Shown here piece after piece: positions 1 through 64,000 of a stretch of 64,000 bases of DNA. The position numbers and the translations under genes were made by a program. Under the pieces are notes generated by a model. The model searched no databases, was not told where the DNA came from, and saw only the letters and a program-made list of their open reading frames with translations. This DNA comes from Bacteroidota bacterium (GTDB taxonomy: Bacteria > Bacteroidota > Bacteroidia > AKYH767-A > 2013-40CM-41-45), in the NCBI GenBank assembly GCA_031385005.1, contig JANNBB010000026.1, forward strand, positions 151,478 to 215,477, read 5' to 3'. How positions within the stretch are numbered: the first letter of the stretch is position 1; every line of letters starts with the position of its first letter.

Positions 1-138
1 TTTTCGTAAATTAAAGCCCTAAACAATAGATAAATATTCAATTGTAATAATAATCTGTTAATGAATTCGTAAAGTTCAGAATACAGATAGATTGTTAATT
101 GCAGCAATTATTAATTTCGTAAACTAAAAAAACGAATT

Positions 139-2619
139 TTGAAAAGAAACACAAGATTACGGCTAATCCTTTTTTTCTTTTTGTTCGGTTTCAGAATAGC
201 ATCCGCACAATATGCTATTGGGGATTACGGTTCACTTTCTTCCGGTAATTGGAATGGTACAATTTGGGGAACATGGAATGGTGCCGGATGGACAGCTGTT
301 GGTACATTTCCATCCTCATCAAAGAATACTTTTATTTTAGCCGGCACAACAGTAAATGTGCCAACCGGAGGTCCCTGGAGTTGTCAGGATCTAACAGTGG
401 AAGCAGGTTCCAAATTATGGACAACGAATAGTGGCACAAACGTATATATTTACGTCTATGGCTTCAATTTTATTTGCAATGGACAAATTGGAGATGGTGC
501 AAATTTCGATGGTATTTCTTTTGGAATTGAAGGAACCAATTGTACCATTAGCGGAAACGGACTTTTTGATTCATCGCGGATGCGAAAAAACCTAACAACT
601 CCTATTACCAATCTAATAATTAATATGAATATTAATTTACGATGGAATGCAGGTTCTGGAACTCAACTTTATAATGCTGCGAATAATACAAATTTCAATG
701 TTACTATCAATCCATTCTGTACTGTCAACTTAGTACCTAACGGTCCTAACATTGGTAATATTTGCATTGATGGATTAGATGGAACAGGAGTCGCCTTAGA
801 AGCAGGTGGAACCTACACAATAAATGGCACATTAATTATTTCCGGTAAACTTTACCTAACAACGAATAATACAAATACTGTATACGGTTGTAGTTGGATT
901 ATAAACGGGCTTGTACAAGCAACAGAAATTGTTGCATCAAACAGTGGATTTGGAGGGCACGGACTTTACATCAATTCCGGAGGAAAACTTGATATTACAG
1001 GAACAGCGGCCTTTAGTTCTTTAGGTGTAACCAACAATTCATATACATTTAACTTAGGAAGTACTGTTGAATATTCTGCCGCAGGAACACAAATCGTTCG
1101 AGTAAAATCAGAATTTGCAGCGGTTCCAACAGTAAGTCAGGAATATGGCAATCTGATTCTTTCCAACTCCGGATTGAAGTCTACCACACTTTCGGGATTA
1201 TATGTTAAAAATGATTTGACAATTTCCGGAGCAGCAGTTTTAGACCCGAATCCTACAGCATGTTTAATTTTTCTTGGTGGAAATTGGTTGAATTACAATG
1301 CAACAGGTTTTGCTGAGAAAACGACTACAGTTTATATTAATGGTGGAGGAATTCAGACTATAAGCTGTCCGGGAGGAGAAGTTTATAATATTTTAAGATA
1401 TCAGAAATCAAGTTCTTTTTTACAATTCAATAATCCCGTCGATGTGATAACTCAACTTGTATTTGCAAGTGCAGGTTATGTTGACCTTAATTCAAATGCG
1501 CTGACTGTAAGAAACTCATTAACTACAGGAATTGCGGGAGCATCCAATTCCCGATATATACTTTCAGAAAAAACAGACAACAGTTCTAAAATTATTTGGA
1601 GAATTAATACCGGTACCGGAACTTATACATTTCCGTTTGGTATTCCACCCGGACTGGCAGCCAACTATATTCCTGTTGTCGTTAGTAAAACAAGTGCAAC
1701 ATCCATTGGAGATCTTTCAATAGCTACTTATGGAACACCGCCTGACAATCTACCTTGGCCAACTACACCAACAAATGTAACTAACCTGAGAGCTTATTTC
1801 GGAATTTATAACGCACCTGACAACAGACATTGGACAGTAGATAGATATTGGGAAATCGGATCAACAAGTCCAACGCCTTTAAACTCTCTAACATTTAATT
1901 ATCGCACTTCGGAGTTGCCGGATCTGGATCCTACACCTACTAACCTAGCTGCTCAATTTTGGGCAGGAGCTTTCAGTGTGTGGAACCTGATTCAATACGG
2001 AACAGGGGTTGCCAATAACGTAACAGTACCAACTTTTTCTTTTTACAATACGTCATGGACACTGACAAGTTTGACTTCGCCACTTCCTATAGAATTACTC
2101 AGCTTTACTGCTTCACCTGACGACAATTCGGTTCGCTTAAACTGGGAAACTTCCGCTGAAATCAATAATGAATATTTTACCATTGAAAAAAGCACCGGTA
2201 ACGGTGAATTTTTCGAAATCGGTATATTGAACGGTGCAGGCAACAGCACTACCAAAAACGAATATAAGCTAATTGACAACCATCCTTTTTCAGGAATTAA
2301 TTATTACAGATTAAAGCAAACTGATTTCGATGGTAAATCAACTTACAGCGATGTTGTGGCCGTTGATTTCAAAAAAGGTTTGTCAAACTTTTCTGTTTTT
2401 CCAAATCCTGCATTTGAAAATGCTTTTCTGATCAATGAGAAAGAAAAAGAAGCCGAAGTATTTATCCGTACCGTTTCCGGAAAACTAGTAAATCATCTTG
2501 CTACAACCGGAAAAAACAAAACCACTACTCTATCCTTATCTGACCTGACGCAAGGGATATATATTTTAGAAATAAAATCGGAAAATGAAACACAATTTTT
2601 GCGATTAATAAAGCAATGA
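139..2619 (+). CDS. Secreted protein with canonical T9SS type-A C-terminal sorting domain (Por_Secre_tail-like), unknown function
   Basis: 826-aa ORF with an N-terminal signal peptide (MKRNTRLRLILFFFLFGFRIASAQ). The last ~75 aa (FSVFPNPA...GIYILEIKSENETQFLRLIKQ) match the type-A T9SS CTD pattern. A ~95-aa LPIELLSF...YYRLKQTDFDG..YSD module precedes it, at roughly 2083..2370. Confidence 0.8.
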   Translation: MKRNTRLRLILFFFLFGFRIASAQYAIGDYGSLSSGNWNGTIWGTWNGAGWTAVGTFPSSSKNTFILAGTTVNVPTGGPWSCQDLTVEAGSKLWTTNSGTNVYIYVYGFNFICNGQIGDGANFDGISFGIEGTNCTISGNGLFDSSRMRKNLTTPITNLIINMNINLRWNAGSGTQLYNAANNTNFNVTINPFCTVNLVPNGPNIGNICIDGLDGTGVALEAGGTYTINGTLIISGKLYLTTNNTNTVYGCSWIINGLVQATEIVASNSGFGGHGLYINSGGKLDITGTAAFSSLGVTNNSYTFNLGSTVEYSAAGTQIVRVKSEFAAVPTVSQEYGNLILSNSGLKSTTLSGLYVKNDLTISGAAVLDPNPTACLIFLGGNWLNYNATGFAEKTTTVYINGGGIQTISCPGGEVYNILRYQKSSSFLQFNNPVDVITQLVFASAGYVDLNSNALTVRNSLTTGIAGASNSRYILSEKTDNSSKIIWRINTGTGTYTFPFGIPPGLAANYIPVVVSKTSATSIGDLSIATYGTPPDNLPWPTTPTNVTNLRAYFGIYNAPDNRHWTVDRYWEIGSTSPTPLNSLTFNYRTSELPDLDPTPTNLAAQFWAGAFSVWNLIQYGTGVANNVTVPTFSFYNTSWTLTSLTSPLPIELLSFTASPDDNSVRLNWETSAEINNEYFTIEKSTGNGEFFEIGILNGAGNSTTKNEYKLIDNHPFSGINYYRLKQTDFDGKSTYSDVVAVDFKKGLSNFSVFPNPAFENAFLINEKEKEAEVFIRTVSGKLVNHLATTGKNKTTTLSLSDLTQGIYILEIKSENETQFLRLIKQ

Positions 2620-2654
2620 TCTGACAACTAAAAAAACTAACCTACCTAAATAAT

Positions 2655-5600
2655 ATGAAAACACACTTATTGTCACCCACCTATCGGGCTAAATTTTTCT
2701 TTGGAAAAATTGTGTTGGCTCTCTTGCTACTTTTGAATCAAGAAGTAAAATCTCAAATTGCTGCATGGGATTTAACAGGTCAAGCTAGTCCGGCAACTTT
2801 TGCGGCTACAACATTTAATGCCAATCTGATTTCATCCACAGGGGCAAACAATATAACGCGAGGTGGCGGAGCCGCTTCAAGCACAGGAAGTAATTCATTT
2901 AGGACCACAGGTTTTCAGAACAATGGAATTGCTGTAACTAACACAGATTATTTTCAAATTACCCTAACCGCTAATGCCGGTTTCAATCTTTCACTCTCCA
3001 CTATAGATGCGAAATTTGCCGGTACTGCAACTTTTGCGGCAAGTCCCGGAGTTTCCAGTCAGTTTGCATATTCATTGAACGGAACAACTTTCACTTTGAT
3101 TGGCAGTCCAGCAGTTACGATTGGAACACCTGCAACATTACCTCAAATAATTTTAACGAGCATTACTGCTTTACAAAACGTTCCGGCCGGAACAACAATA
3201 ACACTTCGTTATTATGCTAGTGGGCAAACAACAACAGGCGGTTGGGGATTTAATTCTCCTTCTGCCGGAGCAAATGGTCTTGCAATTGGTGGAGCCGTTA
3301 ACCCTGCTGGATCAATAGCAACATTAGCAAACATCACTCAACCATCAGGACCGATAACTCAAGGTACTAACGATGTTGTTCTAGCAGGTTTTACATTGGG
3401 TGTAGTCGGAGGCAGTGCAAACTTTTCGACTGTAACGGTATCAAGTACAGGAACAGCGACATCAGCAGATTTATCGAATGTTAGAATTTACAGAGACAAC
3501 GATGCTAACGGAGCAATTAACGGTTCAGATGCAGCGGTAACTGTTTCCGCTCAACCCTATTCCGGTGCTATGGCATTTTCAATTACAGGGGAAACAGGAA
3601 TTACGACAACAAGAAATTATCTGATTGTCGGCGATGTTGCAGGAGCAGGTTTTTCTACAGTCGGGAATACGACAACTTTAAGTATACAAGCAGGCGGATA
3701 TGCCACGACAGCGGCAACTAATTCAGGAAGCGCCACAGGAAATCTTCGTACAATTGCTGCAGCCAATACACCTACGATTACTTTAACAGGATCTGTTGCT
3801 GCTTTTACCGGATTTGTGGGATCTGCGACGTATACAAAAAACTACAGTGTGTCAGGAATAAACCTGACAACGGCTATTGTAATAGTCCCACCGGTGCCAT
3901 TTGAAATTTCTCTTGACAGTATCAGCTGGACAACGAGTTCAGGTAGTATCAATCTTAGTCCTGTTGCTAATACAGTATCGAACACAATCATTTACGTAAG
4001 ATATAATCCTGTAACAGCAGGGAGCACCAGCAGTAACATTACACATAACAGCACCGGTGCAACGGTTCAGAATATGCCGGTTACCGGAACTGCTGCAGCT
4101 TCACCCGGTCCACTCTTATACTCAATTACAGGATCAACCTCTTTTCAAAATTTCGATGGACTTCCATTATCCGGAGGAGTATTAAATACAACAGGATTTG
4201 GATCGGGACCCGTTTATGTTGGATTAGCTCCGGTGAATGCAACCGGTGGAACCGGCTGGCAATATGCCAGAATAAGCGGATCAACAACAGATGTAAAGTT
4301 TACCGTAGATGCCGGAACTGCAACAAGTGGTTCGGCAATGAGTTATGGCTTAGCGAGCAATTCAGACAGAGCTCTTGGAACCTTATCTTCAGGAGCCAAT
4401 ACAGACAGGATTGGACTTGTATTAAAAAATAGCACTACCGACGTACTGACAAGAGTAACCATTACTTACGTTGGTGAGCAATGGAGAAATGGAGGAAGTG
4501 GACTTCCAAACAGGCTTGAATTTTCTTACTCTTTGAACGGGACAAGTATTTCTAATGGAACCTATTCCAAAATACCCTCATTGGATTTTTCATCACCGGT
4601 TACAGGAAATCCGGCAGCGAGTTTAAATGGCAATATTTCCCCAAATAGAACAACTATTACACATTCATTTTCGCTGAATGGTAATTGGCTTCCGGGTCAA
4701 TTATTGATTATAAGATGGGATGATATAGATGAGCCGGGAAGTGAAGATGGCCTCTCTGTTGACAGTTTTGCATTTACTGCACAAATTCCTATTGCACCTG
4801 GAATTCAAGACAACAACATTTCATTCCCATCGACTACCACATCTTCAATGAAAGTAAAATGGGTGAATGGCGATGGTTCTAATCACTTGGTGGTAATAAG
4901 TAACTCTCCAGCTGCTATTACGGCTCCAACAAATGGTGGTAGCTATACAGCTAGCTCAATTTATTCAGGATCAGGCGAACAAAATGTTTACATAGGTTCA
5001 GGTGATTCTGTAATTGTTACCGGCCTTTCTCCCGGAACAATATATTATTTTCAAGTATTTGGATTTAATGGATCAGGGTCAGCGTCCGTATTTAATACCA
5101 GTACAGCAACATTGAATCCGAATAACAATTCAACTTCTCCTTTAGTAGCGCCTACAAAACTTGTTATTACATCCGTTAATGGAGGTGTGTTTCCATATGT
5201 AAACCAGCCATTCAGCGTTGTCGTTCAGGCACAGGATAATTCCGGCAATCCTCAGCCCGTAATAGCTACAACAAATTTTGATTTAAGTGTTCAAGTTGGG
5301 ATTGGTACCCTGGCATCAGGAGTGTTTTCGGGAAGTATTGCAATAGGAACAACAACTGCTACCCTAACAGGAGTAATTTATGATCAAGTGGATAATGGAG
5401 TTCAGTTGCAAGCAGATGTCACTTCCGGTGATCCATTAACTGCCCAATTAAGTAATCCTTTTAATGTTTTGGATGCTGCAACTGCACTGAGGTTTGATAC
5501 AATTCCTTCTTCCGGAATACAAAACGTTACCATTTCTCACATTGTTGCCACCGCTATTTTAAGTGATTTATTGACAAAAGATATCGGGTATACAGGAGCT

Positions 5601-8600
5601 ATAACTCTTGCTGTAAATACAGGTCCTGTCGGGGGCACAATTACAGGAACCACCATGAGAAACGCTATTGGAGGTTCTGCCACGTTTAACGACATTCAAT
5701 TTACTTTGCCGGGTACGTATACCATAACAGCTTCTGCTTCCGGATTAACTCCTGTCACTTCTTCAAATATCATCATTACAGCTTTGCCAACTATGACAGA
5801 ACTTGTAGTGCCAAGGTATATCGGCAGTAAATCAACAGCATCAGCAAATGAGTGCAGGACACCACTCGCTATTTGCATTAGGTTAGACAACCTTTTACCG
5901 ACTACTACCTACAACATGTCTCTGGCACTTGGCGATATAGCCGAAGCTAATACCGTTTTAGGTGCAGGAACAATATGGAATGATACATCTTTTGCCAGTG
6001 CAAGTAATTATGGAGCATTCACGACAAACCCAAGTGGAAGTTCAGGTCCGGTTTGGGTTTTCTTCCAACCATCTGGCAACACTACCAGATTTGCAGCAGG
6101 TCAGATTCATAATATCCGCATTGCTTATTCGACAGGAGCATTAACCAGTACACCGAATTTTGTGGGGACAAAAACAATAACAGCGTTGGATATTCCTACA
6201 ACAGACTACACACCGGGAGTAACAACAGATGATGGAGCATTCTTAAAAGGAAGTTCCGTATCGTGTATCGGTGGAAAATTTGTGTTGGTTTACGATAATG
6301 TAAACGGAACCGGAGATCCTCTCTTTGCATATCAGGCAAGACAAGCAACTGCTACGGGAACCAATAATGGACAATTGCCAACAGCCATATCCAATGTGTA
6401 TAATCAAAATGCATCATCTGTCATTGGAGATTATGTTGCAGTGATTCCAATTGGCGCCAACAATCCAAACGGTGTTCGAAGAATCGAAATCAGAAACAGT
6501 GGCAATTCAGTTGTGAATTTCGCTTCAGATGCCGATGGTATCTGGCCAAGTGGTGCAAATACTACTACTATAGCTAGACGTGGAGTTGCTTCTATTACCA
6601 ATACGGATGCTTTTTTCAATACAGTATCTGTTGCAGCAACTTCTACAAATGCCAATTGTTTCGGAGCCCTTAATGGAACACTTATTGCAACAGCATCATC
6701 TACCTTTACTCCTATAACTTACTTATGGACACCCGGAGGGGCAACAACTGCTAACGTAAATTCAGTAGGGGCAGCAACATATACTGTTGTTGCGACTGAT
6801 GCAAATGGTTGTTCTGCTTCTTCTTCAACTACAATTAGTCAGCCATCACAAATAATTACTTCAGGAGCTGTAACCAACACAGATTGTACTTCAAATATAG
6901 GTGCAATAGATCTTACGGTATCAGGTGGCAGCGGCGGATATTCTTATTCCTGGTCAAATGGTTCTACAATAGAGGACTTAAGTGGACTTGCCGGCGGAAG
7001 CTATTCGGTTACAGTTACAGATGCAGCTTTGTGTACGGCAACACAATCGTTTACGGTACTTACAATAAATACAACTTCCCCACTTACAATCACTGCTTCA
7101 CCTGCTGCAGTTTGCCCTGGCGGAACTTCTACCCTGAATGCAAGTGGAGCGGTAACTTATTCCTGGAGTCCTGCAACATACTTGAGTGGTACAAGTGGCG
7201 CTACTGTCACCTCTACTCCTTCTGCGCCAATTACCTATACCGTAACAGGTGTTGATGGTACCGGCTGTCAGAGTACAGGAACGATTTCTGTAGGAATTAA
7301 CACAGCACCGGTTATTAATGCCAGTGGGTCAACGACTATATGTTCAGGTCAATCGGTCACACTTTCTACAACCAGTGTCGGTACCTACTCATGGTCGAAT
7401 GGTGCAACAACACAATCTATTTCTGCCTCAAGTGCAGGTCAATATTCCGTAACTGTTGATTATGGAAGCGGATGTGTGTTAACTTCATCTGTCACAAACG
7501 TTGTTGTTAACAATTTCGTATTTACCGGAATATTATATTCTGAAAATATTGGTTCACCTGCCGCAACTACTGATGTTAATTCATATTTCGGTTGGCAGGC
7601 AACATCACCTGTTACTTATTTGAGCACCTCTACACTCAATCAGGCCGATGTAAGAACTACGACTGCATCTTCCGGTTATACGGGTGCAAGCGCCGGCGGA
7701 AATGTCTTCTTTGGAGTTTCCGGTGGAAATAGTAAAAACCTATTTATTTCAGGAATCAACACACAAGGATTTTCAACGAATACTCTAACATTCGGTTTGT
7801 TAAGGACAACCATAACAGCAGATCTGACTCTTGAAATAAGCACTGATGGAATAACTTTTACTCCATTAACTTATACTGCACCTCCAACTCAAAATGTTTG
7901 GGCACTTTGTACTGTGGGAGGAATACCACAGGCAAGTAATCTTAGAATAAAATTCTCTAAAAACAACAGTACTTCTTTCCGTTTAGATGATATAAAATTG
8001 ACCGGAACAACAACAACTGTTGATATTGCCGCAAGTGGTCCACTAATAAACTGTGGCGGAACAGGAATTACACTTACTTCCAATATTCCATCGGGAAATG
8101 TCTGGTCTTATAATTCTTCAACTGCTAAGTCATTATCTATTTCTGCACTCGGGCCTTTTTCGACTACTGTTACCGCAACCGGCTCTAATGGTTGTACGTT
8201 AACATCGGCAGTAATTTCCGGACAAATTAATCCGAGCCCAAGTGTTGCCATTACTTCTACGACAAACGTTGCTTGTTTTGGAGAATTAAACGGAAGCGCA
8301 ACAGCATCTGCCTCCGGCGGAACAGGAACATTGGGATATTCCTGGAATACAAGTCCTGTACAAACAACTCCTTCAATTACGAATCTAGCAGCAGGAACTT
8401 ATATTGTGACTGCTACTGATGTTAATGGTTGCACAGGAACTAATTCGGCAATTATTTCACAACCATCACAAATTTCAATTACAGTGGGAGTTAGTGATAC
8501 AGTATTATGCGAAGGACAATCGATTCTATTAAGCTCCTCAGGATCTAACTCGAAAGCATTTACCGCTTTAAATTCAACTCCGGTCAATATACCTGATAGT

Positions 8601-10289
8601 GGAATTACAGGAGTAACACCTGTTTCATCATCCGTAACGGTTTCCGGTCTGAATATTACAGGGCTTACAGCAGGGCAGATTGCCAATGTGAAAATCAACA
8701 GCATCACACATACCTATACAGGAGATCTTGTAATTAGATTGATTGCACCAGATGGAAGATATTTAACACTTGCTGCAAGAAGAGGATTGGGTGCTAATTT
8801 TGTGAATACTTTATTCACACCTTCAGCAACGACATTAATTTCTGCCGGCTCGTCGCCATTTACAGCAACATATGTTCCTGACACTGCAGTAGCTGCCGCA
8901 GCTGCTTTCAGTGTATTCGATGGTGTTAATCCAAATGGAACATGGTCATTACAAGTTTTTGATAGTGCATCTGTAGATATTGGTACTATCGATAGTTGGA
9001 GTATTACATTCTTGAACCCTCTATCCTATTCATGGACTTCTACTCCGGCGGGATTCAGCTCATCCGTTCAAAGCCCGGGTACAGTTACTCCTTCAACTCT
9101 TGGATTAGGAAACGTAACATATACAGCAACTGCAACAAATTCCTTTAATGGATGTTCGGCAAGCAATTCATTTACTGTTACTGTTAACCCGCTTCCAACA
9201 CCTACCATTACCGGAAATCTTAGTTTCTGCGCAGGAAACAGCACGACACTTGGGACCACATCAAGTTACAGTGGTTACATCTGGACAGGCGGATCTAGTG
9301 CTTCAACACTAACAGTTAATACAGGTGGAACATATGCCGTTACTGTTACCGATGTCAACGGTTGTTCCGGAACTCAATCTGTCGTTGTTACAGAAAATCC
9401 AAATCCGGTTCCAACTATTTCAGCAACGACTACACCTGCTCAAACCGGAAACCCAATTACTATTTGTTCCGGCGAATCAGCTATTTTGAATACCGATCAA
9501 ACATTTGACACCTACAGTTGGAATGATGGAATAAGTATAATTAGCACGAATCAAAATGTTACTGTTACGCCTACTGCAAATACAATCTATACCCTAACAG
9601 TAAGCAACAACGGATGTTCCGGCTCTGCAACATTCGAAATCGATGTAGTTACTTGTGGAGGAAACGTAACATTGAATGCAACGATGTATTTAGAAGGATA
9701 CTATGCTGCCAGCAATACAGGATTAATGGATAACTATGGGACAGGTGGATGTTTGTTTGTAAATTCAATATCCCTGAATTCAAATGATGTTGACACTGTT
9801 GAAATCAGTATGATGGATGCCGCTACTTATGCATTAGTTGATGCTCAAAAAGGTATTCTACAAGTTAATGGTTCCGTTAGTGTTACATTCAGCCCATTGG
9901 TAACTGCCGGAACAGCATATTATATCAGAGTAAAACACAAAAATGCTGTACAAACCTGGAGTGCAAGTCCGGTAATGACGAGTGCGACAACTACATATGA
10001 TTTCTCAACAGCAGTTACACAAGCTTATGGAAATAATATGGTTCAGACTCAGGATCTCTTGCATTGGGCATTCTATAGTGGCGACTTATCTGATGCTGGA
10101 TCTGCTACAATAGGAATTCAAGATGAAGTAATCGAATCACAAGATTATTCAGACATGGAAAATGCTATATTTATTACATTAGGTGGATATACTTTCGAAG
10201 ATATCACCGGTGATGGTGTAGTTGAATCGCTGGATTATTCTATATTGGAAAACAATGTGTTCTTTACTATCCAATCCCTGCATCCATAA
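2655..10289 (+). CDS. Giant (2544 aa) SprB-like cell-surface adhesin/repeat protein
   Basis: Uninterrupted 7.6-kb ORF with a signal peptide. It has multiple SprB-type repeats (C.G..G.I...GG.G.YSYSW.....L.AG.Y.V.V.D..GC), Ig-like modules, an internal proprotein-convertase P-domain, and a non-canonical C-terminal module shared with two other proteins in the window. Confidence 0.85.
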   Translation: MKTHLLSPTYRAKFFFGKIVLALLLLLNQEVKSQIAAWDLTGQASPATFAATTFNANLISSTGANNITRGGGAASSTGSNSFRTTGFQNNGIAVTNTDYFQITLTANAGFNLSLSTIDAKFAGTATFAASPGVSSQFAYSLNGTTFTLIGSPAVTIGTPATLPQIILTSITALQNVPAGTTITLRYYASGQTTTGGWGFNSPSAGANGLAIGGAVNPAGSIATLANITQPSGPITQGTNDVVLAGFTLGVVGGSANFSTVTVSSTGTATSADLSNVRIYRDNDANGAINGSDAAVTVSAQPYSGAMAFSITGETGITTTRNYLIVGDVAGAGFSTVGNTTTLSIQAGGYATTAATNSGSATGNLRTIAAANTPTITLTGSVAAFTGFVGSATYTKNYSVSGINLTTAIVIVPPVPFEISLDSISWTTSSGSINLSPVANTVSNTIIYVRYNPVTAGSTSSNITHNSTGATVQNMPVTGTAAASPGPLLYSITGSTSFQNFDGLPLSGGVLNTTGFGSGPVYVGLAPVNATGGTGWQYARISGSTTDVKFTVDAGTATSGSAMSYGLASNSDRALGTLSSGANTDRIGLVLKNSTTDVLTRVTITYVGEQWRNGGSGLPNRLEFSYSLNGTSISNGTYSKIPSLDFSSPVTGNPAASLNGNISPNRTTITHSFSLNGNWLPGQLLIIRWDDIDEPGSEDGLSVDSFAFTAQIPIAPGIQDNNISFPSTTTSSMKVKWVNGDGSNHLVVISNSPAAITAPTNGGSYTASSIYSGSGEQNVYIGSGDSVIVTGLSPGTIYYFQVFGFNGSGSASVFNTSTATLNPNNNSTSPLVAPTKLVITSVNGGVFPYVNQPFSVVVQAQDNSGNPQPVIATTNFDLSVQVGIGTLASGVFSGSIAIGTTTATLTGVIYDQVDNGVQLQADVTSGDPLTAQLSNPFNVLDAATALRFDTIPSSGIQNVTISHIVATAILSDLLTKDIGYTGAITLAVNTGPVGGTITGTTMRNAIGGSATFNDIQFTLPGTYTITASASGLTPVTSSNIIITALPTMTELVVPRYIGSKSTASANECRTPLAICIRLDNLLPTTTYNMSLALGDIAEANTVLGAGTIWNDTSFASASNYGAFTTNPSGSSGPVWVFFQPSGNTTRFAAGQIHNIRIAYSTGALTSTPNFVGTKTITALDIPTTDYTPGVTTDDGAFLKGSSVSCIGGKFVLVYDNVNGTGDPLFAYQARQATATGTNNGQLPTAISNVYNQNASSVIGDYVAVIPIGANNPNGVRRIEIRNSGNSVVNFASDADGIWPSGANTTTIARRGVASITNTDAFFNTVSVAATSTNANCFGALNGTLIATASSTFTPITYLWTPGGATTANVNSVGAATYTVVATDANGCSASSSTTISQPSQIITSGAVTNTDCTSNIGAIDLTVSGGSGGYSYSWSNGSTIEDLSGLAGGSYSVTVTDAALCTATQSFTVLTINTTSPLTITASPAAVCPGGTSTLNASGAVTYSWSPATYLSGTSGATVTSTPSAPITYTVTGVDGTGCQSTGTISVGINTAPVINASGSTTICSGQSVTLSTTSVGTYSWSNGATTQSISASSAGQYSVTVDYGSGCVLTSSVTNVVVNNFVFTGILYSENIGSPAATTDVNSYFGWQATSPVTYLSTSTLNQADVRTTTASSGYTGASAGGNVFFGVSGGNSKNLFISGINTQGFSTNTLTFGLLRTTITADLTLEISTDGITFTPLTYTAPPTQNVWALCTVGGIPQASNLRIKFSKNNSTSFRLDDIKLTGTTTTVDIAASGPLINCGGTGITLTSNIPSGNVWSYNSSTAKSLSISALGPFSTTVTATGSNGCTLTSAVISGQINPSPSVAITSTTNVACFGELNGSATASASGGTGTLGYSWNTSPVQTTPSITNLAAGTYIVTATDVNGCTGTNSAIISQPSQISITVGVSDTVLCEGQSILLSSSGSNSKAFTALNSTPVNIPDSGITGVTPVSSSVTVSGLNITGLTAGQIANVKINSITHTYTGDLVIRLIAPDGRYLTLAARRGLGANFVNTLFTPSATTLISAGSSPFTATYVPDTAVAAAAAFSVFDGVNPNGTWSLQVFDSASVDIGTIDSWSITFLNPLSYSWTSTPAGFSSSVQSPGTVTPSTLGLGNVTYTATATNSFNGCSASNSFTVTVNPLPTPTITGNLSFCAGNSTTLGTTSSYSGYIWTGGSSASTLTVNTGGTYAVTVTDVNGCSGTQSVVVTENPNPVPTISATTTPAQTGNPITICSGESAILNTDQTFDTYSWNDGISIISTNQNVTVTPTANTIYTLTVSNNGCSGSATFEIDVVTCGGNVTLNATMYLEGYYAASNTGLMDNYGTGGCLFVNSISLNSNDVDTVEISMMDAATYALVDAQKGILQVNGSVSVTFSPLVTAGTAYYIRVKHKNAVQTWSASPVMTSATTTYDFSTAVTQAYGNNMVQTQDLLHWAFYSGDLSDAGSATIGIQDEVIESQDYSDMENAIFITLGGYTFEDITGDGVVESLDYSILENNVFFTIQSLHP
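8590..9012 (+). other. Proprotein-convertase P-domain-like segment inside the giant adhesin
   Basis: Translation GDLVIRLIAPDGRYLTLAARRGLGANFVNTLF...NPNGTWSLQVFDSASVDIGTIDSWSITF matches the P-domain pattern (D....L..PDG....L....G.....F......G.W.L.V.D....D.G.L..W.L.F). No S8 catalytic motifs (HGT, GTSMA) were seen upstream in the protein. Coordinates are approximate. Confidence 0.55.
9660..10286 (+). other. Shared non-canonical C-terminal module (copy 1): beta-rich region plus two dockerin-like calcium-binding repeats
   Basis: The last ~208 aa (NVTLNATMYLEGYY...IQDEVIESQDYSDMENAIF...EDITGDGVVESLDYSILENNVFFTIQSLHP) are paralogous to the C-termini of ORFs 37395..52529 and 35595..37166. The region contains D-x-x-x-D-G-x-V-E-S-x-D-Y-S dockerin-like loops. 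Confidence 0.6.
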
Positions 10290-10313
10290 ATTGAAATATT
10301 TTTTTACAATAGA

Positions 10314-10346
10314 GGGAGCTGAAAAAATCAGCTCCCTTTTTTATTT
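10314..10346 (+). terminator. Rho-independent terminator after the 2544-aa gene
   Basis: Stem gggagctg, loop aaaaaat, stem cagctccc, followed by TTTTTT. Confidence 0.7.
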
Positions 10347-10397
10347 CACAAATGTTTTATCCCATATAAATATTATGGCTTTTCAATTTATATAAAA

Positions 10398-10748
10398 TCA
10401 AGAATAAGACTTCACTCTAAACGTTACAATTTTTTCAATTAAATCAAATGGAATGGGCTTATCCAGTGGGAATTGCACAGATCCCTTACCCTGCTTATAT
10501 TTAGCCAGTTGCATCCTAAATTTTTCATGCCCGGATGGAGTGGCGTAAAAACCAATGTGCTTCGTATATGCAGCAAAATACACCAGTGGTTTTTTACTAT
10601 ATTTATAAGCAGGCATACCATAGGAAATACTCTCTATTACATTCGGAGCATTCTTTTTTATAATTGCTCGGATCTTGTTTAATATCAATTGTAATTCCTG
10701 CGGCTGTGAGCCAATGTAAGCATCTACAGTTTGAAAATCACCTTTCAT
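10398..10748 (-). CDS. DUF1801 (YdhG-like) domain protein
   Basis: 116-aa protein. The pattern AYIGSQP...ISYGMPAYKY..KPLVYFAAYTKHIGFY matches the DUF1801 family from memory. Confidence 0.6.
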   Translation of the reverse strand: MKGDFQTVDAYIGSQPQELQLILNKIRAIIKKNAPNVIESISYGMPAYKYSKKPLVYFAAYTKHIGFYATPSGHEKFRMQLAKYKQGKGSVQFPLDKPIPFDLIEKIVTFRVKSYS

Positions 10749-10967
10749 AATTTATGTATTTATTTCAACTAATAATTTTAAACTAATTTGTTTACATAAA
10801 ATTAAAAAAAGTATTATTCACATTAACAAAATAAAAAACAATCATACAGTCAATATATTTCAGAAAAATACTATTGAATTAATTCCTTTCAATAATTGTT
10901 CCAAACTACAATACATCATCTAACATTTGAATTAAAAAATTAAGTAAAAATTATTCCTAATCCTTCC

Positions 10968-11645
10968 CTAAACCCTATTATAATAAAGCTGTCTGATAGT
11001 TGCTAAGTGCGAAAACAAAACCAAAGGTACAATAAAACCGGGGAGCCAATTGAAAGGGAAATAAAGCACTGCCATGTTAGCCTGATCGAATGCAAATTGC
11101 TGAAATGGAAATGGTGCAGATAAAATTCCATTTATCACAATATTAAACAGCAGAACTAAACAAATGCCATTCCAGAAAATCAGGAACTTTTTACTCAAAC
11201 TTTTTCGGATAAAACCCAGATAAAAAACAATTGGCGCAGAAATTCCGGATAAAATATCCAAATTTCTCCCCGAGAAAGTCATGAGTTCAGGTACTGCTCT
11301 GTTTATATACAGCCAATAAAGTACCACTTCAACGGGAATTCTTATTGTGTGCAAAATCGTAAGGGTTTTGATGTCGAGACTATCAATGAACTCAAGTCCT
11401 CTTGCATTGTTAAAAAGAAAAATAATCAGCAGTAAAGGCGGCAGAACCAAAAGTAAAAATCGCGGTGGCATTGTATCAGTGATAGTATAAAAGCCGGCAA
11501 GACCAAGTCCTGCTTGAAAAATAAGCCAACTGATTAAAATAACCCCTGTATTCCTCGACTGAACTGTAGCTTTGTAAAAAATGTAACCGGAAAGAATAGT
11601 TGTTAATCCGAATACAATTCCAATATAGACAGGTAAATTATCCAT
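10968..11645 (-). CDS. Hypothetical polytopic membrane protein
   Basis: 225 aa with several hydrophobic helices. No recognisable family. Confidence 0.45.
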   Translation of the reverse strand: MDNLPVYIGIVFGLTTILSGYIFYKATVQSRNTGVILISWLIFQAGLGLAGFYTITDTMPPRFLLLVLPPLLLIIFLFNNARGLEFIDSLDIKTLTILHTIRIPVEVVLYWLYINRAVPELMTFSGRNLDILSGISAPIVFYLGFIRKSLSKKFLIFWNGICLVLLFNIVINGILSAPFPFQQFAFDQANMAVLYFPFNWLPGFIVPLVLFSHLATIRQLYYNRV

Positions 11646-11676
11646 GGATCAGGGAAAAGATATTTTGAATCTTAAG

Positions 11677-12009
11677 TTATTTCTTCCAGACTATTTTTAC
11701 AAACACTGCACTTGAAAATTCCGCACCATTAATTTTAGTATTTCCGATTATTCCGCCCAAATGACCGATGGTTTTGCAATCCGCATTTATTACGGCCGAA
11801 GTCATATCTGCTCCACAAGTTCCCGGCTCAAATACATAAACGGTTTTGGATTGAAAATTATATTCCTTTACAGTTGCATCCTTACAAGTGGCACTTTTAC
11901 TATAATCTGCAATTTTATCGTTTATGCATGCCGGAGTTTCAGAAATAGATTTGGAACAACTCATGAATAAGCCCATAGAAATAATTGAAAATAATTTAAT
12001 GACATTCAT
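11677..12009 (-). CDS. Small Cys-rich secreted protein or lipoprotein
   Basis: 110 aa. Signal peptide with a lipobox-like LFMSC and six Cys after the cleavage site. Confidence 0.45.
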   Translation of the reverse strand: MNVIKLFSIISMGLFMSCSKSISETPACINDKIADYSKSATCKDATVKEYNFQSKTVYVFEPGTCGADMTSAVINADCKTIGHLGGIIGNTKINGAEFSSAVFVKIVWKK

Positions 12010-12226
12010 TTTTCAGTATTTGCTTAAAATTAATAAAATACGATTATTGACCAAATTGATTTTCTGATTTTCTTGAAACGATTAATCTCAACGTGCATGA
12101 AAATGTTGGCTGTGTCCTGTAATGACCATACTTTATATCCCATTCTCCATTTTCTAAATCATCCCGGAGCGTTTTTACATATTCCTCCTCTAAACCATCC
12201 GCGAAATGAATTCCCATGTGAATTTA

Positions 12227-13288
12227 TTAAAAGTTATCTAATTTACTTGAAAATATTTTTTCAAAATCAGAATAATAATTAGAGTGATTAAACGAGTTGA
12301 TAGAATTACGCGCATTTACAGAGAATATTAAGTAATCTTCATTACTCATGGCGTAAAACTGATTCAGCTTATTGAAATAATCTATTTCATCCGAACAATA
12401 ATATCCATTAAATCCATCGACAATAACAGAATTATTTTCCGGCAAATTGGAGCTTAAAACAGGAATTCCATTGTTTAAATACTGCTTGGCCTTTATTCCT
12501 GATTTTGATAACTGTAATTCATCATTGGTTAAAGTAGCTATTCCAATGTCGAAATCCAATATCCTGTTTTGAATACCTCTTTCATCATTCCAATCAATAA
12601 CCATTGGTAGCTCAATTTTAATATTTTTATTTTCTTCAAAGTATTGAAGAATAAATTTTTTATCCGATAAATCATAAACTCCTAAAATTTTCAAATTAAA
12701 ATTGAATGTAAGTTTCTTTAAAGCCGGAAATACAAATTCAATCATGCTTTTCTTTTGGTCACCGCCGAAACCGCCAATCCATCCGACTGTAAAAATCGAG
12801 TTTTTATTTTTCTTAGATAAACTTAAATCCATTACAGGCGAAGTTGTATGAAAAATATGCTGATTGTATTTTTTTAAATGAGACTCAATCAGCTTGCTAC
12901 CTGCTGATATTTTTTCACAGTGCCCGGCAAAATAGTAGATTGTTTTGGGATCAGATTCCAAATAATCAGCATCGTCCAGATCATATACAGAATTCTTACT
13001 TCTAACAAGAACGAGCAACTTCAACAAGTTCGCATAAATAAAATTTGAACTTACTCGCTGAACGATTATTAATGAATTTCGCCGCCGAAAAAATAAAGCC
13101 GAAAAATAGGATTTCAGAAAAAATAAAATAAGTTTAGGAGAATAACCCGGAATTACCAGATAACTTTCCACGCCTTTGTACTTCTTAAAATAATCAAGTG
13201 GATATTTCGCTCTATATCTGACGCTCGGAGAATCTGTATTATAAAATGAAAACCAGTAAATGAATTCCAATCTTTTATTCGTTTTCAT
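12227..13288 (-). CDS. Putative glycosyltransferase (GT4-like C-terminal half)
   Basis: 353 aa. The C-terminal segment TVGWIGGFGGDQKK...NGIPVLSSNLPENNSVIVDGFNGYYCSDEIDYFNKL resembles a GT-B/GT4 nucleotide-sugar binding region. Assignment is tentative. Confidence 0.45.
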   Translation of the reverse strand: MKTNKRLEFIYWFSFYNTDSPSVRYRAKYPLDYFKKYKGVESYLVIPGYSPKLILFFLKSYFSALFFRRRNSLIIVQRVSSNFIYANLLKLLVLVRSKNSVYDLDDADYLESDPKTIYYFAGHCEKISAGSKLIESHLKKYNQHIFHTTSPVMDLSLSKKNKNSIFTVGWIGGFGGDQKKSMIEFVFPALKKLTFNFNLKILGVYDLSDKKFILQYFEENKNIKIELPMVIDWNDERGIQNRILDFDIGIATLTNDELQLSKSGIKAKQYLNNGIPVLSSNLPENNSVIVDGFNGYYCSDEIDYFNKLNQFYAMSNEDYLIFSVNARNSINSFNHSNYYSDFEKIFSSKLDNF

Positions 13289-13305
13289 TAAAAGTCAGAT
13301 GTAAT

Positions 13306-13599
13306 TTACGTGTTTCGTTCAGTACCATTTTTAGTCAAAATTTTATAGACGAATAAAACAACCATTGTAGAAAATACTAAGTTAGTAAGTACAATTGCCC
13401 AAGACGATTCATATACATTTATTCCGATTTTTAAATAGTAAAATAGTCCGGAAACAAGAGCGACAGGCGCTTCAATTAAAGATGTAAGCGCACGGATTGG
13501 CTTGGGCAAAGACTCGTGAACATAATAAAAACAGTCAAGGAAAATTGACAATAAAACAATTGTCAAAATAATCTTAATTTGTCTCTTTGAATTAGTCAC
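13306..13599 (-). CDS. Small hypothetical membrane protein
   Basis: 97 aa with two or three predicted transmembrane helices. Lies 18 nt downstream of the GT-like gene. Confidence 0.3.
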   Translation of the reverse strand: MTNSKRQIKIILTIVLLSIFLDCFYYVHESLPKPIRALTSLIEAPVALVSGLFYYLKIGINVYESSWAIVLTNLVFSTMVVLFVYKILTKNGTERNT

Positions 13600-13611
13600 A
13601 TGAATAAATTG

Positions 13612-14040
13612 CTATTTGTTTTTACTGAGCGAAGAAACAATGATTCCCTTTAAAACTTTCAAGTCGATTTCCTCCAGCATATTAATGTAAAGGCAACCCA
13701 CACCTGTCTTGTGTTTCCCGAGCTTTTTTAAGGTATCGGCATGTTCCTGAATACCAACGCTCACATATAAAGAAAGATTTGCTTTACGCGGAGAGAAGCC
13801 TATCCGAAGCCAATCTACTTCCCTGCCTGTAGTTGGACTCTTATACCGCTTAATTCCAAAACCTACAATAGAACTGCTCCATAATACCGGCTCCTCTCCG
13901 GATGCCTTTTTCATCATTTCCAAAAGCATGAAACAATCTTTACGCTTTTGTTCATCAGGAACCTTATTGATAAAATCATCAACACTTGCAGTAGTGGGCT
14001 TGGTCTTTATGACAGCTAATTTTGATTTCTTTTCAGCCAT
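13612..14040 (-). CDS. DUF1801-like domain protein
   Basis: 142 aa. The pattern VDDFI...EQKRKDCFMLLEMMKK..GEEPVLW.SSIVGFG..RYK...GREVDWL.IGFSPRK..LSLY is a second DUF1801-type family member. Confidence 0.55.
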   Translation of the reverse strand: MAEKKSKLAVIKTKPTTASVDDFINKVPDEQKRKDCFMLLEMMKKASGEEPVLWSSSIVGFGIKRYKSPTTGREVDWLRIGFSPRKANLSLYVSVGIQEHADTLKKLGKHKTGVGCLYINMLEEIDLKVLKGIIVSSLSKNK

Positions 14041-14094
14041 TTGAAATTAATTTAATTTTAATATTAACCCGTATGAAAATGATTATTACGATTA

Positions 14095-14622
14095 TTATTT
14101 AGTTGTTTGGGCACCCATCTGTATTCCCATCTTTTCATATTCAATATCATTCGGCTCCCATAACTCAAGTTTGTTTCCTTCCACATCGAGGATATGAACA
14201 AACTTACCATATTCTACTTCCTGAATCGTATCTAAAACTGTTACTCCGTTTTTTTTCAATTCCTCAAGCAAAGCTACCAGATTTTCCACTCTGAAATTTA
14301 TCATGAAGTCCTTTGTAGATGGTTCAAAATATTTTGTTTTTTCATTAAACGGACTCCATTGTGAAAATCCTTTTTTAGTACTGTCCGCTCCTTGCCACCA
14401 TTCAAAAACAGCCCCATATTGGTTTGTATTTAATCCAAGATTTTTTTGATACCAATCCCTCACCTTGGCCGGCTCTTTACATTTAAAAAAGATTCCTCCA
14501 ATGCCGGTGACTTTCTTCATTTTTACAGTCTCGCCGGTTTGCTTAGAAATAATCGTCTTCAACCCAAATCCAAAACAGAACGATGTTAGAAGACCTAAAA
14601 TAATTAAGATTGTTTTTTTCAT
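14095..14622 (-). CDS. VOC (glyoxalase/bleomycin-resistance) family protein, secreted
   Basis: 175 aa with a signal peptide. GIGGIFFKCKEP.KVRDWYQKNLG and a second beta-alpha-beta module (FMINFRVENLVALLEELKKNG) fit the VOC fold. Confidence 0.65.
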   Translation of the reverse strand: MKKTILIILGLLTSFCFGFGLKTIISKQTGETVKMKKVTGIGGIFFKCKEPAKVRDWYQKNLGLNTNQYGAVFEWWQGADSTKKGFSQWSPFNEKTKYFEPSTKDFMINFRVENLVALLEELKKNGVTVLDTIQEVEYGKFVHILDVEGNKLELWEPNDIEYEKMGIQMGAQTTK

Positions 14623-14635
14623 GTTGATTGAGAGT

Positions 14636-15034
14636 TTAATGTGCGTGTAAAATTAAGTGACTAATATAATAATTTATCATCACCCGCCCTTCGACAGGCT
14701 CAGGGCTCGCTAATAAACCAGCTATTAAGCTCGCTAATAAACCAGCTATTAAGCTAGCTAATAAACTAGCTAATAAACTAGCTAATAAACCAGCTATTAA
14801 GCTAGCTAATAAACTAGCTAATAAGCTCAATAATAAGCTCGCTAAAAAATTATACAAATTATCAATTTCATCGGTACGAATATAAACCTGACCGTAATTT
14901 TCATTCGGTTCTAGCTCCTTAAATTCAAAAAAGTGAATCTGGATATTGTCCTTTTGTACCATAAGATAACCATCATTATCCTTATTTCCAAATTTTACAA
15001 TGAAGTAATTCAAAATTTGAATATACTCAAACAT
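14636..15034 (-). pseudogene. VOC-family gene fragment fused to an in-frame tandem-repeat tract ((LASLLASLIAGL)n)
   Basis: The N-terminal ~60 aa (GYLMVQKDNIQIHFFEFKELEPNENYGQVYIRTDEIDNLY) resemble only half of a VOC domain. The rest of the ORF is translation of a 12-nt tandem repeat. The ORF is too short for a complete VOC fold. Confidence 0.4.
14704..14846. repeat. Tandem repeat, 12-nt unit AGCTAATAAAC[CT] / AGCTATTAAGCT, ~12 copies
   Basis: Directly visible: ...gctcgctaataaaccagctattaagctcgctaataaaccagctattaagctagctaataaactagctaataaactagctaataaacc... Confidence 0.9.
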
Positions 15035-15074
15035 AAAAAAAAATAAATGTAATTTGAGTCAATTCTAAAAAAAA

Positions 15075-15722
15075 TTAAAACGTAATCTCTCCTCTTTCAA
15101 TTTGCAAGACCACGTTTTCAATAGCTTTGTCTTTGCCGGTGGGATCGTATTCTTCTTTGAGGTCGTGATTAAAAAGTTTGGCTACGCTTTGTGAGAAAAA
15201 GGCGTTGAGGGAGCCTTTCATTTGTTTGATGAGATCGAAAGTGGTATTGCCGGTTTCTCTGTCGATGAGTTTGATGAGCACATTGCCTTGGTTGATAGAA
15301 AGTTTTTTTATTTGATCTTCGAAGTCCTTACGCACTTGCTCTTCTACCTGTTTTTTATATTTTCTTTTTTCCCTATCCGAGCTCATGGTCTGCATGCGCC
15401 TGTTCATCTCATTCAGCTTCACCGCTGCGAGACGCGCATAAGGATACACTTTAATCACATTGAAACGAAGACGGTAATATTCCTTCAGGTTTTTCAGATA
15501 ATCGGGATTGCCGTAATCGACTACGTTTACTATCGGCAAATTAACGACAGGAATGGTATCCGTACCTTCAATGATAAAGGGAAGTCGAACTCCTTCTTTC
15601 GTCTGTAAGGGTTCTTGAGCAAAAAGTGAGCAAGTTGGTGTATGCAATAAAAAAAGTGAGAAAGCGAGGCAAACTAAAAAACAGCTTTTACTTTTATGTG
15701 GGAAGATTTTCTTGTTTGTCAT
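15075..15722 (-). CDS. Hypothetical secreted protein (possibly DUF4294-like)
   Basis: 215 aa with a signal peptide and a K/E-rich C-terminal half. Lies 4 nt downstream of the accC-like gene, so probably co-transcribed. The family assignment is from memory and weak. Confidence 0.45.
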   Translation of the reverse strand: MTNKKIFPHKSKSCFLVCLAFSLFLLHTPTCSLFAQEPLQTKEGVRLPFIIEGTDTIPVVNLPIVNVVDYGNPDYLKNLKEYYRLRFNVIKVYPYARLAAVKLNEMNRRMQTMSSDREKRKYKKQVEEQVRKDFEDQIKKLSINQGNVLIKLIDRETGNTTFDLIKQMKGSLNAFFSQSVAKLFNHDLKEEYDPTGKDKAIENVVLQIERGEITF

Positions 15723-15726
15723 TCAT

Positions 15727-17217
15727 CTATTCCTGCGAGAGTCTATTATGTTTCCAATTAGAAACATTTTTTATCACCGGATTATTTTGATTGTTTACAT
15801 TTTTCATTCCATGTATTGCTTTTACGGCAAGAATGGCTGCTATTTTCATCTCTTCTTCAGAAAAAGCGTTATTTTCTCCGGGTTTAAAATATTTCTGGAC
15901 AAAATGGGTATCAAATTTCCCGCTTACAAATGCATCGTGCCCCATTACGAAACGGCAAAAACCGAGGGTGGTGGTAACACCGCTGATCCGGTAGTCGTCG
16001 ATGGCTCGTTTCATTCGCTCAATCGCTTCCTTACGATCTTTACCATAGGTAATCAATTTGGCAATCATGGGATCGTAATAGATTGGAATATCCATTCCTT
16101 CTTCATAAGCATCGTCCACACGCACTCCGGGTCCCTGAGGAATTACATAGGTACTCAGTTTTCCGATATCAGGAAGAAAATTATTTTCCGGATCTTCCGC
16201 ATAAACGCGCGCTTCAATGGAATGTCCATTTATCGATAAATCACTTTGCTGAAAATTGAGCTTCTCCCCTCTTGCAATACGAATCTGTTCTTTAACCAGG
16301 TCAAGTCCTGTGATGTATTCGGTCACAGGATGCTCTACTTGCAAACGGGTGTTCATTTCCAGAAAATAGAAATTCAGTTTTTCGTCGAGTAAAAACTCAA
16401 CAGTGCCTGCACTGCGATAACCGACAGCCTTGGCAATCGTCACGGCGCATTGTCCCATTTCATTTCTAAGTTCCGGAGTCAGCACCGATGATGGCGCTTC
16501 TTCAATTACCTTTTGGTGACGACGCTGTACGCTGCACTCCCGTTCAAAGAGGTGAACCATGTTGCCATGATTATCACCCAAAACTTGTATTTCGATGTGT
16601 CGCGGTGAGGAGACATAGCGCTCAATAAATACGGCACCGTCGCCAAAAGAGGATTTCGCTTCACTCACAGCCAATTTCATCTGCTCAATGAATTCATCAT
16701 CGGAATGAACAATGCGCATGCCTTTCCCGCCCCCTCCTGCAGAAGCTTTTATAAGTATAGGAAAGCCAATCTTGATTGCTATTTTTCTGGCTTCTTCGAC
16801 GTCGTCAATTGCCTTTGCTGTTCCGGGAACGAGGGGAACATGGTGTTTTTCTGCCGTTTCTTTCGCTGCAATTTTACTCCCAACTCTTCTCATAGAGTCG
16901 CCGGTCGGTCCAATGAATATAATTCCTGCAGAAGCTACCTGATCGGCAAAATTCGCATTCTCAGAAAGAAAGCCATAGCCGGGATGGATAGCATCTGCTC
17001 CACTATTTTTTGCCGCTGCAATTATTTTTTCTGAAACCAGATAGCTTTGTGATGATGCCGCCGGGCCTATGCAGATAGCTTCATCTGCATATCGAACATG
17101 CAAGGCATTACGATCGGCATCGGAATAAACAGCCACCGTTTTGATTCCCATTTCACGTGCTGAACGCATTACACGAATGGCGATTTCACCCCGGTTGGCA
17201 ATGAGGATTTTATTCAT
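15727..17217 (-). CDS. accC: Biotin carboxylase (acetyl-CoA carboxylase biotin carboxylase subunit-like) with a ~45-aa C-terminal extension
   Basis: N-terminus MNKILIANRGEIAIRVMRSAREMGIKTVAVYSDADRNALHV plus an ATP-grasp core. It is 496 aa versus ~450 aa typical, and no accB is adjacent. Confidence 0.8.
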   Translation of the reverse strand: MNKILIANRGEIAIRVMRSAREMGIKTVAVYSDADRNALHVRYADEAICIGPAASSQSYLVSEKIIAAAKNSGADAIHPGYGFLSENANFADQVASAGIIFIGPTGDSMRRVGSKIAAKETAEKHHVPLVPGTAKAIDDVEEARKIAIKIGFPILIKASAGGGGKGMRIVHSDDEFIEQMKLAVSEAKSSFGDGAVFIERYVSSPRHIEIQVLGDNHGNMVHLFERECSVQRRHQKVIEEAPSSVLTPELRNEMGQCAVTIAKAVGYRSAGTVEFLLDEKLNFYFLEMNTRLQVEHPVTEYITGLDLVKEQIRIARGEKLNFQQSDLSINGHSIEARVYAEDPENNFLPDIGKLSTYVIPQGPGVRVDDAYEEGMDIPIYYDPMIAKLITYGKDRKEAIERMKRAIDDYRISGVTTTLGFCRFVMGHDAFVSGKFDTHFVQKYFKPGENNAFSEEEMKIAAILAVKAIHGMKNVNNQNNPVIKNVSNWKHNRLSQE

Positions 17218-17259
17218 CAGGCGAAGGTAGGAAAGGTTTTTGTTTAACTATTCAGCTAA

Positions 17260-18450
17260 TTAAGAAAGAACCTGCTTTACCAGATCTGCAGCTTCCTTGA
17301 GCTCGATGGCCGAAAAAACTTTTAGTCCGCTTTCGTCGATGATTTTTTTGGCTTCTACGGAATTTGTTCCTTGTAGCCTGACGATAATCGGAATGGGAAT
17401 GGAACCGATATTTTTATAAGCATCAACAATTCCTTGCGCTACTCTGTCGCAACGAACGATACCGCCGAAAATGTTAACTAAGATCGCTTTTACGTTCGGG
17501 TCCTTTAGAATGATTCGGAAGGCTTGTTCTACTCTTGCGGCATTAGCTGTTCCTCCTACATCAAGGAAATTCGCCGGCTCTCCTCCTGCTAGTTTGATGA
17601 TGTCCATTGTTGCCATGGCGAGTCCTGCTCCGTTGACCATGCAACCGACGTTGCCGTCTAATTTTACATAGTTTAGATTGTGCTCACCTGCTTCTACCTC
17701 TGTTGGGTCTTCTTCTAAAACATCACGCATCGCTAAATAATCGGGGTGACGAAACAATCCATTTTCATCGAAATTTACTTTTGCATCAACAGCTATAATT
17801 TTATCGTCAGATGTTTTTAAAACAGGATTAATTTCAAATAAGGATGCATCGATAGAATCATAAGCTTTGTACAGGGATGTTACAAAGCGTATCATCTGCT
17901 TAAATGATTCACCGCTAAGTCCCAGGTTAAAAGCGATCTTCCTTGCCTGAAATCCCTGAAGACCAGTTGCAGGATCTATTTCTTCTTTAAATATCAGATG
18001 TGGAGTGGTTTCGGCTACATGCTCGATATCCATTCCTCCTTCTGTTGAATACATGATGATGTTTTTACCGGTCTGACGATTCAATAAAACACTCATGTAA
18101 AATTCTTTTGTAGGAGATGCTCCGGGATAATAAACATCCTGAGCAATTAAAACTTTGTTTACTTTTTTTCCCTGAGGTCCGGTTTGCGGTGTAATGAGAT
18201 TCATCCCGATAATGGCTTCAGCTCGTTCTTTTACTTCATCCAACGATTTAGCTAATTTCACCCCTCCGCCTTTTCCTCTTCCACCGGCATGAATTTGCGC
18301 TTTTACTACCCACCATTGCGTGCCTGTTTGCTTCGTTAATTCCTTTGCGGCTTCAACTGCCTTCGCTGGAGTTTCTGCGATAATACCTTCCTGGATGCCT
18401 ACTCCAAAAGATTTTAAGATGGATTTGCCCTGATATTCGTGGATGTTCAT
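17260..18450 (-). CDS. sucC: Succinate--CoA ligase [ADP-forming] subunit beta
   Basis: MNIHEYQGKSILKSFGV... and the ATP-grasp/ligase-CoA domain pattern over 396 aa. Confidence 0.9.
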   Translation of the reverse strand: MNIHEYQGKSILKSFGVGIQEGIIAETPAKAVEAAKELTKQTGTQWWVVKAQIHAGGRGKGGGVKLAKSLDEVKERAEAIIGMNLITPQTGPQGKKVNKVLIAQDVYYPGASPTKEFYMSVLLNRQTGKNIIMYSTEGGMDIEHVAETTPHLIFKEEIDPATGLQGFQARKIAFNLGLSGESFKQMIRFVTSLYKAYDSIDASLFEINPVLKTSDDKIIAVDAKVNFDENGLFRHPDYLAMRDVLEEDPTEVEAGEHNLNYVKLDGNVGCMVNGAGLAMATMDIIKLAGGEPANFLDVGGTANAARVEQAFRIILKDPNVKAILVNIFGGIVRCDRVAQGIVDAYKNIGSIPIPIIVRLQGTNSVEAKKIIDESGLKVFSAIELKEAADLVKQVLS

Positions 18451-18542
18451 AGTTGGTTTGTGAGTGTTGGATTTTCGTGTAATAAATGGAAAAAATCGGT
18501 TGGTTTTACTACCGAACTCTCCCTGCCTGCAAAAATAGAATT

Positions 18543-19076
18543 TTAACCGGAAAATGAACGATCCAGGTAGCGATCTTTTATCACCTGTAAATGATGTTCC
18601 TGATGAACGACTATAAAATAAAGAACGATGCGCGCGCTTATAGTCACACCATTTGCTTTGCTTTTGAAATCCAGCGATTCTTCTGATAAAGTAGAAATCA
18701 AACTAATGGTGGAATCTCTAATAACATTGAGCTCACGGGCTATATCCGAAAGAAAACGCTTTTGGAAATTAGCATTTTTCACGTAATGGTCCTCATCAAA
18801 TGCCGCCATTTCAGTTTCGTCATTTCTCGCACATCGAAGCACCCGATAACAAAGAATTCGCTCGGTGTCTGCCAGGTGTCCAACTACTTCCTTTAACATC
18901 CATTTGCCGGGAGCATATACTTTTTCTCCGATAACCCGGGGCAGCTCGCTTAACATTTTCTGTGTAGTATGCTGTTGATCTTTTAGCAGGGTAAACAAAT
19001 CATTTCCCTTCAGGTATTTTAAATATGACTGATAATAAGGGTTTAAACTTTCTTTGGATGGAGGTTCGATTATCAT
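18543..19076 (-). CDS. DinB/YfiT-like (DinB_2) family protein
   Basis: 177 aa. The W..EV.GHL.D.ER...R and HD..HL.QI motifs are typical of the DinB_2 four-helix family. Confidence 0.6.
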   Translation of the reverse strand: MIIEPPSKESLNPYYQSYLKYLKGNDLFTLLKDQQHTTQKMLSELPRVIGEKVYAPGKWMLKEVVGHLADTERILCYRVLRCARNDETEMAAFDEDHYVKNANFQKRFLSDIARELNVIRDSTISLISTLSEESLDFKSKANGVTISARIVLYFIVVHQEHHLQVIKDRYLDRSFSG

Positions 19077-19365
19077 GTATATTCTAAATTAAACAAAAGC
19101 TATATCTAACTGACATTATGCTTTATATATAAATTATGTAATGCAGAAAGTTTTTAAATTTTTAATATACTTTTTAAAAATCAAATAGGAAATTCAAAGA
19201 TCAAATATTAAAATCATTCATACAACCTCAAATTTCAATAAACCATCTTGTAATTCTGCTGTTGAATGGAAATCACAAAAAATATGACTTTAACATTTAA
19301 TTAACCGAAAAATACTGAATGAAATACTAGGTTTGCTTATATTATAAGTTAAAATTTTATTCACC

Positions 19366-21846
19366 ATGAATTGGAGTTTAAAACGGAATGTTTCTTCTTC
19401 CTTCGTTTTTCTTTTATGCATAACCCTATTACACGTTGTGCCGGCTTATGGTTTGACTGAAATTGAACCCAAAAAGTACAGCGCTACTTTGTTAAGTTCA
19501 CCAATTAAAATAGATGGTAAACCGATTGAAGAGGTTTGGAAGAGTGCAAAAGTAGCCACCAACTTTACCCAATTAGAGCCGGTTGAAGGAAACCCTGCCA
19601 GTCAGGTTACGGAGGTGAGGGTGCTTTACGACAACGATGCCATTTATATTTCTGCCATGTTATTTGACACCATGCCGGATAGTATTTTACATCAGTTGGG
19701 AAATAGAGATCAATCTGGCTCCTTAAATAGCGACGCCTTTCGTTTTGGATTAGATCCCTATAACCAGCGCCAGGCCGGTTATGTTTTTGAGCTGACTGCT
19801 TCCGGAGTTCAATCGGAAGCCTACAATGACGATCTCAATTTCGACGCAGTTTGGGAAAGCGCTGTACATATCAATCAATCCGGTTGGTCTTTAGAAATGA
19901 AAATCCCTTATTCTGCCATTCGTTTTCCTTCGACTCCTCAGCAAGTTTGGGCTATACAATTTGCACGATTAATACGTCGCAACAGAGAATACGATCAATG
20001 GACACTTACACCCAAAAATGTTCAAAATAAAATATTGTATTGGGGTACCATGGATGGTATCAGTAATATACAACCTCCTTTACGCCTAAGTCTTACACCT
20101 TATTTATCCGTTTATGCCGAGAGGTCTCCTTCATTAGAAGAGAATGATAAATACCAAAATTCATTTGTCTATAGTGGAGGAGCCGACTTGAAGTATGGCA
20201 TTGACGAACGTTTTACACTTGATATGACTTTGTTGCCGGATTTTAGTCAGGTACAGAGTGACAATAAGGTAAAAAACCTTTCTGCATTTGAAACCATTTA
20301 TGAAGAAAGACGACCTTTTTTCAAAGAAGGAACTTCCTTATTTGAGTTAGGCAGATTATTTTATTCCAGAAGAATTGGAAATATTCCTTCCGGTTATTAT
20401 GATGTTTCCTCCAATCTGGCAGATGGAGAAGTCTTAGAAGAAAACCCGGGTCGCGTAAAATTACTGAATGCAACCAAGGTATCCGGCAGAACAGACAATG
20501 GATTGGGTATTGGTTTGATGAATGCAATTACAGGAAATACTTATGCTATAATTAAACAAGTGAATGGTGAAAGAAGGAAAGTTTTGACTTCACCGTTAAC
20601 AAATTACAACCTTCTGGTACTTGATCAACAACTCAAACACAACAGTGCTGTTCGGGTGATTAATTCAAGTGTAATCAGAAATGGAAGTTTTAGAGATGCC
20701 AACGTTACGAGTGCAATTGGAATATTTGAGAACAAGCTTCATCAGTACAATATAAAAGGAGAATATTCTAATAGCCGAATCCACGAATGGGATAATGGAG
20801 TTAAACAAAATGTAAATGGCAATAAATATTTGATTGATTTCAACAAGATCAGCGGTTATTCTTACTATGGAGGAAGCTATGAGGTATTGGATAAAAAATA
20901 CGATAAGAACGACCTGAGTTATAATTTTACGCGAGACATAACGAATTTCAGTGCTTATTACACCTATAATAAGTTTAATCCATTTTGGAAGCATTTTAAA
21001 CAAGGAAACGTATCTATTTATACTTATCGGTCAGGGCGTCTGAGTTCCCAAAATGAACTTACAGAATTCGGAATATCACTAAGTATGTTTCTGTTATTTA
21101 ATAACAACTGGTCTCTTTATTCCGATATAGGTGGATCTCCATTAAAAGCAAAAGATTTTTACGAACCGCGTGTTGAAGGAAGGTTTTACCTGATTCCAAA
21201 ATCAAATTACGGAAGTATCAATTTCACTACAAATTACAATAAGAAGTTGGCATTTGATTTCGGAGGCCGGTTTAATATAGCAACGGATATAAACAATATT
21301 AATCTTGGCTACTATATCATTCCTATTTTTAGAGTGAATGATCACTTTAATTTCAGAGTAGAGAATTACTTTGATGTATATAAAAATGATGTGGGATTTT
21401 CTTCCTTAATTTCTAGTGATAGCATATTATTTGGTCAAAGAGATATTACTACGATTGTAAATAGTCTGGTTGCGAATTACATTTTCAAGAACGACATGTC
21501 ACTCTCCTGCTCTGCCCGCCATTACTGGTCAAAAGGCGATTACAACAAATTTTCTCTTTTACAAACTGATGGAGAACTTCTACCATTCCTTAGTTATTTT
21601 TCAAACGATTACGACTTCAATTCGAATTATTTGACGATTGATTTGGTTTACAACTGGCAGTTTGCACCCGGAAGTTCATTCCTGGTTACGTATAAAAATG
21701 CCATCAATTCAGAGTCTCAGAATACGAAGATTAATTACTTCAACAATCTGAAAAACACTTTCTCAGATCCACAAAATAATTCGATTTCACTAAAAGTAAT
21801 CTACTATTTTGACTATCAGTATTTGGTTAAAAAGAAATCAAGTTAA
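19366..21846 (+). CDS. DUF5916 / carbohydrate-binding family 9-like domain protein (secreted)
   Basis: 826 aa with a signal peptide. The N-terminal region IKIDGKPIEEVWKSAKVATNFTQLEPVEGNPASQVTEVRVLYDNDAIYISAMLFD matches the CBM9-like/DOMON-like module that precedes DUF5916 in Bacteroidetes. Confidence 0.6.
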   Translation: MNWSLKRNVSSSFVFLLCITLLHVVPAYGLTEIEPKKYSATLLSSPIKIDGKPIEEVWKSAKVATNFTQLEPVEGNPASQVTEVRVLYDNDAIYISAMLFDTMPDSILHQLGNRDQSGSLNSDAFRFGLDPYNQRQAGYVFELTASGVQSEAYNDDLNFDAVWESAVHINQSGWSLEMKIPYSAIRFPSTPQQVWAIQFARLIRRNREYDQWTLTPKNVQNKILYWGTMDGISNIQPPLRLSLTPYLSVYAERSPSLEENDKYQNSFVYSGGADLKYGIDERFTLDMTLLPDFSQVQSDNKVKNLSAFETIYEERRPFFKEGTSLFELGRLFYSRRIGNIPSGYYDVSSNLADGEVLEENPGRVKLLNATKVSGRTDNGLGIGLMNAITGNTYAIIKQVNGERRKVLTSPLTNYNLLVLDQQLKHNSAVRVINSSVIRNGSFRDANVTSAIGIFENKLHQYNIKGEYSNSRIHEWDNGVKQNVNGNKYLIDFNKISGYSYYGGSYEVLDKKYDKNDLSYNFTRDITNFSAYYTYNKFNPFWKHFKQGNVSIYTYRSGRLSSQNELTEFGISLSMFLLFNNNWSLYSDIGGSPLKAKDFYEPRVEGRFYLIPKSNYGSINFTTNYNKKLAFDFGGRFNIATDINNINLGYYIIPIFRVNDHFNFRVENYFDVYKNDVGFSSLISSDSILFGQRDITTIVNSLVANYIFKNDMSLSCSARHYWSKGDYNKFSLLQTDGELLPFLSYFSNDYDFNSNYLTIDLVYNWQFAPGSSFLVTYKNAINSESQNTKINYFNNLKNTFSDPQNNSISLKVIYYFDYQYLVKKKSS

Positions 21847-21870
21847 GTTTTAAAAAGTCCTTTTTAAAAC
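21847..21870 (+). terminator. Weak AT-rich hairpin, possible terminator
   Basis: gttttaaaaag-tc-ctttttaaaac, a perfect inverted repeat directly after the stop codon. No strong T-run follows. Confidence 0.3.
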
Positions 21871-21939
21871 TACCAATAACTCAAAATAACGCCCTATATT
21901 CGCTCCTTGTAATAACAGAAATTTTACAGGAGTTTTTCA

Positions 21940-23319
21940 ATGTTGAGCGTCGAAGAAAAAGAATTACTTTCAGAGCGACTGGTTACGGGCAATCTTTATA
22001 AGCTGAAGCATCTTACATCAGATGTTCAGCCCGAAGAATTGGCCGAAATGATCAATGACTCCAAACACATTGATTTTTTTAAGTTATTTCAGGTTCTTGA
22101 TGCTGAAAAAGCAATAAAAACCTTTGAGAATCTGGATTTCAATATTCAGATAGAGCTTTTGGGCTCCTTCAGCGTCGAACAATTAAAATCAACTCTTAAT
22201 CAGATTTCTCCGGATGACCGAACAGCCCTATTCGAAAAGCTATCCGAAGAAACACTATTGAATTATTTATCGCTTTTAAGTGACGAAGAACGAAAGACTG
22301 CCAAAGAACTCTTACAATATCCGGAAGACAGTATTGGTCGGTTAATGACTCCGGATTATATTTCAGTAAAGGAAGACTGGACGGTACAACAGGTTTTGGA
22401 CTACATTCGCAAGACAGGAAGCAACAGTGAGACCATTAGTAATATTTATGTAACCGATCCGAAGGGTTTTCTGATTGATGATATAATTGTCCGCGACTTT
22501 TTATTGGCTCCGCTGGATAAAAAAGTAAGTGAGTTAATGGACAGGCAATTTGTTTTCCTGAATGCAAGGGATGATCAAGAGGTAGCCATTGATATTTTTA
22601 AGAATGCGAACAGGACGGCCTTGCCGGTGGCAGACTTCAATGGACTTTTACTTGGTATAATAACGATTGATGACGTAGTAGACGTAATTGAAGCAGAAGA
22701 TACAGAAGATATCCAGAAAATCGGTGGTACGGAAGCCTTCGAGGAGCCCTATTTGAAAATCGCTTTGGGGAAAATGATTCGGAAAAGAGCCGGCTGGCTG
22801 GTTATTCTCTTTTTTGGGGAAATGTTGACGGCCAGTGTGATGGGTTATTTCAACGATGAACTTAGCAAAGCAGTAGTCTTAACCCTTTTTGTTCCGTTGA
22901 TTATTTCGAGCGGTGGAAATAGCGGATCGCAAGCGGCCACTTTAATTATTCGTGCGATGGCATTAGGCGAAGTTACATGGCTCAATTGGTGGCATGTAAT
23001 GAGAAGGGAAATTATTTCGGGATTGACGCTAGGAAGTATTTTGGGATTTATTGGATTTATCAGGATTGCTTTATGGTCGCAGTTTACGACCTTATACGGC
23101 GAACACTGGTTTTTGCTGGGTTTAACAGTATCCCTCACACTGGTAGGAATTGTCATGTGGGGAACTATTGCCGGCTCCATGATACCCTTAGTACTCAAAA
23201 AAATTGGCAGAGATCCTGCTGTTTCATCGGCTCCATTTATAGCCACACTTGTTGACGTAACAGGGCTGATAATTTATTTTACGATAGCGTTTTTATTTTT
23301 AAAAGGCACATTACTTTAG
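21940..23319 (+). CDS. mgtE: Magnesium transporter MgtE
   Basis: N-domain, tandem CBS region and the C-terminal TM domain with GEMLTASVMGYF...PLIISSGGNSGSQAAT. Confidence 0.9.
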   Translation: MLSVEEKELLSERLVTGNLYKLKHLTSDVQPEELAEMINDSKHIDFFKLFQVLDAEKAIKTFENLDFNIQIELLGSFSVEQLKSTLNQISPDDRTALFEKLSEETLLNYLSLLSDEERKTAKELLQYPEDSIGRLMTPDYISVKEDWTVQQVLDYIRKTGSNSETISNIYVTDPKGFLIDDIIVRDFLLAPLDKKVSELMDRQFVFLNARDDQEVAIDIFKNANRTALPVADFNGLLLGIITIDDVVDVIEAEDTEDIQKIGGTEAFEEPYLKIALGKMIRKRAGWLVILFFGEMLTASVMGYFNDELSKAVVLTLFVPLIISSGGNSGSQAATLIIRAMALGEVTWLNWWHVMRREIISGLTLGSILGFIGFIRIALWSQFTTLYGEHWFLLGLTVSLTLVGIVMWGTIAGSMIPLVLKKIGRDPAVSSAPFIATLVDVTGLIIYFTIAFLFLKGTLL

Positions 23320-23382
23320 GGAATTATTACATCCCTCCCGGAGGGTCAATTATTTCCTTTTGAAAAAAAACAGAATTCTTTA

Positions 23383-24564
23383 ATGAAGAGATTGCTATAC
23401 CTGGAAGGATTGCGCGGTGTGTCGGCATTTATTGTTTTCATGGCTCATTTTAAGCCAACATTTTGCATTGACATCAATGAACAATTGCTGGATCGGATAG
23501 GATTGCTTGGCGTTGGCGAACGAATGTTTGCGGAAAATTTTCTTAGGACCTTTTATGAAGGCACCTTGCCTGTTTTCATCTTTTGGTTTATGAGCGCATT
23601 TGTAATTTCGATTAAAATGTTCGATCGTTCAGTTAATGAGAACAACAGATATTTAGTGGAAGCCGCTTCAAAAAGATATTTCCGATTTGCTATACCCGTT
23701 TTCGTCTCTTCCCTCTTGTGTTTTATTCTGATAAAATCAAATTTAATGCTCAACCATCAGTTGGCCAATGCGGCCGGACATGGTTATGAAGACGGATGGT
23801 TGGGATTGTGGTACAATTTTGATCCGGGAATTATTCACTTTTTAAAAACCACAATCGTCGAAGTTTTTTTAACGGGAAATTGCAATTACAACATTGCACT
23901 TTGGACAATGACACCTGAACTGATGGGTTCGATGCTTTGCTTTGGAGTCTTTGCTATAGCAGGGAAAAACAAATTCAGGTTTGTTATTTACTCCGCAGTT
24001 GGACTTTTCATGATCATTGCCGGCTTACGTGACGTGAACTACTTTGTCTATTTAATTTTCCTTTGTGGAGTAATTTGGTGCGATTCTGTTTACTCGCAAG
24101 ATGAAGGTGTATTATTAAAGGAGAAATTCAAACTTACATTTAATTCCAAAGGGATTGCCATTGGATTGCTGATAATTTCTTTTGGAGCTACCATTTATTC
24201 TGATGTGTTTCATCCAATTCCGGAAAACCTGTACTACTTCTTCAACTATCCGGTAAAGACTGTTGCATTGACGCTTTCAATAAGCAATTTCAGTATGATG
24301 CGTAAATTTTTCGAACTCAGACCTTTCCGCTTTATGGGAAAGTTGTCGTTTTCTTTTTACCTACTGCATATACCGATTATGTTTAGCGCAGGAATTTACA
24401 TGTACATGTATGCGGGAATTACCTCTCCTTACAAAACCCTAATTGTTTTTGTATTTCTATCCGTTTTAATTACTGCCTGCTCCTATGTATTTATGTTGCT
24501 GGTGGACAAAAAAGCAATAAAAATTTCAGACAGGATCGGACGGTATTTTGCGTCCAAAAACTAA
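23383..24564 (+). CDS. Acyltransferase family 3 (OafA-like) membrane protein
   Basis: MKRLLYLEGLRGVSAFIVFMAHF plus ~10 TM segments over 393 aa. Confidence 0.75.
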   Translation: MKRLLYLEGLRGVSAFIVFMAHFKPTFCIDINEQLLDRIGLLGVGERMFAENFLRTFYEGTLPVFIFWFMSAFVISIKMFDRSVNENNRYLVEAASKRYFRFAIPVFVSSLLCFILIKSNLMLNHQLANAAGHGYEDGWLGLWYNFDPGIIHFLKTTIVEVFLTGNCNYNIALWTMTPELMGSMLCFGVFAIAGKNKFRFVIYSAVGLFMIIAGLRDVNYFVYLIFLCGVIWCDSVYSQDEGVLLKEKFKLTFNSKGIAIGLLIISFGATIYSDVFHPIPENLYYFFNYPVKTVALTLSISNFSMMRKFFELRPFRFMGKLSFSFYLLHIPIMFSAGIYMYMYAGITSPYKTLIVFVFLSVLITACSYVFMLLVDKKAIKISDRIGRYFASKN

Positions 24565-24588
24565 GTTAAGAGAAACTTTTATGATCAC

Positions 24589-24723
24589 TTAATGGCTGGC
24601 AGTAGTTGCACCTTTTCCATTATTTACATCATTCGTTTCTCTCGGAGCTTTCATGATGATAATGACTATCAATGCAGCGAAAAAAAGAATGAATAGTTTG
24701 TTGTAAATGTTTAGCTTTCTCAT
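24589..24723 (-). CDS. Hypothetical small membrane peptide (44 aa), translationally coupled to the upstream 83-aa ORF
   Basis: Hand-translated: MRKLNIYNKLFILFFAALIVIIIMKAPRETNDVNNGKGATTASH. Its ATG overlaps the stop of ORF 24723..24974 by 1 nt. Confidence 0.3.
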   Translation of the reverse strand: MRKLNIYNKLFILFFAALIVIIIMKAPRETNDVNNGKGATTASH

Positions 24724-24974
24724 CAGTTAAAAAGTTGTGCGTTAGTAATATTTCCTATATCAATCATTTCTCCCAACTTCTTGTGGGCATCCATTTCGGC
24801 TTGTGAACGGGCAGCCTGATAGGCCATGACGTTTTCGGCGCTTATCATATAATACTCGATCTGAGCTTCTCGAATATTGTAACGGCAAACTATCATGCCT
24901 TCATTTCTTTTTCCGTCTGTAAAGGTGAAAATACCATTTTGGTAAATAAATTGTTGAATTTCGTGTGCACTCAT
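24723..24974 (-). CDS. Hypothetical protein (83 aa)
   Basis: ORF of plausible composition with no recognisable family. Its stop overlaps (TGATG) the start of a 44-aa TM peptide ORF. Confidence 0.35.
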   Translation of the reverse strand: MSAHEIQQFIYQNGIFTFTDGKRNEGMIVCRYNIREAQIEYYMISAENVMAYQAARSQAEMDAHKKLGEMIDIGNITNAQLFN

Positions 24975-25128
24975 TTTTTTGTTTTTTTATGAATGAATTT
25001 CAAAACTAAACTCAAATGAGGGGTAGGACAAACTAAGTTGGGCAAACGGGCTTTATTATTGGAATATGATGGTAAAAAAAGGGTGAATGAGTTTTAGAAA
25101 AACTTTAAAAAGAGCATAAGATTAAAGA

Positions 25129-25165
25129 AAAATAAAAAACCCCGCCAGTTTTCACTGGACGGGGC
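25129..25165 (-). terminator. Rho-independent terminator for the minus-strand tRNA-Leu transcript
   Basis: Read on the minus strand: ccccgtccagtgaaaactggcgggg followed by TTTTTTATTTT. It lies ~590 nt downstream of the tRNA 3' end. Confidence 0.6.
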
Positions 25166-25627
25166 CTCTCGTCTAACCAAAAACCAATCTTAAGTGTCAA
25201 TGTCTTTATGGATGGATGAATACTGAAAACCGGTAAAACAGCAGAAAAATAGGATTGCTATATTCATCGTTTTGACCTTCATTATTCATTCTTACATGTC
25301 GATTTCAGAATAAATCTTATATGTCCTTATAGCATTTATTCCCTTTTCCGGTTTTTATACAATAGGGGAAAATCTTACAAAAAGTATGTTATTTTAAGGG
25401 AAAATGATAGTAATTGAACTGAGTTCAAAAGTGAAATTATTCGTAATTAAAGCTTCAAATAATTTTTATAAAAATATAATAATGAATGCTTTAAGATAAA
25501 TAAACAAACTGTTTATTAATTAGAAAAAACGTGCCGAATAGCTAACTTTTGTGTTGAGGATTTTCTGATAATTGCGGAATTCTAGGAAAAAAATCAATAT
25601 GAATTGGTGTTTTTTTTATAGAGTTTA

Positions 25628-25703
25628 CAGAGACAGAAACAGAGACAGAGACAGAGACAGAGACAGTGACAGTGACAGTGACAGTGACAGTGACAGAGAC
25701 AGT
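25628..25703. repeat. Hexanucleotide microsatellite (GAGACA)n/(GTGACA)n
   Basis: agagacagaaacagagacagagacagagacagagacagtgacagtgacagtgacagtgacagtgacagagacagtg. Confidence 0.9.
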
Positions 25704-25736
25704 GCACTGTGTACAGTTCTGTACACAGTGCACTGT
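25699..25736. repeat. Two copies of the 12-bp perfect palindrome ACAGTGCACTGT forming a 36-bp hairpin; a third copy lies at 25852..25863 between the tRNAs
   Basis: cagtgcactgtgtacag-ttc-tgtacacagtgcactg at 25700..25735. The core acagtgcactgt is present at 25699, 25725 and 25852. Confidence 0.85.
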
Positions 25737-25755
25737 ACATAGTAAACTGTCAAAG

Positions 25756-25839
25756 TGCCCGGGGAGAGACTCGAACTCTCAAGGAAATTACTCCAACGGC
25801 TTCTGAGACCGCAACGTTTGCCAGTTTCGCCACCCGGGC
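25756..25839 (-). tRNA. tRNA-Leu (anticodon CAG), type II, 84 nt, no encoded CCA
   Basis: Hand-folded reverse complement. Acceptor stem GCCCGGG/CCCGGGC; 3-bp D-stem with GG in the loop; anticodon stem GCGGT/GCCGT (two G.U pairs); loop CTCAGAA; long variable arm; T-stem GAGAG/CTCTC; T-loop TTCGAGT; discriminator A. Confidence 0.85.
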
Positions 25840-25883
25840 GGAAAAGAGTACACAGTGCACTGTATACAGTATACTCAAAAAAG

Positions 25884-25963
25884 TGCCCAGGACGAGATTC
25901 GAACTCGTACGGTTGCCCGCCACCCCCTCAAAGTGGTGCGTCTGCCAGTTTCGCCACCTGGGC
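25884..25963 (-). tRNA. tRNA-Leu (anticodon GAG), type II, 80 nt, no encoded CCA
   Basis: Reverse complement: acceptor stem GCCCAGG/CCTGGGC; anticodon stem CCACT/GGTGG; loop TTGAGGG; variable arm CGGGCAACCGT; T-stem ACGAG/CTCGT; T-loop TTCGAAT. Confidence 0.8.
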
Positions 25964-25981
25964 AAGGGACGCAAAAGTAAT

Positions 25982-28021
25982 TTATTTTAGGTATTTTTCT
26001 AAAAATCCGAAAAATTCTCTTTGCCACATAATACTATTCTGTGGCTTAAGAACCCAATGGCCTTCATCCGGGAAACTTAAAAAACGGGCAGGAATTTTCT
26101 TCATGCGAGCAGCGGAATAAGCTTCAAGACCTTGCGAGTAAGGAATTCGATAATCTTTTTCATTCGATATAATCAAAATAGGTGTATCCCAATTCTGAAC
26201 GAATCGATGTGGCGAAAACTTGGCATAGCTGATGGGCTGAGGAGTTCTCCAATAAGCACCATCGAATTCATAGTTATGGAAAAACAATTCCTCAGTTCCA
26301 AGCATACTCTCGAGGTTAAACACGCCGCAATGTGAGATAAATGCTTTGAAACGACGTTGGTGATGTCCGGCCAGCCAGAACACAGAATAACCCCCGAAGC
26401 TTGCACCTACTGCACCCAGTTTGTGTTTATCGACATAAGGTTGCTGAGAAACACTATCTATGGCACTCAACAAATCTGTCATCGCTTGTCCACCCCAATC
26501 TTTACTGATTTCATCGTTCCACTCTTTCCCAAAGCCCGGTAAACCTCGTCTGTTGGGAGCCACAACTATATAACCGTTGGCAGCCATTAATTGAAAATTC
26601 CATCGATAAGAGAAAAACTGGCTGACAGTACTTTGCGGTCCACCCTGACAATAAAGAAGTGTTGGATATTTATTGGCCGGATTAAAATTAGGAGGATAAA
26701 TAACCCATGTTAACATTTCTTTTCCATCAGAAGTTTTAATCATGAACTTCTTCACTTCACCGAGTGTTATGGGTGATAATACTTCATCATTTGTGCTTGT
26801 TAGTTTTTGGGTTGCTCCAGACTTACTATTCACAGAATAAAGTTCTGTCGGCTCGGAGATTGACATACGGGAAGTTAAAATCAAATCATCCTTTCCGGGA
26901 GGAGTAACAACTGAAAGTCCGTTGAAATCGGCCACATCCTTGGTTAGCTGCTTTATAGGATTTTCCATATTCGGGGTGATGTCACAACGAAAAACCTGAT
27001 CGGTAGCAAGAATATCAGAAATAAAATAGATTGCATCTGACTTACCGGACCAATGAAGATTTTCAACATTGTATTCAAATCCTTTAGACCAATCCTTTTT
27101 TTCTTTCGTTGCGATCGTATAGGTAAACAATCGCTGAAGTGAAGCTTCATTACCGGCTTCTTCCCAGCTAATCCAAGCGAGTTGTTTACCATCAGGAGAA
27201 AAAGCAGGGGCCTTATCATAACCGTTATTTCCGGCTGTTATGTTCGATGTTAATTTACTTGAAACATCATACAAATAAATTTCAGAATTAGTCTGTATGG
27301 CATATTCGAGTCCGGTTACTTTTTTGCAGGTATAAGCTAAAAGCTTTCCATCCGGGCTCCAGCTTATTTCTTCATCGCCACCGTGTGGTTTCATTGGTGA
27401 ATCAAAATGTTCTCCCTTCATAATATCGATAGGTTCAGAAGTCAATTTGGTGTCATTTAAAGAAGCAATAAAAATATGGCTGTAACTCCCATTTGCCCAT
27501 TGATCCCAGTGTCGCATCATCAAATCACTGTATACATGTCCGGTTGATTTTTTGAGATCCGGATATTTATCTTTCCCAAGAAATTTGTCTTCTAAAACAT
27601 CGATGCTTAACCAGATCATTTTTCCATTTCCGGAAATGCCATAGGTATTTATGTCGTCGGCAAGATTGGTGACTTGAACTTTATCAGAGCCGTCGACATT
27701 CATGCTGAACAACTGACTTCCTGATTTATCGTTGAGGTAATAAATGCGTTTTCCATCGCTGCTCCAACGCGGTTGCGTTTCATTGCTGGAATCGGCAGCA
27801 ATAGCTTTGGATGTCCCCGTTGAATAATCGTATAAATAGATGTCTGTATTTCCTTTATTCATTTCCACATTAAATCTGCGGATGTTGTATACGGCTTTGT
27901 TGCCATCGGGAGATAATTGAGGATCAGAAACCCTACCCAACTGCCAAAGCAATTCAGGAGTGAGCCAATCGGCAGATACATTTAAAGAAAGAAAAAATAA
28001 AATCGGTAAGAGGCGTTTCAT
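25982..28021 (-). CDS. S9 family serine peptidase (prolyl oligopeptidase/dipeptidyl-peptidase type) with an N-terminal beta-propeller
   Basis: 679 aa with a signal peptide and TolB/WD40-like propeller repeats. The C-terminal alpha/beta hydrolase has GASFGG (GxSxG) and GGPQS. Confidence 0.8.
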   Translation of the reverse strand: MKRLLPILFFLSLNVSADWLTPELLWQLGRVSDPQLSPDGNKAVYNIRRFNVEMNKGNTDIYLYDYSTGTSKAIAADSSNETQPRWSSDGKRIYYLNDKSGSQLFSMNVDGSDKVQVTNLADDINTYGISGNGKMIWLSIDVLEDKFLGKDKYPDLKKSTGHVYSDLMMRHWDQWANGSYSHIFIASLNDTKLTSEPIDIMKGEHFDSPMKPHGGDEEISWSPDGKLLAYTCKKVTGLEYAIQTNSEIYLYDVSSKLTSNITAGNNGYDKAPAFSPDGKQLAWISWEEAGNEASLQRLFTYTIATKEKKDWSKGFEYNVENLHWSGKSDAIYFISDILATDQVFRCDITPNMENPIKQLTKDVADFNGLSVVTPPGKDDLILTSRMSISEPTELYSVNSKSGATQKLTSTNDEVLSPITLGEVKKFMIKTSDGKEMLTWVIYPPNFNPANKYPTLLYCQGGPQSTVSQFFSYRWNFQLMAANGYIVVAPNRRGLPGFGKEWNDEISKDWGGQAMTDLLSAIDSVSQQPYVDKHKLGAVGASFGGYSVFWLAGHHQRRFKAFISHCGVFNLESMLGTEELFFHNYEFDGAYWRTPQPISYAKFSPHRFVQNWDTPILIISNEKDYRIPYSQGLEAYSAARMKKIPARFLSFPDEGHWVLKPQNSIMWQREFFGFLEKYLK

Positions 28022-28161
28022 TGGATTTCTTTTTTTACGATTAGGTTGAGAATTTTAATTATTTATTTCAAATGTTTGTTTGAAGTTGATCAAGAATAAT
28101 TGAAAAAAGATAGATGCAAGATTATTTTAGAACTTCAGATGCTATTAATTCGAAAGTAGTA

Positions 28162-28908
28162 TCAATTCATACCTCCGTCAACATGCAAGACTTGTCCGGT
28201 AACATAAGCAGACAAATCCGAAGCAAGGAAAAGTACGGCATTGGCGACATCTTCGGGAGTGCCTCCTCGTTTTAATGGAATAGACTCTCGCCATTGCTTA
28301 ACGGTTTCGGGAGGAAGCGCATCGGTCATTTCAGTTTCGATGAATCCGGGAGCGATAGCATTGCAACGAATACTTCTGCTGCCGAGTTCGAGCGCAATTG
28401 ATTTGGTAAATCCGATGATCCCCGCTTTTGATGCGGCATAATTTGCTTGTCCGGCATTTCCCTTTACACCCACTAAACTGCTGATATTGATGATACTTCC
28501 GGAACGCTGCTTCAACATTGGTCGCTGACACGCTTTCGTAATATTGAAAACAGAATTCAGGTTAGTTTTAATTACATCGTTGAAGTTTTCCTCAGTCATT
28601 CTCATGAGCAGGTTATCTTTGGTAATACCGGCATTATTGACAACGATATCGAGTCGCCCGAAATCTGCTACGACTGCAGCAATTAATTCATCGGCCGCTT
28701 TAAAATTGGAAGCATCGGACCGATATCCTTTTGCTTTAACACCAAATGCAGCCAGTTCGGTTTCGAGAGCCAGGCCTTTTTCAACAGAAGACAAGTAAGT
28801 AAAAGCAACATCGGCACCGGCTTGAGCAAGTTTAAAAGCGATTCCGCGACCGATTCCTTTAGAAGCTCCTGTTACGAGGGCAGTTTTACCTGATAGTAAT
28901 TTTTCCAA
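28162..28908 (-). CDS. fabG: 3-oxoacyl-[ACP] reductase
   Basis: MEKLLSGKTALVTGASKGIGRGIA...NNAG...YAASKAG: classical SDR with the TGxxxGxG and YxxxK motifs, 248 aa. Confidence 0.85.
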   Translation of the reverse strand: MEKLLSGKTALVTGASKGIGRGIAFKLAQAGADVAFTYLSSVEKGLALETELAAFGVKAKGYRSDASNFKAADELIAAVVADFGRLDIVVNNAGITKDNLLMRMTEENFNDVIKTNLNSVFNITKACQRPMLKQRSGSIINISSLVGVKGNAGQANYAASKAGIIGFTKSIALELGSRSIRCNAIAPGFIETEMTDALPPETVKQWRESIPLKRGGTPEDVANAVLFLASDLSAYVTGQVLHVDGGMN

Positions 28909-29037
28909 AATATTGAGGTTTTGCGCAAATTAAAAAAAAAACTTTGAGTGAAGCTATTAAAAAGCTCTTAATGTTTGTTAACAATTCTTGCCCGAATTGA
29001 GGTATTTGATACATTTACGGCTTAACTAAAAACCATC

Positions 29038-31770
29038 ATGAAAAAATATTTTAATATTCTATCTCTTGTTTTCTTTATTACCGTAGCGAAAACAAATGCT
29101 CAGAAGCCCGAAGCTGCGGCTCCTGTAAAAGTAACTTCTGTAGAAGGTATAACAGAATATAAGCTCAATAATGGCTTACGTGTATTACTTTTTCCGGATC
29201 CTTCAAAAGCTACCATTACTGTCAATGTAACTTACCTGGTAGGATCGCGCATGGAAGGTTATGGCGAAACCGGTATGGCTCATTTACTTGAGCACATGGT
29301 CTTCAAAGGCTCTACCAAGCATCCGAACATCCCACAAGAACTTACTTCGCATGGGGCAGGTCCAAATGGTTCTACGTGGTATGACAGAACAAATTATTTT
29401 GAGACAGTATCTGCAACGGATGAGAATCTAAATTGGGCACTTGATTTAGAAAGTGACCGCATGGTCAATTCATTTATTAAGAATGAAGATTTACAGACAG
29501 AGTTTTCTGTTGTTAGAAATGAATTCGAAGCAGGAGAAAATGACCCTTCCGGTGTTTTGATGGAGCGCATTTATTCAACTGCATATCTCTGGCACAATTA
29601 CGGAAAATCAACAATTGGTTCTAAAGAAGATATTGAAAAAGTACCCATCGATAACCTGAAAGCTTTTTATAAAAAATATTATCAACCGGACATGGCAGTG
29701 TTAACGGTTGCCGGAAAAATCGACGAACAAAAAACACTGGCACTTGTCAATAAATATTTCGGGGCTATTCCAAAGCCAACGCGTAAAATTCAGGAACCCT
29801 ATACAGTTGAGCCCGCACAGGACGGAGAAAGAAGTGTAACACTTCGCCGTGTAGGTGATGTTCAGGTAGCAGCTTGCGGTTATCATATCTGTGCCGGTTC
29901 TCATCCGGATTATGCAGCTACTGATGTGTTGCAGGAAATTCTTACCAACACACCATCCGGACGACTTTATAAAGCGCTCGTTGAAAGTAAAAAGGCATCT
30001 TCTATTTATGGATTTTCGCTTCCATCAAAAGACCCGGGATACATGTATTTTGGAGTTGAAGTTCCGAAAGATAAATCGCTTGATGACGTACAAAAAACCA
30101 TGTTCGATTTACTCGACAACATGAAGAACAATCCTGCTACGGCAGAAGAAACACAACGAGCAAAAGACAACATATTGAAATACTACAATATGATGTATAA
30201 CAACAGCGATAATATCGGCACATTATTAAGTGAGTTTATTGCGCAAGGCGACTGGAGATTGTTATTTAAATACCGCGACAACATTGAAAATGTAAAACCA
30301 GAAGATGTAACCCGTGTGATGGCAACGTACTACAAACCCTCCAATCGTACAAGTGGAGTATTTATTCCTGAAAAAAATCCGGATCGCGTAATCATTCCAA
30401 CGGCTCCTGATTTGGCAACTGCTATGAAAGACTTCAAAGGAAAAGAAGCACTTGCATCAGCAGAAGCTTTCGATCCATCTCCGGCAAACATCGATGCACG
30501 CACTGTGCGTGGCACAATCCCCGGAGGAACAAGCTATGCACTGTTACCAAAGACTACTCGTGGTGGAGCAGTAAAAATGAAAATCACTTTGAATATCGGC
30601 TCTGAAAATTCGCTGAAGAATAAAGGCGAGATCATTGGGCTTACCGCTTCCATGTTAATGAATGGAACCAAAAGCAAAACAAGAGAACAAATCAACGATG
30701 AATTGGCTAAACTGAAAACACAAATTGATATTTTTGCGGATGGACAAAAAGTTGTACTCAGTCTTGAGTCTACGAAAGAAAATATGAAAGCCGCCCTTGA
30801 TCTTTCACGTCAAATTCTTCGTGAACCATCGTTCCCTGTAAACGAATTTGATAAACTCAAACAGAAAAGACTCACAGACATTGATCAGCAGAAGAGCGAA
30901 CCACAAGCAATTGCAGGAACTGTTTTCGCCAAAATGTCTACCAATTACGACCCTTCAGACTTTCGTTACGCAACTTCTTTCGATGAACAAACGGCAGAAG
31001 TAAATAAAGTAACGCTCGATGCAGTCAAGAAGTTTTATTCAGATTTCTATAACAGTGAAAAAGCAACAGTTGTTATCATTGGAGATTTTGATAAAACGCA
31101 GGTATTAACAGACTTGACAAGTATGTTACAAAACTGGACATCTCCTGAGAAATACACGTTTGCTTCAACAAAATTCTATGATGCTCCTGTGAAAAAAGAA
31201 AAAATTAATACCCCTGATAAAACAAATGCCATGTTAGTTGCCGGCTGCAACCTGGAACTGGCAGATATAAACCCTGACTTCCCAGCTTTGATAATGGGTA
31301 ACTTTGTTTTAGGAGGCGGATTTTTGAATTCACGATTAGCGACTCGCATTCGTCAAAAAGAGGGAATCAGTTACGGTGTCGGATCGTATATTCGTCCGGG
31401 CGATTTTGATTCCAACGGAAATTTCGGCGCTTATGCAATTTACAATCCGGAAAACTCTCAAAAACTTGTTGCTGCATTCAACGAAGAGATTGCCCGAATT
31501 CTTAAAGACGGTCTCACTGATCAAGAGCTTGCAGATGCAAAATCAGGATTTTTACAGACACGCAGCAGGTATCGTTCACAAGACGACTATCTCCTCGACA
31601 AACTATCTAAATATTTAGTAATTAACAGAACTTTCAAATGGGATGCTGATCAGGAAAAAGTTATCGAAGGATTGACAACTGCACAAATTAATACAACTTT
31701 AAAGAAATGGATAAAGCCTGAAAAAATTATAATGGTTGAGGCGGGTGATTTTGAATCGAAGAAAAATTAA
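29038..31770 (+). CDS. M16 (pitrilysin/insulinase) family zinc peptidase, two-module type
   Basis: 910 aa with a signal peptide. HLLEHMVFKGS is the inverted zinc-binding HxxEH motif. Two M16 domain pairs are present. Confidence 0.85.
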   Translation: MKKYFNILSLVFFITVAKTNAQKPEAAAPVKVTSVEGITEYKLNNGLRVLLFPDPSKATITVNVTYLVGSRMEGYGETGMAHLLEHMVFKGSTKHPNIPQELTSHGAGPNGSTWYDRTNYFETVSATDENLNWALDLESDRMVNSFIKNEDLQTEFSVVRNEFEAGENDPSGVLMERIYSTAYLWHNYGKSTIGSKEDIEKVPIDNLKAFYKKYYQPDMAVLTVAGKIDEQKTLALVNKYFGAIPKPTRKIQEPYTVEPAQDGERSVTLRRVGDVQVAACGYHICAGSHPDYAATDVLQEILTNTPSGRLYKALVESKKASSIYGFSLPSKDPGYMYFGVEVPKDKSLDDVQKTMFDLLDNMKNNPATAEETQRAKDNILKYYNMMYNNSDNIGTLLSEFIAQGDWRLLFKYRDNIENVKPEDVTRVMATYYKPSNRTSGVFIPEKNPDRVIIPTAPDLATAMKDFKGKEALASAEAFDPSPANIDARTVRGTIPGGTSYALLPKTTRGGAVKMKITLNIGSENSLKNKGEIIGLTASMLMNGTKSKTREQINDELAKLKTQIDIFADGQKVVLSLESTKENMKAALDLSRQILREPSFPVNEFDKLKQKRLTDIDQQKSEPQAIAGTVFAKMSTNYDPSDFRYATSFDEQTAEVNKVTLDAVKKFYSDFYNSEKATVVIIGDFDKTQVLTDLTSMLQNWTSPEKYTFASTKFYDAPVKKEKINTPDKTNAMLVAGCNLELADINPDFPALIMGNFVLGGGFLNSRLATRIRQKEGISYGVGSYIRPGDFDSNGNFGAYAIYNPENSQKLVAAFNEEIARILKDGLTDQELADAKSGFLQTRSRYRSQDDYLLDKLSKYLVINRTFKWDADQEKVIEGLTTAQINTTLKKWIKPEKIIMVEAGDFESKKN

Positions 31771-31828
31771 TTCGTTGATTCGTTGATTCGTTAATTAGCT
31801 AATGGGCTAATTAACGAATCAACGAATT
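31771..31828. terminator. Long inverted repeat, bidirectional terminator between the convergent M16 peptidase and sucD genes
   Basis: ttcgttgattcgttgattcgttaattagc-taatgg-gctaattaacgaatcaacgaatt followed by AAAAAAATTT. The left arm carries a tandem duplication of cgttgatt. Confidence 0.65.
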
Positions 31829-31836
31829 AAAAAAAT

Positions 31837-32721
31837 TTAAGCGACAACTTTTACACCGATTACTTTTGCCATAGTTACTCCAATTACAGCAGGAGATTCA
31901 ACTACATGTATTCCGCATTCTCGCATGATTTTCATTTTTGCTGCGGCAGTATCGTCGGCACCTCCGACAATTGCGCCGGCATGACCCATTCTGCGACCGG
32001 CAGGAGCAGTTTGACCGGCAATGAAACCTACAACTGGCTTTCGTGAATTTTCTTTAATCCATCGAGCGGCTTCTGCTTCCAGACTTCCACCGATTTCGCC
32101 AATCATTACAATTCCATCCGTATCTTTATCATTCATAAAAAGTTCAACAGCTTCTTTTGTAGTGGTTCCGATTATTGGGTCACCTCCTATTCCAATGGCT
32201 GTTGAAATACCGAGTCCGGCTTTTACAACCTGATCGGCAGCTTCATAAGTAAGAGTTCCGGATTTAGAGACGATTCCGATGCGCCCTTTTTTAAACACGA
32301 ACCCCGGCATGATACCAACTTTACATTCACCGGCAGTAATGATTCCCGGGCAATTTGGTCCGATGAGTCGAGCCGAACGTGAAGAAAGATAGTTTTTAAC
32401 GACAATCATATCCTTTACAGGAATTCCTTCAGTGATAGTAACAATAAGACGTATTCCGGCATCGGCGGCTTCCATAATAGCATCTGCGGCAAAAGCCGGA
32501 GGAACAAAGATTATGGAAACATCTGCTCCGGTTTGCTTGACGGCATCACTAACGGTATTGAAGACAGGACGGTCGAGGTGAGTGGTGCCACCTTTACCAG
32601 GAGTTACACCACCGGCAACTAGGGTTCCGTATTCGATCATTTGCTGGGCATGAAATGTTCCTTCACTGCCTGTGAAACCCTGAACGATGATTTTGCTTTG
32701 TTTGTTGACGAGTATGCTCAT
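31837..32721 (-). CDS. sucD: Succinate--CoA ligase subunit alpha
   Basis: [33 protein letters not shown]... plus the CoA-binding and ligase domains, 294 aa. It is encoded ~13 kb away from sucC. Confidence 0.9.
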
Positions 32722-32884
32722 GCTGATAACTTTTATGATTGCTTTTAAGTGTTCAAAAATGCGGATTTCTTTGTAAGAAGTTCGAGTAAGATGGATTATT
32801 ATCTAACAATTCAAACAAAGTAATTCAACTTCGCATGCGAAAATAGATATTTTAACAATAATTCATACAAATCTATCCAAACAG

Positions 32885-34312
32885 TTGAATCTTAGTCCTA
32901 TTTTTACCGCTGTGAGGACATTTAATAACGACGATACGATAGTTGCCCTGGCAACAGGAGGCGGAATTGCGGCTATTGCAGTAATCCGGCTGAGTGGAAA
33001 AGAATCATTTACTGTTGCCCAAAAGATTTTTTTTCCGGCAAAAGGGAAGAAGAAACCCATAGCAGACTATAAAACCCATACACTTCACTTTGGCTCCATA
33101 AAGGAAAACGACAGGTTAATTGACGAAGTTTTATTGTCAGTGATGAAAGGTCCGCACAGTTTTACGGGAGAAGATACGATTGAAATTTCCTGTCACGGAT
33201 CAACCTATGTTCAGCAGAAAATATTGGAGCTTTGTTTGGCCAATGGAGCACGGCTGGCAGATCCGGGAGAGTTTACGATGCGTGCTTTTCTGAATGGGAA
33301 GATGGACCTGACACAGGCAGAGGCAGTAGCAGATCTGATTGCTTCTGATTCGTCGGGTGCACACAGCTTGGCGATGAAACAAATGCGCGGAGGATTTTCA
33401 GAAGAGATAAAAAAATTAAGAAACGAACTCATTCACTTTGCCAGCTTGATAGAATTGGAACTCGACTTTGCAGAAGAAGATGTTGAATTTGCCAACAGAG
33501 GACATTTGCGTGAAACGATTGATAATATATTAAGAGTTATTGAAAAGCTGGTGCGCTCGTTTGAATTTGGCAATGTTATACGAAAAGGAATTCCGGTTGT
33601 GATAGCAGGCAGACCTAATGCAGGTAAATCAACACTACTGAATGCCTTGCTGAATGAGAACAGAGCCATTGTAAGTGAGACAGAAGGAACAACGCGAGAT
33701 ACGATTGAGGAAGAAATTACACTCGAAGGAGTCAAATTCCGCTTCATCGATACGGCCGGACTGAGAGAGACACATGATGCGATTGAGAAAATAGGTGTGT
33801 CAAAGACTTTTGAGAAGATGAATGAGAGTCCGGTTATACTATACATTTTCGATGTAATAGGAACAACAGGCAATCAATTGTATGCAGAACTTGAAAAACT
33901 AAAGAGCAACGTAACACCCGGCGTTCGAATAATTCCGGTTGGAAATAAAATCGATGCAGTTAGTATTTACAATGTTGAGCAGGCATATAGTATGATTAAG
34001 AATCCTATTTTCATTTCCGCCAGAGACAAAACCAATATAGACCAGCTTCGAAATCTTCTTTTATCGCTTTACTCGCATGGGAAAATCGAAGCCAATAATT
34101 CCATCGTTACCAGCGCAAGACATGTGGATGCATTGAAACATACGGCTGAATGCCTGCAGCGTGTATACAACGGACTTTTAGGAAATCTCACTAACGATTT
34201 CATTGCCGCCGACCTCCGTCATGCAATGAATTACCTCGGTGAAATTACCGGGGAAATATCTACGGATGATTTGTTGGAGAATATTTTTTCGAAGTTTTGT
34301 ATTGGAAAGTGA
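32885..34312 (+). CDS. mnmE: tRNA modification GTPase MnmE (TrmE)
   Basis: N-terminal DTIVALATGGGIAAIAVIRLSG; G-domain GRPNAGKSTLLNAL...DTAG; C-terminal CIGK. The ORF as drawn begins with TTG, and an in-frame GTG at 32915 is an alternative start. Confidence 0.9.
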   Translation: MNLSPIFTAVRTFNNDDTIVALATGGGIAAIAVIRLSGKESFTVAQKIFFPAKGKKKPIADYKTHTLHFGSIKENDRLIDEVLLSVMKGPHSFTGEDTIEISCHGSTYVQQKILELCLANGARLADPGEFTMRAFLNGKMDLTQAEAVADLIASDSSGAHSLAMKQMRGGFSEEIKKLRNELIHFASLIELELDFAEEDVEFANRGHLRETIDNILRVIEKLVRSFEFGNVIRKGIPVVIAGRPNAGKSTLLNALLNENRAIVSETEGTTRDTIEEEITLEGVKFRFIDTAGLRETHDAIEKIGVSKTFEKMNESPVILYIFDVIGTTGNQLYAELEKLKSNVTPGVRIIPVGNKIDAVSIYNVEQAYSMIKNPIFISARDKTNIDQLRNLLLSLYSHGKIEANNSIVTSARHVDALKHTAECLQRVYNGLLGNLTNDFIAADLRHAMNYLGEITGEISTDDLLENIFSKFCIGK

Positions 34313-34335
34313 TTCTATTTAAAATATAAATTACT

Positions 34336-34361
34336 ACTCCGCTTTTGTGCGGAGTTTTTTT
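34336..34361 (+). terminator. Rho-independent terminator after mnmE
   Basis: ctccgc-ttttgt-gcggag followed by TTTTTTTT. Confidence 0.75.
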
Positions 34362-34423
34362 TGTGTGTTAGTTTTTCGCATATAATGGGTTTTTATTGAG
34401 AGGATTTTATTGAATTTTTGTAC

Positions 34424-35060
34424 TTCGGCGGGCTCTACTTCGGCGGGCTCAGTAGGCGGGGCTTCGGCAAGCTCAGCGAACGGTGGTTATGAAAAGTTCT
34501 GTGGGCTTCGAATCCAACTGTGGCAGAGCTTGTTCCAACTCTGGCTGAGCTTGTTCCAACTGTGCTGAGCTTGATACAACTGTGGCTGAGCTTGATACAA
34601 CTGTGGCTGAGCTTGTCGAAGCCACGGTTGTAGCAAGCTCAACTGCCAGTTATCTCCACACAAAATAATTTCTAAAAACTTAACTCTTTTTAAAATGACA
34701 ACTAGACCAGAGAATAAGAAATTGGAATCTGAAATTAATTTGGATGATGAATTGAAATGGGGGGTTGATGATGGGGTGGATTGGTGGTTACAAACGTCGG
34801 CTTCGGCAAGCTCAGCCGCCGTTTGTAGGGAAACGGGCTGCTCATCTAACGTTTGTAGGGAAACGGCAAGCTCAGCCAACGTTTGTAGGGAATCGGGTTG
34901 CTCAGCCGACGTTTGTAGGGAGGAATGGGAGCAGCCTTTGGCTGACAACGAAGGGATAAAACCCACGTTGGCTGAGCCCTCGATAGCTGAAACTGTGTCG
35001 GCTGAACCCGTGTTGGCGAAGCCCTCGTTGGCTTCGACCAGCTCAGCCGATGAGGGCTCC
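34424..35060. repeat. Nest of at least four short tandem-repeat families sharing a GCTCAGC/GCTGAGC core
   Basis: Visible directly: (cttcggcgggctc)x3 at 34424..34480; a 22-nt unit ctggctgagcttgttccaactg x~5 at 34520..34620; a 30-nt unit gctcagccaacgtttgtagggaaacggcaa x5 at 34801..34950; a degenerate 15-nt unit ttggctgagccctcg x~5 at 34960..35060. Confidence 0.9.
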
Positions 35061-35105
35061 TTTCCGGAAATCGACATCAACTCTATCCCCTACTCCTATG
35101 GCTAC

Positions 35106-35378
35106 ATGTACATTTTAGAATGTGCCGATGGTAGTTTTTATACAGGCAGTACCAAATATATAAAGCGCCGATTGGCGCAGCATCAAAGTGGAGAAGGCGC
35201 AAATCATACGAGTAAATTTTTGCCTGGGAAATTAATTTATTATGAAAGTTTTGACAGAATTGATGATGCTTTTTACAGGGAAAAACAAGTGCAAGGATGG
35301 AGCCGCGCAAAGAAAATTGCATTAATAAAAAAAGACTTTGATCTGCTCAGATTACTTTCAAAAAACAGAATGAAATAA
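35106..35378 (+). CDS. GIY-YIG nuclease family small protein
   Basis: MYILECADGSFYTGSTKYIKRRLAQHQSGEGANHTSKFLPGKLIYYESFDRIDDAFYREKQVQGWSRAKKIALIKK matches the ~90-aa stand-alone GIY-YIG family. The ORF track extends it upstream to 34695 by translating repeat DNA. Confidence 0.6.
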   Translation: MYILECADGSFYTGSTKYIKRRLAQHQSGEGANHTSKFLPGKLIYYESFDRIDDAFYREKQVQGWSRAKKIALIKKDFDLLRLLSKNRMK

Positions 35379-35594
35379 TTTTTATTAGCAGAACAGGGAA
35401 AAATTTTTACGGATTTTAACAGATATTGACATACTAATATTTCTTGCGAAAACGAAATCCAATTTCTGTATCATCTTGAATAAAATATAATCTAAAAATT
35501 TGTTACGTCTGAAACGAAAAGCTTTTTCATCCAAACCATAAATTTAAAATATGGATTCGTTTCAATTGACTGATCTTAATCAGAAAAATAATTT

Positions 35595-37166
35595 CTAAGG
35601 TCTCGAAACAGCAATCTGCAATCGTGAATTATTTTCTACAAGAATGTAATCCGAATTCTCAATTAAATGATCGCCGTTAAGATCCTCCTTTAAATATCCG
35701 GTTGTAAACAATCTTGTTTTTGATTCGACCGAATTAAAATCAGAAATATTAAAAACTCCGTCTTGATTGATATCACCATTGTATAATGAGAAAGTTCCAT
35801 CGCCGGTAGCATAAAGTTGGTTTCCATAAGCTTTACCGATAGCATCAGTGAAAGAATAGCTAACCGACAAACTATTGAACAATACCGGTGATGTACTCCA
35901 CACCTCCAACGCACTTCGATGACGAACAACAAGGTAATAACTACCCAAAAAAATTGTAGGTGAAAAAACAAAGTTACCATATCCATTCACGTCTATTGTT
36001 CCCTTTACGCTTTGAACAAGTGCATGTTGTCCGGTGGTCGCATGAAGTTCCAAAGTAATCGAATCACATAACGTTGGATAATTGACTCCATTGATGACTG
36101 CCTGCATTACGCCCGTACTTTTATAATAACCTTGAATAAATACACGCAGATTTACTGTTACCGGAGATGTATTTCCACAAGTACCCGGAGCATTAAAAGG
36201 GGAGAACCATCTGACACAATCTTGTCTGTAGGCAGCCAGCTCTGTCAACTCCACATCCCGGCAAAGCCAGGCACTTACATGAGTACTATCGGAACATTTG
36301 GACATGATGGTAAATCCTTCAATGTTTTGGTTTCCTGTCGGATTAGAAACATAATACTCATTGTTCACAGTAAATTTCCGATCGCCACCTGTTACAATTG
36401 AGGAAGTAAGATTGGTGACTTCAATAAAATTACCCAAAGTATTGTGCAGTATATATAACAAACCGGTTGTCCTGTCAAATGAAAGTTCGCAACTTTCGCT
36501 TTTATTTGTTTTATATTTTCCAACATAAGCGAAATCGTTACTCAAGTTTGGATTGACATCGAATACCCATATATAGCCCTGATTCTGATGGGCGATAAAA
36601 AACAACCCTCCCAGCCCTTTAACTGAAGTATAAGGCAAACCGGAGGCCTGACTAATAAAACCAATGGCGGATAAAAAACTATCCGGCACGAAAGTTATTC
36701 CTTCCGGGCCAGTGTTTCCGGTGTTTGTCATGGGCGAGGGTGAAGCAACAATGTTCCATGATTTCGAAAGAGTGAGTGAAGAAAAATCAGCCGGATGTGT
36801 GTATTTTCTTATTTGATAATTGTCTTCATCGATTGTATAATATTCGTTAGCGCTTAAATTTACTTGTGTTATTCCTTCCGGACCTGCGGTATAAGATCGA
36901 TTAGCGATTTGAGCAAATGTATTCGTAGTAGTGTTTAACTGAAGGACACGTAATCCTCCATTACCATTTGAAACGTATAATCGCTTGGTAACTTCATTCC
37001 AAAATAGTCCGCTGATGTCTGTTAATCCGACGGGATCCATTACCGGAGTCAAGTTGACACCTGAAGTCCACGGAATGGAAGGCCATGCAGTTTGTGCTTG
37101 CACTTTAATGGTATATTGACAAAAGATACCAACAATAAATACTAGATATAATCTTTTCAATTGCAT
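35595..37166 (-). CDS. Secreted protein (523 aa): N-terminal beta-propeller/phytase-like region plus the shared non-canonical C-terminal module
   Basis: Signal peptide MQLKRLYLVFIVGIFCQYTIKVQAQ. Repeated GPEGIT motifs in the N-terminal part. The last ~188 aa (VNLRVFIQGYY...DINQDGVFNISDFNSVE...DLNGDHLIENSDYILVENNSRLQIAVSRP) are paralogous to the C-termini of both giants. The gene is divergent from the 5044-aa gene. Confidence 0.7.
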   Translation of the reverse strand: MQLKRLYLVFIVGIFCQYTIKVQAQTAWPSIPWTSGVNLTPVMDPVGLTDISGLFWNEVTKRLYVSNGNGGLRVLQLNTTTNTFAQIANRSYTAGPEGITQVNLSANEYYTIDEDNYQIRKYTHPADFSSLTLSKSWNIVASPSPMTNTGNTGPEGITFVPDSFLSAIGFISQASGLPYTSVKGLGGLFFIAHQNQGYIWVFDVNPNLSNDFAYVGKYKTNKSESCELSFDRTTGLLYILHNTLGNFIEVTNLTSSIVTGGDRKFTVNNEYYVSNPTGNQNIEGFTIMSKCSDSTHVSAWLCRDVELTELAAYRQDCVRWFSPFNAPGTCGNTSPVTVNLRVFIQGYYKSTGVMQAVINGVNYPTLCDSITLELHATTGQHALVQSVKGTIDVNGYGNFVFSPTIFLGSYYLVVRHRSALEVWSTSPVLFNSLSVSYSFTDAIGKAYGNQLYATGDGTFSLYNGDINQDGVFNISDFNSVESKTRLFTTGYLKEDLNGDHLIENSDYILVENNSRLQIAVSRP

Positions 37167-37394
37167 TTAAAATCAAACAAATTACTATTTCAAAAATTAG
37201 GGCGATGATTTTTATTAGTTTTTTTTAAAAGTGTGAATTTAACAATAATTTTAATTTCAGATTCTAATTTTAAGCTAATTGAATGATGGATATTTATAGT
37301 CCTAATCTGAACAAAAAAACAGGAAACTTGAAAATCGGCAATATCCATACAATTTCGTACCTTCAAATTCAGAAAAAGGTAAAATAAAAAGATT

Positions 37395-40300
37395 GTGTAT
37401 AGAAGATTTGACTTAAACATTACGAGCATTTTTATTTGGCAAATGTTTCTATTTGCTTTAATAAACGGTGCTTATGCTCAATCATCTTCCAACTATTCAT
37501 TCTCCACAAATAACAATGGATATCTAACAAGAGATTTATATTCGGATACGATTAACTTGAGCACAGGAGCTACACAACTAATCGGACCGGGCACGGATAG
37601 TGACATTTCTGATGAAACAACTATTGGTTTTGATTATTATTTTATGGGCACGAATATCAAAACATTTTCCTGCAATGAAAACGGAATAATTGAATTAGGC
37701 GCCCATACAATACCGGCTGATCTTTCGAAACCATCAACCTCGGCTATTCCAAATCTACTCGCACCGTTTGGTCAAAATCTACAAACAGGAATAGATGGCG
37801 AGGTTCGCTGTAAGTTATTCGGCACTTCACCCAACAGAGTTTTTGTAATTGAATATTTTAATATGATGATCAGCTTTGCCGGTGTTAATAATGCATTAGC
37901 AGGAGCAGCAACTTTTCAAGTACGTCTTTATGAAACAACAGGAATTTTGGAATACGTCTATGGACAGATGGCAACAAATAATAGCGTGCAAAATCTTATT
38001 CCTGTTGAAACAGGATGGATAGTCAATACTACTCCCAATAATTTTTTCGCTATAGACAGTTTATACAATACATCAACTATTGGAAATTGGCCAACATTTA
38101 TTGTCCCTCAGGGTTCAATTGTCAATCACCTAAATTCCATCTCTGAAGGGTCCAGAAGAATTTACCGATTTACTCCACCTCAGACGGCAGTTGTTGCGCC
38201 CACAGGATTATCTTTCTCGTCTGTGGCAGCGACTACAATGACAATAAACTGGACAGACAGCTCAACCAATGAGACGAATTTTAATATTTTAATTTCTTCC
38301 AATAATACCAATTTTTCCAAAATAAGCACCCTAAATTCATTCTCGACAGGAACGATAGGAACCGGATACAATTATACTGTAAAAGGCCTTTCTCCGAATA
38401 CAACTTATTATTTTCGCATTGCAGCAAATACTGAAGCGATTTCGTCTCCTTTGCTTGCCGGAACACGAGCGACCACAATACCAAAAGCTTATCATTGGAT
38501 AGGTACCGGAAATACTTTTTTCGAAGATCCTGCCAAGTGGAATCCAAATAGATTTACACCTGATCCAACAGACTCACTTTATTTTGATAATGGATTAAGT
38601 TCTACAATTAATTATGTTATTTCACAAAGCGTTTCGAAAATTGTAGTCAGTAATAATACACTCTTGAGAATGAATTCAGATGGAGGTGATACATTACTCA
38701 TAAGTGCAAAAATACCCAATGCATTTTTAATAGCCACCGGATCTTCAATTATCAATACAGCTCTTTTTCCTAATACCGTGACAATTTCATTTACAAACGG
38801 TAACGGCGCCACTGCAAGTATTTCCGGAACTCTTGAATTAGGAAAAGATAATAGCTACAATACAACTAATTGCATTACTTCAGTAAGTGGAACAATTGCT
38901 AATGCCGGAAATGTTTACGGTGCAACGAGAACCAATCTTATTTTTTTATCGACTGGTGTTTATAATCACAAATACAATGTTTCACCCGGAGTTGTTCCAA
39001 CAGCAACATGGAATATTGGCTCGCTTTGTTTAATAAGCGGATATACTGCCAATCCAAATATTTTGACAAGCTTGTCCGGACAACAATTTTACAACCTCAC
39101 CTGGGATTGTCCTGCACAACAGGTCTATGTAAATTTAGGAGGATTTTTTCCGGCCTCAGTTAATGGAACTTTTAAAATGGCAAATGGTTTACTACGACTT
39201 CAAACAAATGCTTCACCAACCTTAGTATTAAACAATTTCATTCAGACAGGAGGATCCTTCGATCTTAACAATGGAGGAGGAAGCTGCACGATGAAAGTGT
39301 CCGGTACATTCAATCAATCAGGCGGAATATTTGCTCCTTCTGCCGGGGGAGGATTGCCCATTCTCGAATTCAACGGAACAAGCGGTGTGCAACAAGTTAA
39401 CTTTTTCAACTCCGCTCCTACCGGTTCTTTGATTTATAAAATATCAAATCCAAACGGCATTAACCTGACAGGTACAGGAACACTTACAACCTATTTCAAT
39501 ATCAACATTAACTGTGGAGTCCGAATAGCAACAGTTGCAACTACTCCGATTAATACTTTCTTAAAATTAACTTACAATACTACTTCCACTACATTAACCT
39601 ATGAAGCACCTTCGGACATGACAATGACACCGACAGAATTTCCATTGGTAAGTGGTCCGGGAAATGTCTCAATCAATATGCCTGGAAGTGTCGCAAATAT
39701 GCCCTTCTCACGAGTAATTCCGGGCTCCTTGATAATGAGCGGAGGTGATATAAATTTAGGTGCAAACTCAATTACCCTTGGAACTTCATCAACTTTACCG
39801 GGAAACTTAAGTTGGGCTTCCGGCAATATTCGTGTTACGTCCGGTTCAATGACACGCTGGTTCAACACAACAGGATTACCAACTCAACCCGGATCACAAA
39901 TCGGGTTCTTCCCAATTGCGAATGGACTTGACAATCGTAATGTTTCTATTTATGGAACTTCACAGTTCATTACCGGTGGCTCCATTACTGTTTCGCATTC
40001 AAATGTTCCGGGAATTACAACAGGAATTTCCATTTCAGACCTGGGTTATATTATCCAGAGAAGAACAAATTCCTCCTGGACATTTGTAAATCGTGGAATA
40101 GTTAGCAATTTAAACTCTATTGGAATAAGAGTTACAGGAGCCAATCTGTTAAGCAGCAATTCACCGACACAACTTCGGTTAACACAAGCAAATTCGGTAA
40201 TCGGAGTAACTGCAAATGGAAGTGGCACAGCTCCTAATTTAAGAGCAGAAAGAATAAATATTCATTCGAATCAGTTATCTACAACATTATTTATTGGCGC

Positions 40301-43300
40301 ATCGGATACTCACCTTGATCCTTACTATGTAGCGACAACAAGCGGCAACTGGAGCAATCCTGCAATTTGGAGTTCAGGAATTGTCCCGGGATTAGCAAAC
40401 AATGCAATAATTGACTTGGGCACAGTAGTAACGACAGACGGAACAAATCAATGCAAAAGTCTAACGATTAATCCCGGCGGAACATTAAATGTCCCAAACA
40501 ATTCAATTTTAATTGATAATTCTCTAAGCAACAATGGAAATTTAAATGTTACAGGTGGTGATTTAATAATCAACGGAGGACAGCAAACTGCACAGGGATT
40601 CACAACAACGAGTGGAAGCAACACAGTCATATTATCCGGAACATTTACTATAGGCCCGCTTTTAGGAGGGAATAAACGATGGATACAATCTGGTGGCACG
40701 GCAACAATAGCAGGAGGAACAATTAATATAAACGGCAGTATATTAATTTCAGCAGGGAATTTTAATCAAACAAATGGCAATATTATAATCGACGGCAACA
40801 ATGGGACATCGGCTTCCGGAAGTGTTGCAAATGGGCTCCATTTGTTTCAGGTAACCGGGGGTACGCTTTCATGTAATGGTGGAACAATAATGATTGTTGA
40901 CCCTCCTTTTGTCGCATCAAAAAACAGTTTAGCAATTTCAATAAAAACTACAACAACAAGCACAAATGCCTTCACAGGAACACATACATTTATTTTTGGA
41001 AATGGAATTTCCAACACTGTTGGATATAATGTAACCGGTTTTTGCATGGAGACTTATTCATCTTCCTCAGGGGGCCGTGTTCCTCTAAAAAATGTCATTA
41101 TAAACTCCGGAAATGCATCAGGAAGATTTGTCAGAAACACATTAGTGAATACAAACGGTACACAAATTCAAGGAACATTAACTATTAATCCCAATTCAGA
41201 ATACAGGATTGCAACCAATACAATTAGTCGTGATTGTATCGGAGGCCACATAATCAATAATGGAACATTAACAGCAAGTGGGACACTTACGTTGGGAGGA
41301 GAAAATGGAATATATTCAATTTACAATCCACAAACGATTAGTGGAACCGGAGTTTTTCAAAATCAACAAATTTCGTCAACTGCAAATTTCTCCGGAATCA
41401 CTTTAAATAACCCGGGAGGAATTACATCAACTATAGGCAACATAAGCTATTCCGGTATATTGACATTCCAGAATGGAAATTTATCCTTTGGTAATAATAA
41501 AATTGAACAAATTGCCGGAGGAAGTATTGCCGGAAGTTTTGGCGCTTCCAGTCATATCAAAGGAAAGTTTCAACAACACACAAATACAGGTTCGTTTGTT
41601 CTTAATTTCCCAATTGGGGATAATCTAAACTACTCACCGGTTTCGATAATTGGAGCTGCCGGATCGGTTATTACACCCGGCGACATACTCGTTAGCACCT
41701 TTCCTTCAGAACATCCGTTGATTTCAACTGCAAACATAAATTCATCAAAAGACATTACACGACACTATACGCTTCAAAGTTTGAATGGTATTACATATAC
41801 TACGGGTTCACTAAGTGTAATACTTAATTGGACCAATTCTGATATCGATGCAGGAGCTAATACAACCAACTTCGTTCTTGGGAAAACAGAAAATGGCGGT
41901 TGGGTTTACCCTACAATAAAAAGCAAATCGGCAAACAACATTTATGTGACAGACGTTTCTTCACTTGGTGATTTTATTGTTGGAGAAAAATGTAACTTAA
42001 ACACCAACTTTAGTTATCCTAATTCCCCATATTGTAATAATGGAACTGTGACTCCACAATTTAATAATGGAGGAATTGCCGGTATTTTTACGGAACCATC
42101 AGGATTAGTATCAATTAATTCAAACACAGGAGTTATTAATCTTGCCTCCAGTACTCCCGGCACCTATATCATTACTAATACGATTGCTAACACCGGATGC
42201 CAACCGTCAAGCAGCACTGCCAACATAACCATCATTGGAAATTCAGTGGCTACTGTTAACATTACATCCTCTGCCAATCCAACATGCTCCGGCCTGCCTT
42301 TAACTTTTACTGCCGTTCCTGTAAATGGCGGTAACCCAACTTATCAGTGGCAATTAAACAATGTTAATGTCGGAACAAATAGTGCTGTATATACAAACTC
42401 CAATTTGACAAACGGAAGTATAATAAAATGTATAATGACGACAAGTCTGACTTGTGTTGCCGTTAACCAGGTTACTTCAAATATTCTAAGTATAACAGTT
42501 AACAGCACTCCGGCAGCACCAATTGTAACAATACTTGGATCCACAACAATTTCCTGCGGAGGGTTTGCAACACTTTTATCCAGTTATCAGGGAATTGGCA
42601 ATACATGGTCACCGGCAGGAATAATGAATGATACTTTAATTACAACAGCGGGAACTTTTTCAGTTACATATACAGACAGCAATAATTGCACTTCCTCTCC
42701 ATCCCTTCCTGTAATTATATCTCTTGTAAATCAAACAGGACCCTTGAATGGATCTTTTACAATAAACCCCGGCATAACCAGTTGCACCAATTACAATTCC
42801 CTTTACGCAATAATAAGTGAGTTAAATACAAGAGGTATAAATGGAACAGTAACAATTGATGTTCCATCAGGATATACTGAAACTGCACCATCGGGCGGAC
42901 TTCAAATTAAAATGTGTGGATTACCCGATTCAATACAGCCGAAAAACACGCAGTCAATTACTTTCAGAAAAACAGGAAGCGGAAGTAATCCATTACTTCT
43001 TGGAAACATTGGCAATTCTACTCAGGACGGAATCGTTAAAATTATTGGAACAGATTATATTACTTTTGATGGTATTGATGTCAATGATACAATGTCAACA
43101 GGTAATAGCGCATCACAAATCGAATGGGGATATGCATTGTTGAAATGTAATGGCACAAAGGGCTCCTCACATAATACCATTAAAAATTGCAACATATCTT
43201 TACAAAAATCAAATATATCGTCATCCGGGATTTATCTGAACAACCATACTGAACAATCGAATGTCCCTCTTATTTATTCAGGAAGTCAGGGATCAGATCA

Positions 43301-46300
43301 GGCATTCAGAAGCTCCTTTAATGTCTTCTCAGGAAATAGCATTTCCAATTCATATAGTTCTGTTAGTTTATCCGGATCCAATTTTTTCAATGACTCTTTA
43401 AACGAAATAGGAAAATCGGGTTCTTCACCCAATTTATTTTCGAATGTTGGTGGCGGAGTTTTTGCCACTTCAATTATTTCTGTAGCTAACCAACAACGGG
43501 TTAAAATAAATAATAACATTCTTAATGGAGGTGACGGTACGACCGGCGTTTTAAACGGAATCTTCGCCTACCCCAGCTCAGGATTTTCAGGAGATATTGT
43601 AAATAATTCCATTCGATTATCGAGTGCTTCTTCCGCAGTGAATGGAATAAATGGAATTAATATTTCAGACGGAACATTCGGTGATAGAATCAACATCACG
43701 GATAACATAATTGAAGATTGCAATTTTTCAATTGGCACAACCGCTGATTTTAATGCAATACTTTCATCATATAGCGGACCGGGAATTGTCGATATCAGCA
43801 GAAATAGCATTCGTAATAACAATCTGACTACCCCATCTTTCGGTTCTTTTACCGGCATCAATACAAGTGGAAGTCCTCAGACTTTGAATGTAGCTGCAAA
43901 TTCAATTACCGGAAACAACTTATCCGGCTTCGGAGTATTTAATGGTATCAATATTACTGACTCACTAAATCCGGTTATTGTTTCAGAAAATATAATTTCT
44001 TTCAATTACAAAACCGGACAAGCAGGAACCCTAAATGGAATATCAATTAATGCAGCGAATAGCCAAACAATTAATTCCAACATCATAAGTGAAAACGGAC
44101 TGCCTTTTTCAAGTGGGAACAACTCAGTTTTTATTTCAGGAATAACAGGAAATTTTGGAACAGGAAATGAAACAATTAACAGAAACAGGATTCGGAAATT
44201 ATTTATTTTAGGATCAAACAGCAGTCAGCAAGTAATTAACGGAATTCGTTATCATGACAATGCATCATCCCGCGAGATAAACAATAATTCAATTGACAGT
44301 CTATACTCTTTAAATAATTCAACAATAACAGGAATTTATTCAGGATTGGCACTAGGGACGGTAAATATTTCTGCAAATAAAATATTTGACGTTAATAGCG
44401 GTGGGGCATCTGCATCTGCTTGCGGCATACTTACGAATTATGCTCCGCAATTAGTTACAATATCAAATAATATTATTGGCCGACTTTATACTCCAACTTC
44501 TACAAATTCAAATGCGATAAGAGGAATGGACATCAGCGGAGCGACAAGCATACGCATTTATTATAATACAATTAATCTTGATGCAGTAGGCAACAATGTA
44601 TCTTTCGGAAGTTCCGGACTTTTTGTATTGTCAACTTCGCTACTAGATCTGCGTAATAATATTATCATTAATAATTCACTTCCAGGAGGATCTGCGGGCG
44701 CTGACGGAGTAACAGCAGCATTCCGCAGAAATAATTCAACACTTACAAATTACTCAAACTCTTCCAATAATAACTTATTTTATGCAGGAATTCCCGGTCA
44801 AAATAATGTAATTTATTGTGAAGGATTTGCAAACCCGGTTGTTAATGTAGCATCATCAATTCTGGATTACAAAGCAATATCTACACTTAGTCCGAGGGAT
44901 TCGGCATCCGTAAGCGAAAATGTATCCTTCACTTCATTGTCCGGAGCTGACTCGCTTTTTTTACACATCAACAACAATGGATTGACCTATGTTGAAGGAA
45001 ATGCCAAACCAATTAACGGATTTACCACAGATTATGATACTGAATTGCGAAATGTTATCAATCCGGATATCGGAGCTGATGAAGGAGGTTTTACCGGAAT
45101 CAGACCATCGATAGCCGTTGTAATTCCGAATCCCGGTACAGGGCAATGTTCTGCGGTTGCTCATACGATAAATGCAAACGTTATTCCCGGTTTAAATCCA
45201 ATAACTTCGGTGATTCTATCGTATTCTTTCGGGAGCGCCACACCCATCAATTTAAGCATGACTCATCTTTCCGGAAACAACTGGAGCGCAACAATTCCTT
45301 CGGCAAGTCCTTCCAATGCTGTAGTTAACTGGACAATTAACGCAACAGATGGAACTTATTCGCAAGTAGTATCCGGAAACTACCAAGATGAAATATATTC
45401 TCAGTATTCATTAAATATAAATGCAAGTACAACACCGGGAAACGTATGTTCATCGGGAACAACTCAACTGCTTGCTTCGGTAATTGGTACGGCAACAACT
45501 TCCAATACATATTGCCTACCCGCTCAAAACAATTCCGGAAACTGTATTTCAAATGTTGAGTTCAACACGTTAAACAATTCTTCTGGATCCTGTTTATCCA
45601 ACACTTATACATTGTTTCCTCAATCGGGATCAACTACTACGACTGTGGTATCCGGACAATCTTATCTTTTACTAACCACTAACGTTACCAATTCAATGAC
45701 ATGGGTATGGATCGATTTTAATGGGAATGGAATTTTTGAAACGGCTGAAGGGAAATTAATTTATGGTTCAGCAAGTTCCGGATTTACAACAATTTCCATC
45801 CCTGCATCAGCGGTAATTGGAGCAACAAGAATGCGAATACGTTCAACTATACCAAATGGAATTTTAAATTCAGCAAGCTCCTGTACTTCGATTACAACAG
45901 GCGAAACAGAAGATTATCTGATAAATATTATTCCTCCATTAACATATTTATGGTCGCCATCAAACGGATTATCGGATTCGTCGATTGCCAATCCTCTAGC
46001 GACAGTAAATGCGACATCTACATATTTTGTTTCTGCTTATGATAAATATGGATGTACACTTCCTTCATTAACAACTTCAATAAATATTCAAGTATTAACC
46101 CCGCCTACACCACCGATTGCAAACAATTCTATTCAATGCGGCACCGGAATCCCGCCATGTTCTGTAACCGGCACAGGCGTAAAACGCTGGTATTTGAACG
46201 ATTCTATTGTTAGTCCTCTATCCGGAGAAAGTGGAAATTTTTTAGTTGCTTATTCAATTAACACTACAAAGCATTTCTGGGTTTCTGTGTTTGATGGAAG

Positions 46301-49300
46301 TTGCGAAAGTGGAAGAACAGAAGTTGTTGCTTTTGTAAATCAACCCGATCCTATTTCGGCAAATGCTTCAACAGTTTCTACGTGTACCACAAATCCCATT
46401 AATTTATCGGTTGTTCAGAATGGAGCGAATAATCAATATACCTATTCATGGACTGCATTACCAATAACAGGCAGTGGAATTGCAAGTCAAATAAGCGGTC
46501 AAAATATAACTGTTGTACCAACTGCACCCGGGACTTATGTTTACAAGGTAAGAGCAACAGACATTTCTTTAAATTGTTTTACAGAAGCAACAATAACAGT
46601 TATAGTTAGAGAGCCAAGAATTTCCGGTTTGGTTGCCAGTGCAACTTCTATTTGTCCGGGTACAAATGACACTTTATCTGCTTTTACAACCCTCAACGGA
46701 CAAGCTACTATAGGCACGGGAAACTTGACCAATTCAATAACAAATGGATGGCCGACACCTTATGGCGGATATTATGGGGGAACAAGAAGCCGCTACCTGA
46801 TCCTTGCAAGTGAATTAACATCAGCGGGATTACTTGCAGGAGCAATCAGATCCTTATCCTTTAATGTTGTCCAACTCGGCGGAGTTGCCACCTTTAACGG
46901 GTTCAACATTAAAGTGGGACATACTAACCTAACTTCCCTCCCAACAACCTTCCAGTCCGCTTCACTCACTTCTGTTTTTGGTCCGGCAAATTATGCTCCT
47001 GTTTCAGGAATAAATACTCATAATTTTTCAGTTCCATTTTTGTGGGATGGAATTTCGAATCTACTGATTGAAATTTGTTTTAATAACAATGCAAATACAA
47101 ATGCAACAGGAAATATGTCATGTAAATCAACTGCAACAAATTTTACATCAGCTATTCATTTCGGTGCAAATTTCAACAGTTCAGTTTGTGGAAATTTATC
47201 AACACTTGGTCAGCAAATGCAGCGACCAAATATGATAATTAGCGGGCAGGTACTTTCACCCGGACAGGGCTTGATAAACTGGGTTTGGAATCCGGGAGGG
47301 ATTACCGGCAACAGTATTGTGGTTAATCCCACATTATCTACTACTTATACGGTTATTGCAACAAATACAAGTACAACTTGCACAAGTTCGAATAGCATTC
47401 ATATAAATGTTCGATCAACACCACCTCAACCTACAGCTCACGATTCGGTTCATTGCGGAACCAACGTACCGCTTTGTTTTGTTAATGGAATTGGAAATGT
47501 ATATCGCTGGTATAATTTACCTGTTGGCGGCAATTCCATTCCCGGAGAATCGGGATCTACACTTAATCAATATACATCAGGAAATCCGACAACATTTTAC
47601 GTATCAGAATTTGATGGAACATGTGAAAGTCCTCGTATAGCAGTAAATGAAGGAGTAATAAAACCTGATTCTGTTTTTGCTGCTACTTCTGCAGGACCCT
47701 ATTGCATTGGGTCCACAATAAATCTATTTACGATTCAGACAGGTAATACAAACACTTATGTTTATTCATGGAATTCTAGTACTTCATCCGGCAGTGGATT
47801 ACCTGCTCCTCAAATGGGTCAATCTATTGCGATTGTACCAACGCATAGTGGCACCTACACGTATACGGTTACGGCAACGGAAGGCAATTGTGCGACAGTA
47901 TCATCCGTTACGTTAACAATAAATGAAAATCCAATCATTACTGCTGCTACAGCAAATCCAATTAGTTTATGTTTAGGAGAACAAATAACGTTGCAAGCAA
48001 AATCTTTTGTAACAACATCTCCGGCTGCAGTTATTGGGTCAGACACATTAACAAATACAGCAGGAACTTATCCTACTCCATTTGGACACTCATTCGGTGG
48101 AGCGAAAGAACAATATTTAATTCCTGCTTCAGAATTGTTTGCTTCCGGCCTTCAACCCGGCAATATTACTTCATTAGCAATTGATATAGTTGATCTGCCC
48201 CTAATTGGTAGCTCTGTATTTCAAAATTTTTCTATAAGTATGGGGAGAACCAATCTGACCAACCTCCCTCCTTCTGTTCAAACAGGAATAAATGGAATGA
48301 CGCAAGTTATATTTATCCCATTTGATACCATACATACGGGAATAAACAACTATACATTCAATAATCCATTTAACTGGGATGGATCCACCAATTTATTAAT
48401 TGAAATTTGCTTTAATAACAATGACAATGGAGGTGGACAAGGAGGTAATGCAGTAGTCAGACAAAGCTTAACCAGTTATGTTTCTACGACCGGCTATCAC
48501 ATTTCCAATCAACAAAACGTTTGTTCAACAAATGGGAATGCAAGTATTAATACCTTTTACCGACGACCGAACTTTCGATTAGGTGGAATTGTAGGAAATG
48601 ATCTTACATCAACCCTTTCATGGAATTGGACACCGGGAAATCTTTCCGGCTCACTTGTGAACATACAAACTAGTTCACCGGGTAATAATACCTATACGGT
48701 AAAAGCGACAAATACAGTCGGATGTACCAGTGGTGCGGGAGTTAATGTATTTGTGTATTCACAATCTCCTCCTCCAATTGCAACTAACGGATCGCATTGT
48801 GGAAATAAAGTACCCAACTGTTCAGTAACCGGTTTAACAGGAATATTTAAGTGGTATCTGAATCCTACAGGAGGGACATCCTTAGCAGGAGAAACCAATG
48901 GAACTTTAAACTCTTATGTGATCGGAACAACTACGACTTTTTATGTATCAGAATTTGATGGTTTGTGTGAAAGCATTCGAGTACTCGTAATTGAAACAGT
49001 AATACCAACAGATTCAATAAACATTATTGCTTCTTCACCGGCTGTTTGCCAGGGGATACCAATAACACTAATCGCCAACCAAAACGGCAATACGAGTAAT
49101 TATTCGTTTAACTGGACGAGCTCAACAGGAGGAGGGTTATTAACAACAAGTGGAAATCAGGTTACTGCTACTCCAACAATAGCGGCAACCATCACTTATA
49201 CTGTTGATGCTTTGGATATCACATCCGGCTGCAGATGGATTTCAACTATAAATGTTACCTCAAACCTTTCGCCGGTTGTTACGACTACCTCTCAAGCCGA

Positions 49301-52300
49301 TACAATTTGTTTGGGTGCAGTCACACAACTTATTGCCTCGGCCAATTTAGCCGGAAAAGCTCTGCAGTTAAATGGAATTAATCAATATCTTACAATACCG
49401 CCTTCAGCATCTTTAAACTTTACAACTAATTTCACATTAGAACTCTGGATGAATCCGGGAAGTCTGGATGCAGGAAGAGGATTGCTGAGTAAAAACCAAT
49501 CAAATCCAAATGGGTCCTATTTTCTTCGTCTGGGAAATGCTTTTCCTTTTTCAGGTTTATCTACAGGAGGACAAAATACCATTAATGCTCCATTGGGTAG
49601 TCTAAGTCTTAATACCTGGTATCATGTAGCTGTTGTTTATTCCAATTTAAGTGGAACGAATAACAATGTAACTATTTATTTAAACGGTAATGTAATAGCT
49701 ACCGGCATTTCTACTGTAGGTCTGAATACGGATTCATTACGAATAGGAATTGACTATGGAAACGTTACCTTCTTAGGGTTGATTGACGAAGTACGAATAT
49801 GGAATAGTCCATTAAACATTTCCACTATTCAAAATTGGATGAATAAACCATTGGACAATTCTCATCCGAATAATTTAAATCTTAAAACTTATTTCGATTT
49901 TAATTTCCCAAGTGGATTGACGATAACAGATTTAAGTGGAAACGGGAACCATGGATTCATAGTTAATAATGCATCAATATTACCTTCGAACGCACCAATA
50001 AATGCAGGTATTACCTATGCTTGGTCACCAACTTCAGGGCTAAGCAATCCAGCCGTTTACAACCCGATTGCAAGTACTACTTTACCGGGAATTCAAACAT
50101 ACAATGTAACGGCAACGGCACAAAGTGGGTGCTCTTCCGGATCTACTTCACTTTTTTACGCATCTCTTTCAGCCCAGGATCCGATAATTACTTCTGCATT
50201 AGGATCAATTGTTTTTTGTAACACAGGAAGTGATTTACTGACTTTACAAAATGCAAGAATCGGAAACCAAATCAAGTGGCAGATTTCTACGGACAACATA
50301 ATATGGCAGGATATACCGAATGCAAATGGAATTTCATATCAAACTTCTGCGTTCACAAGAACAACTTATTTCCGCTCTATTGTTTCCTGTACAGGAAGTG
50401 ATACATCAAATGTTTTGCAATTGACAATAGATGTTCCAACAATTACTTCGACAACAGGAGCCATGCGGTGCGGAAGTGGACAAGTATCACTCCAGGTAAC
50501 GGGTAACGGAAACATTAACTGGTTTGCTAATTCAACGGGAGGCAATTCGTTATTTAATGGCAATACATACCAGCCGACTGTTTCAGTGAGCACTACTTTT
50601 TGGGTTGAGTCGAACATCAACGGTTGTTTATTTTCCGGAAGTCGCCAACCGGTTGTTGCATCAGTTATTCCGGCGCCACTAATCAGTTCATCGAGTTCTG
50701 CAAATTTGATTTGCTCAGGTTCATTTGTCAATTTGAGTGCAATCAGTAGTAACGATCCAAACTACTCTTATGTATGGACACCGGGAAATCTTATCGGTGC
50801 ATCGGTATCCGTTTCACCAAATTTTACTACAATTTATACTGTAACAGCGACTGATACAACTTTGGGCACAAATAATGGCTGTATCGCCACATCAACGAAT
50901 CAGATTTCGGTGAGCACTACTCCTCCTGTGGCAATAATTAGTCCATCATCACCATCAATTTGTAGCACCGGTGGTTCTGTGTCACTTTCAATTTCGAATA
51001 TTTTTCCGAGTACGGTATACCGATGGAATCCGGGAAATTTTCAAGGATCAAGTTATACTGTTTCGCCAACAACAACTACAACCTATACGGTTACTGCTAC
51101 GAAAAGTCCGGGGTGTACAAGTACGGCAAACGTAACGGTAAATTATTCTCCGGTTACACAACCTGTAATCTCAACACAAAACATATTTACTGTTTGTCAG
51201 GGCGACTCAATCACTTTGAGCACTGCAGGAAGTTATACAACATATAATTGGTTTATCGGCACAACAAATATTGGAAGCTCCCCTTCCATTACAATTTCTC
51301 CATTGTCCAACGTACTTTGTTCATTAATTGTCTCAAATGGATCCTGTTTTGCAAATACAACTCAAGCGATTACCGTAAAACCATTTATTCCACCCACTGT
51401 TTCATCAACAAATAATCAAACTGTTTTTTGTGAACAGGATAGTTTATTATTGTCAATTAGCCCCTCCTATCAAAGCTATCTATGGAAAAAAGGATTAGTT
51501 ACTGTATCCACTGCGCAAAATTTTTATGCACTAACATCAGGTATGTATACTGCTAATGTTACTTCGGCAAATGGTTGTACAGCTACCAGAAATATTACAA
51601 TTACAACAAACCCTTCTCCGCCTGTAGCACTTATTTCCACAGCAGGACCAATCTTACTGTGCGATGATGGAAGTAATTCACCCTCTATATTATTAACTGA
51701 TACAACAGGTTCAGGTCCAAATTCCACACTTATCTGGAATGACCTTGGAGGATCAACCGGCAATACTCTATCTGTAAACTATAACGATTTGGATCTATTA
51801 ATAAACGGCAATTCATTCAATTATTACTTTACAGTTACAAATAGTTTTGGTTGTTCTAAAATTTCAAATCTTGTTACAGCAACTACACTTCCCTGCTCTG
51901 CAAATGTTTCATTAAATGTTCGACTATTTTTGGAGGGCTTTTATACTATGGGTGGCAACGGACTGATGGATAATCAAGGTTCAGGTGGCTGTCTCTATTT
52001 AAATGGAATTTCAACTAATCCTTTCGATGTTGATACGGTTACAATTAGTTTAGTAGATGCTTCAACCTTTGCACTAGCAGAGTCTTCCAAGGGAATATTA
52101 AAAACCAATGGCAATGTCAGTGTTTCTTTTCAGAGTCCGGTAGTGCCGGGTTTAAGTTATTATATAATTGTCAATCACAGGAATTCGATTGAGACATGGA
52201 GCGCAAACCCTGTTACTATGAATTCAATTACAAATTATGATTTTACACTATCTCAATCTCAAGCATATGGTAATAATATGGTCAATACTTTAGACGGCCT

Positions 52301-52529
52301 TTATTGGGCCATATATAGCGGCGACATATCAGATGCTGTTACCGGTTCACTAGGAATTCAGGATGGAGTAATTGAGTCACAGGATTACACTGATCTTGAA
52401 AACGCAATTTTATATGTGTTAATCGGTTATGTAGTTGAGGATATTACAGGAGACGGAGTAGTTGAATCCATTGATTACTCTATTATGGAAAATAATATTT
52501 TTCAAAGTATATATACGTTACATCCATAG
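37395..52529 (+). CDS. Giant (5044 aa) mosaic cell-surface adhesin
   Basis: Uninterrupted 15.1-kb ORF with a GTG start and signal peptide. It contains an FN3 domain, a beta-helix repeat region, SprB-type repeats, a GEVED domain (TGETEDY), a LamG/concanavalin-like domain, internally duplicated modules, and the shared C-terminal module. Confidence 0.85.
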   Translation: MYRRFDLNITSIFIWQMFLFALINGAYAQSSSNYSFSTNNNGYLTRDLYSDTINLSTGATQLIGPGTDSDISDETTIGFDYYFMGTNIKTFSCNENGIIELGAHTIPADLSKPSTSAIPNLLAPFGQNLQTGIDGEVRCKLFGTSPNRVFVIEYFNMMISFAGVNNALAGAATFQVRLYETTGILEYVYGQMATNNSVQNLIPVETGWIVNTTPNNFFAIDSLYNTSTIGNWPTFIVPQGSIVNHLNSISEGSRRIYRFTPPQTAVVAPTGLSFSSVAATTMTINWTDSSTNETNFNILISSNNTNFSKISTLNSFSTGTIGTGYNYTVKGLSPNTTYYFRIAANTEAISSPLLAGTRATTIPKAYHWIGTGNTFFEDPAKWNPNRFTPDPTDSLYFDNGLSSTINYVISQSVSKIVVSNNTLLRMNSDGGDTLLISAKIPNAFLIATGSSIINTALFPNTVTISFTNGNGATASISGTLELGKDNSYNTTNCITSVSGTIANAGNVYGATRTNLIFLSTGVYNHKYNVSPGVVPTATWNIGSLCLISGYTANPNILTSLSGQQFYNLTWDCPAQQVYVNLGGFFPASVNGTFKMANGLLRLQTNASPTLVLNNFIQTGGSFDLNNGGGSCTMKVSGTFNQSGGIFAPSAGGGLPILEFNGTSGVQQVNFFNSAPTGSLIYKISNPNGINLTGTGTLTTYFNININCGVRIATVATTPINTFLKLTYNTTSTTLTYEAPSDMTMTPTEFPLVSGPGNVSINMPGSVANMPFSRVIPGSLIMSGGDINLGANSITLGTSSTLPGNLSWASGNIRVTSGSMTRWFNTTGLPTQPGSQIGFFPIANGLDNRNVSIYGTSQFITGGSITVSHSNVPGITTGISISDLGYIIQRRTNSSWTFVNRGIVSNLNSIGIRVTGANLLSSNSPTQLRLTQANSVIGVTANGSGTAPNLRAERINIHSNQLSTTLFIGASDTHLDPYYVATTSGNWSNPAIWSSGIVPGLANNAIIDLGTVVTTDGTNQCKSLTINPGGTLNVPNNSILIDNSLSNNGNLNVTGGDLIINGGQQTAQGFTTTSGSNTVILSGTFTIGPLLGGNKRWIQSGGTATIAGGTININGSILISAGNFNQTNGNIIIDGNNGTSASGSVANGLHLFQVTGGTLSCNGGTIMIVDPPFVASKNSLAISIKTTTTSTNAFTGTHTFIFGNGISNTVGYNVTGFCMETYSSSSGGRVPLKNVIINSGNASGRFVRNTLVNTNGTQIQGTLTINPNSEYRIATNTISRDCIGGHIINNGTLTASGTLTLGGENGIYSIYNPQTISGTGVFQNQQISSTANFSGITLNNPGGITSTIGNISYSGILTFQNGNLSFGNNKIEQIAGGSIAGSFGASSHIKGKFQQHTNTGSFVLNFPIGDNLNYSPVSIIGAAGSVITPGDILVSTFPSEHPLISTANINSSKDITRHYTLQSLNGITYTTGSLSVILNWTNSDIDAGANTTNFVLGKTENGGWVYPTIKSKSANNIYVTDVSSLGDFIVGEKCNLNTNFSYPNSPYCNNGTVTPQFNNGGIAGIFTEPSGLVSINSNTGVINLASSTPGTYIITNTIANTGCQPSSSTANITIIGNSVATVNITSSANPTCSGLPLTFTAVPVNGGNPTYQWQLNNVNVGTNSAVYTNSNLTNGSIIKCIMTTSLTCVAVNQVTSNILSITVNSTPAAPIVTILGSTTISCGGFATLLSSYQGIGNTWSPAGIMNDTLITTAGTFSVTYTDSNNCTSSPSLPVIISLVNQTGPLNGSFTINPGITSCTNYNSLYAIISELNTRGINGTVTIDVPSGYTETAPSGGLQIKMCGLPDSIQPKNTQSITFRKTGSGSNPLLLGNIGNSTQDGIVKIIGTDYITFDGIDVNDTMSTGNSASQIEWGYALLKCNGTKGSSHNTIKNCNISLQKSNISSSGIYLNNHTEQSNVPLIYSGSQGSDQAFRSSFNVFSGNSISNSYSSVSLSGSNFFNDSLNEIGKSGSSPNLFSNVGGGVFATSIISVANQQRVKINNNILNGGDGTTGVLNGIFAYPSSGFSGDIVNNSIRLSSASSAVNGINGINISDGTFGDRINITDNIIEDCNFSIGTTADFNAILSSYSGPGIVDISRNSIRNNNLTTPSFGSFTGINTSGSPQTLNVAANSITGNNLSGFGVFNGINITDSLNPVIVSENIISFNYKTGQAGTLNGISINAANSQTINSNIISENGLPFSSGNNSVFISGITGNFGTGNETINRNRIRKLFILGSNSSQQVINGIRYHDNASSREINNNSIDSLYSLNNSTITGIYSGLALGTVNISANKIFDVNSGGASASACGILTNYAPQLVTISNNIIGRLYTPTSTNSNAIRGMDISGATSIRIYYNTINLDAVGNNVSFGSSGLFVLSTSLLDLRNNIIINNSLPGGSAGADGVTAAFRRNNSTLTNYSNSSNNNLFYAGIPGQNNVIYCEGFANPVVNVASSILDYKAISTLSPRDSASVSENVSFTSLSGADSLFLHINNNGLTYVEGNAKPINGFTTDYDTELRNVINPDIGADEGGFTGIRPSIAVVIPNPGTGQCSAVAHTINANVIPGLNPITSVILSYSFGSATPINLSMTHLSGNNWSATIPSASPSNAVVNWTINATDGTYSQVVSGNYQDEIYSQYSLNINASTTPGNVCSSGTTQLLASVIGTATTSNTYCLPAQNNSGNCISNVEFNTLNNSSGSCLSNTYTLFPQSGSTTTTVVSGQSYLLLTTNVTNSMTWVWIDFNGNGIFETAEGKLIYGSASSGFTTISIPASAVIGATRMRIRSTIPNGILNSASSCTSITTGETEDYLINIIPPLTYLWSPSNGLSDSSIANPLATVNATSTYFVSAYDKYGCTLPSLTTSINIQVLTPPTPPIANNSIQCGTGIPPCSVTGTGVKRWYLNDSIVSPLSGESGNFLVAYSINTTKHFWVSVFDGSCESGRTEVVAFVNQPDPISANASTVSTCTTNPINLSVVQNGANNQYTYSWTALPITGSGIASQISGQNITVVPTAPGTYVYKVRATDISLNCFTEATITVIVREPRISGLVASATSICPGTNDTLSAFTTLNGQATIGTGNLTNSITNGWPTPYGGYYGGTRSRYLILASELTSAGLLAGAIRSLSFNVVQLGGVATFNGFNIKVGHTNLTSLPTTFQSASLTSVFGPANYAPVSGINTHNFSVPFLWDGISNLLIEICFNNNANTNATGNMSCKSTATNFTSAIHFGANFNSSVCGNLSTLGQQMQRPNMIISGQVLSPGQGLINWVWNPGGITGNSIVVNPTLSTTYTVIATNTSTTCTSSNSIHINVRSTPPQPTAHDSVHCGTNVPLCFVNGIGNVYRWYNLPVGGNSIPGESGSTLNQYTSGNPTTFYVSEFDGTCESPRIAVNEGVIKPDSVFAATSAGPYCIGSTINLFTIQTGNTNTYVYSWNSSTSSGSGLPAPQMGQSIAIVPTHSGTYTYTVTATEGNCATVSSVTLTINENPIITAATANPISLCLGEQITLQAKSFVTTSPAAVIGSDTLTNTAGTYPTPFGHSFGGAKEQYLIPASELFASGLQPGNITSLAIDIVDLPLIGSSVFQNFSISMGRTNLTNLPPSVQTGINGMTQVIFIPFDTIHTGINNYTFNNPFNWDGSTNLLIEICFNNNDNGGGQGGNAVVRQSLTSYVSTTGYHISNQQNVCSTNGNASINTFYRRPNFRLGGIVGNDLTSTLSWNWTPGNLSGSLVNIQTSSPGNNTYTVKATNTVGCTSGAGVNVFVYSQSPPPIATNGSHCGNKVPNCSVTGLTGIFKWYLNPTGGTSLAGETNGTLNSYVIGTTTTFYVSEFDGLCESIRVLVIETVIPTDSINIIASSPAVCQGIPITLIANQNGNTSNYSFNWTSSTGGGLLTTSGNQVTATPTIAATITYTVDALDITSGCRWISTINVTSNLSPVVTTTSQADTICLGAVTQLIASANLAGKALQLNGINQYLTIPPSASLNFTTNFTLELWMNPGSLDAGRGLLSKNQSNPNGSYFLRLGNAFPFSGLSTGGQNTINAPLGSLSLNTWYHVAVVYSNLSGTNNNVTIYLNGNVIATGISTVGLNTDSLRIGIDYGNVTFLGLIDEVRIWNSPLNISTIQNWMNKPLDNSHPNNLNLKTYFDFNFPSGLTITDLSGNGNHGFIVNNASILPSNAPINAGITYAWSPTSGLSNPAVYNPIASTTLPGIQTYNVTATAQSGCSSGSTSLFYASLSAQDPIITSALGSIVFCNTGSDLLTLQNARIGNQIKWQISTDNIIWQDIPNANGISYQTSAFTRTTYFRSIVSCTGSDTSNVLQLTIDVPTITSTTGAMRCGSGQVSLQVTGNGNINWFANSTGGNSLFNGNTYQPTVSVSTTFWVESNINGCLFSGSRQPVVASVIPAPLISSSSSANLICSGSFVNLSAISSNDPNYSYVWTPGNLIGASVSVSPNFTTIYTVTATDTTLGTNNGCIATSTNQISVSTTPPVAIISPSSPSICSTGGSVSLSISNIFPSTVYRWNPGNFQGSSYTVSPTTTTTYTVTATKSPGCTSTANVTVNYSPVTQPVISTQNIFTVCQGDSITLSTAGSYTTYNWFIGTTNIGSSPSITISPLSNVLCSLIVSNGSCFANTTQAITVKPFIPPTVSSTNNQTVFCEQDSLLLSISPSYQSYLWKKGLVTVSTAQNFYALTSGMYTANVTSANGCTATRNITITTNPSPPVALISTAGPILLCDDGSNSPSILLTDTTGSGPNSTLIWNDLGGSTGNTLSVNYNDLDLLINGNSFNYYFTVTNSFGCSKISNLVTATTLPCSANVSLNVRLFLEGFYTMGGNGLMDNQGSGGCLYLNGISTNPFDVDTVTISLVDASTFALAESSKGILKTNGNVSVSFQSPVVPGLSYYIIVNHRNSIETWSANPVTMNSITNYDFTLSQSQAYGNNMVNTLDGLYWAIYSGDISDAVTGSLGIQDGVIESQDYTDLENAILYVLIGYVVEDITGDGVVESIDYSIMENNIFQSIYTLHP
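38195..38480 (+). other. Fibronectin type III-like domain in the 5044-aa protein
   Basis: PTGLSFSSVAATTMTINWTDSSTNETNFNILIS...YNYTVKGLSPNTTYYFRIAA. Confidence 0.55.
45513..45930 (+). other. GEVED domain in the 5044-aa protein
   Basis: CLPAQNNSGNCISNVEFNTL...ATRMRIRSTIPNGILNSASSCTSITTGETEDYLINI. It ends with the family-defining GE[VT]EDY motif. Confidence 0.55.
49362..49850 (+). other. LamG / concanavalin A-like lectin domain in the 5044-aa protein
   Basis: LQLNGINQYLTIPPSASLNFTTNFTLELWMNP...TWYHVAVVYS...LRIGIDYGNVTFLGLIDEVRIWNSPL. The pattern is typical of LamG_3 laminin-G-like domains. Confidence 0.6.
51900..52526 (+). other. Shared non-canonical C-terminal module (copy 2)
   Basis: NVSLNVRLFLEGFY...GIQDGVIESQDYTDLENAIL...EDITGDGVVESIDYSIMENNIFQSIYTLHP, about 55-60% identical to copy 1. 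Confidence 0.6.
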
Positions 52530-52999
52530 AAAAAGGAAAATATCGAAAATTTGGAAGAATTTCGACCTAAAATAAAATCAAATTAATTTCCATTCCGTTA
52601 TTTATTCGACTTTTTAAGTCTCACCGACAAAGTTGAATTAATTTTATTTATTAAATAAATGAAACATATTCAATTTTTTTAATATTTTTGAAATAAGATA
52701 TCTGTTGTTCTAAATAATTTCAGTTAGTTGAATATCTAAAAAAGTTTATTAATTATACCGAATTATTAACTAAATACTAAATATTATTAAAAATTTTATT
52801 TTCAAATTTCATTTTTTAGAGCTTTTAATTACTAACAAAAAAGCGTTAATTCCCTCCTATTAGTTAAACAACAACTGATAATAATCATTTCAACCTAAGA
52901 TAAATTAATAGTAGCTTTGAATGTAAGGGAACTATTTTCTTCTTATTAATTACTTGGTTCTTAAATAAAATTATCAATTATAAAACACAAACTTCTCAA

Positions 53000-53422
53000 A
53001 TGAAAAAACAAGATTTAGAAAAATGTATCGGAGTATGGCTCGATCATGAAAAAGCTTACTTAATTAAACCGGGAAAAGACGAAAAGGACATTGAAACGTT
53101 ATTTTCAAATCAACATGCGAATTCCAGAATTCCTGGAGAAGAATCGTCCGGAACCCGCCTTGGTAACAACCGCTCGACAAATGATGAATACAGTAAACAT
53201 AATAAAGAACAAGAGCATTTAAAACACTATTACAAATCTCTTTCAGAAAAATTAAAAACCTATGACCACATCATTTTACTGGGCGCTTCTACAGCAAAAA
53301 ATGAACTTGGTAATCTAATCAGTAAAGACAAATCATTTAACAGTAAAACAGTAGAAACAAAAAACGCTGACCATATGACGCCAAATCAAATGACTACCCG
53401 GATTTCCGAACTTTTTTCGTAA
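53000..53422 (+). CDS. Hypothetical 140-aa protein, possibly host-attachment (PF10116-like/baeRF-type) family
   Basis: It is isolated in a ~1.4-kb AT-rich interval. The pattern GVWLDHEKAYLIK...R.PGEESSGTR...HIILLGASTAKNELGNL...DHMTPNQMTTRISELF resembles Host_attach-type proteins, but only from memory. Confidence 0.4.
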   Translation: MKKQDLEKCIGVWLDHEKAYLIKPGKDEKDIETLFSNQHANSRIPGEESSGTRLGNNRSTNDEYSKHNKEQEHLKHYYKSLSEKLKTYDHIILLGASTAKNELGNLISKDKSFNSKTVETKNADHMTPNQMTTRISELFS

Positions 53423-53898
53423 ACGAGTTTTTAAGTTTCAATTTTAAAATTAATTCAATTCGTCTTTATATTAGACAGATTTATAATCCGTTTTTTTTCT
53501 GTATGATTTTTCAATTATCATTATCGAAAAAAATATGGTGGCCGGTGTCATTATTTTATAAGGATATAAATGTTCTTCAATAAAGTTGCCCAAGCACCTG
53601 TTGAAAAACCAAAATTTACGAATTTGAATTTCATTTTTTAATTTTTTCACCCCCTTTACTTGTTCGTTCGCGGAAAAATTCTGTTAAACTTTTTTAAAAA
53701 TTATTGAAAAAGTTAAAAATAATCAAAAAATTAACCTTTATTTTTGATTTCCCGACGATAGTTCATAAACAGAAATTATTTACAATATTAATTATTCAAA
53801 ATTGAGTTAAAATCGATATATTAGGACATTAATCCAAAGAGTCTCCTACCTTAATTAATTACTTAACCAGATCAAAATACAATTAAAATTTTGATCTT

Positions 53899-56800
53899 TT
53901 GAAACACTCCAACATGATGATTCAAAATTACCAAAAGTTAAAAACTTTCATTTTCCGGATATTGTTTATTCTCTTTTTGCTAAACGCAATGGCTGATAAA
54001 ACAATGGCCCAGTTAGCGTCCGGAATGCCTTTCAGGTTTTCACCTTCTACACACGCTGTAACACCTACGGTTCCTACACTTATTAATCTTGCTTCACGAC
54101 CGGCAGCTATCAGGGACGAATTCGATACCCTTCTTGTTCCGGCCGGATTCAATTTTACTTTTGCAGGTATTGCTTATGATAGGGTAATTATTTCTACAAA
54201 CGGATGGGTTGCTTTGGCTCCAAGCTCTGTTGCTGTTCTTCCTGCTTATTTTGCTTCAGCATTACCTAACAATTCGTTGAGTACCTATGCGGGCGGACTA
54301 CCATTGATTGCACCTTTATGGGACAATGATTCTTGCAGTCTAATTCAATATGGATTATTAGGAAACGTTTTAACAATTCGCTGGACTGTAAAATGGGATA
54401 AAACTAATGCAGGGGCTTACGGTTCTCCTTTTTGGGTTGTGCTTGACGGAAACACAGGTAACATCGATATTTATTTTTCTACTATCGCTTATGTACCTTC
54501 CGCTTCGGCCAGTGCTTCAGTTGGAATTGCCGGGGTATGTACCGGAGATTTTTATTCAGTAACTCCCAATGCCGCCATTGCCAGTACAGCGATAGACAGT
54601 GTCGCCGAAAACTCAACGGTCGCTTTAAGACCCCAAGGGCACAGATATACCTTTATACCTTATAATGCTAACGACAATTGCTCCGGTCCATTTCCGGCAA
54701 AAAACCTGGGTACGATAAATAGTACTTGTACTTATACTCAGTCAACGACTGTAAACGCTACTGTTTCAGGAGTTGGAAATTGCTCCACTGCTGACGACAA
54801 CGATGTTTGGTTTACTATTGTTAAACCTATAGGTACAACTAATGTAATTGTAACCACTGCCCCATCAGCTTCCTGCCTTTCTGTTTCGGGAACAAGTGTA
54901 GAAGTTTATTCAGCTTGTGGCGGACCGGTTTTAGGATGCGCTACTACTAGTGGTGCTAATCCGGGTTTTGGCGAGGTAACACTCACCCGTTCCGGTTGTG
55001 TTGCTGAAACATTGTGGGTCCGAGTAACAGCGGATGGAGACGTCGCCGGCAAATTTCAAATTTGTGCAAAAAGTAATAATCCGGTAACAGGCAATGCATG
55101 CGCGAGTCCAACTCCTCTTTGTGCTCCGCCATTTAATTTAACCGGACTCAGCACACTTGGAACAGTAAACGATTATAGCAACAACGTGCTTTGCCAATCC
55201 GATTATCTAACAGGTGAAGATTATGTTTTCACTTACACACCAACGGTTACTCAATGTGTAAATATTTCCATCGACGGTACAGGTGCGAATTCATATCCGG
55301 GTTTGTTTCTTCTGGATGGTTGTCCAAACGACACAGATAATTCTGTTTGTGTTGCATCAGCTTCGAATGCATCTTTTGGAGATACCATTGGTAACATTAC
55401 TCTTATCGCAGGACAAACTTATTACATCGTAGTTGACAACAACAGTATTTTGAGCGGGACAACATCAATGCCATTTAATATACACCTAAATACATCAGCA
55501 GCAGCAGCACCTCCGAATGACAACTGCGGTTCTGCTGTGTCGCTTGGAACCATACCGCTAAATGCTACGTGTACTTGGTCTGCTTCATATACAACAAGAT
55601 GTTCAAACCCATCACCCATTGCCGGTTATCCTAATCCGGGATGTGGTGGATTTAATGCCTCAACTACTAACGATGTCTGGTTTACTTTTACTCCAAGTTT
55701 TTCCGGGACGCTGTTAATTAACTCACAAGGAACCGGAACCAATCCTGTAATCCATGGAGGACTTGCAGTTTATACCGGTACATGTGGATTGTTAAGTCTT
55801 GTTGCTTGTGCGGGTGATTCTGTTTCTATCCCATTCATGCCTAGTCTGAGTTTTCCTGTCACCAATACAACTGTTTATTATATTCGTTTTTGGTCAGCAA
55901 CCGGATTTGACCCCGGTGATTTTCAACTTTGTTTTCAAAGTAATTGCTCTCCTCCAAACGATCTACCAATCAATGCTATTCCACTTACTTTAAGTGTACC
56001 TGTAATGGGTGATAATACGTGCAGTACAGGTGCCCAGGAAATGGCTCCATTGGGTTGTACACACGATGGAACCAACGTTTCAAATACAGTATGGTATTCT
56101 GTCGTTGTTCCTGCATCCGGCCAAATTGCTGTTCGAATCAGTCAGCTTTCTCTGGTCGATGCTGCAATTGGTGCATATCTTTTTCCTACCGGTCCGGCAA
56201 ATGCCGCAACTTCGAACACCTTACTTGGATGTAACGATGATATTATTTTTATCACCCAATGCGGCGTTTGTGGAATGACTGGCGATAACGATGCTGCCCT
56301 TGTATTAACCGGAACTCCCGGTTCAACCATTTACTTAAGAGTTGATGGGGCACAATCCTGGACAGGTAGTTTTTGGATCACTGCTATTTCCGGAACTTGC
56401 GGATCTGTTTTTCCTCCTGTTTACAGGAAAGATTGTGCAAATCCCGAATTCATTTGTACAAACAGCAATTACTATTTACCAAATGGTGGAATCGGATCAG
56501 ATGGCAACATCTGTGACTTTACTAATCTTCCTTGTTCCGGTGGAGCCACACGTTCCGAAGTTGGATCTGCCTGGCTGAAATTTACCGTTACTCCGGGAAG
56601 CCAATTAGGTTTTACCATTACTCCAAACGACTCTGCAGCGCCTACATGTAACTACAACTTCTTCCTTTGGGATGTAACCAGTCTGCCAAATTTTTGTAAT
56701 CAAATTGCCACCACACCTCCTCTACGTTGCAATACCGTTGCCAACACGGGGAAAACGGGATTGCAAAATCCGGCCGGTGCAGCTTACTCTGCTTTAGTTG

Positions 56801-58854
56801 CTGCAGCTGCCACTCCGCGTACTTATATGCTATATGTCGAAAATCAAACTTCTGCAAACGACGATGAAGGAGTTCCGGGAACAACAGCCGGATTCATTAT
56901 TGATTGGGGAATCTGGAGTGGAGGAATAAACACAGGTCAAACTTTATTGTCGGGAACTTCAACAACTTCTATCTGGAATGGAACTGTTATCGATACGAAT
57001 TATCAATACTTGCCCAACTGGAAAGGTGTAGGAACTTGTCCTGCCGTTCTGCCTTCATGCACAACAGATGTTTCTATTTCCGCAGCTACTAAAGAATGTT
57101 GGGTAACAGGAAATTCATATGCAAAAAATATAATTATCAACCTGGGCGGAACACTTCGCATAAAGTCAGGTGGAAATTTACATGTATGTGGCGATTTCAC
57201 TAACAACGGAAGTTTAATTTGCGAACCCGGTGCCACCATTACTTTTGAAGGAACATCCTTTCAATACATTTCAGGCGCACTTACGGGAGCTAATTCTTTT
57301 GCCAGCATCGTCATCAACAAAACCAATAGCACTATCGTGTATTTAAATAACAACCTGGATGTAACTGAAAATTTTACTACTGCAAATGCTACCAGTATTT
57401 TCAGTATCAATGGAAAATATTTAAAAGTCGGAGGTGATTTTACCAACGCCTCCGGAGCCACTACTTTTACCGGAATAGGCGGTTCTACTGTTGAATTTTA
57501 TAAACCCATAAATCAATTCTTCACCAATCTGGTCGGTGCTATTACACTCAATCGTGTAGTGATGAATAAACCGCTTGGAAAACTATACCTGAACGGTGCT
57601 TTCAGTACGATGAATATTGACTCGGCATTAACCTTAACTAACGGTATTATCGTAGGACCAAGAATAGTTGGTGCTCAGGAAGTAAATATGAAATATTATT
57701 TACCCACATCCATAACCGGGCACAATGCTTTAAGTTATATCGATGGTAAACTAAGAAGAAAGATTGCAAACCCAACCGGACCTGCATCTCCAGCAATTCC
57801 TGCTTCATACGATTTTCCGGTTGGCGACTCACTTACTCCCGGTGGATATGAAATGGCTAATATTACTTTTATTTCACCTACTCTCGTGAATAATTTGTTA
57901 TGTACATTTCAACCTTGGCCTTTAATGGCTCCACCTAATCCCGGACCAAATTCTCCATTTGAATGTATCTTCGCTCAGTATAATGTCCTCCCCATGTTAG
58001 ACAATGGATACTGGAGTTTTGAAAGAAGTGTTACACCAAGCAATGGGGTTTACAAAGTTACTTTAAACAATACCGGTTATACCAATCAATTTGGTGCTAG
58101 TGGCTGGTCAATGGCTACAGCTGCTATTGCCGCCAATGCCAGTCTTACGGCATCGTGGAGTATGGCTGCGAAATGCAGTATGTTAAGTACATTAACAAGT
58201 ACGAGACGTGATAGCTTAAACTCCATTCCATATCCGGGATCATTTAATCACTTGTATGCAACAGCTCAAACAGGTTCTCCATTACCAATCGAGTTGCTTT
58301 ATTTTAATGCAGAAAAATATGGAGAAGGTGTTGTATGTAAATGGGAAACAGCCACAGAAAGGAATAATGACTATTTCGAAGTTGAAAGAAGTTTCGACGG
58401 CGAATCCTTCGTATCTGTGGGCAGAGAAGCAGGATGCGGCCCGGGAATTTGTAATGATTCCCGCAGCTATTCTGTAACAGATTACGAACGATGCAAGGGA
58501 ATTGTTTACTACCGACTCAAACAAGTAGATATAGATGGACTGTTTTCCTATTCAGATATTGTTGCAATCAATTGTACCGATGTCAAAGACCTTGTAAGCC
58601 TTCATCCAAATCCTGCACAGTCTTCTATCACTTTATCTTTTAATCAATCTTCAGACTGTATTGTGATGGTTAGTATTATCGACTATACCGGTAGAATTGT
58701 TTATTCAAAAAAACATTCCGCAATAAAAGGATTTAATAAAATTCCAATTTCTATCGAAGAACTTGCTGATGGGGTTTACAATGTTGATATACAAACCGAC
58801 GGTAAAAGCAATGAAAAACCACGTCAGGTTAGATTCTTCAAAGAGTTAAAATAA
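53899..58854 (+). CDS. Large (1651 aa) secreted protein with a canonical T9SS type-A C-terminal sorting domain, unknown function
   Basis: Signal peptide. The C-terminal ...LHPNPAQSSITLSF...GVYNVDIQTDGKSNEKPRQVRFFKELK is a type-A CTD. It is preceded by the same LPIELLYF...YYRLKQVDIDG.FSYSD module as ORF 139..2619. The track start is TTG, and ATG at 53914 is the likely real start. Confidence 0.8.
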   Translation: MKHSNMMIQNYQKLKTFIFRILFILFLLNAMADKTMAQLASGMPFRFSPSTHAVTPTVPTLINLASRPAAIRDEFDTLLVPAGFNFTFAGIAYDRVIISTNGWVALAPSSVAVLPAYFASALPNNSLSTYAGGLPLIAPLWDNDSCSLIQYGLLGNVLTIRWTVKWDKTNAGAYGSPFWVVLDGNTGNIDIYFSTIAYVPSASASASVGIAGVCTGDFYSVTPNAAIASTAIDSVAENSTVALRPQGHRYTFIPYNANDNCSGPFPAKNLGTINSTCTYTQSTTVNATVSGVGNCSTADDNDVWFTIVKPIGTTNVIVTTAPSASCLSVSGTSVEVYSACGGPVLGCATTSGANPGFGEVTLTRSGCVAETLWVRVTADGDVAGKFQICAKSNNPVTGNACASPTPLCAPPFNLTGLSTLGTVNDYSNNVLCQSDYLTGEDYVFTYTPTVTQCVNISIDGTGANSYPGLFLLDGCPNDTDNSVCVASASNASFGDTIGNITLIAGQTYYIVVDNNSILSGTTSMPFNIHLNTSAAAAPPNDNCGSAVSLGTIPLNATCTWSASYTTRCSNPSPIAGYPNPGCGGFNASTTNDVWFTFTPSFSGTLLINSQGTGTNPVIHGGLAVYTGTCGLLSLVACAGDSVSIPFMPSLSFPVTNTTVYYIRFWSATGFDPGDFQLCFQSNCSPPNDLPINAIPLTLSVPVMGDNTCSTGAQEMAPLGCTHDGTNVSNTVWYSVVVPASGQIAVRISQLSLVDAAIGAYLFPTGPANAATSNTLLGCNDDIIFITQCGVCGMTGDNDAALVLTGTPGSTIYLRVDGAQSWTGSFWITAISGTCGSVFPPVYRKDCANPEFICTNSNYYLPNGGIGSDGNICDFTNLPCSGGATRSEVGSAWLKFTVTPGSQLGFTITPNDSAAPTCNYNFFLWDVTSLPNFCNQIATTPPLRCNTVANTGKTGLQNPAGAAYSALVAAAATPRTYMLYVENQTSANDDEGVPGTTAGFIIDWGIWSGGINTGQTLLSGTSTTSIWNGTVIDTNYQYLPNWKGVGTCPAVLPSCTTDVSISAATKECWVTGNSYAKNIIINLGGTLRIKSGGNLHVCGDFTNNGSLICEPGATITFEGTSFQYISGALTGANSFASIVINKTNSTIVYLNNNLDVTENFTTANATSIFSINGKYLKVGGDFTNASGATTFTGIGGSTVEFYKPINQFFTNLVGAITLNRVVMNKPLGKLYLNGAFSTMNIDSALTLTNGIIVGPRIVGAQEVNMKYYLPTSITGHNALSYIDGKLRRKIANPTGPASPAIPASYDFPVGDSLTPGGYEMANITFISPTLVNNLLCTFQPWPLMAPPNPGPNSPFECIFAQYNVLPMLDNGYWSFERSVTPSNGVYKVTLNNTGYTNQFGASGWSMATAAIAANASLTASWSMAAKCSMLSTLTSTRRDSLNSIPYPGSFNHLYATAQTGSPLPIELLYFNAEKYGEGVVCKWETATERNNDYFEVERSFDGESFVSVGREAGCGPGICNDSRSYSVTDYERCKGIVYYRLKQVDIDGLFSYSDIVAINCTDVKDLVSLHPNPAQSSITLSFNQSSDCIVMVSIIDYTGRIVYSKKHSAIKGFNKIPISIEELADGVYNVDIQTDGKSNEKPRQVRFFKELK

Positions 58855-58878
58855 ATAAATTACTGAATTGTTCTATCT

Positions 58879-58912
58879 AAAAAAAGAGAGTCGGTCGACT
58901 CTCTTTTTTTTG
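58879..58912. terminator. Bidirectional rho-independent terminator
   Basis: AAAAAA-agagagtcggtcgactctct-TTTTTTTT, lying between a plus-strand gene and a minus-strand gene. Confidence 0.75.
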
Positions 58913-58986
58913 GAATAATATTTTACAAAATACTTTCTGTATTATTTTTAAGTAGTAGAAATTAAATAATCTACACCTTATAAAAA

Positions 58987-59517
58987 CTAATTTTTCAAAA
59001 TCCTCAAATACTCCTTCCATGGGCCAACTTCCTCTCTATATTGATGTGCCATGACTCTAGCAATTTGTGATAAATGATCCAAATCGTGTACTACCCAGGT
59101 TGCGAGCAGGTTTTTCAAAATGACCTCACCAAAAGCAGGATGAATAGCAGTACGGTTTAAATCGGCAACCTGAATGTTTCGGCTTTTCAGTTTCCTGATA
59201 TTTTCCATTCTAAGTTGACTAAATTCCTCAATAATTTCCTGTAATGATTTTCCGACACTTTCCTGAAATTGCGCAAAACGATCAAAGGATGTAAATTTTC
59301 TCACAGCATTTTCAGAAAGAATAATATCCAATCTCTGTATCCAATCCGCTCGTTCTCCATGAACCAAATGACCAACAATATCGTAGGGCGACCAACTCTC
59401 TCCTCCTTCATTATTGCCGGTCCACTCCGGTGAAAGTCCATTTAACAATTTACTCAAAACCTCCGGCGTACGCTCCAATATTTCTATTGAATGATTGATG
59501 CTAAATTCAAGTTTCAT
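58987..59517 (-). CDS. DinB_2 family protein
   Basis: 176 aa. The W.P.DIVGHLVHGERADW and VVHDLDHLSQI motifs are typical of DinB_2 (DinB/YfiT-like). Confidence 0.6.
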   Translation of the reverse strand: MKLEFSINHSIEILERTPEVLSKLLNGLSPEWTGNNEGGESWSPYDIVGHLVHGERADWIQRLDIILSENAVRKFTSFDRFAQFQESVGKSLQEIIEEFSQLRMENIRKLKSRNIQVADLNRTAIHPAFGEVILKNLLATWVVHDLDHLSQIARVMAHQYREEVGPWKEYLRILKN

Positions 59518-59583
59518 TGGTTATAGTATTTAACATTGAAGATGACTTTTTAGATAATAACTATCATAGAACAATAATATCCA

Positions 59584-61509
59584 TCAATAATCTCCTCCAA
59601 TTGGTCTTTCATTCAATTTGTCCTCGCCGGGAAAGAGTGGCAATTGCGATGGTTTAGAAGTAAGATAAGTTGTATCCGTTAACGATTTTAAAAAAGATAT
59701 AAGTTGAAATTTTTCCGTTGGAGTCAGAAGTAATGAGTCGCTGCTTAAGGTTTGTAAAGGAACCTTATAACCCAAACCGGATCCGCCACCCACATCATAG
59801 AATTCAATCACCTCTTCCAATGTTTTGAAAACACCATTGTGCATATAAGGTCCTGTTACCTCTATATTACGTAAGGTAGGAGTTTTAAATGCATGTCGGA
59901 ATATGGGTACATCAATTACACCGGCACGTCCGATATCCGGATCGAGTTTTGGTTTATATCCTTGCTTTAGTTCAGGTACACCGATAATTTCCCATTCTGT
60001 TTCCACATAATCCGGAGGCATTAACCCATTAAATAAAGGTATGAAATGACAGGAAGCACAGTTTCCTTTGCCCATGTAAATATTAAATCCTTCCTTTTCA
60101 TCAGCGGTTAGTAAATCTTCCCTCCCACTAATTGTTTTATCGAACCTGGAATTCATACCAACAATTGAACGCTCATATTCAGCAATCGAAGTTAGAATAG
60201 AACGATTGGAAATAATTGTATCCTCTGTTCCAACATAGGCATTCCTAAAGAGTCGGACATATTCGGGCGATGTACGTAATTTCAAAGCAACCTGACTGAA
60301 ATCATTATGCATTTCGAGAGCATTGCTCATAACCTGCCCGGCCTGATCTTCAAAAGTAAATGCCCTCCCATCATGAAAAAGCTTTCGCTGAAAAACAGCG
60401 TTCACAATAGTAGGCGCATTTCGGGTTAAAAATTTACCTGGTTCGAAAGCCTGGCTCTTCGGTAATCCATCGGAGAATCCTTTATCCGGTTGGTGACAAG
60501 AAGCACATGCCCTCAGATTATTAGCTGATAAAACCGGATCAAAAAACAATATTTTTCCCAATTCGACAATACGTTCTTTATCAGACAACCTTTTTGCAGG
60601 TAAAAAATAATTGGAATTAAATGCATGCGGGTCGAAAACAGAACGGTTATGGAAGTTTATTGCAGTAGTATTCATTGTTTCCTCCCGTACAAAATAATCA
60701 CGAAAAGAAACCAACTTTTCACTTACCGGAATATAATATTGCATATAAAATTTAAAGTAATCAGGATCCTCCCCTGCTTTAACTTCATTCAAATATGCTA
60801 CGGCATTATTAATTGAAATAAATAGTTCTTCTTTTACATCTACTTGTTTTCCTTCAGCTAAAGGATAAGCTTCCAATAAAATTTTTTCATAAGAAATCAA
60901 CAGGGCCTTCGACTCCTGAACACCGGTACGACTTTCCGCTGTCTCGAAATTGGCAAAACCAAGCATAAACTGTCTGATCAAATGCATTTGCATAGCATCA
61001 AAGACATCCCGATCGTGAATTTCCATTGATTCAATAGATTGATTAATATTTCTTAATAAACTATAAATATTATCGATCTCACTAATAATTCTCTTTCTAA
61101 AAAAACGAACACTATCACTATAAAGCATTGATTCGATATACTGAAAACCATGCGGCTCTACATAATTGGTGATTTCATCGTCCTCTGCCATTTCTAATAT
61201 AATCGGGCGATTGATGAATCGTGCATCACCGGGAAAAAATGCAATCACAAAGGGCTCTATAGACTTATATTCTACTCGTGCTTTAGAAAGATAGATTTTA
61301 GCAGAGTCAAGGGAAGATGGGGATTTCTTGAGATTTGAAGTGAGATTTTCTAGGGTAAAGTTGATTTTTTGGATTTCGCGGGAATAAATTCTTTTAAAAC
61401 CAAAACCCAAATCAACTTCAAGATTCAATTTATTTAAAAAAAAAGAAGATAAAATAAAATAAAATAGTACTAAAAAAGAAAATTTCAAAAGTGTTTTAAA
61501 ATAAATCAT
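59584..61509 (-). CDS. Di-haem cytochrome c peroxidase (CCP/MauG family) with a ~300-aa N-terminal extension
   Basis: 641 aa. The C-terminal ~330 aa carry two CxxCH haem-binding motifs (CASCHQ and CASCHF) in CCP-like spacing. The N-terminal 300 aa (signal/TM then a helical region) have no assignable family. The gene overlaps (ATGA) the upstream 509-aa gene. Confidence 0.75.
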   Translation of the reverse strand: MIYFKTLLKFSFLVLFYFILSSFFLNKLNLEVDLGFGFKRIYSREIQKINFTLENLTSNLKKSPSSLDSAKIYLSKARVEYKSIEPFVIAFFPGDARFINRPIILEMAEDDEITNYVEPHGFQYIESMLYSDSVRFFRKRIISEIDNIYSLLRNINQSIESMEIHDRDVFDAMQMHLIRQFMLGFANFETAESRTGVQESKALLISYEKILLEAYPLAEGKQVDVKEELFISINNAVAYLNEVKAGEDPDYFKFYMQYYIPVSEKLVSFRDYFVREETMNTTAINFHNRSVFDPHAFNSNYFLPAKRLSDKERIVELGKILFFDPVLSANNLRACASCHQPDKGFSDGLPKSQAFEPGKFLTRNAPTIVNAVFQRKLFHDGRAFTFEDQAGQVMSNALEMHNDFSQVALKLRTSPEYVRLFRNAYVGTEDTIISNRSILTSIAEYERSIVGMNSRFDKTISGREDLLTADEKEGFNIYMGKGNCASCHFIPLFNGLMPPDYVETEWEIIGVPELKQGYKPKLDPDIGRAGVIDVPIFRHAFKTPTLRNIEVTGPYMHNGVFKTLEEVIEFYDVGGGSGLGYKVPLQTLSSDSLLLTPTEKFQLISFLKSLTDTTYLTSKPSQLPLFPGEDKLNERPIGGDY

Positions 61510-63035
61510 TTTTGTAACCTTTTATTAATTTTCATTTGAATTGCTTTTTTATGATTATAGTTATCGAAATTCATTATAGATATAAACCACTCATCAAAAG
61601 GTATCATCTCAGGACTTTTTATGTTCCAACTAAATAGTAAATTTCCGTCCTTCAATTTACTGAATTCGGATGATCTAATCTCATAAACAGTCTTAAAATT
61701 AAAACTTTCATGTACTAAACTAGTAAATATTTTTAAAATTAACTTAGATCTTTCATAAAAAGCACCTTGACCTTTCACCTTGCTCATGTACTTTCTCATA
61801 CTTTCAATACTATTTTCTGCCAATATTAACTTATTTGTTACAATATAGTTCATAACTGTAAATATCCTAATACCAATGTTCCAACCATCCTTATCAGTAT
61901 CTAAATGCTTACAGTTTTTTAGATACAAAGTTGTTTGAACATAATTCATATTTATAAAATTAATTACCGCTGCAAAAAACATAAATTTAGCCTTTAAATA
62001 TTTAGAAATAATTACATTATCTATTTTTGCAAATATTTTATTCATACAATTCATTGAATCTTTTAATTCCCCACTAAAATAATAATTATAGAACTTCATC
62101 TCTGTAACAAGAAGCTCATTAAAATCATTACGAGTAGGGGATTTTGCAATTTTATCCAAATAATAAAGTGATTTATTAAAATTTAAAAGCATTGTTTCAC
62201 ACTCAGCTATGTTCAAAAGACATGTTGCGAAATAACTATTAAAAACAAAATTTTTATTGCGCTGTAAGTATTGAAATAATTTTTTGAAATTGTTAAGACA
62301 GGAAAAGTAATCTCCTGAATTATAATATTGAACGCCTTTTAAATTAAACAAATTAATTTTGATACTTTTAGATTTAGTTCGCTCATAATCATTGCCTACC
62401 TTTTTAATAGCGTTTTTCAAACTTAATCCATCCAAAACCTTTTGTCTAAAATCAAAATTTGAACTATAGAGCCTTATTAAATATTGTGAATATTTTAATG
62501 CAATGTTACATTCATTATAATACTGAATGCTCTTAAATACTTTATTGTATTCACTAATTCCTTGCCTTAAAGACATTTTGACTAGTTTCTTTTCCAGTGC
62601 AATAATTAAATAATCGTAGTATTCAACTTTAATAGATAGTCGAATTGCTTGATTTAAAACAAGCAATGCATATTTTGTTATTCCTCGATAAGCTAAAGCA
62701 TCATACAACAAAATCTTCTTTCGAATTAATAACACTTGTTTGCTTTTCAAATCAAAAAGTTCATTATTAAACATTAATTCATTTGAAATCAAACCCTCAA
62801 AAACCTTTTCGGTTAATCTTTGAAGCAGCTTCCGTAGAGTATCTGTGCTAATATCATTCTTAAATAAATTAAATTGAATTGAGCTTCCATTTTCAACAAT
62901 CGCTTCAAATAGCGTTCTGGATAATTTGTCAACTTTATCATTTGAGCGCTTATAAAATATTTGTTTGCGAAGTATCTTTATTTCAATTTCTGTAAGTTTT
63001 GAAAAAACCGTACATAATCTTTCAAATTCCATCAT
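61506..63035 (-). CDS. Hypothetical 509-aa K/N/Y-rich cytoplasmic protein, operonic with the CCP-like gene
   Basis: No signal peptide and no recognisable domain, in a low-GC region. A paralogue lies at 63524..>64000. Confidence 0.5.
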   Translation of the reverse strand: MMEFERLCTVFSKLTEIEIKILRKQIFYKRSNDKVDKLSRTLFEAIVENGSSIQFNLFKNDISTDTLRKLLQRLTEKVFEGLISNELMFNNELFDLKSKQVLLIRKKILLYDALAYRGITKYALLVLNQAIRLSIKVEYYDYLIIALEKKLVKMSLRQGISEYNKVFKSIQYYNECNIALKYSQYLIRLYSSNFDFRQKVLDGLSLKNAIKKVGNDYERTKSKSIKINLFNLKGVQYYNSGDYFSCLNNFKKLFQYLQRNKNFVFNSYFATCLLNIAECETMLLNFNKSLYYLDKIAKSPTRNDFNELLVTEMKFYNYYFSGELKDSMNCMNKIFAKIDNVIISKYLKAKFMFFAAVINFINMNYVQTTLYLKNCKHLDTDKDGWNIGIRIFTVMNYIVTNKLILAENSIESMRKYMSKVKGQGAFYERSKLILKIFTSLVHESFNFKTVYEIRSSEFSKLKDGNLLFSWNIKSPEMIPFDEWFISIMNFDNYNHKKAIQMKINKRLQK

Positions 63036-63172
63036 ATCTTAATAAATTATATTTAATAATTTAAACATATTTTTTTGAAATAACACTACAAATTTTGTGT
63101 CCCTTTTTGGTTAATAATTTCCATTGAGGACAGTTGCTTAACAAATATATTTGTAAAAATAAAAATAATAAA

Positions 63173-63487
63173 ATGGAATCAAAATTCAAAGTAAACGATA
63201 TTCTTTTTAGTCTTGGTAGCACTTTGCGACTATTAAGAATGAACAAAGGATTTAAATCTGCTGAAATATTCAGTTATGAGCATGACTTAAATAGAACAGC
63301 TTATTGGAGGTGGGAGAATGGAGAAAATATAACAATGAAAAATTTTTTAAAATTATGTGAAATCCACAATATTTCACCCAAAGAATTATTTGAATTACTG
63401 GAGGCAAAATACAATTCCCCAGCTAAACAAAATTTACTAAATGAACCCGGCAGCGTAGCATTAAAACATCGAAAAATTAAAATTTAG
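63173..63487 (+). CDS. XRE-family helix-turn-helix transcriptional regulator
   Basis: MESKFKVNDILFSLGSTLRLLRMNKGFKSAEIFSYEHDLNRTAYWRWENGENITMKNFLKLCEIHNISPKELFELLE is a Cro/C1-type HTH. The track ORF starts earlier at 63134, but ATG 63173 is the more likely start. Confidence 0.6.
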   Translation: MESKFKVNDILFSLGSTLRLLRMNKGFKSAEIFSYEHDLNRTAYWRWENGENITMKNFLKLCEIHNISPKELFELLEAKYNSPAKQNLLNEPGSVALKHRKIKI

Positions 63488-63523
63488 TCAAATAAATTGA
63501 AAAATTAAATGACTCAAACTAAA

Positions 63524-64000
63524 TTATTTTAGCATTTTCTGGTCAAACCAATAATTAAAATTTATTAGCTCAGGGGATTTAATTTCCCATTTCAAATCAA
63601 TATCGCTTGACAATAACATTTTAAAATATTTCTCCTTTTTCTTATAAACCATTTTAAAGTTGTAATTTGATCTAACCAATGCAAATAAAACTTTAAGGAT
63701 AATTAAATATCTTTTTTTAACTATCCCTCCTCTTGAAATTCTCTTTACATATTTTTCTAGATTTTGCATTTGAAAATCTAGAGATTCGAACTCATTTAGT
63801 TCAATCCTATTAAATATTTCTAAAATCCGTTTATTTATATTCCATCCTTGCCTGTCTCTTTCTATTTCATTTGATTCATTAAGATTCGCAATTGAGCTAA
63901 CATAGTCTTTATTAACATAATCTATACAGGCTTTAAAATAATAGAATTTACTTTTAATTATTTCACTATCAATTTTTTTATGATTAATATTTAAAAGCGA
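63524..64000 (-). CDS. Partial (5'-truncated by the window edge) paralogue of the 509-aa protein
   Basis: Hand-translated: ...DRQGWNINKRILEIFNRIELNEFESLDFQMQNLEKYVKRI...NYNFKMVYKKKEKYF...WEIKSPELINFNYWFDQKMLK. It aligns with ...KDGWNIGIRIFTVMNY...SFNFKTVYEIRSSEF...WNIKSPEMIPFDEWFISIMNF of ORF 61506..63035. The frame is open to position 64000. Confidence 0.5.
   Translation of the reverse strand, partial: SLLNINHKKIDSEIIKSKFYYFKACIDYVNKDYVSSIANLNESNEIERDRQGWNINKRILEIFNRIELNEFESLDFQMQNLEKYVKRISRGGIVKKRYLIILKVLFALVRSNYNFKMVYKKKEKYFKMLLSSDIDLKWEIKSPELINFNYWFDQKMLK

Follow-up and report, generated by a model that had tools for sequence, protein, structure and literature searches.

A two-part, dockerin-like C-terminal module of giant secreted proteins in Bacteroidota and its putative cohesin-fold partner

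Proteins carrying the module

The window (the whole 64-kb stretch of DNA that was analysed) encodes three secreted proteins ending in the same module. Two are giant proteins encoded on the plus strand, and the third is a 523-aa protein encoded on the minus strand. The features are as follows.

2655..10289, plus strand: giant secreted protein 1, 2544 aa; N-terminal signal peptide (by eye), SprB repeats, P_proprotein and fn3-like domains, C-terminal module
9660..10079, plus strand: sandwich of module copy 1 (X-module-like), module residues 1-140, with motifs LEGYY, DVDTV and H(R/K)NxxxTWS
10080..10286, plus strand: putative divergent dockerin of copy 1, module residues 141-209, PF00404 17.5 bits, terminal Pro
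10083..10145, plus strand: calcium loop 1 of copy 1, with a 9-aa insertion
10200..10235, plus strand: calcium loop 2 of copy 1, canonical, DITGDGVVESLD
35595..37166, minus strand: 523-aa secreted protein; signal peptide (by eye), C-terminal module
35598..36161, minus strand: module copy 3, residues 336-523 of the 523-aa protein, PF00404 14.6 bits
35778..36161, minus strand: sandwich of copy 3
35598..35777, minus strand: putative dockerin of copy 3, both calcium loops canonical, DINQDGVFNISD and DLNGDHLIENSD
37395..52529, plus strand: giant secreted protein 2, 5044 aa; signal peptide (by eye), fn3, GEVED, Laminin_G_3 and six Ig_7 (CHU_C-associated) domains, C-terminal module
51900..52526, plus strand: module copy 2, PF00404 19.3 bits
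51900..52319, plus strand: sandwich of copy 2
52320..52526, plus strand: putative dockerin of copy 2, loop 1 with an insertion as in copy 1

Since ORF 35595..37166 lies on the minus strand, its C-terminal module is found at low coordinates. The preceding ~310 aa of this protein (residues ~25-335) matched no Pfam or NCBIfam family. An alignment of the three window copies spans 190-209 aa of homologous C-terminal sequence and has 54 invariant columns. In pairwise BLASTP with the module of giant protein 1, both giant protein 2 (60% identity, E=7e-91) and the 523-aa protein (33% identity, E=1e-28) aligned to the last residue. When the window was searched with a family HMM, these copies and no others were recovered. 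Alignment, BLASTP and HMM thus bear out the proposal, made in a preliminary description of this DNA, that one C-terminal module is common to the three ORFs.

Fold and composition of the module

The AlphaFold2 model of the module (overall pLDDT 83.9, pTM 0.73) comprises a beta-sandwich over residues 1-140, mostly with pLDDT above 90, followed by two helices. The dockerin part is modelled with moderate confidence (pLDDT 60-70), and a helix is predicted after each calcium loop. The model agrees with the preliminary description of the first part as conserved and beta-rich. The two dockerin-like calcium loops described for the second part are likewise real, as evidenced by invariant Asp columns at loop positions 1, 5 and 12. 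In an alignment of 50 family sequences, 12 columns are invariant, including D142, D155 and D162 of loop 1 and D181, D185 and D192 of loop 2; the terminal proline of the module is also invariant across the family.

A dockerin was defined by two tandem repeats of ~22 residues, each with a 12-residue calcium loop (Asp/Asn at positions 1, 3, 5, 9, and 12) and a helix after it. The module has both repeats; in the two giant proteins, nine residues are inserted after position 3 of loop 1, ahead of position 4. Loop 1 of the 523-aa protein is canonical (GDINQDGVFNISD), as is loop 2 of every window copy. Like type I dockerins (PF00404), the module has two tandem DxNxDGxIxxxD loops, each with a helix after it, and is usually C-terminal. 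The window copies score 14.6-19.3 bits, below the Pfam gathering threshold of 22.9 bits for PF00404, whereas some family members exceed it (P0041, 32.0 bits; P0043, 25.7 bits), and 15 of 27 members match PF00404 at E<=0.01. Only dockerins were found among the PDB sequence matches to the module. It differs from PF00404 in that the conserved sandwich invariably stands fused to the dockerin on its N-terminal side, and in its final invariant proline. The sequence supports the assignment of the second half of the module as a divergent two-loop dockerin.

The sandwich half (~140 aa) matched no Pfam or NCBIfam family. Its likely nature is suggested by structural comparison: seven of the nine best Foldseek matches of the module contain X-dockerin (XDoc) dyads (5k39_B, 4wi0_B, 5m0y_B, 4u3s_B, 2b59_B, 4fl4_C, and 3kcp_A; E 1e-4 to 7e-3), in alignments of high rmsd. 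As in such dyads, the dockerin is immediately preceded by an Ig-like beta-sandwich, with which it forms a single unit. Type II XDoc dyads are known in clostridia from CipA and CipB of C. thermocellum and ScaA of A. cellulolyticus, where they bind type II cohesins borne by cell-anchoring scaffoldins. Two methods ranked these dyads as the closest structural matches of the module, and dyads and module alike, as a sandwich followed by a two-repeat dockerin, terminate very large surface proteins without catalytic function. Unlike the clostridial dyads, the module has a sandwich of ~140 aa rather than ~100 aa, an insertion of nine residues in calcium loop 1 of the giants, adhesin-like rather than cellulolytic cargo, and a Gram-negative host belonging to Bacteroidota. 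Sequence homology of its X part to clostridial X-modules was not detectable, identity being 12-15% over the structural alignment. The module is best read as an Ig-like "X-module" beta-sandwich joined to a calcium-binding two-repeat dockerin, that is, as a putative protein-docking unit.

Distribution of the module and its relation to T9SS sorting domains

The family comprises at least 3,115 representative clusters (50% identity, E<=1e-30); reference genomes contain at least 593 copies, and one MAG alone has at least 12. Of the 77 recovered genome loci, all belong to Bacteroidota but one, which lies on a short, probably mis-binned contig of a MAG assigned to a cyanobacterium. The preliminary description proposed checking whether the module is always C-terminal. 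This holds for about 95% of copies, which lie exactly at the protein C-terminus, and fails for a minority; homologues at other positions, which had been named in advance as evidence against the proposal, do therefore exist. Internal copies are present in L009 and L079 and tandem copies in P0054 and P0058, the array of the latter being followed by a CTD-like tail; P0065 is a further example of internal or tandem copies. In P0085, P0095, and L015 the module follows a signal peptide and precedes a genuine type A CTD, and in P0019 and P0027 it is followed by CTD matches below threshold.

Bacteroidota surface biology has so far been framed in terms of T9SS cargo whose CTDs belong to type A, B or C (PMC10202324). 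The models of these classes (type A, PF18962/TIGR04183; type B, PF13585/TIGR04131; type C, ChiA-like, NCBIfam) were compared with the module. Type A CTDs reported earlier on ORFs 139..2619 and 53899..58854 were found by PF18962 at 44.4 and 38.6 bits, respectively, and served as the positive control of the scan. None of the Pfam and NCBIfam models matched the three window copies even at E<=1, or the module in 27 family members. The known CTD classes A, B, and C were therefore rejected for the module, in agreement with the earlier statements that it is not type A and lacks a motif associated with type B/CHU_C domains.

It was also suggested earlier that the module could be an alternative class of T9SS CTD. 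In this reading it would be a fourth type that the T9SS recognises directly for export across the outer membrane, with the likeness to dockerins incidental or secondary. The module resembles T9SS CTDs in its content of an Ig-like beta-sandwich and its C-terminal location on Sec-exported surface proteins of Bacteroidota. The prevalence of exactly C-terminal copies, the invariant final proline and the near confinement of the loci to a phylum with T9SS are consistent with such a role. Its carriers have signal peptides and domains typical of T9SS cargo (SprB repeats and Ig_7) but lack a known CTD, and the module stands after these repeats, at the site usually occupied by a type B CTD. An atypical CTD also has a precedent in ChiA (PMC10202324). 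A general sorting signal, however, should be strictly C-terminal and never precede another CTD, and the copies in P0085, P0095, L015, P0058, L009, L079, and P0054 depart from this rule. In proteins with a type A CTD after the module, a second sorting signal would be redundant. The internal copies keep the terminal proline, indicating that this residue is a feature of the domain and not a C-terminal tag. In addition, the extreme C-terminus of the module is a helical dockerin, whereas known CTDs end in beta-strands, and the tight linkage of module genes to a cohesin-fold gene, described below, would be left unexplained. The internal, tandem and pre-CTD copies do not support a new CTD class, and we consider it unlikely.

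A candidate partner and the docking model

In related genomes, a gene directly downstream of the module gene codes for a product in which a ~170-aa domain lies between a signal peptide and PF18962. This arrangement was observed at 10 of the 83 loci with enough downstream sequence (about 12%). In the reciprocal test, a module-terminated gene was located immediately upstream of the partner gene in 7/7 cases, with gaps of 15-173 bp; these partners were picked solely for their location on long contigs. The full-length partners recovered all end in a type A T9SS CTD, and some contain Ig-like repeats. Adjacent pairs are found, for instance, in L048, L057, L081 and L014. The gene pair is present also in cultured Flavobacterium isolates, namely Flavobacterium sp. 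XGLA_31 (the pair of L048) and CYK-55. Among other neighbours of the module genes, an Lcl_C-type cluster was found in 14 loci; genes for ABC-transporter ATPase-like and response-regulator-like products turned up sporadically. None of them occupies a fixed position beside the module gene.

The ~170-aa domain is predicted to adopt the nine-stranded jelly-roll fold of cohesins. Attempts to identify it as a cohesin at the sequence level failed: the partner did not match Pfam Cohesin at E<=1, its CTD being the sole Pfam match, and no cohesin was found among its PDB sequence matches at E<=10. It is the predicted fold that makes the domain a candidate cohesin. Cohesin-like domain and module also occur in one polypeptide (L028, L050, L051, L044, and P0221). 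L044 combines three cohesin-like domains with a module and is scaffoldin-like, and L028 and L050 lack a CTD. Loop 1 is canonical in all 14 modules whose partner is an A5-type cohesin, while modules with the loop-1 insertion, as in the giants of the window, pair or fuse with A6-type cohesins in 3/3 cases, a correlation in a small sample that may be due to shared ancestry. A search with the A6-type cohesin gave six fragments only, and the A6-type proteins adjoining insertion-type modules in L014 and L017 are truncated at the C-terminus by the end of the contig.

HMM and profile-profile (hhalign) searches of all window ORFs, including ORF 139..2619, ORF 53899..58854 and the N-terminal part of the 523-aa protein, detected no cohesin-like domain; the only match of a cohesin-like protein to these ORFs was from CTD to CTD. 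On either side of the giants lie housekeeping genes or genes for proteins with type A CTDs, and a PorP/SprF-like or other partner in the window was rejected. The co-occurrence with cohesin-like genes, a test of which had been proposed in the preliminary description, was found in related genomes, while it does not extend to the window. The partner of the three window proteins is hypothetically encoded elsewhere in the genome. The other reading raised in the preliminary description, in which a dockerin-like element docks to a cohesin-like partner that is not seen here, gains support from the PF00404 matches and the adjoining cohesin-fold gene.

The reading we consider fairly probable is that the module system is a cohesin-dockerin surface assembly of Bacteroidota, on which giant adhesins are mounted. 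As their N-terminal sequences suggest, the three window proteins have Sec signal peptides that would direct their export through the inner membrane. The C-terminal dockerin dyad would then bind a cohesin-fold receptor domain on another protein. In related Bacteroidota, this receptor would consist of a signal peptide, the cohesin-fold domain, sometimes Ig-like repeats, and a type A CTD. The CTD indicates that the receptor is itself a T9SS substrate, which may, like other proteins with a type A CTD, be attached to the cell surface. In this way, the outer surface would be fitted non-covalently with large adhesins and further cargo, and proteins with several cohesins and a dockerin, or with tandem dockerin dyads, would permit higher-order assemblies. 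Homology of the module copies, gene linkage and domain fusions are observed directly, as are the folds at the level of prediction; we infer the physical binding of cohesin and dockerin, its calcium dependence and the surface location. The modular behaviour of the module (tandem, internal and pre-CTD copies) argues for docking, and the presence of an adjacent cohesin-like gene at only about 12% of loci argues against it. The docking model leaves unexplained how CTD-less proteins cross the outer membrane.

Cargo and helper genes are paired also for a type B CTD, sprB being followed by sprF in F. johnsoniae. A similar pairing would be involved if the cohesin-fold protein bound the dyad in the periplasm, used its type A CTD to carry the CTD-less cargo through the T9SS and stayed attached to it. 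Such piggy-back export, which seems quite unlikely, is consistent with the lack of a CTD in module proteins and its constant presence in full-length operonic partners, and the short intergenic gaps fit co-expression. However, only the above minority of module genes has an adjacent partner, the CTD-less fusions L028 and L050 would still have no export route, and hitch-hiking through the T9SS has no precedent in a review of its effectors (PMC10202324). We are similarly doubtful that the cohesin-fold proteins with type A CTDs act as both export adaptors and anchors, with giant adhesins docking in the periplasm via the X-dockerin dyad and being carried by the CTD of the partner; if they did, this would be a hitch-hiking T9SS route and a fourth way to address T9SS cargo. 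Dockerin- and EF-hand-like loops occur in many non-cellulosomal proteins whose partners are unknown, as Peer et al. reportedly showed in 2009 (cited in PMC8542988). The module might accordingly need no cohesin and serve as a calcium-dependent end-domain with a structural, self-association or carbohydrate-binding function, its cohesin-fold neighbours being merely co-regulated surface proteins. The reciprocal linkage in 7/7 cases, the repeated fusion of both domains in one protein and the correspondence of dockerin and cohesin subtypes make this very improbable, even though most module genes lack a cohesin-like neighbour.

The docking model resembles the clostridial systems in that the partner has a cohesin fold (here predicted) and a signal for anchoring to the cell surface, which is a T9SS type A CTD instead of SLH repeats or a sortase motif. 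A literature search revealed no description of the module or of the module/cohesin pair in Bacteroidota; the only close precedent found is a cellulosome-like system predicted in Cloacimonadota ("Ca. Stygibacter"), with dockerin-containing enzymes and a cohesin scaffoldin carrying a T9SS-type CTD (PMC8542988). Both systems belong to the FCB group and would combine dockerin cargo with a cohesin protein anchored via a T9SS CTD. The "Ca. Stygibacter" system, however, was identified by means of the standard cohesin and dockerin models of InterPro, and its cargo consists of hydrolases (PMC8542988), whereas the sandwich and cohesin-like domain described here match no Pfam model, the cargo consists of giant adhesin-like proteins, and often one module gene is followed by one cohesin gene.

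Overall, the evidence points to an additional, widespread layer of Bacteroidota surface biology, in which CTD-less proteins would be mounted by a plug-and-socket pair, both halves of which have been missed as families of their own by current domain libraries. If this is true, cohesin-dockerin assembly would extend from Gram-positive cellulosomes to adhesin display in Gram-negative bacteria, thousands of "hypothetical" C-termini would receive an annotation, and a new orthogonal set of cohesin-dockerin pairs would become available for protein engineering. The exit of very large CTD-less proteins from the periplasm would also become directly testable, and the presence of the gene pair in cultured Flavobacterium isolates makes such a test feasible.

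A C-terminal module shared by three window proteins

The window contains 26 ORFs that are 150 aa or longer, including all three that the preliminary description had named as carriers of a common C-terminal module:

2655–10289, + strand, giant 1 (2544 aa)
37395–52529, + strand, giant 2 (5044 aa)
35595–37166, − strand, 523-aa protein; owing to its orientation, its C-terminus lies at low coordinates

The observation is confirmed. The three C-termini can be aligned across 190–209 residues, with 54 invariant columns. In BLASTP comparison with the giant 1 module, giant 2 shows 60% identity (E=7e-91) and the 523-aa protein 33% (E=1e-28), both alignments reaching the last residue. A search of the window with the family HMM agrees, picking up these three copies and no others. 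All three carriers have Sec signals, as read by eye, and no known C-terminal sorting domain (CTD).

As described earlier, type A CTDs (PF18962) are present on two other window proteins, encoded by ORF 139..2619 (44.4 bits) and ORF 53899..58854 (38.6 bits). The distinction drawn between the module and type A or type B CTDs also holds: none of the Pfam and NCBIfam models for CTDs of types A, B and C was matched at E≤1 by the window copies, nor by any of 27 module-family members scanned singly. Types A, B and C are the only ones listed in a review on type IX secretion systems (T9SS; PMC10202324).

The second part of the module is a dockerin. Dockerin_1 is the sole Pfam family matched; the window copies score 17.5, 19.3 and 14.6 bits, all below the 22.9-bit threshold, which two homologues exceed (P0041, 32.0 bits; P0043, 25.7 bits), and 15 of the 27 family members match at E≤0.01. 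The only PDB sequences matched by profile search are dockerins. Twelve columns are invariant over 50 sequences; among them, calcium-ligand positions 1, 5 and 12 are represented by D142, D155 and D162 in loop 1 and by D181, D185 and D192 in loop 2, which bears out the tandem dockerin-like calcium loops proposed earlier. In both giants, loop 1 is lengthened by nine residues inserted between positions 3 and 4, while in the 523-aa protein and many homologues it is canonical.

An AlphaFold2 model built from the 50-sequence alignment (mean pLDDT 83.9, pTM 0.73) comprises a beta-sandwich at residues 1–140, with pLDDT >90 for the most part, followed by helices at 160–175 and 190–200 (pLDDT 60–70). The sandwich matched no sequence family. 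As modelled, the whole module resembles an X-dockerin (XDoc) dyad, such dyads occupying Foldseek ranks 1, 2, 4 and 6–9 (E 1e-4 to 7e-3).

Family spread and position of the module

A word-indexed search returned 51 homologues. When 1.84 billion representatives were searched exhaustively with a profile, 12,187 matched at E≤0.001, of which 7,106 reached E≤1e-10 and 3,115 E≤1e-30; reference genomes hold at least 593 copies, with at least 12 in one MAG. The best 77 loci all belong to Bacteroidota except one short contig, probably mis-binned; among the hosts are Flavobacteriales and Chitinophagales, as well as cultured Flavobacterium isolates. Carriers range from ~260 to >6,000 aa.

In a large subfamily of proteins of ~265–295 aa, the module is accompanied only by a signal peptide and, towards the N-terminus, a ~50-aa conserved motif, ...S(L/F)(S/N)(W/F)T(L/I)GE...(L/I)TQGFQQP. 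The motif has no Pfam match and is confined to module proteins within the fetched loci (9/9 regex matches). Members are:

L001, 10001–10885
L012, 9773–10603
L060, 9749–10573
L058, 2967–3803 and 9719–10570
L054, L063 and L073
P0008, P0015, P0017, P0024 and P0030

In MAG GCA_031417395.1 (L001), several small secreted proteins (9108–9905, 10929–11384, 14003–16105) flank the small module protein; they have a common N-terminal 'INYQGVARNS...' region, and Lcl_C or PTL_trimer domains are present in some. At 14 loci there is a related cluster, in no fixed position.

The exclusively C-terminal placement considered in the preliminary description holds for nearly all strong matches in the loci, which end 0–6 residues short of the stop codon; the terminal Pro is invariant. 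Non-terminal copies are a minority but clear. In P0085, P0095 and L015 the module comes straight after the signal peptide and precedes a type A CTD with a plain PNPA motif. In P0019 and P0027 the module precedes a CTD-like tail (PF18962 19.8 and 20.7 bits), and P0076 and P0089 share the signal peptide-module-tail layout with a putative CTD. Tandem arrays occur in P0054 and P0058, and internal copies in L009, P0065 and L079. The L079 protein (7325–11779) bears the module at residues 892–1079 of 1485, followed by ~400 residues with a DRGHQ motif, by eye typical of non-specific DNA/RNA endonucleases, and no evident known CTD. The pre-CTD, tandem and internal copies therefore indicate that the module acts as a mobile domain strongly favouring the C-terminus rather than as an obligatory terminal tag.

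In P0058 (1313 aa), a signal peptide precedes a tandem array of 5 or 6 divergent X-dockerin-like repeats, all with ...SPVYYW at their end, and the tail resembles a type A CTD. The protein looks like a case of reverse polarity, one anchored protein with many plugs.

A predicted cohesin-fold partner

Clustering of all ORFs in the flanks of module loci revealed a recurrent gene immediately downstream of module genes. Its product combines a signal peptide with a domain of ~170 aa, unmatched in Pfam and assigned to the cohesin fold from structure prediction; Ig-like repeats are at times present, and the type A CTD (PF18962) scores 58.1 and 38.4 bits. Co-occurrence with cohesin-like genes, which the preliminary description had proposed to check, was found: the partner gene is next on the same strand for 10/83 module genes that have 500 bp or more of downstream sequence, and its domain is fused in the same polypeptide in 4/92 C-terminal-module proteins (L028, L050, L051 and L044). 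Reciprocally, a module-terminated gene lies directly upstream, at gaps of 15–173 bp, in 7/7 partner-family proteins selected solely for long contigs.

The L044 fusion (3857–10561, Crocinitomicaceae MAG JBIKNN010000007.1) is a 2235-aa scaffoldin-like protein with a C-terminal X-dockerin module, ahead of which lie three cohesin-like domains (residues 69–215, 383–529 and 1646–1792). A further cohesin-like gene begins just downstream. At L082, KwaA and KwaB of the Kiwa anti-phage defence (330–1819) are encoded ~3 kb upstream of a module-cohesin gene pair, probably by coincidence.

Modules paired with the 'A5' cohesin subtype have a canonical loop 1 (14/14), and those with the loop-1 insertion go with 'A6' (3/3; L014, L017, L028). 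Dockerin and cohesin subtypes are thus correlated, although the sample is small and shared ancestry may confound the pattern. On this basis an A6-type cohesin would be predicted as the partner of both giants, and another type as that of the 523-aa protein.

The 64-kb window yielded no cohesin-like domain, and the partner of its module proteins must be encoded elsewhere, as for ~88% of module genes. The neighbouring features are:

139–2619, + strand, 826-aa type A CTD protein ending 36 bp before giant 1, with which it looks operonic; the ~750 residues at its N-terminus are without a family match, and hhalign found nothing cohesin-like in them
34487–35080, − strand, 197-aa ORF overlapping the next
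34695–35378, + strand, 227-aa ORF with a GIY-YIG nuclease domain (PF01541, 62.4 bits); the overlapping pair (34487–35378) adjoins the 523-aa module gene
36162–37166, − strand, residues 1–335 of the 523-aa protein; recurring GPEGIT / IEGFT-type motifs suggest a repeat or propeller-like fold, and neither Pfam nor NCBIfam has a match for the ~310 residues that follow the signal peptide
53000–53422, + strand, 140-aa hydrophilic ORF without signal peptide, the single plausible small ORF in the 1.37 kb (52530–53898) that separate giant 2 from the following type A CTD gene

A proposed cohesin-dockerin system of Bacteroidota

The data are most simply read as a Bacteroidota form of the cohesin-dockerin system, with binding, calcium dependence and localisation all inferred. 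Each of the three window proteins would bear an XDoc-like plug, and the socket would be the cohesin-fold domain on proteins that are themselves predicted T9SS type A substrates and so plausibly surface-attached. The scaffoldin-like protein, the cohesin-module fusions and the module-then-CTD proteins suggest that networks or chains may form. The interpretation in the preliminary description is partly supported: of its two alternatives, docking to a cohesin-like partner is favoured, and a new class of T9SS CTD is not supported but stays alive as the less likely one. The copies followed by a CTD and the internal ones argue against a module that doubles as a T9SS signal for outer-membrane crossing. 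Another explanation, that the cohesin-CTD partner carries CTD-less cargo out across the outer membrane, also stays alive; the T9SS effector review (PMC10202324) offers no precedent for it.

The proposed cohesin-dockerin architecture would work like clostridial XDoc-cohesin anchoring, except that the anchor signal is a T9SS CTD and the X part is not homologous in sequence to clostridial X-modules. In the literature, the closest proposal found is a predicted cellulosome-like complex of Cloacimonadota, whose cohesin scaffoldin has a T9SS-type CTD and is recognised by standard domain models (PMC8542988); neither the module sandwich nor the cohesin-like domain is present in Pfam. Full-text literature search, with incomplete coverage, found no description of the module or the pair in Bacteroidota. 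A very large family without family annotation of its own now has a concrete candidate partner, and since cultured Flavobacterium isolates carry the gene pair, the question of export is directly testable there.

What the first reader, a model, noticed from the sequence alone, without database searches (positions are those of the whole stretch)
34424..35105. A nest of four different short tandem-repeat families with a self-complementary GCTCAGC/GCTGAGC core lies upstream of a GIY-YIG nuclease gene
Within ~650 bp, between the mnmE terminator and the GIY-YIG gene, four repeat families sit back-to-back:
- a 13-15-nt repeat (cttcggcgggctc) x3;
- a 22-nt repeat (ctggctgagcttgttccaactg) x~5;
- a 30-nt repeat (gctcagccaacgtttgtagggaaacggcaa) x5;
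- a degenerate 15-nt repeat (ttggctgagccctcg) x~5.

GCTCAGC and GCTGAGC are reverse complements. The same core is therefore used in both orientations across families. The string cttcggcaagctcagc recurs at 34462 and 34801.

Both strands are open for ~200 codons, but those ORFs translate to low-complexity repeats (VCRETGCS..., SLQT...) and are probably artefacts. The repeats have no spacers, so this is not CRISPR.

Possible roles: a hyper-variable contingency locus, a protein-binding array, or a recombination substrate associated with the GIY-YIG element.
Basis: seen in the sequence. Interest (0 to 1): 0.55.

Follow-up and report, generated by a model that had tools for sequence, protein, structure and literature searches.

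The report
Hairpin repeats beside an Ssn-like nuclease gene
The "four repeat families" are all expanded copies of one small DNA hairpin that accompanies a particular small GIY-YIG nuclease gene in many bacterial phyla, most like the recently described Ssn single-strand nucleases and their cognate repeats but with a different nuclease branch and a different hairpin.

Summary
The repeats are real, non-random and differ between close strains. All four families derive from one stem-loop: a variable stem around a conserved 13-nt core, TTCGRC-NN-GCTCA, present on both strands. That is why GCTCAGC and GCTGAGC recur.

The window has three long hairpins with different stems and the same loop. The 21-nt and 30-nt arrays are tandem copies of the 3' half of the core plus the 3' stem arm.

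The same core, with a 2- or 3-nt centre, lies within 800 nt of 78 of 82 related GIY-YIG genes from more than ten phyla. It is about 50-fold enriched there. The stem pairs and one inner pair covary. It also occurs as many solo copies, including one at 14690 in this window.

The closest known system is Ssn/NTS (Chenal 2025): single-domain GIY-YIG ssDNA nucleases flanked by cognate hairpins. The window's enzyme is 32% identical to SsnA, sits in a sister clade, and its hairpin does not match the published SRM pattern.

The 227-aa ORF probably reads through the repeats. The catalytic domain is under strong purifying selection, while the unique N-terminal stretch looks neutral.

Verdict: a new variant of a known kind. 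The nuclease-hairpin interaction and the proposed cut site are inferred, not shown.

The parts
34336..34362 (+). Intrinsic terminator of mnmE (context; left edge of the repeat region).
   Evidence: 7-bp stem with 5 GC pairs followed by a T-run. It is identical or nearly so in all lineages.
34424..34475 (+). Three head-to-tail + strand copies of the core: TTCGGCGGGCTCt at 34424, TTCGGCGGGCTCA at 34439 and TTCGGCAAGCTCA at 34463.
   Evidence: This array differs in copy number and spacing in L004 (24-nt period, 4 copies) and L230 (about 24-27-nt period, 5-6 copies).
34513..34616 (-). 21-nt x5 array. Each unit, read on the - strand, is CAAGCTCA + GCCACAG + TTGGAA/TTGTAT. That is the 3' half of the core, the 3' stem arm and a spacer. 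Copy 3 has a 1-nt deletion.
   Evidence: classified '3only'.
34598..34630 (-). Hairpin 1. The stem is CAACTGTGGC / GCCACGGTTG around a complete core (TTCGACAAGCTCA on the - strand, 34608-34620). The outer stem extends to 34583-34648.
   Evidence: ssDNA fold -9.3 kcal/mol, z -3.8; the extended fold is -24.7 kcal/mol, z -5.9, with 0 of 200 shuffles as good. Core located.
34695..35378 (+). Longest ORF of the nuclease gene (227 aa). It comprises a unique N-terminal stretch of about 35 aa, repeat-encoded residues up to about aa 120, then the GIY-YIG domain. An alternative start is the ATG at 35106 (M of GYMYIL).
   Evidence: only P0001 and P0002 cover the N-terminus. dN/dS is 0.65 for the first 108 nt against 0.049 for the domain.
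34789..34827 (+). Hairpin 2. The stem is TACAAACGTCGGC / GCCGCCGTTTGTA around a complete core, TTCGGCAAGCTCA (34802-34814).
   Evidence: Inverted repeats I12 and I14; core; the fold of 34785-34925 has z -4.2.
34804..34921 (+). 30-nt x3.7 array. Each unit is the 3' half of the core (GCTCA), the 3' stem arm (GCCRNCGTTTGTA) and a filler (GGGAAACGGSNN). The relative L004 has one copy.
   Evidence: 90-nt indel; '3only'.
34960..35028 (-). Degenerate 15-nt units carrying - strand half-cores (ACGTTGGCTGAGC and similar). The first unit is a perfect inverted copy of GCTCAGCCAACGT from the 30-nt array.
   Evidence: Family D4 and inverted repeat I16. L004 is 60 nt shorter here.
35022..35056 (+). Hairpin 3. 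The stem is CCCTCGTTGGC / GCCGATGAGGG (two G-T pairs) around a complete core, TTCGACCAGCTCA (35033-35045). It lies about 45 nt before the catalytic domain.
   Evidence: the fold of 34955-35065 has z -4.95.
35100..35315 (+). GIY-YIG catalytic domain. All family-invariant residues are present.
   Evidence: PF01541, E 5e-17. Invariant columns of alignment A2. 32% identity to N. gonorrhoeae SsnA, E 1e-13. dN/dS 0.049.
35040..35600 (.). Block with about 6-fold deeper divergence than the flanking genome. It holds the nuclease domain plus the 3' spacer. The right edge is sharp, at the stop codon of the convergent 523-aa gene.
   Evidence: dS is 1.15 here, against 0.205 for mnmE and 0.195 for the 523-aa gene. 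Alignment A3.
14686..14849 (+). Second, solo copy of the hairpin in the window: gccc-TTCGACAGGCTCA-gggc, 14686-14706. A 12/24-nt tandem array (14705-14849) follows directly on its 3' side, and no GIY-YIG gene is nearby. It extends the 3' end of the - strand ORF 14636-15034.

Best explanation
The region is the cognate hairpin-repeat cluster of a small, single-domain GIY-YIG nuclease that is related to, and organised like, the Ssn ssDNA nucleases.

The basic unit is a DNA stem-loop. Its stem is free to vary. Its loop is the conserved core TTCGRC-NN-GCTCA. The first T and last A can pair, and one inner pair covaries.

Shown here:
- The window holds six full cores on the two strands. Three of them sit in long hairpins with unrelated stems.
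- The 21-nt and 30-nt arrays, and more loosely the degenerate 15-nt units, are tandem copies of the core's 3' half plus the 3' stem arm.
- The same core flanks relatives of this nuclease in many phyla.
- Copy number differs between close lineages.
- The nuclease domain is under strong purifying selection.

Inferred by analogy with SsnA/NTS: the nuclease binds these hairpins when the DNA is single-stranded and nicks it.

Inferred from array anatomy: the nick falls inside the loop, 5' of (N)NGCTCA on the TTCGAC strand. Strand-displacement repair from that nick would duplicate the segment on the 3' side. This would produce arrays that start in the loop and always run 3' of the core.

The long 227-aa ORF is most likely a by-product. 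The core has no stop codon in five of six frames and the unit lengths are multiples of 3.

The cellular role is unknown. The most plausible candidates are control of incoming or recombining ssDNA, or self-maintenance of a domesticated REP/RAYT-like pair.
For: Motif and structure
- One core underlies all the families.
- In 195 unique instances of the 14-nt form, the four stem pairs next to the core form standard pairs in 98, 89, 90 and 76% of cases, each with 3-4 pair types.
- On 68 instances, 84.3% of cells are paired against 68.4% in shuffles (0 of 500 shuffles reach it). The covariation score is 0.418 against 0.175. Slid controls reach at most 37%.
- The inner pair covaries: C..G 268, G..C 109, T..A 22 near GIY genes. 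Each non-complementary combination occurs 4 times or fewer.
- Window hairpins fold with z from -3.8 to -5.9.

Association with the gene
- The 14-nt form gives 72 hits in the 500 nt upstream and 87 in the 500 nt downstream of the gene. Other 500-nt bins hold 0-8.
- 78 of 82 loci carry the generalised core within 800 nt.
- 56 of 76 loci have it on both sides. The nearest upstream copy is usually on the - strand (median -50). The nearest downstream copy is usually on the + strand (median +42).
- Relatives are 64-76% identical across Bacteroidota, Cyanobacteria, Verrucomicrobia, Chloroflexi, Nitrospira, Leptospira, Planctomycetes and others, including isolates.

Precedent
- SsnA is a 94-aa GIY-YIG enzyme that binds its hairpin only as ssDNA and cuts beside it. 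71% of its homologues are flanked by cognate repeats (PMC11893778).
- The window domain aligns to N. gonorrhoeae SsnA at 32% identity over 78 aa, E 1e-13, hhalign probability 96.7%.

Arrays
- Of 46 short-period arrays beside GIY genes, 21 carry only the 3' half of the core, 9 the full core and 3 (doubtful) only the 5' half. Shuffles give 4.8 and 2.5 for 3'-only and 5'-only.
- In every array I inspected (window, L030, L062, L078), the array runs 3' of a full core.

Strain variation
-.

Coding test
- Domain dN/dS is 0.049; the N-terminal unique part is 0.65.
- In homologues the same DNA core is read in different frames and on both strands (GFDKLS, ASTSSA, LRQAQP, PELVEG, LSLSK). The resulting tails can be N- or C-terminal.
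Against: - No biochemical data exist for this clade.
- The window enzyme scores higher against UPF0213 proteins (BH0048, 61 bits) than against SsnA (45 bits). No repeat partner was found in the literature searched for UPF0213.
- The published SRM search pattern finds nothing near these genes. The hairpin architecture also differs: here the conserved sequence is in the loop, whereas in NTS it lies 5' of a long stem.
- The window locus is atypical for its own family. It has no copy downstream of the gene, and the proximal upstream copy is on the + strand.
- Most copies of the exact window-type hairpin in metagenomes have no GIY gene in the stretch fetched. The gene-repeat link is therefore statistical, as it is for REP/RAYT.
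- Simple counts of half-sites do not show the 3'-half bias. Only the tandem arrays do.
- The nick-site inference is indirect.
- The first 15-nt array consists of full cores, so not every array fits the half-core rule.
Confidence: 0.68

Rival explanations
1. The repeats encode a genuine low-complexity N-terminal extension of the nuclease (Cys-rich decapeptides VCRETxxSxN, then a P/A/E-rich linker) with a function at the protein level. The DNA symmetry would be secondary.
For: The ORF is open from 34695 to the domain. Gene callers annotate 227-aa and 176-aa products. The ORF stays open in the relative despite 90-nt and 60-nt indels. No ATG, GTG or TTG lies just upstream of GYMYIL except the M inside that strand. 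There are weak keratin-B2 and Cys-repeat profile hits.
Against: dN/dS is 0.65 in the unique N-terminal part against 0.049 in the domain. The extension has no homologues beyond two near relatives. In other family members the same DNA core is translated in other frames, on the other strand, at the C-terminus, or lies outside any ORF. The upstream 21-nt and 15-nt arrays and the solo copy at 14690 are built from the same core without belonging to this ORF. The in-frame indels equal whole repeat units, whose lengths are multiples of 3. Several homologues are called from the same internal M (P0052, P0061, P0084, P0117).
Confidence: 0.1
2. The hairpins are an autonomous REP/MITE-like dispersed repeat with no functional link to the nuclease. 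They merely accumulate at this gene, for example because it is a permissive intergenic site or because both ride on the same mobile cassette.
For: 116 of 120 metagenome stretches with the exact hairpin lack a clade-B GIY gene. 31 solo copies lie more than 1 kb from any GIY gene in the fetched flanks. One solo copy is present in this window.
Against: Enrichment at the gene is about 50-fold, is seen in 78 of 82 loci, and holds across more than ten phyla in many different genomic contexts. Placement is stereotyped: a - strand copy at about -50 and a + strand copy at about +42. The same many-solo, few-at-gene pattern holds for NTS/SsnA, where the interaction has been shown experimentally (PMC11893778).
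Confidence: 0.12
3. The gene plus its inverted hairpins is an active insertion-sequence-like or homing element. The hairpins are its terminal inverted repeats and the GIY-YIG protein is its transposase or homing nuclease. The arrays would be scars of repeated insertion.
For: Inverted copies bracket the gene. Identity is 64-76% across phyla. The window cassette is 6-fold more diverged than its flanks, which indicates replacement. L034 carries a remnant of a second gene 3' end upstream of the intact gene. 12 of 76 loci sit directly after hsdM. Some homologues are fused to helicase, HsdS or DUF5131 ORFs. The Ssn authors note the IS-like layout.
Against: In Flavobacteriaceae the gene has stayed behind HMG-CoA reductase in 7 genomes (Winogradskyella, Bizionia, Aestuariivivens, Lutibacter and three uncultured Flavobacteriaceae). 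Nuclease identity tracks host-gene identity there (98/97, 84/81, 75/70-74%), which indicates vertical descent. Only 1 of 82 loci has a second copy within 10 kb. No close relative is found in phage or viral collections. No target-site duplication or precise empty site was found; L231 lacks both gene and motif but has different neighbours. Tandem arrays made of half cores are not what repeated whole-element insertion would leave.
Confidence: 0.15
4. The locus is a phase-variable contingency switch. Slippage in the arrays turns expression of the nuclease, or of an upstream peptide, on and off.
For: Copy number differs between closely related lineages. One 21-nt unit has a 1-nt deletion that creates a stop in the small ORF 34410-34568.
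Against: Unit lengths of 15, 21 and 30 nt, and the observed in-ORF indels of 90 and 60 nt, preserve the frame, so they cannot toggle translation. No promoter element could be placed within an array. The same motif behaves identically downstream of the gene and at solo sites in other genomes.
Confidence: 0.04

Closest known systems
Ssn nucleases and their NTS/SRM hairpin repeats (SsnA of Neisseria meningitidis; Chenal et al., Nat Commun 2025, PMC11893778)
   Same: Both have a single-domain GIY-YIG protein of about 90-95 aa. The proteins are homologous: 32% identity, E 1e-13, and they share the REKQxxxWxRxxK helix. In both, the gene is flanked on both sides by short hairpin-forming repeats that also occur as many solo copies in the genome. 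Both are spread across phyla. The IS-like repeat-gene-repeat layout and elevated divergence next to the repeats are seen in both.
   Different: The window enzyme belongs to a sister clade. It scores 76-97 bits within that clade, 38-63 bits to the SsnA clade and 52-74 bits to UPF0213. The hairpin does not fit the published SRM pattern: 0 hits against 9 in the Neisseria control. Its logic is inverted, with the conserved sequence in a 13-14-nt loop and a free stem; in NTS a conserved GTCA lies 5' of a long conserved stem with a small loop. Half-core tandem arrays and read-through ORFs are not described for Ssn. No enzymology exists for this clade.
REP sequences / REPINs and RAYT (TnpA-REP, IS200/IS605-like) transposases
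   Same: In both, a nuclease gene is bracketed by inverted copies of a short palindromic repeat that is otherwise dispersed, often as inverted pairs. The repeat and the enzyme appear to co-evolve, and the arrangement is largely vertical and 'domesticated'.
   Different: The enzyme here is a GIY-YIG nuclease, not an HUH/Y1 transposase. The repeat sequence and structure are unrelated.
UPF0213 / YhbQ-type GIY-YIG proteins (PDB 1zg2 BH0048, 1ywl EF2693)
   Same: These are the closest solved structures (E 2.7e-19). Size and fold class match, and they share the G-x-GA-x-x-T segment.
   Different: The literature I searched describes no repeat partner for UPF0213, and I did not examine their flanks. 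Their C-terminal helix lacks the REKQxQGW motif that the window clade shares with SsnA.
Free-standing GIY-YIG homing endonucleases (I-TevI, Seg proteins)
   Same: They share the GIY-YIG catalytic fold and an association with gene mobility.
   Different: Homing enzymes carry separate DNA-binding domains, cut dsDNA at intron-less or gene-less alleles, and are not flanked by arrays of their own recognition hairpins. The window protein is a bare catalytic domain.

Membership tests
Ssn nuclease family (as defined in PMC11893778) | Single-domain GIY-YIG protein of about 94 aa | tested here: met
   Pfam finds only PF01541, at aa 136-207. The conserved family core is about 90 aa. The remainder of the 227-aa ORF is repeat-encoded and not conserved.
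Ssn nuclease family (as defined in PMC11893778) | blastp hit to Nm SsnA with E below 1e-10 against a proteome and at least 75% query cover; top CDD hit cd10448 | tested here: inconclusive
   Tested against the N. gonorrhoeae orthologue recovered from L085. Identity is 32% over 78 of 94 aa (83% cover), with E 1e-13 for a single pairwise comparison. Scaled to a proteome-sized search this is my estimate of roughly 1e-9, which is borderline. The clade scores higher against UPF0213 than against SsnA.
Ssn nuclease family (as defined in PMC11893778) | SRM element (HGTCWYN(0-2)YYVSBRHN(0-5)WNVSBRGN(0-2)RNCYNB) in the flanks | tested here: not met
   There are 0 matches within 3 kb of the gene in the window plus 80 family loci, and 1 match in 1.2 Mb overall. 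The same regular expression finds 9 NTS copies in the 4.2-kb Neisseria control locus.
Ssn nuclease family (as defined in PMC11893778) | Gene flanked by its own hairpin-forming repeat on the 5' and 3' sides | tested here: met
   For the clade, 78 of 82 loci have the repeat within 800 nt and 56 of 76 have it on both sides. For the window itself the repeats are upstream only.
Ssn nuclease family (as defined in PMC11893778) | Binds the hairpin only as ssDNA and cleaves at a defined site; no activity on dsDNA or RNA | not testable with these tools
   This needs purified protein and oligonucleotide substrates.
REP / RAYT (REPtron) | IS200/IS605-type HUH (Y1) transposase flanked by REP | tested here: not met
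   The only domain is GIY-YIG. No Y1 transposase ORF is present in 31.5-38.5 kb.
CRISPR array | Identical direct repeats separated by unique spacers of similar length; cas genes or a leader nearby | tested here: not met
The units are head-to-tail with no spacers, and both orientations occur. Rfam finds nothing here.
Phase-variable contingency locus (simple sequence repeat) | Repeat-number changes that shift the reading frame or the promoter spacing | tested here: not met
   Unit lengths are 15, 21 and 30 nt. The in-ORF differences between lineages are 90 and 60 nt. No promoter could be placed.
Structured RNA family (Rfam) | Match to a curated covariance model | tested here: not met
   There is no hit at gathering thresholds in the window. 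Only generic hairpin (miRNA-precursor) matches far below threshold appear at 34574-34653. The occurrence of the motif on both strands argues for a DNA-level element.

The most novel reading that the evidence does not exclude
This GIY-YIG clade and the TTCGRC-N2-3-GCTCA loop-hairpin form a second, undescribed nuclease-repeat partnership parallel to Ssn/NTS. It would be present from Bacteroidota and Cyanobacteria to Alphaproteobacteria. It would be the enzyme partner of the very common 'FDKLS / LRQAQ / LSLSK / PELVEG'-coding palindromic repeats that clutter GC-rich genomes. The enzyme would nick inside the loop, and repair from that nick would generate the tandem arrays and the repeat-encoded tails on neighbouring ORFs.
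Probability: 0.4. Interest if true: 0.7.

Novelty: new variant of a known kind. Interest (0 to 1): 0.5.

Why it matters
If the inferred pairing holds, three things follow.

1. It would widen the recently discovered Ssn principle (a tiny nuclease plus its own ssDNA hairpin) to a second enzyme branch with a differently built recognition element. That would add a new specificity class for ssDNA tools.

2. It would give an enzymatic partner, and a mechanism of origin, to a very abundant class of palindromic repeats and to the low-complexity tails they add to annotated proteins in many phyla. This is useful for genome annotation.

3. The array anatomy gives a concrete, testable prediction of the cleavage site. 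It also offers a model for how nicking at a hairpin creates hypervariable tandem arrays.

For this window alone the practical message is modest. The region is a nuclease-associated repeat cluster, not a new kind of locus.

Tried and rejected
- Rfam, at gathering thresholds on the whole window and by E-value on 34300-35500, gave only sub-threshold generic hairpin matches.
- PADLOC gave no hit and NCBIfam gave no family hit for the nuclease domain, only two weak sub-cutoff matches to Cys-repeat models in the repeat-encoded part.
- Literature searches for the core sequences, for GIY-YIG with REP, and for COG2827 found nothing relevant. The Ssn paper surfaced only. It has no supplementary files held, so its list of 29 curated genomes could not be checked.
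- The published SRM pattern does not describe these hairpins.
- A simple count of isolated 5' versus 3' half-sites near the genes showed no asymmetry: the excess is 1.35 against 1.12 per kb. The 3'-half rule holds for tandem arrays only.
- Promoter scans placed nothing. There is no sigma-70-like site on the + strand in 34250-35650 and no Bacteroidetes TAnnTTTG on the + strand in 34300-35100.
- The search for a precise empty site failed. Orthologues of the 523-aa gene at 58-74% identity sit in other contexts without the gene or the motif. The 75%-identical mnmE locus has different downstream genes. Two contigs end exactly at the end of mnmE, which is suggestive of an assembly break but uninformative.
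- tRNA-fragment and T-arm readings of TTCGA..TCC were considered and dropped, because the flanking bases do not form a T-stem.
- I considered an RNA-level element. This is unlikely because both orientations are used and because DNA-type 2-nt loops closed by a 5'-C..G-3' pair are implied.
- Structure prediction was not run. The N-terminal extension has no alignment depth, so a low-confidence result would have said nothing.
Full report
**1. The observation**

The region 34421-35060 really is a dense nest of repeats. Tandem Repeats Finder reports a perfect 15-nt doublet (34421-34450), a 21-nt x5 array (34513-34616), a 30-nt x3.7 array (34810-34921) and a weak 15-nt array. The repeat finder extends the last one to four degenerate copies and lists 22 inverted-repeat pairs.

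All ten GCTCAGC/GCTGAGC heptamers of the 64-kb window fall in 34471-35047, where about 2.7 would be expected for the whole window. The long units occur nowhere else in the window.

Minor corrections: the '22-nt' period is 21 with one 1-nt deletion, and the 30-nt unit has about 4 copies, not 5. The region is also G+C-rich (47-59%) against AT-rich surroundings.

**2. Local anatomy**

mnmE (32885-34312) ends in a clean terminator at 34336-34362. The longest ORF of the nuclease gene runs from 34695 to 35378 (227 aa). Pfam places the GIY-YIG domain at aa 136-207. The 30-nt and 15-nt arrays therefore lie in frame inside this ORF. The 15-nt doublet and the 21-nt array lie upstream of it.

Reduced to essentials, every family contains one 13-nt core, TTCGRC-NN-GCTCA, or its 3' half. 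Complete cores sit at 34424, 34439, 34463, 34802 and 35033 on the + strand and at 34608 on the - strand.

Three of them are the loops of long hairpins with unrelated stems:
- CAACTGTGGC / GCCACGGTTG
- TACAAACGTCGGC / GCCGCCGTTTGTA
- CCCTCGTTGGC / GCCGATGAGGG

These fold as ssDNA far better than shuffles do, with z from -3.8 to -5.9. The 21-nt units (read on the - strand) and the 30-nt units (+ strand) are tandem copies of '...GCTCA + 3' stem arm + filler'.

**3. Strain comparison**

The locus was recovered from relatives.
- A 99% identical assembly has the same structure.
- A second lineage (L002-L004; mnmE 95.6% nt identity) has one 30-nt unit instead of four. It has 60 nt less in the 15-nt array and a different first array with a 24-nt period.
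- A third lineage (L230; MnmE 96% aa identity) has yet another first array, with 5-6 cores at a period of about 24-27 nt.

So the locus is hypervariable in copy number. Indels inside the ORF are multiples of 3, but they are also whole repeat units.

**4. Is the repeat part coding?**

Between the window and L004:

| Segment | dS | dN/dS |
|---|---|---|
| GIY-YIG domain | 1.15 | 0.049 |
| First 108 nt of the ORF | 0.14 | 0.65 (2.5 synonymous, 7.5 non-synonymous changes) |
| mnmE | 0.205 | 0.025 |
| 523-aa gene | 0.195 | 0.10 |

The domain is under strong purifying selection. The unique N-terminal stretch is indistinguishable from neutral.

Only the two near relatives share the N-terminus. All other homologues match the last 40% of the query only.

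In those homologues the low-complexity tails are mostly C-terminal and sometimes N-terminal. They spell GFDKLS, VASTSSATG, LRQAQP, PELVEG and LSLSK, which are frames of one DNA sequence read on both strands. The repeats are therefore a DNA-level feature that ORFs happen to run through. I regard the 227-aa product as possible but probably incidental. The ATG at 35106 is the likely functional start, although this is unproven.

**5. The cassette has its own history**

Synonymous divergence of the nuclease domain is about six times that of the two flanking genes (table above). The 3' spacer (35379-35594) is almost unalignable. Identity returns abruptly to about 98% at the stop codon of the convergent gene, and on the left the boundary lies in the repeats.

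The block of about 35040-35600 was either replaced by a diverged allele or evolves much faster than its surroundings. The Ssn paper reports lower identity for genes next to dRS3/NTS repeats in Neisseria.

**6. The family**

A scan of 185,579 species genomes with the domain alignment found at least 589 relatives. The best 80 are 64-76% identical to the window protein. They come from Bacteroidota, Cyanobacteria, Verrucomicrobia, Chloroflexi, Nitrospira, Leptospira, Planctomycetes, Desulfobulbia, Campylobacterota and others, isolates included.

- The 14-nt form of the core is about 50-fold enriched in the 500 nt on either side of the gene.
- With the generalised core TTCGR-X-N(2-3)-X'-CTCA, 78 of 82 loci have at least one copy within 800 nt, and 56 of 76 have copies on both sides.
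- Placement is stereotyped: a - strand copy at a median of -50 and a + strand copy at a median of +42.
- Flanking stems covary. The X/X' positions are almost always C..G, G..C or T..A.
- Conservation of the loop with free variation of the stem, use of both strands, and implied 2-nt loops closed by 5'-C..G-3' all point to recognition as folded single-stranded DNA.

**7. Context and mobility**

Immediately upstream genes are diverse. HsdM of type I restriction-modification systems accounts for 12 of 76 and HMG-CoA reductase for 7 of 76. The latter set comprises Flavobacteriaceae in which nuclease identity tracks host-gene identity, so the gene has been inherited vertically at one site for a long time.

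No close relative is found in phage or viral collections. Only one locus has a second copy within 10 kb. This looks like a resident, 'domesticated' gene that is occasionally exchanged, not like a rampant transposon.

**8. Solo copies**

The hairpin is also dispersed.
- 31 copies lie more than 1 kb from any GIY gene in the fetched flanks, where about 0.1 would be expected (my estimate).
- Of 120 metagenome stretches holding the exact window-type hairpin GGCTTCGRCAAGCTCAGCC, only 4 encode a clade relative. Most come from genomes of about 65% G+C, where the hairpin occurs in inverted pairs.
- The window itself has a solo copy, gccc-TTCGACAGGCTCA-gggc at 14686-14706. It is followed at once by a 12/24-nt tandem array (14705-14849) that lengthens a neighbouring ORF.

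**9. How arrays arise (inference)**

Among 46 short-period arrays next to family genes, 21 contain only the 3' half of the core, with 5 more on inspection. Nine contain a full core and 3 doubtful ones contain only the 5' half. Shuffles give 4.8 and 2.5 for 3'-only and 5'-only.

In the cases I examined (window, L030, L062, L078), the array starts inside the loop of a full hairpin and runs 3' on the motif strand. Several begin exactly after TT, as in TT|CGAC....

A nick in the loop followed by strand-displacement synthesis and re-ligation of the flap would give exactly this result. I therefore predict that the cut lies in the loop, 5' of (N)NGCTCA. This is a hypothesis. A plain count of isolated half-sites does not show the bias.

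**10. Comparison with what is known**

Chenal et al. (2025; PMC11893778) describe the Ssn family. Its members are about 94-aa GIY-YIG proteins (CDD cd10448) that bind a cognate hairpin (NTS in Neisseria; SRM in general) only as ssDNA and cut beside it. 71% of the genes are flanked by the repeat and 42% on both sides. There are hundreds of solo copies per genome, an effect on natural transformation, and an explicit analogy to REP/RAYT. That paper does not mention Bacteroidota, Cyanobacteria or tandem arrays.

I recovered the N. gonorrhoeae SsnA orthologue and its NTS copies from a chromosome filed among the plasmids.
- The window domain is 32% identical to it (E 1e-13; hhalign probability 96.7%).
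- It clusters with Sphingomonas and Methylobacterium proteins at 76-97 bits. The Sphingomonas gene is flanked by this same core.
- The window clade scores 38-63 bits to the SsnA clade and 52-74 bits to UPF0213 structures.
- The published SRM pattern finds 9 NTS copies in the Neisseria control but none near the 81 family genes.

The system therefore works like an Ssn/SRM pair as far as sequence can show. It lies outside, or at the edge of, the family as published, and it uses a differently built hairpin.

**11. Verdict**

It is not four independent repeat families, not CRISPR, and not a demonstrated contingency switch. It is a new variant of a kind described in 2025. The enzyme-hairpin interaction, the cut site and the cellular role remain inferences.

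Noticed in passing
window 14636-15034 (- strand ORF) with 14686-14849: A solo copy of the same hairpin core (gccc-TTCGACAGGCTCA-gggc) is followed by a 12/24-nt tandem array (GCTAGCTAATAAAC...). Together they form the 3' end of a 132-aa ORF. Its N-terminus looks to me (not tested against any profile) like a glyoxalase/bleomycin-resistance (VOC) fragment. Its tail reads LLASLLASLIAG...SPEPVEGRV. This is an example of the repeat adding a low-complexity tail to a host gene.
   Followed up: partly
window 25627-25758 and 25840-25880: A hexanucleotide array (ACAGAG/ACAGTG, about 12.7 copies) is followed by copies of a palindromic 14-nt unit (ACAGTGCACTGTAC). They lie directly beside two tRNA-Leu genes (25755-25839 and 25883-25963, - strand). 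The palindrome recurs between the two tRNAs.
   Followed up: no
window 37395-52529: A 5044-aa ORF has fn3, GEVED, Ig-like and laminin-G hits in its orthologue. It is divergent from the 523-aa gene, whose more distant homologues carry the T9SS sorting domain PF18962. It is probably a giant surface protein.
   Followed up: no
L085 (NZ_CP119140.1) and H46 (NZ_CP119142.1): Two 2.17-Mb Neisseria gonorrhoeae records filed as 'plasmids' in PLSDB are evidently whole chromosomes. This accident supplied the SsnA/NTS control locus.
   Followed up: yes
L232 and L233 (contig ends at the mnmE stop); L230 (contig ends inside the repeats): Three independent assemblies of related genomes break at or just after the end of mnmE. 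L230 breaks inside the repeat region. For L232 and L233 a repeat after mnmE is only a guess, since no motif was seen in the sequence held.
   Followed up: no
L034 upstream of the gene (about -340 to -100); L033 upstream (about -520 to -40): The segment upstream of the intact nuclease gene duplicates the gene's own 3' end plus hairpin pair in L034. In L033 it duplicates the 5' leader plus hairpins several times. This suggests unit duplications larger than the short arrays, or remnants of earlier gene copies.
   Followed up: partly
L032, L033, L040, L072, L078, L082 and P0027: The nuclease gene with its hairpins often sits between hsdM and what looks by eye like hsdS of type I restriction-modification operons; only the upstream HsdM was profile-tested (HsdM upstream in 12 of 76 loci). 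P0027 is annotated as a GIY-YIG-HsdS fusion. Other homologues are fused to helicase/ResIII or DUF5131 ORFs.
   Followed up: partly
L090 (Planktothrix plasmid) and L091 (Spirosoma plasmid): GIY-YIG genes of the SsnA-like clade are flanked here by GTCAT-type hairpins (for example ctGTCATTCTGAG and ttGTCATCCTTCCTGTCGTCAGGATGACaa). The published SRM regular expression did not match these, so that pattern also misses some members of its own clade. The L090 gene lies between an MmeI-type enzyme and DISARM drmA.
   Followed up: no
L086 (Methylobacterium bullatum): A clade relative is flanked by an expanded version of the core. The centre is replaced by a GC-rich mini-hairpin (TTCGAGG-CCCGCTACCGCGGG-CACCTCAGG). 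From memory, this resembles the very common palindromic repeats of Rhizobiales and Methylobacterium genomes.
   Followed up: no

Follow-up and report, generated by a model that had tools for sequence, protein, structure and literature searches.

A FAM500 gene coupled to a fused M75-di-haem peroxidase in a Bacteroidota genome: a possible regulatory cassette related to RusR

Organization of the locus

The window analysed here is a 64,000-nucleotide stretch of Bacteroidota DNA, at the end of which lie four open reading frames (ORFs): genes for an exported 641-aa fusion protein, for two paralogous proteins that we term FAM500-A and FAM500-B, and for an XRE-family regulator (Table 1). The stop of the 509-aa FAM500-B gene overlaps the start of the 641-aa gene as AAATGATTT. 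The four ORFs, this ATGA overlap, the paralogy and the low GC content described in an initial annotation were all present on re-examination. The gene at the window end, there called a second copy of the 509-aa gene, is a true paralogue, as its fragment is 34% identical to the 509-aa protein over 148 aa (E=8e-28). Extending the window via the near-identical strain contig L001 gave the full second paralogue, of 489 aa, and three neighbours, namely a divergently oriented gene for a 75-aa peptide, a gene for a receiver-only protein and an ORF of 58 aa.

The mechanically called XRE ORF, 63134-63487(+), begins at TTG 63134. Because a conserved promoter -7 box lies within this longer ORF, the gene most likely starts at ATG 63173. 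This box, TATATTTG, is of the Bacteroidota type, TAnnTTTG being the consensus of Bacteroides promoters. On the opposite strand a TAnGTTTA block is conserved across aligned XRE-B intergenic regions, from which we infer that TATGTTTA is the -7 box of the FAM500-B/peroxidase operon.

Table 1. Features at the end of the window, with coordinates counted from its first nucleotide.
Feature	Position	Strand	Basis or remark
Gene for exported fusion protein, 641 aa	59584..61509	-	ORF call
M75 (imelysin/EfeM/EfeO/Algp7)-like helical domain, residues ~33-275	60685..61413	-	Profile search against PDB
Di-haem CCP/MauG domain, residues ~310-641	59584..60582	-	CxxCH at residues 335 and 484
CxxCH codons	60493-60507 and 60046-60060	-	C335, C338, H339, C484, C487 and H488 invariant
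Tyr571 codon	59797-59799	-	Aligns with MauG Tyr294
FAM500-B gene, 509 aa	61506..63035	-	ORF call
Candidate -7 box TATGTTTA of FAM500-B/peroxidase operon	63062..63069	-	26 nt upstream of ATG
Conserved direct repeat TGTCCC-N14-TTTCCA	63098..63123	+	Between divergent XRE and FAM500-B promoters
Bacteroidota-type -7 box TATATTTG of XRE promoter	63146..63153	+	23 nt past repeat, 19 nt ahead of ATG
XRE-family HTH gene, 104 aa from ATG 63173	63173..63487	+	HTH_19 (2.8e-5), HTH_3, HTH_26
FAM500-A gene, C-terminal 158 aa of 489	63524..64000	-	Frame open to window end; paralogy

Domain composition of the FAM500 proteins and the peroxidase

As a single sequence the 509-aa protein, which is rich in L, K, N, I, F, S and Y, matched nothing in Pfam or NCBIfam, and it had been described as lacking any recognisable domain. 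That description is now superseded by its identification as a TPR protein and remote BT2802/RusR homologue. The AlphaFold2 (AF2) model of FAM500-B (pLDDT 83) is all-alpha with 25 helices, Foldseek searches with it returned TPR solenoids including Rap and NprR, and FAM500 gave a TPR_2 match at 4.5e-8. Residues 6-500 of the family consensus aligned with positions 3-497 of the 502-position NCBIfam profile NF058569 (BT_2802_fam; E=7.4e-11), while the B-clade consensus, the all-member consensus and one natural member matched at 4.4e-10, 6.5e-7 and 5.7e-5, respectively. These scores amount to 29-42 bits, far under the family cut-off of 550 bits, and the link is built on consensus sequences. FAM500-A and -B are all-helical cytoplasmic TPR proteins that are distantly homologous to BT2802/RusR over their full length and, given the gap between their scores and the cut-off, form a separate family inside a superfamily with RusR. 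No domain for DNA binding was found in FAM500. AF2 models its first ~90 aa at moderate confidence only (pLDDT 50-78), and their sole Pfam likenesses, both weak, are to the adaptor-type helical domains NNH6 (0.015) and EAD10 (0.058). Within the FAM500 tree the B clade is monophyletic.

The 641-aa protein consists of an N-terminal hydrophobic signal or anchor segment, an M75/EfeM-like domain and a MauG/MbnH-type di-haem domain, and its high-confidence AF2 model (pLDDT 91.5, pTM 0.89) retrieved bCCP, MbnH and MauG in Foldseek at TMt 0.7-0.83. The earlier assignment of its C-terminal half to the two-CxxCH CCP/MauG-type peroxidases holds, with matches to Pfam CCP_MauG (3.2e-44) and to NCBIfam MbnH (1.3e-54) and MauG (2.8e-51), the latter two both under the family cut-offs. 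All 61 sequences carry Y571, whose counterparts in the alignment are Tyr294 of MauG (chain position 294, in …ILFYN) and the tyrosine in EEVIDIY of MbnH. The N-terminal ~300 aa, for which an imelysin/EfeO-like origin had been suggested, do contain an M75-type domain, identified by a profile search against the PDB (7q1g, 4.5e-10; 3at7, Algp7, 1.4e-9; 7wgu, EfeO, 1.6e-9; 6jbo, 9.6e-9) and by motif alignment. In this alignment with GFHRLE/GFHRIE, GFQYIE (61132-61149) stands in for the GFHR[LI]E (HxxE) metal site, and G121 is found in 61/61 and Q123 in 60/61 family sequences. The enzyme probably uses peroxide to oxidise a substrate bound to it, either a metal ion or a side chain of a protein or peptide, and does not simply detoxify H2O2; the pairing of EfeO and EfeB, or MbnH acting on MbnP, would be analogous.

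Whether this architecture is unusual had been raised at the outset; it is a common Bacteroidota form, usually found without the 509-aa family. The N-terminal domain retrieved 358 clusters at 50% identity, and among the best 150 of these 91 share both the size (580-657 aa) and two CxxCH motifs. CCP_MauG was present in all ten relatives sampled, proteins of this form are named 'cytochrome c peroxidase' in their sources, and the fused peroxidases sampled elsewhere had no FAM500-type neighbour. What sets the locus apart is therefore less the ordinary enzyme than the regulator family, which at other loci is accompanied by arrays of very small peptide genes and a shared promoter motif.

Conserved gene order and promoter repeat

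The FAM500 family was found at about 40 Bacteroidota loci. B-type genes adjoining an XRE gene are operon-coupled to the peroxidase in 7/8 genomes, where the two genes overlap by 4 nt at the closest and lie 14 nt apart at the widest (window/L001, L002, L004, L007, L009, L017 and L033), and a single B-clade locus, L012, is without the peroxidase. The proposal that these genes form a functional module stands in part: the 509-aa gene, the peroxidase and the XRE gene are tightly coupled and conserved in seven distinct genomes, but co-occurrence of 509-aa homologues with CCP genes is not general, as ~30 of the 40 loci have no peroxidase nearby.

XRE orthologues of 99-112 aa are present in all B-clade loci, and the XRE-B spacer of every such locus contains TGGAA[AG]-N14-[GT]GGACA, which occurs elsewhere just twice in 534 kb; the B-type repeat was seen again in the independent metagenome loci L032 and L033. 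In its general form, TGTCy-N14-T(G/T)TCC, the repeat keeps its orientation and a fixed offset of 22-25 nt from the Bacteroidota -7 box that follows it. Repeat and TAnnTTTG box together precede receiver genes (8/9), XRE genes (4/7 with the exact box) and the peptide genes of single-copy loci; at A-type loci the repeat lies ahead of the receiver gene and not the peptide gene. The half-site follows the paralogue, TTTCCA accompanying B and TTGTCC accompanying A and singletons, and FAM500 is the sole protein common to all loci with the motif. We regard the repeat in the window as a candidate operator or activator site, although it could instead be bound by another factor or belong to an alternative-sigma promoter.

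Control of the haem enzyme and comparison with known systems

In Bacteroides, genetic evidence defines RusR (BT2802) as the activator of the ribose-utilisation locus; its own DNA binding is a prediction of the literature. It is needed for rus activation and is encoded immediately upstream of the rus operon (bioRxiv 10.1101/574913). We read the present locus, with about an even chance of being right, as a regulatory rather than a biosynthetic cassette that controls the haem enzyme via a RusR-like FAM500 protein. FAM500 would sense a ligand in its TPR solenoid and act at the general repeat, placed about -37 to -62 from the Bacteroidota -7 box. The B version is flanked by two promoters, that of the divergent XRE gene and that of the B-peroxidase operon, so B would govern both transcription units, the haem enzyme included, possibly in concert with the XRE protein. 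FAM500-A, which is accompanied by a small peptide gene, would control the receiver/58-aa operon via the variant TGTCT-N14-TTGTCCC. The regulated product would be an exported fusion of an EfeM/imelysin-like ligand- or metal-binding domain, with Gln for the metal-site His, and a MauG/MbnH-type di-haem domain whose second haem is predicted to have His/Tyr ligation.

Alternatively, though we think it rather unlikely, FAM500 could be the intracellular receptor of divergently encoded peptides in a cassette like Rgg/SHP or PlcR/PapR of Firmicutes, activating the peptide promoter in a positive feedback, with B and XRE forming a branch further down that turns the haem enzyme on. One to four genes for peptides of 22-90 aa, often in tandem arrays of 2-4, are indeed divergent from A-type and single-copy FAM500 genes, and their products have in common the N-terminal motif M-[LIV]-E-x-[LI]-I-x-[IL]-L, the strict form of which occurs nine times in a 429-kb six-frame translation, each time at this divergent position. 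These genes are coding, since their substitutions avoid codon position 2 and their length variants stay in frame, and the repeat and -7 box ahead of them at single-copy loci would suit such a circuit. The best bacterial structural neighbours of the FAM500 model are also peptide receptors (RapF, NprR and the Rap proteins of pLS20 and phi3T), but these matches reflect generic TPR similarity (E about 1e-3, TMq 0.4-0.47). Moreover, the peptides have no positively charged signal-peptide N-region, their hydrophobic N-terminus is equally explicable as a membrane anchor, and the neighbourhoods of the loci conserve neither an exporter nor a processing protease or Opp importer. In the window no peptide gene is paired with the B paralogue, and RusR, the only characterised relative, answers to a sugar cue. 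RRNPP-type systems have not been reported outside Firmicutes (PMC10075063).

Base composition bears on a further reading, which we consider improbable, that the AT-rich trio arrived by horizontal transfer as an island with an accessory or conflict function. On this view a cassette of mobile or defence type, comprising an XRE 'control protein' and TPR proteins with effector-associated N-terminal domains, would have come to lie beside an unrelated housekeeping peroxidase. The region from ~61500 to the window end is compositionally atypical, as first described (GC of 0.26, 0.28 and 0.24 for its three genes against 0.379 for the window), but not unique, further low-GC patches lying at 10-15 kb and 52-54 kb. 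The peroxidase gene is host-like (0.36), with the compositional boundary exactly at the 509-aa/641-aa junction. Low GC is a property of the regulators and not of the enzyme: A, XRE and B genes have GC of 0.22-0.30 and GC3 of 0.20-0.27, and stay low in the higher-GC relative L002, where the genes flanking them have GC of 0.43-0.48 and GC3 of 0.46-0.57. Such values, the PADLOC 'control protein' match of XRE (3.8e-7) and the EAD10 and NNH6 likenesses would fit an island, but FAM500 itself has no PADLOC match, no integrase, transposase, repeats or tRNA were found at the borders in the window and L001, the peroxidase gene follows at a short, conserved distance, and the promoter motif is common to the family across the phylum. 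The horizontal acquisition originally suggested is unlikely to be recent because several genomes have the cassette at one and the same syntenic position, next to a DHOase-BatA-DUF2400 flank, with copies only ~40-44% identical.

Finally, a maturation module along the lines first suggested, in which the MauG/MbnH-like enzyme modifies a locally encoded secreted product such as a small peptide or the 58-aa ORF and the 509-aa protein is a chaperone or scaffold, is very improbable: the MauG-type Tyr ligand, the best profile match to MbnH, a modifier of its partner protein, and the nearby small peptide genes are consistent with it, but the peptide family occurs at ~20 loci without any peroxidase and the fused peroxidase in hundreds of clusters without FAM500 or peptides, at loci that include the peroxidase the peptides conserve no aromatic residue, and FAM500 is cytoplasmic and homologous to a regulator whereas the enzyme is exported. 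The haem enzyme may still act on a secreted product in the manner of MauG/MbnH, but nothing was found tying it to the neighbouring peptides.

Among known systems, the enzyme resembles MauG and MbnH in its two c-type haems, its Tyr at the MauG Tyr294 position, the lack of a distal His at the bCCP His71 position, an aromatic residue or His at the inter-haem position and a top profile match to MbnH (8e-63). It differs in scoring under both NCBIfam cut-offs, in having His rather than Trp as inter-haem residue, in the absence of mau or mbn genes nearby and in its covalently fused M75 domain, which neither has. That domain belongs by profile search to the helical fold family of EfeO, EfeM, Algp7 and imelysin (Peptidase_M75) and conserves the motifs R-x-x-Y-[KE]-x-I-E and G-F-x-x-x-E, but the metal-binding His of HxxE is Gln in all but one of the 61 family members. 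EfeO works with the haem peroxidase EfeB in EfeUOB iron uptake, and an M75 domain is likewise paired functionally with a periplasmic haem peroxidase here; however, the partner of EfeO is a DyP-type peroxidase whereas here the domain is fused to a c-type di-haem enzyme, and no EfeU permease lies near the gene.

RRNPP/Rgg systems (Rap-Phr, NprR-NprX, PlcR-PapR, Rgg-SHP) similarly place a cytoplasmic TPR-type protein, the best bacterial fold match, beside small, often divergent genes for short hydrophobic peptides with a variable C-terminus, with a regulator-associated site in the peptide promoter. They share no sequence homology with FAM500, which belongs to a Gram-negative phylum and has no fused XRE-type HTH, the HTH being a separate gene found only in the B branch, and the FAM500-linked peptides have no canonical signal peptide or signs of export and re-import. 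RusR, to which our preferred reading appeals, is like FAM500 about 500 aa long, restricted to Bacteroidota, collinear over its full-length profile, without a recognised classical DNA-binding domain and encoded directly upstream of, and in the same direction as, its presumed target genes. Its locus serves sugar utilisation, whereas FAM500 neighbours peptide genes, a receiver, XRE and a haem enzyme, has been duplicated into A and B paralogues, and is accompanied by a specific direct-repeat promoter motif, described here from FAM500 loci.

Gene order at the locus

ORF calling recovered the gene for the 641-aa peroxidase, the gene for the 509-aa protein FAM500-B, a divergent XRE-type HTH gene and, beyond it, a frame open to the window edge (see the table). 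The stop of the 509-aa ORF overlaps the start of the 641-aa ORF (…AAATGATTT…), and the fragment at the window end shares 34% identity with the 509-aa protein over 148 aa (E=8e-28), identifying it as a paralogue, FAM500-A; the ORFs, the ATGA overlap and the paralogy reported in the initial annotation thus stand. The exact 509-aa product has no database record; a 508-aa form starting from the second Met is recorded. From its assigned ATG, the XRE protein is 104 aa long.

A near-identical Bacteroidota MAG contig (L001; GCA_031418095.1) shares the end of the window and reaches 5.6 kb beyond it, supplying the downstream extension that had been proposed as a check: the complete second paralogue has 489 aa. 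It is preceded by a divergent 75-aa ORF, after which come a receiver-only response regulator, a 58-aa ORF, DUF2400 and BatA. The receiver gene and a 58-59-aa ORF (…TIITGG…), which in L001 lie downstream of the peptide gene, recur in the related loci L002, L004, L009 and L033. More broadly, a receiver of 146-165 aa is found beside FAM500 in at least 12 loci, is duplicated in L038 and L039, and has a promoter that bears the direct repeat discussed below. In L009, as in the window strain, a gene for a DinB_2/YfiT-like putative thiol transferase follows the peroxidase gene; other relatives do not have it there. Giant ORFs dominate the window, the 1651-aa one carrying a type IX secretion C-terminal signal.

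Coordinates of features in the window and in related loci
Feature	Sequence	Position	Strand	Basis or remark
641-aa ORF (peroxidase)	window	59584-61509	-	ORF call
509-aa ORF (FAM500-B)	window	61506-63035	-	ORF call
HTH ORF (XRE)	window	63134-63487	+	ORF call
Open frame (FAM500-A fragment)	window	63524 to window end	-	frame open to edge
TGTCCC half-site	window	63098-63103		XRE-B spacer
TTTCCA half-site	window	63118-63123		XRE-B spacer
-7 box TATATTTG	window	63146-63153
XRE start ATG	window	63173		gives a 104-aa XRE
Further repeat sites	L001	4186-4209; 6536-6561
DinB_2/YfiT-like gene	window	58987-59517	-
Giant ORF, 2544 aa	window	2655-10289	+
Giant ORF, 5044 aa	window	37395-52529	+
Giant ORF, 1651 aa (type IX cargo)	window	53899-58854	+
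Type IX cargo gene	L004	13564-14601
Type IX cargo gene	L026	11636-13822
Type IX cargo gene	L027	5708-7933
Type IX cargo gene	L030	10232-17938
Tandem fused peroxidase genes	L002	11545-13467; 13606-15519
Receiver-only response regulator	L001	3688-4128	-
58-59-aa ORF	L001	3460-3636	-
Peptide gene	L001	4338-4565	-	divergent from FAM500
Peptide genes	L013	8937-9611		divergent from FAM500
Peptide genes	L016	8974-9642		divergent from FAM500
Peptide genes	L020	8979-9464		divergent from FAM500
Peptide genes	L023	9150-9641		divergent from FAM500
Peptide genes	L025	1514-1717		divergent from FAM500
Peptide genes	L035	3725-4587		divergent from FAM500
Peptide genes	L036	3753-4585		divergent from FAM500
Low-GC segment (A/XRE/B)	L002	8007-11542
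Low-GC segment (A/XRE/B)	window	61506-64000
Weaker low-GC patch	window	10398-15034	-
Weaker low-GC patch	window	52000-54000

FAM500 and the RusR-type regulators

Pattern scans of genomes and metagenomes found FAM500 in 40 loci (18 genomic and 22 metagenomic), all of which, where the source is named, belong to Bacteroidota or Flavobacteriales MAGs. An apparent total of seven homologues was an artefact of a prefilter acting on a low-complexity protein; a word-index search repeated with the family alignment brought no gain and missed the A paralogues, and the 31-sequence alignment was too divergent to serve as a metagenome scan query. HMM annotation and a tree place the XRE-adjacent copies in one clade, B, where the peroxidase gene directly follows FAM500 in the window and its near-identical contig and in L002, L004, L007, L009, L017 and L033, with a spacing between a 4-nt overlap and a 14-nt gap, in keeping with the functional module suggested initially. 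The expected co-occurrence of the two genes therefore holds throughout this clade except in L012, but fails in about 30 other loci that have FAM500 and no peroxidase gene, and so is real but clade-specific. L002 carries two tandem fused peroxidase genes downstream of FAM500-B.

Searches with the single ~500-aa sequence found nothing in Pfam, NCBIfam or the PDB, and PDB sequence searches with either the single protein or a profile gave nothing significant. The initial description of a protein with no recognisable domain is accordingly correct for the single sequence, but not for family consensus sequences, which matched TPR_MalT, TPR_2 and other TPR families in Pfam and the NCBIfam family BT_2802_fam (NF058569). 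In an AF2 model (pLDDT 83), 25 helices build a TPR-like solenoid preceded by a helical head of ~90 aa that is modelled with less confidence, and Foldseek matched the model to generic TPR proteins, the top bacterial ones being RapF, NprR and the Rap proteins of pLS20 and phi3T (E~1e-3). No HTH or other DNA-binding domain was detected by Pfam, consensus sequences included. The head (consensus residues 1-85) resembles EAD10 (0.058; 1-76 of 77) and NNH6 (0.015) weakly; both are adaptor-type helical domains of conflict systems.

The similarity to BT_2802_fam is collinear and full-length between proteins of the same size (~500 aa): the single-copy consensus aligns over residues 6-500 with positions 3-497 of the 502-position profile (E=7.4e-11), the all-member consensus over 1-498 with 1-499 (E=6.5e-7), the B-clade consensus matches at E=4.4e-10, and a natural member from L005 does so at E=5.7e-5. 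Consensus scores of 28.7-41.7 bits lie far under the family cut-off of 550 bits, and the window protein gives no match. FAM500 is accordingly a sister family, remotely related to the RusR-type regulators, and not a member of the BT2802/RusR family itself. RusR (BT2802) is encoded directly upstream of the ribose-utilisation locus of Bacteroides thetaiotaomicron and is needed for its activation, and its authors describe no homology to regulators previously tied to PULs (10.1101/574913; PMC12596196). The class is specific to Bacteroidota and is known genetically from this one sugar-utilisation locus, without a mechanism. To it the sister family adds a candidate operator, a promoter geometry, paralogue-specific half-sites and small-peptide partners, all of which are testable handles on the class. 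This regulator family with its peptide and promoter partners, lying mostly beyond or at the edge of the window, is the main interest of the locus.

The exported M75-MauG-like fusion

The 641-aa protein is an exported fusion of an M75 domain with a MauG-like di-haem domain. Pfam CCP_MauG matches residues 314-464 (E=3e-44), and the nearest NCBIfam families are MbnH (TIGR04039; 185.6 bits against an equivalog cut-off of 362.85) and MauG (TIGR03791; 174.5 against 443.85), both scores falling under the cut-off. The two CxxCH haem sites, at residues 335 and 484, are invariant across 61 relatives, as is Tyr571, which aligns with Tyr294 of MauG and the corresponding Tyr of MbnH and is probably an axial haem ligand as at the MauG position. 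The AF2 model (pLDDT 91.5, pTM 0.89) superposes on bCCP, MbnH and MauG in Foldseek. The ligands expected of a classical bCCP, His/Met for the high-potential haem and a distal His for the peroxidatic one, are not seen: alignments with bCCP stop just short of residue 571, where the invariant Tyr of the family replaces the bCCP Met, and the column of the distal His71 is hydrophobic (residues 352-357), and Y, W or H occupies the inter-haem position, these last two positions being estimated from alignment ranges. Neither the window nor any of the related loci examined contains mauA/mauB or mbnP.

The N-terminal domain scores 14.5 bits against Pfam Peptidase_M75, under the gathering score of 23.5, and none of 10 relatives matches that family at E<=0.05. 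A profile of 61 N-domain sequences, searched against the PDB, matched four M75 structures over about 210-240 positions each (7q1g, 4.5e-10; Algp7, 1.4e-9; EfeO, 1.6e-9; 6jbo, 9.6e-9), confirming the imelysin/EfeO-like domain that the initial annotation had hypothesised. Foldseek with the full model returned the haem domain only among its top 50 matches, so the M75 assignment rests on profile-sequence evidence. In the residue alignment GFQYIE of the fusion family takes the place of GFHR[LI]E, the HxxE metal motif, with Gln in place of His in 60/61 sequences and the Glu kept in 54/61.

Queried with the first 312 aa, the word index gave two fragments only, and an exhaustive search of representatives was used instead. 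At E<=1e-3 it returned 358 clusters (50% identity); among the best 150 of these, 91 are proteins of 580-657 aa with two CxxCH motifs, and all 10 relatives sampled share the architecture, their N-terminal domain lacking a Pfam assignment. The fused form is thus common, and not the unusual architecture that it had been taken for. Its relatives are named 'cytochrome c peroxidase' or 'hypothetical' in their sources, and a literature search on imelysin together with cytochrome c peroxidase yielded Leptospira transcriptomics papers only, with nothing on the fusion. In this widespread protein, often labelled merely as a cytochrome c peroxidase, an EfeM-like binding domain is joined to MauG-type chemistry, and a dedicated regulator offers a route to its inducing condition. 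The fusion occurs without any FAM500 gene in L026, L027 and L030. Its gene repeatedly adjoins large type IX cargo genes (Por_Secre_tail), an adjacency that may be due to nothing more than how common these cargo genes are in the genomes concerned.

Promoter repeat, proposed regulation and known systems

The XRE-B spacer of all B-clade loci contains TGGAA[AG]-N14-[GT]GGACA, which occurs only twice elsewhere in 534 kb and which, read toward XRE, is TGTCCC-N14-TTTCCA. A kindred direct repeat, TGTCy-N14/15-TTGTCC, lies upstream of the receiver genes in A-type loci and of the peptide genes in single-copy loci, and is present in independent metagenome loci too; the proximal half-site is TTTCCA at B sites and TTGTCC at A or single-copy sites. 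In 8/9 receiver promoters, in 4/7 XRE promoters (the rest having near-matches) and in some peptide promoters, the repeat is followed at 22-25 nt by a Bacteroidota -7 box (TAnnTTTG). The position of the repeat, about -37 to -62, resembles that of a class II activator site. Sites equivalent to those in the window and in L001 exist in about 25 other loci. FAM500 is the sole protein common to all repeat-bearing loci, which by phylogenetic footprinting makes it the best candidate to act there. We rejected the repeat as an XRE operator because it is also found in loci without XRE, and as a sigma-54 promoter because its spacing and hexamers are unfit; it may be an ECF promoter. Bacteroidota promoters differ from the sigma-70 consensus, and a scan with that consensus (26 sites against 27.8 expected) was hence uninformative. 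A tiny ORF upstream of the receiver gene, MS[IKN]YFHFVPFLG, was set aside as a gene, its conservation being due to the overlapping DNA repeat.

We give about even weight to the reading that the locus is a regulatory cassette in which TPR regulators resembling RusR work through the direct repeat and an exported haem enzyme is the output. FAM500-B, with or through XRE, would control both the operon that it shares with the peroxidase and the promoter of the divergent XRE gene, and FAM500-A, partnered with a peptide gene, would control the operon of the receiver and the 58-aa ORF. Activation of the adjacent operon is proposed from gene order, tight coupling and the conserved promoter motif. The enzyme would apply high-valent haem chemistry of the MauG type to whatever its EfeM-like domain binds.

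An alternative that we regard as possible, if doubtful, is that small peptides are the ligands of FAM500 in an RRNPP-like signalling system. Small ORFs of 22-90 aa are divergent from most A-type and single-copy FAM500 genes and encode the N-terminal motif M-[LIV]-E-x-[LI]-I-x-[IL]-L… followed by variable polar tails; the strict motif occurs 9 times in the six-frame translation of 429 kb, always divergent from FAM500. Substitutions steer clear of second codon positions, and variants of different length (29, 39 and 45 aa) remain in frame at both ends, indicating that the ORFs are coding. Tandem arrays are frequent: L016, L020, L035 and L036 have four copies each, L013 and L023 three, and L022, L024 and L025 two. 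The A copy's own peptide gene lies just beyond the window end, as seen in L001, and the B paralogue of the window is without one. The peptides have no canonical signal peptide, and neither modifying enzymes nor transporters are conserved near their genes; a RiPP cluster was rejected for want of conserved modifying enzymes. N-terminal variants include MLETLITILLS…, MIxxISTxLIAAS… and M..II.ILKALGII…, and tails in the window clade finish with repeated [IV]V[IV]PD[VI]DP. Read from their translations, the neighbours of the L016 group appear to be BioB, BioF and BioD with unannotated housekeeping-looking ORFs.

That the locus is instead a conflict or horizontally transferred island seems improbable. 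The atypical composition noted initially is real, GC dropping to 0.25-0.28 between 61 and 64 kb (whole window, 0.379), and is confined to A, XRE and B (0.22-0.32; GC3 0.20-0.28), with a host-like peroxidase gene; likewise in L002 these three genes have a GC of ~0.24-0.32 and a GC3 of 0.21-0.28, and the flanks and both peroxidase genes a GC3 of 0.46-0.57. Weaker patches (0.28-0.35) elsewhere in the window, the one at 10-15 kb containing two DUF1801 genes, DUF6970, a glyoxalase-fold gene and unassigned ORFs, all of them small accessory genes, show that low GC is not unique to the cassette. Several genomes have the cassette at one shared DHOase-BatA-DUF2400 location, although its proteins are just 40-44% identical between them, which makes the horizontal acquisition first suggested unlikely to be recent. 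FAM500, the receiver and the small ORFs had no match in PADLOC. Maturation of a locally encoded peptide, also raised initially, is the least credible reading, since the peptide and peroxidase distributions are independent.

The regulatory cassette that we favour can be set beside the RRNPP receptors, with which FAM500 appears to share a TPR-type fold, as predicted by AF2, Pfam consensus matches and Foldseek. FAM500 differs in having no sequence homology to Rap, NprR, PlcR, PrgX or Rgg in PDB searches and, by Pfam, in lacking the N-terminal XRE-type HTH of the receptors other than Rap. It is rather unlikely, though conceivable, that FAM500 and the peptides constitute cell-cell signalling in Bacteroidota, analogous to RRNPP/Rgg-SHP and of independent origin, in which A would be the receptor and XRE, B and the peroxidase the output, deploying an extracytoplasmic oxidising enzyme. 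Were the peptides ligands, Bacteroidota would gain their first described receptor-propeptide system of peptide signalling.
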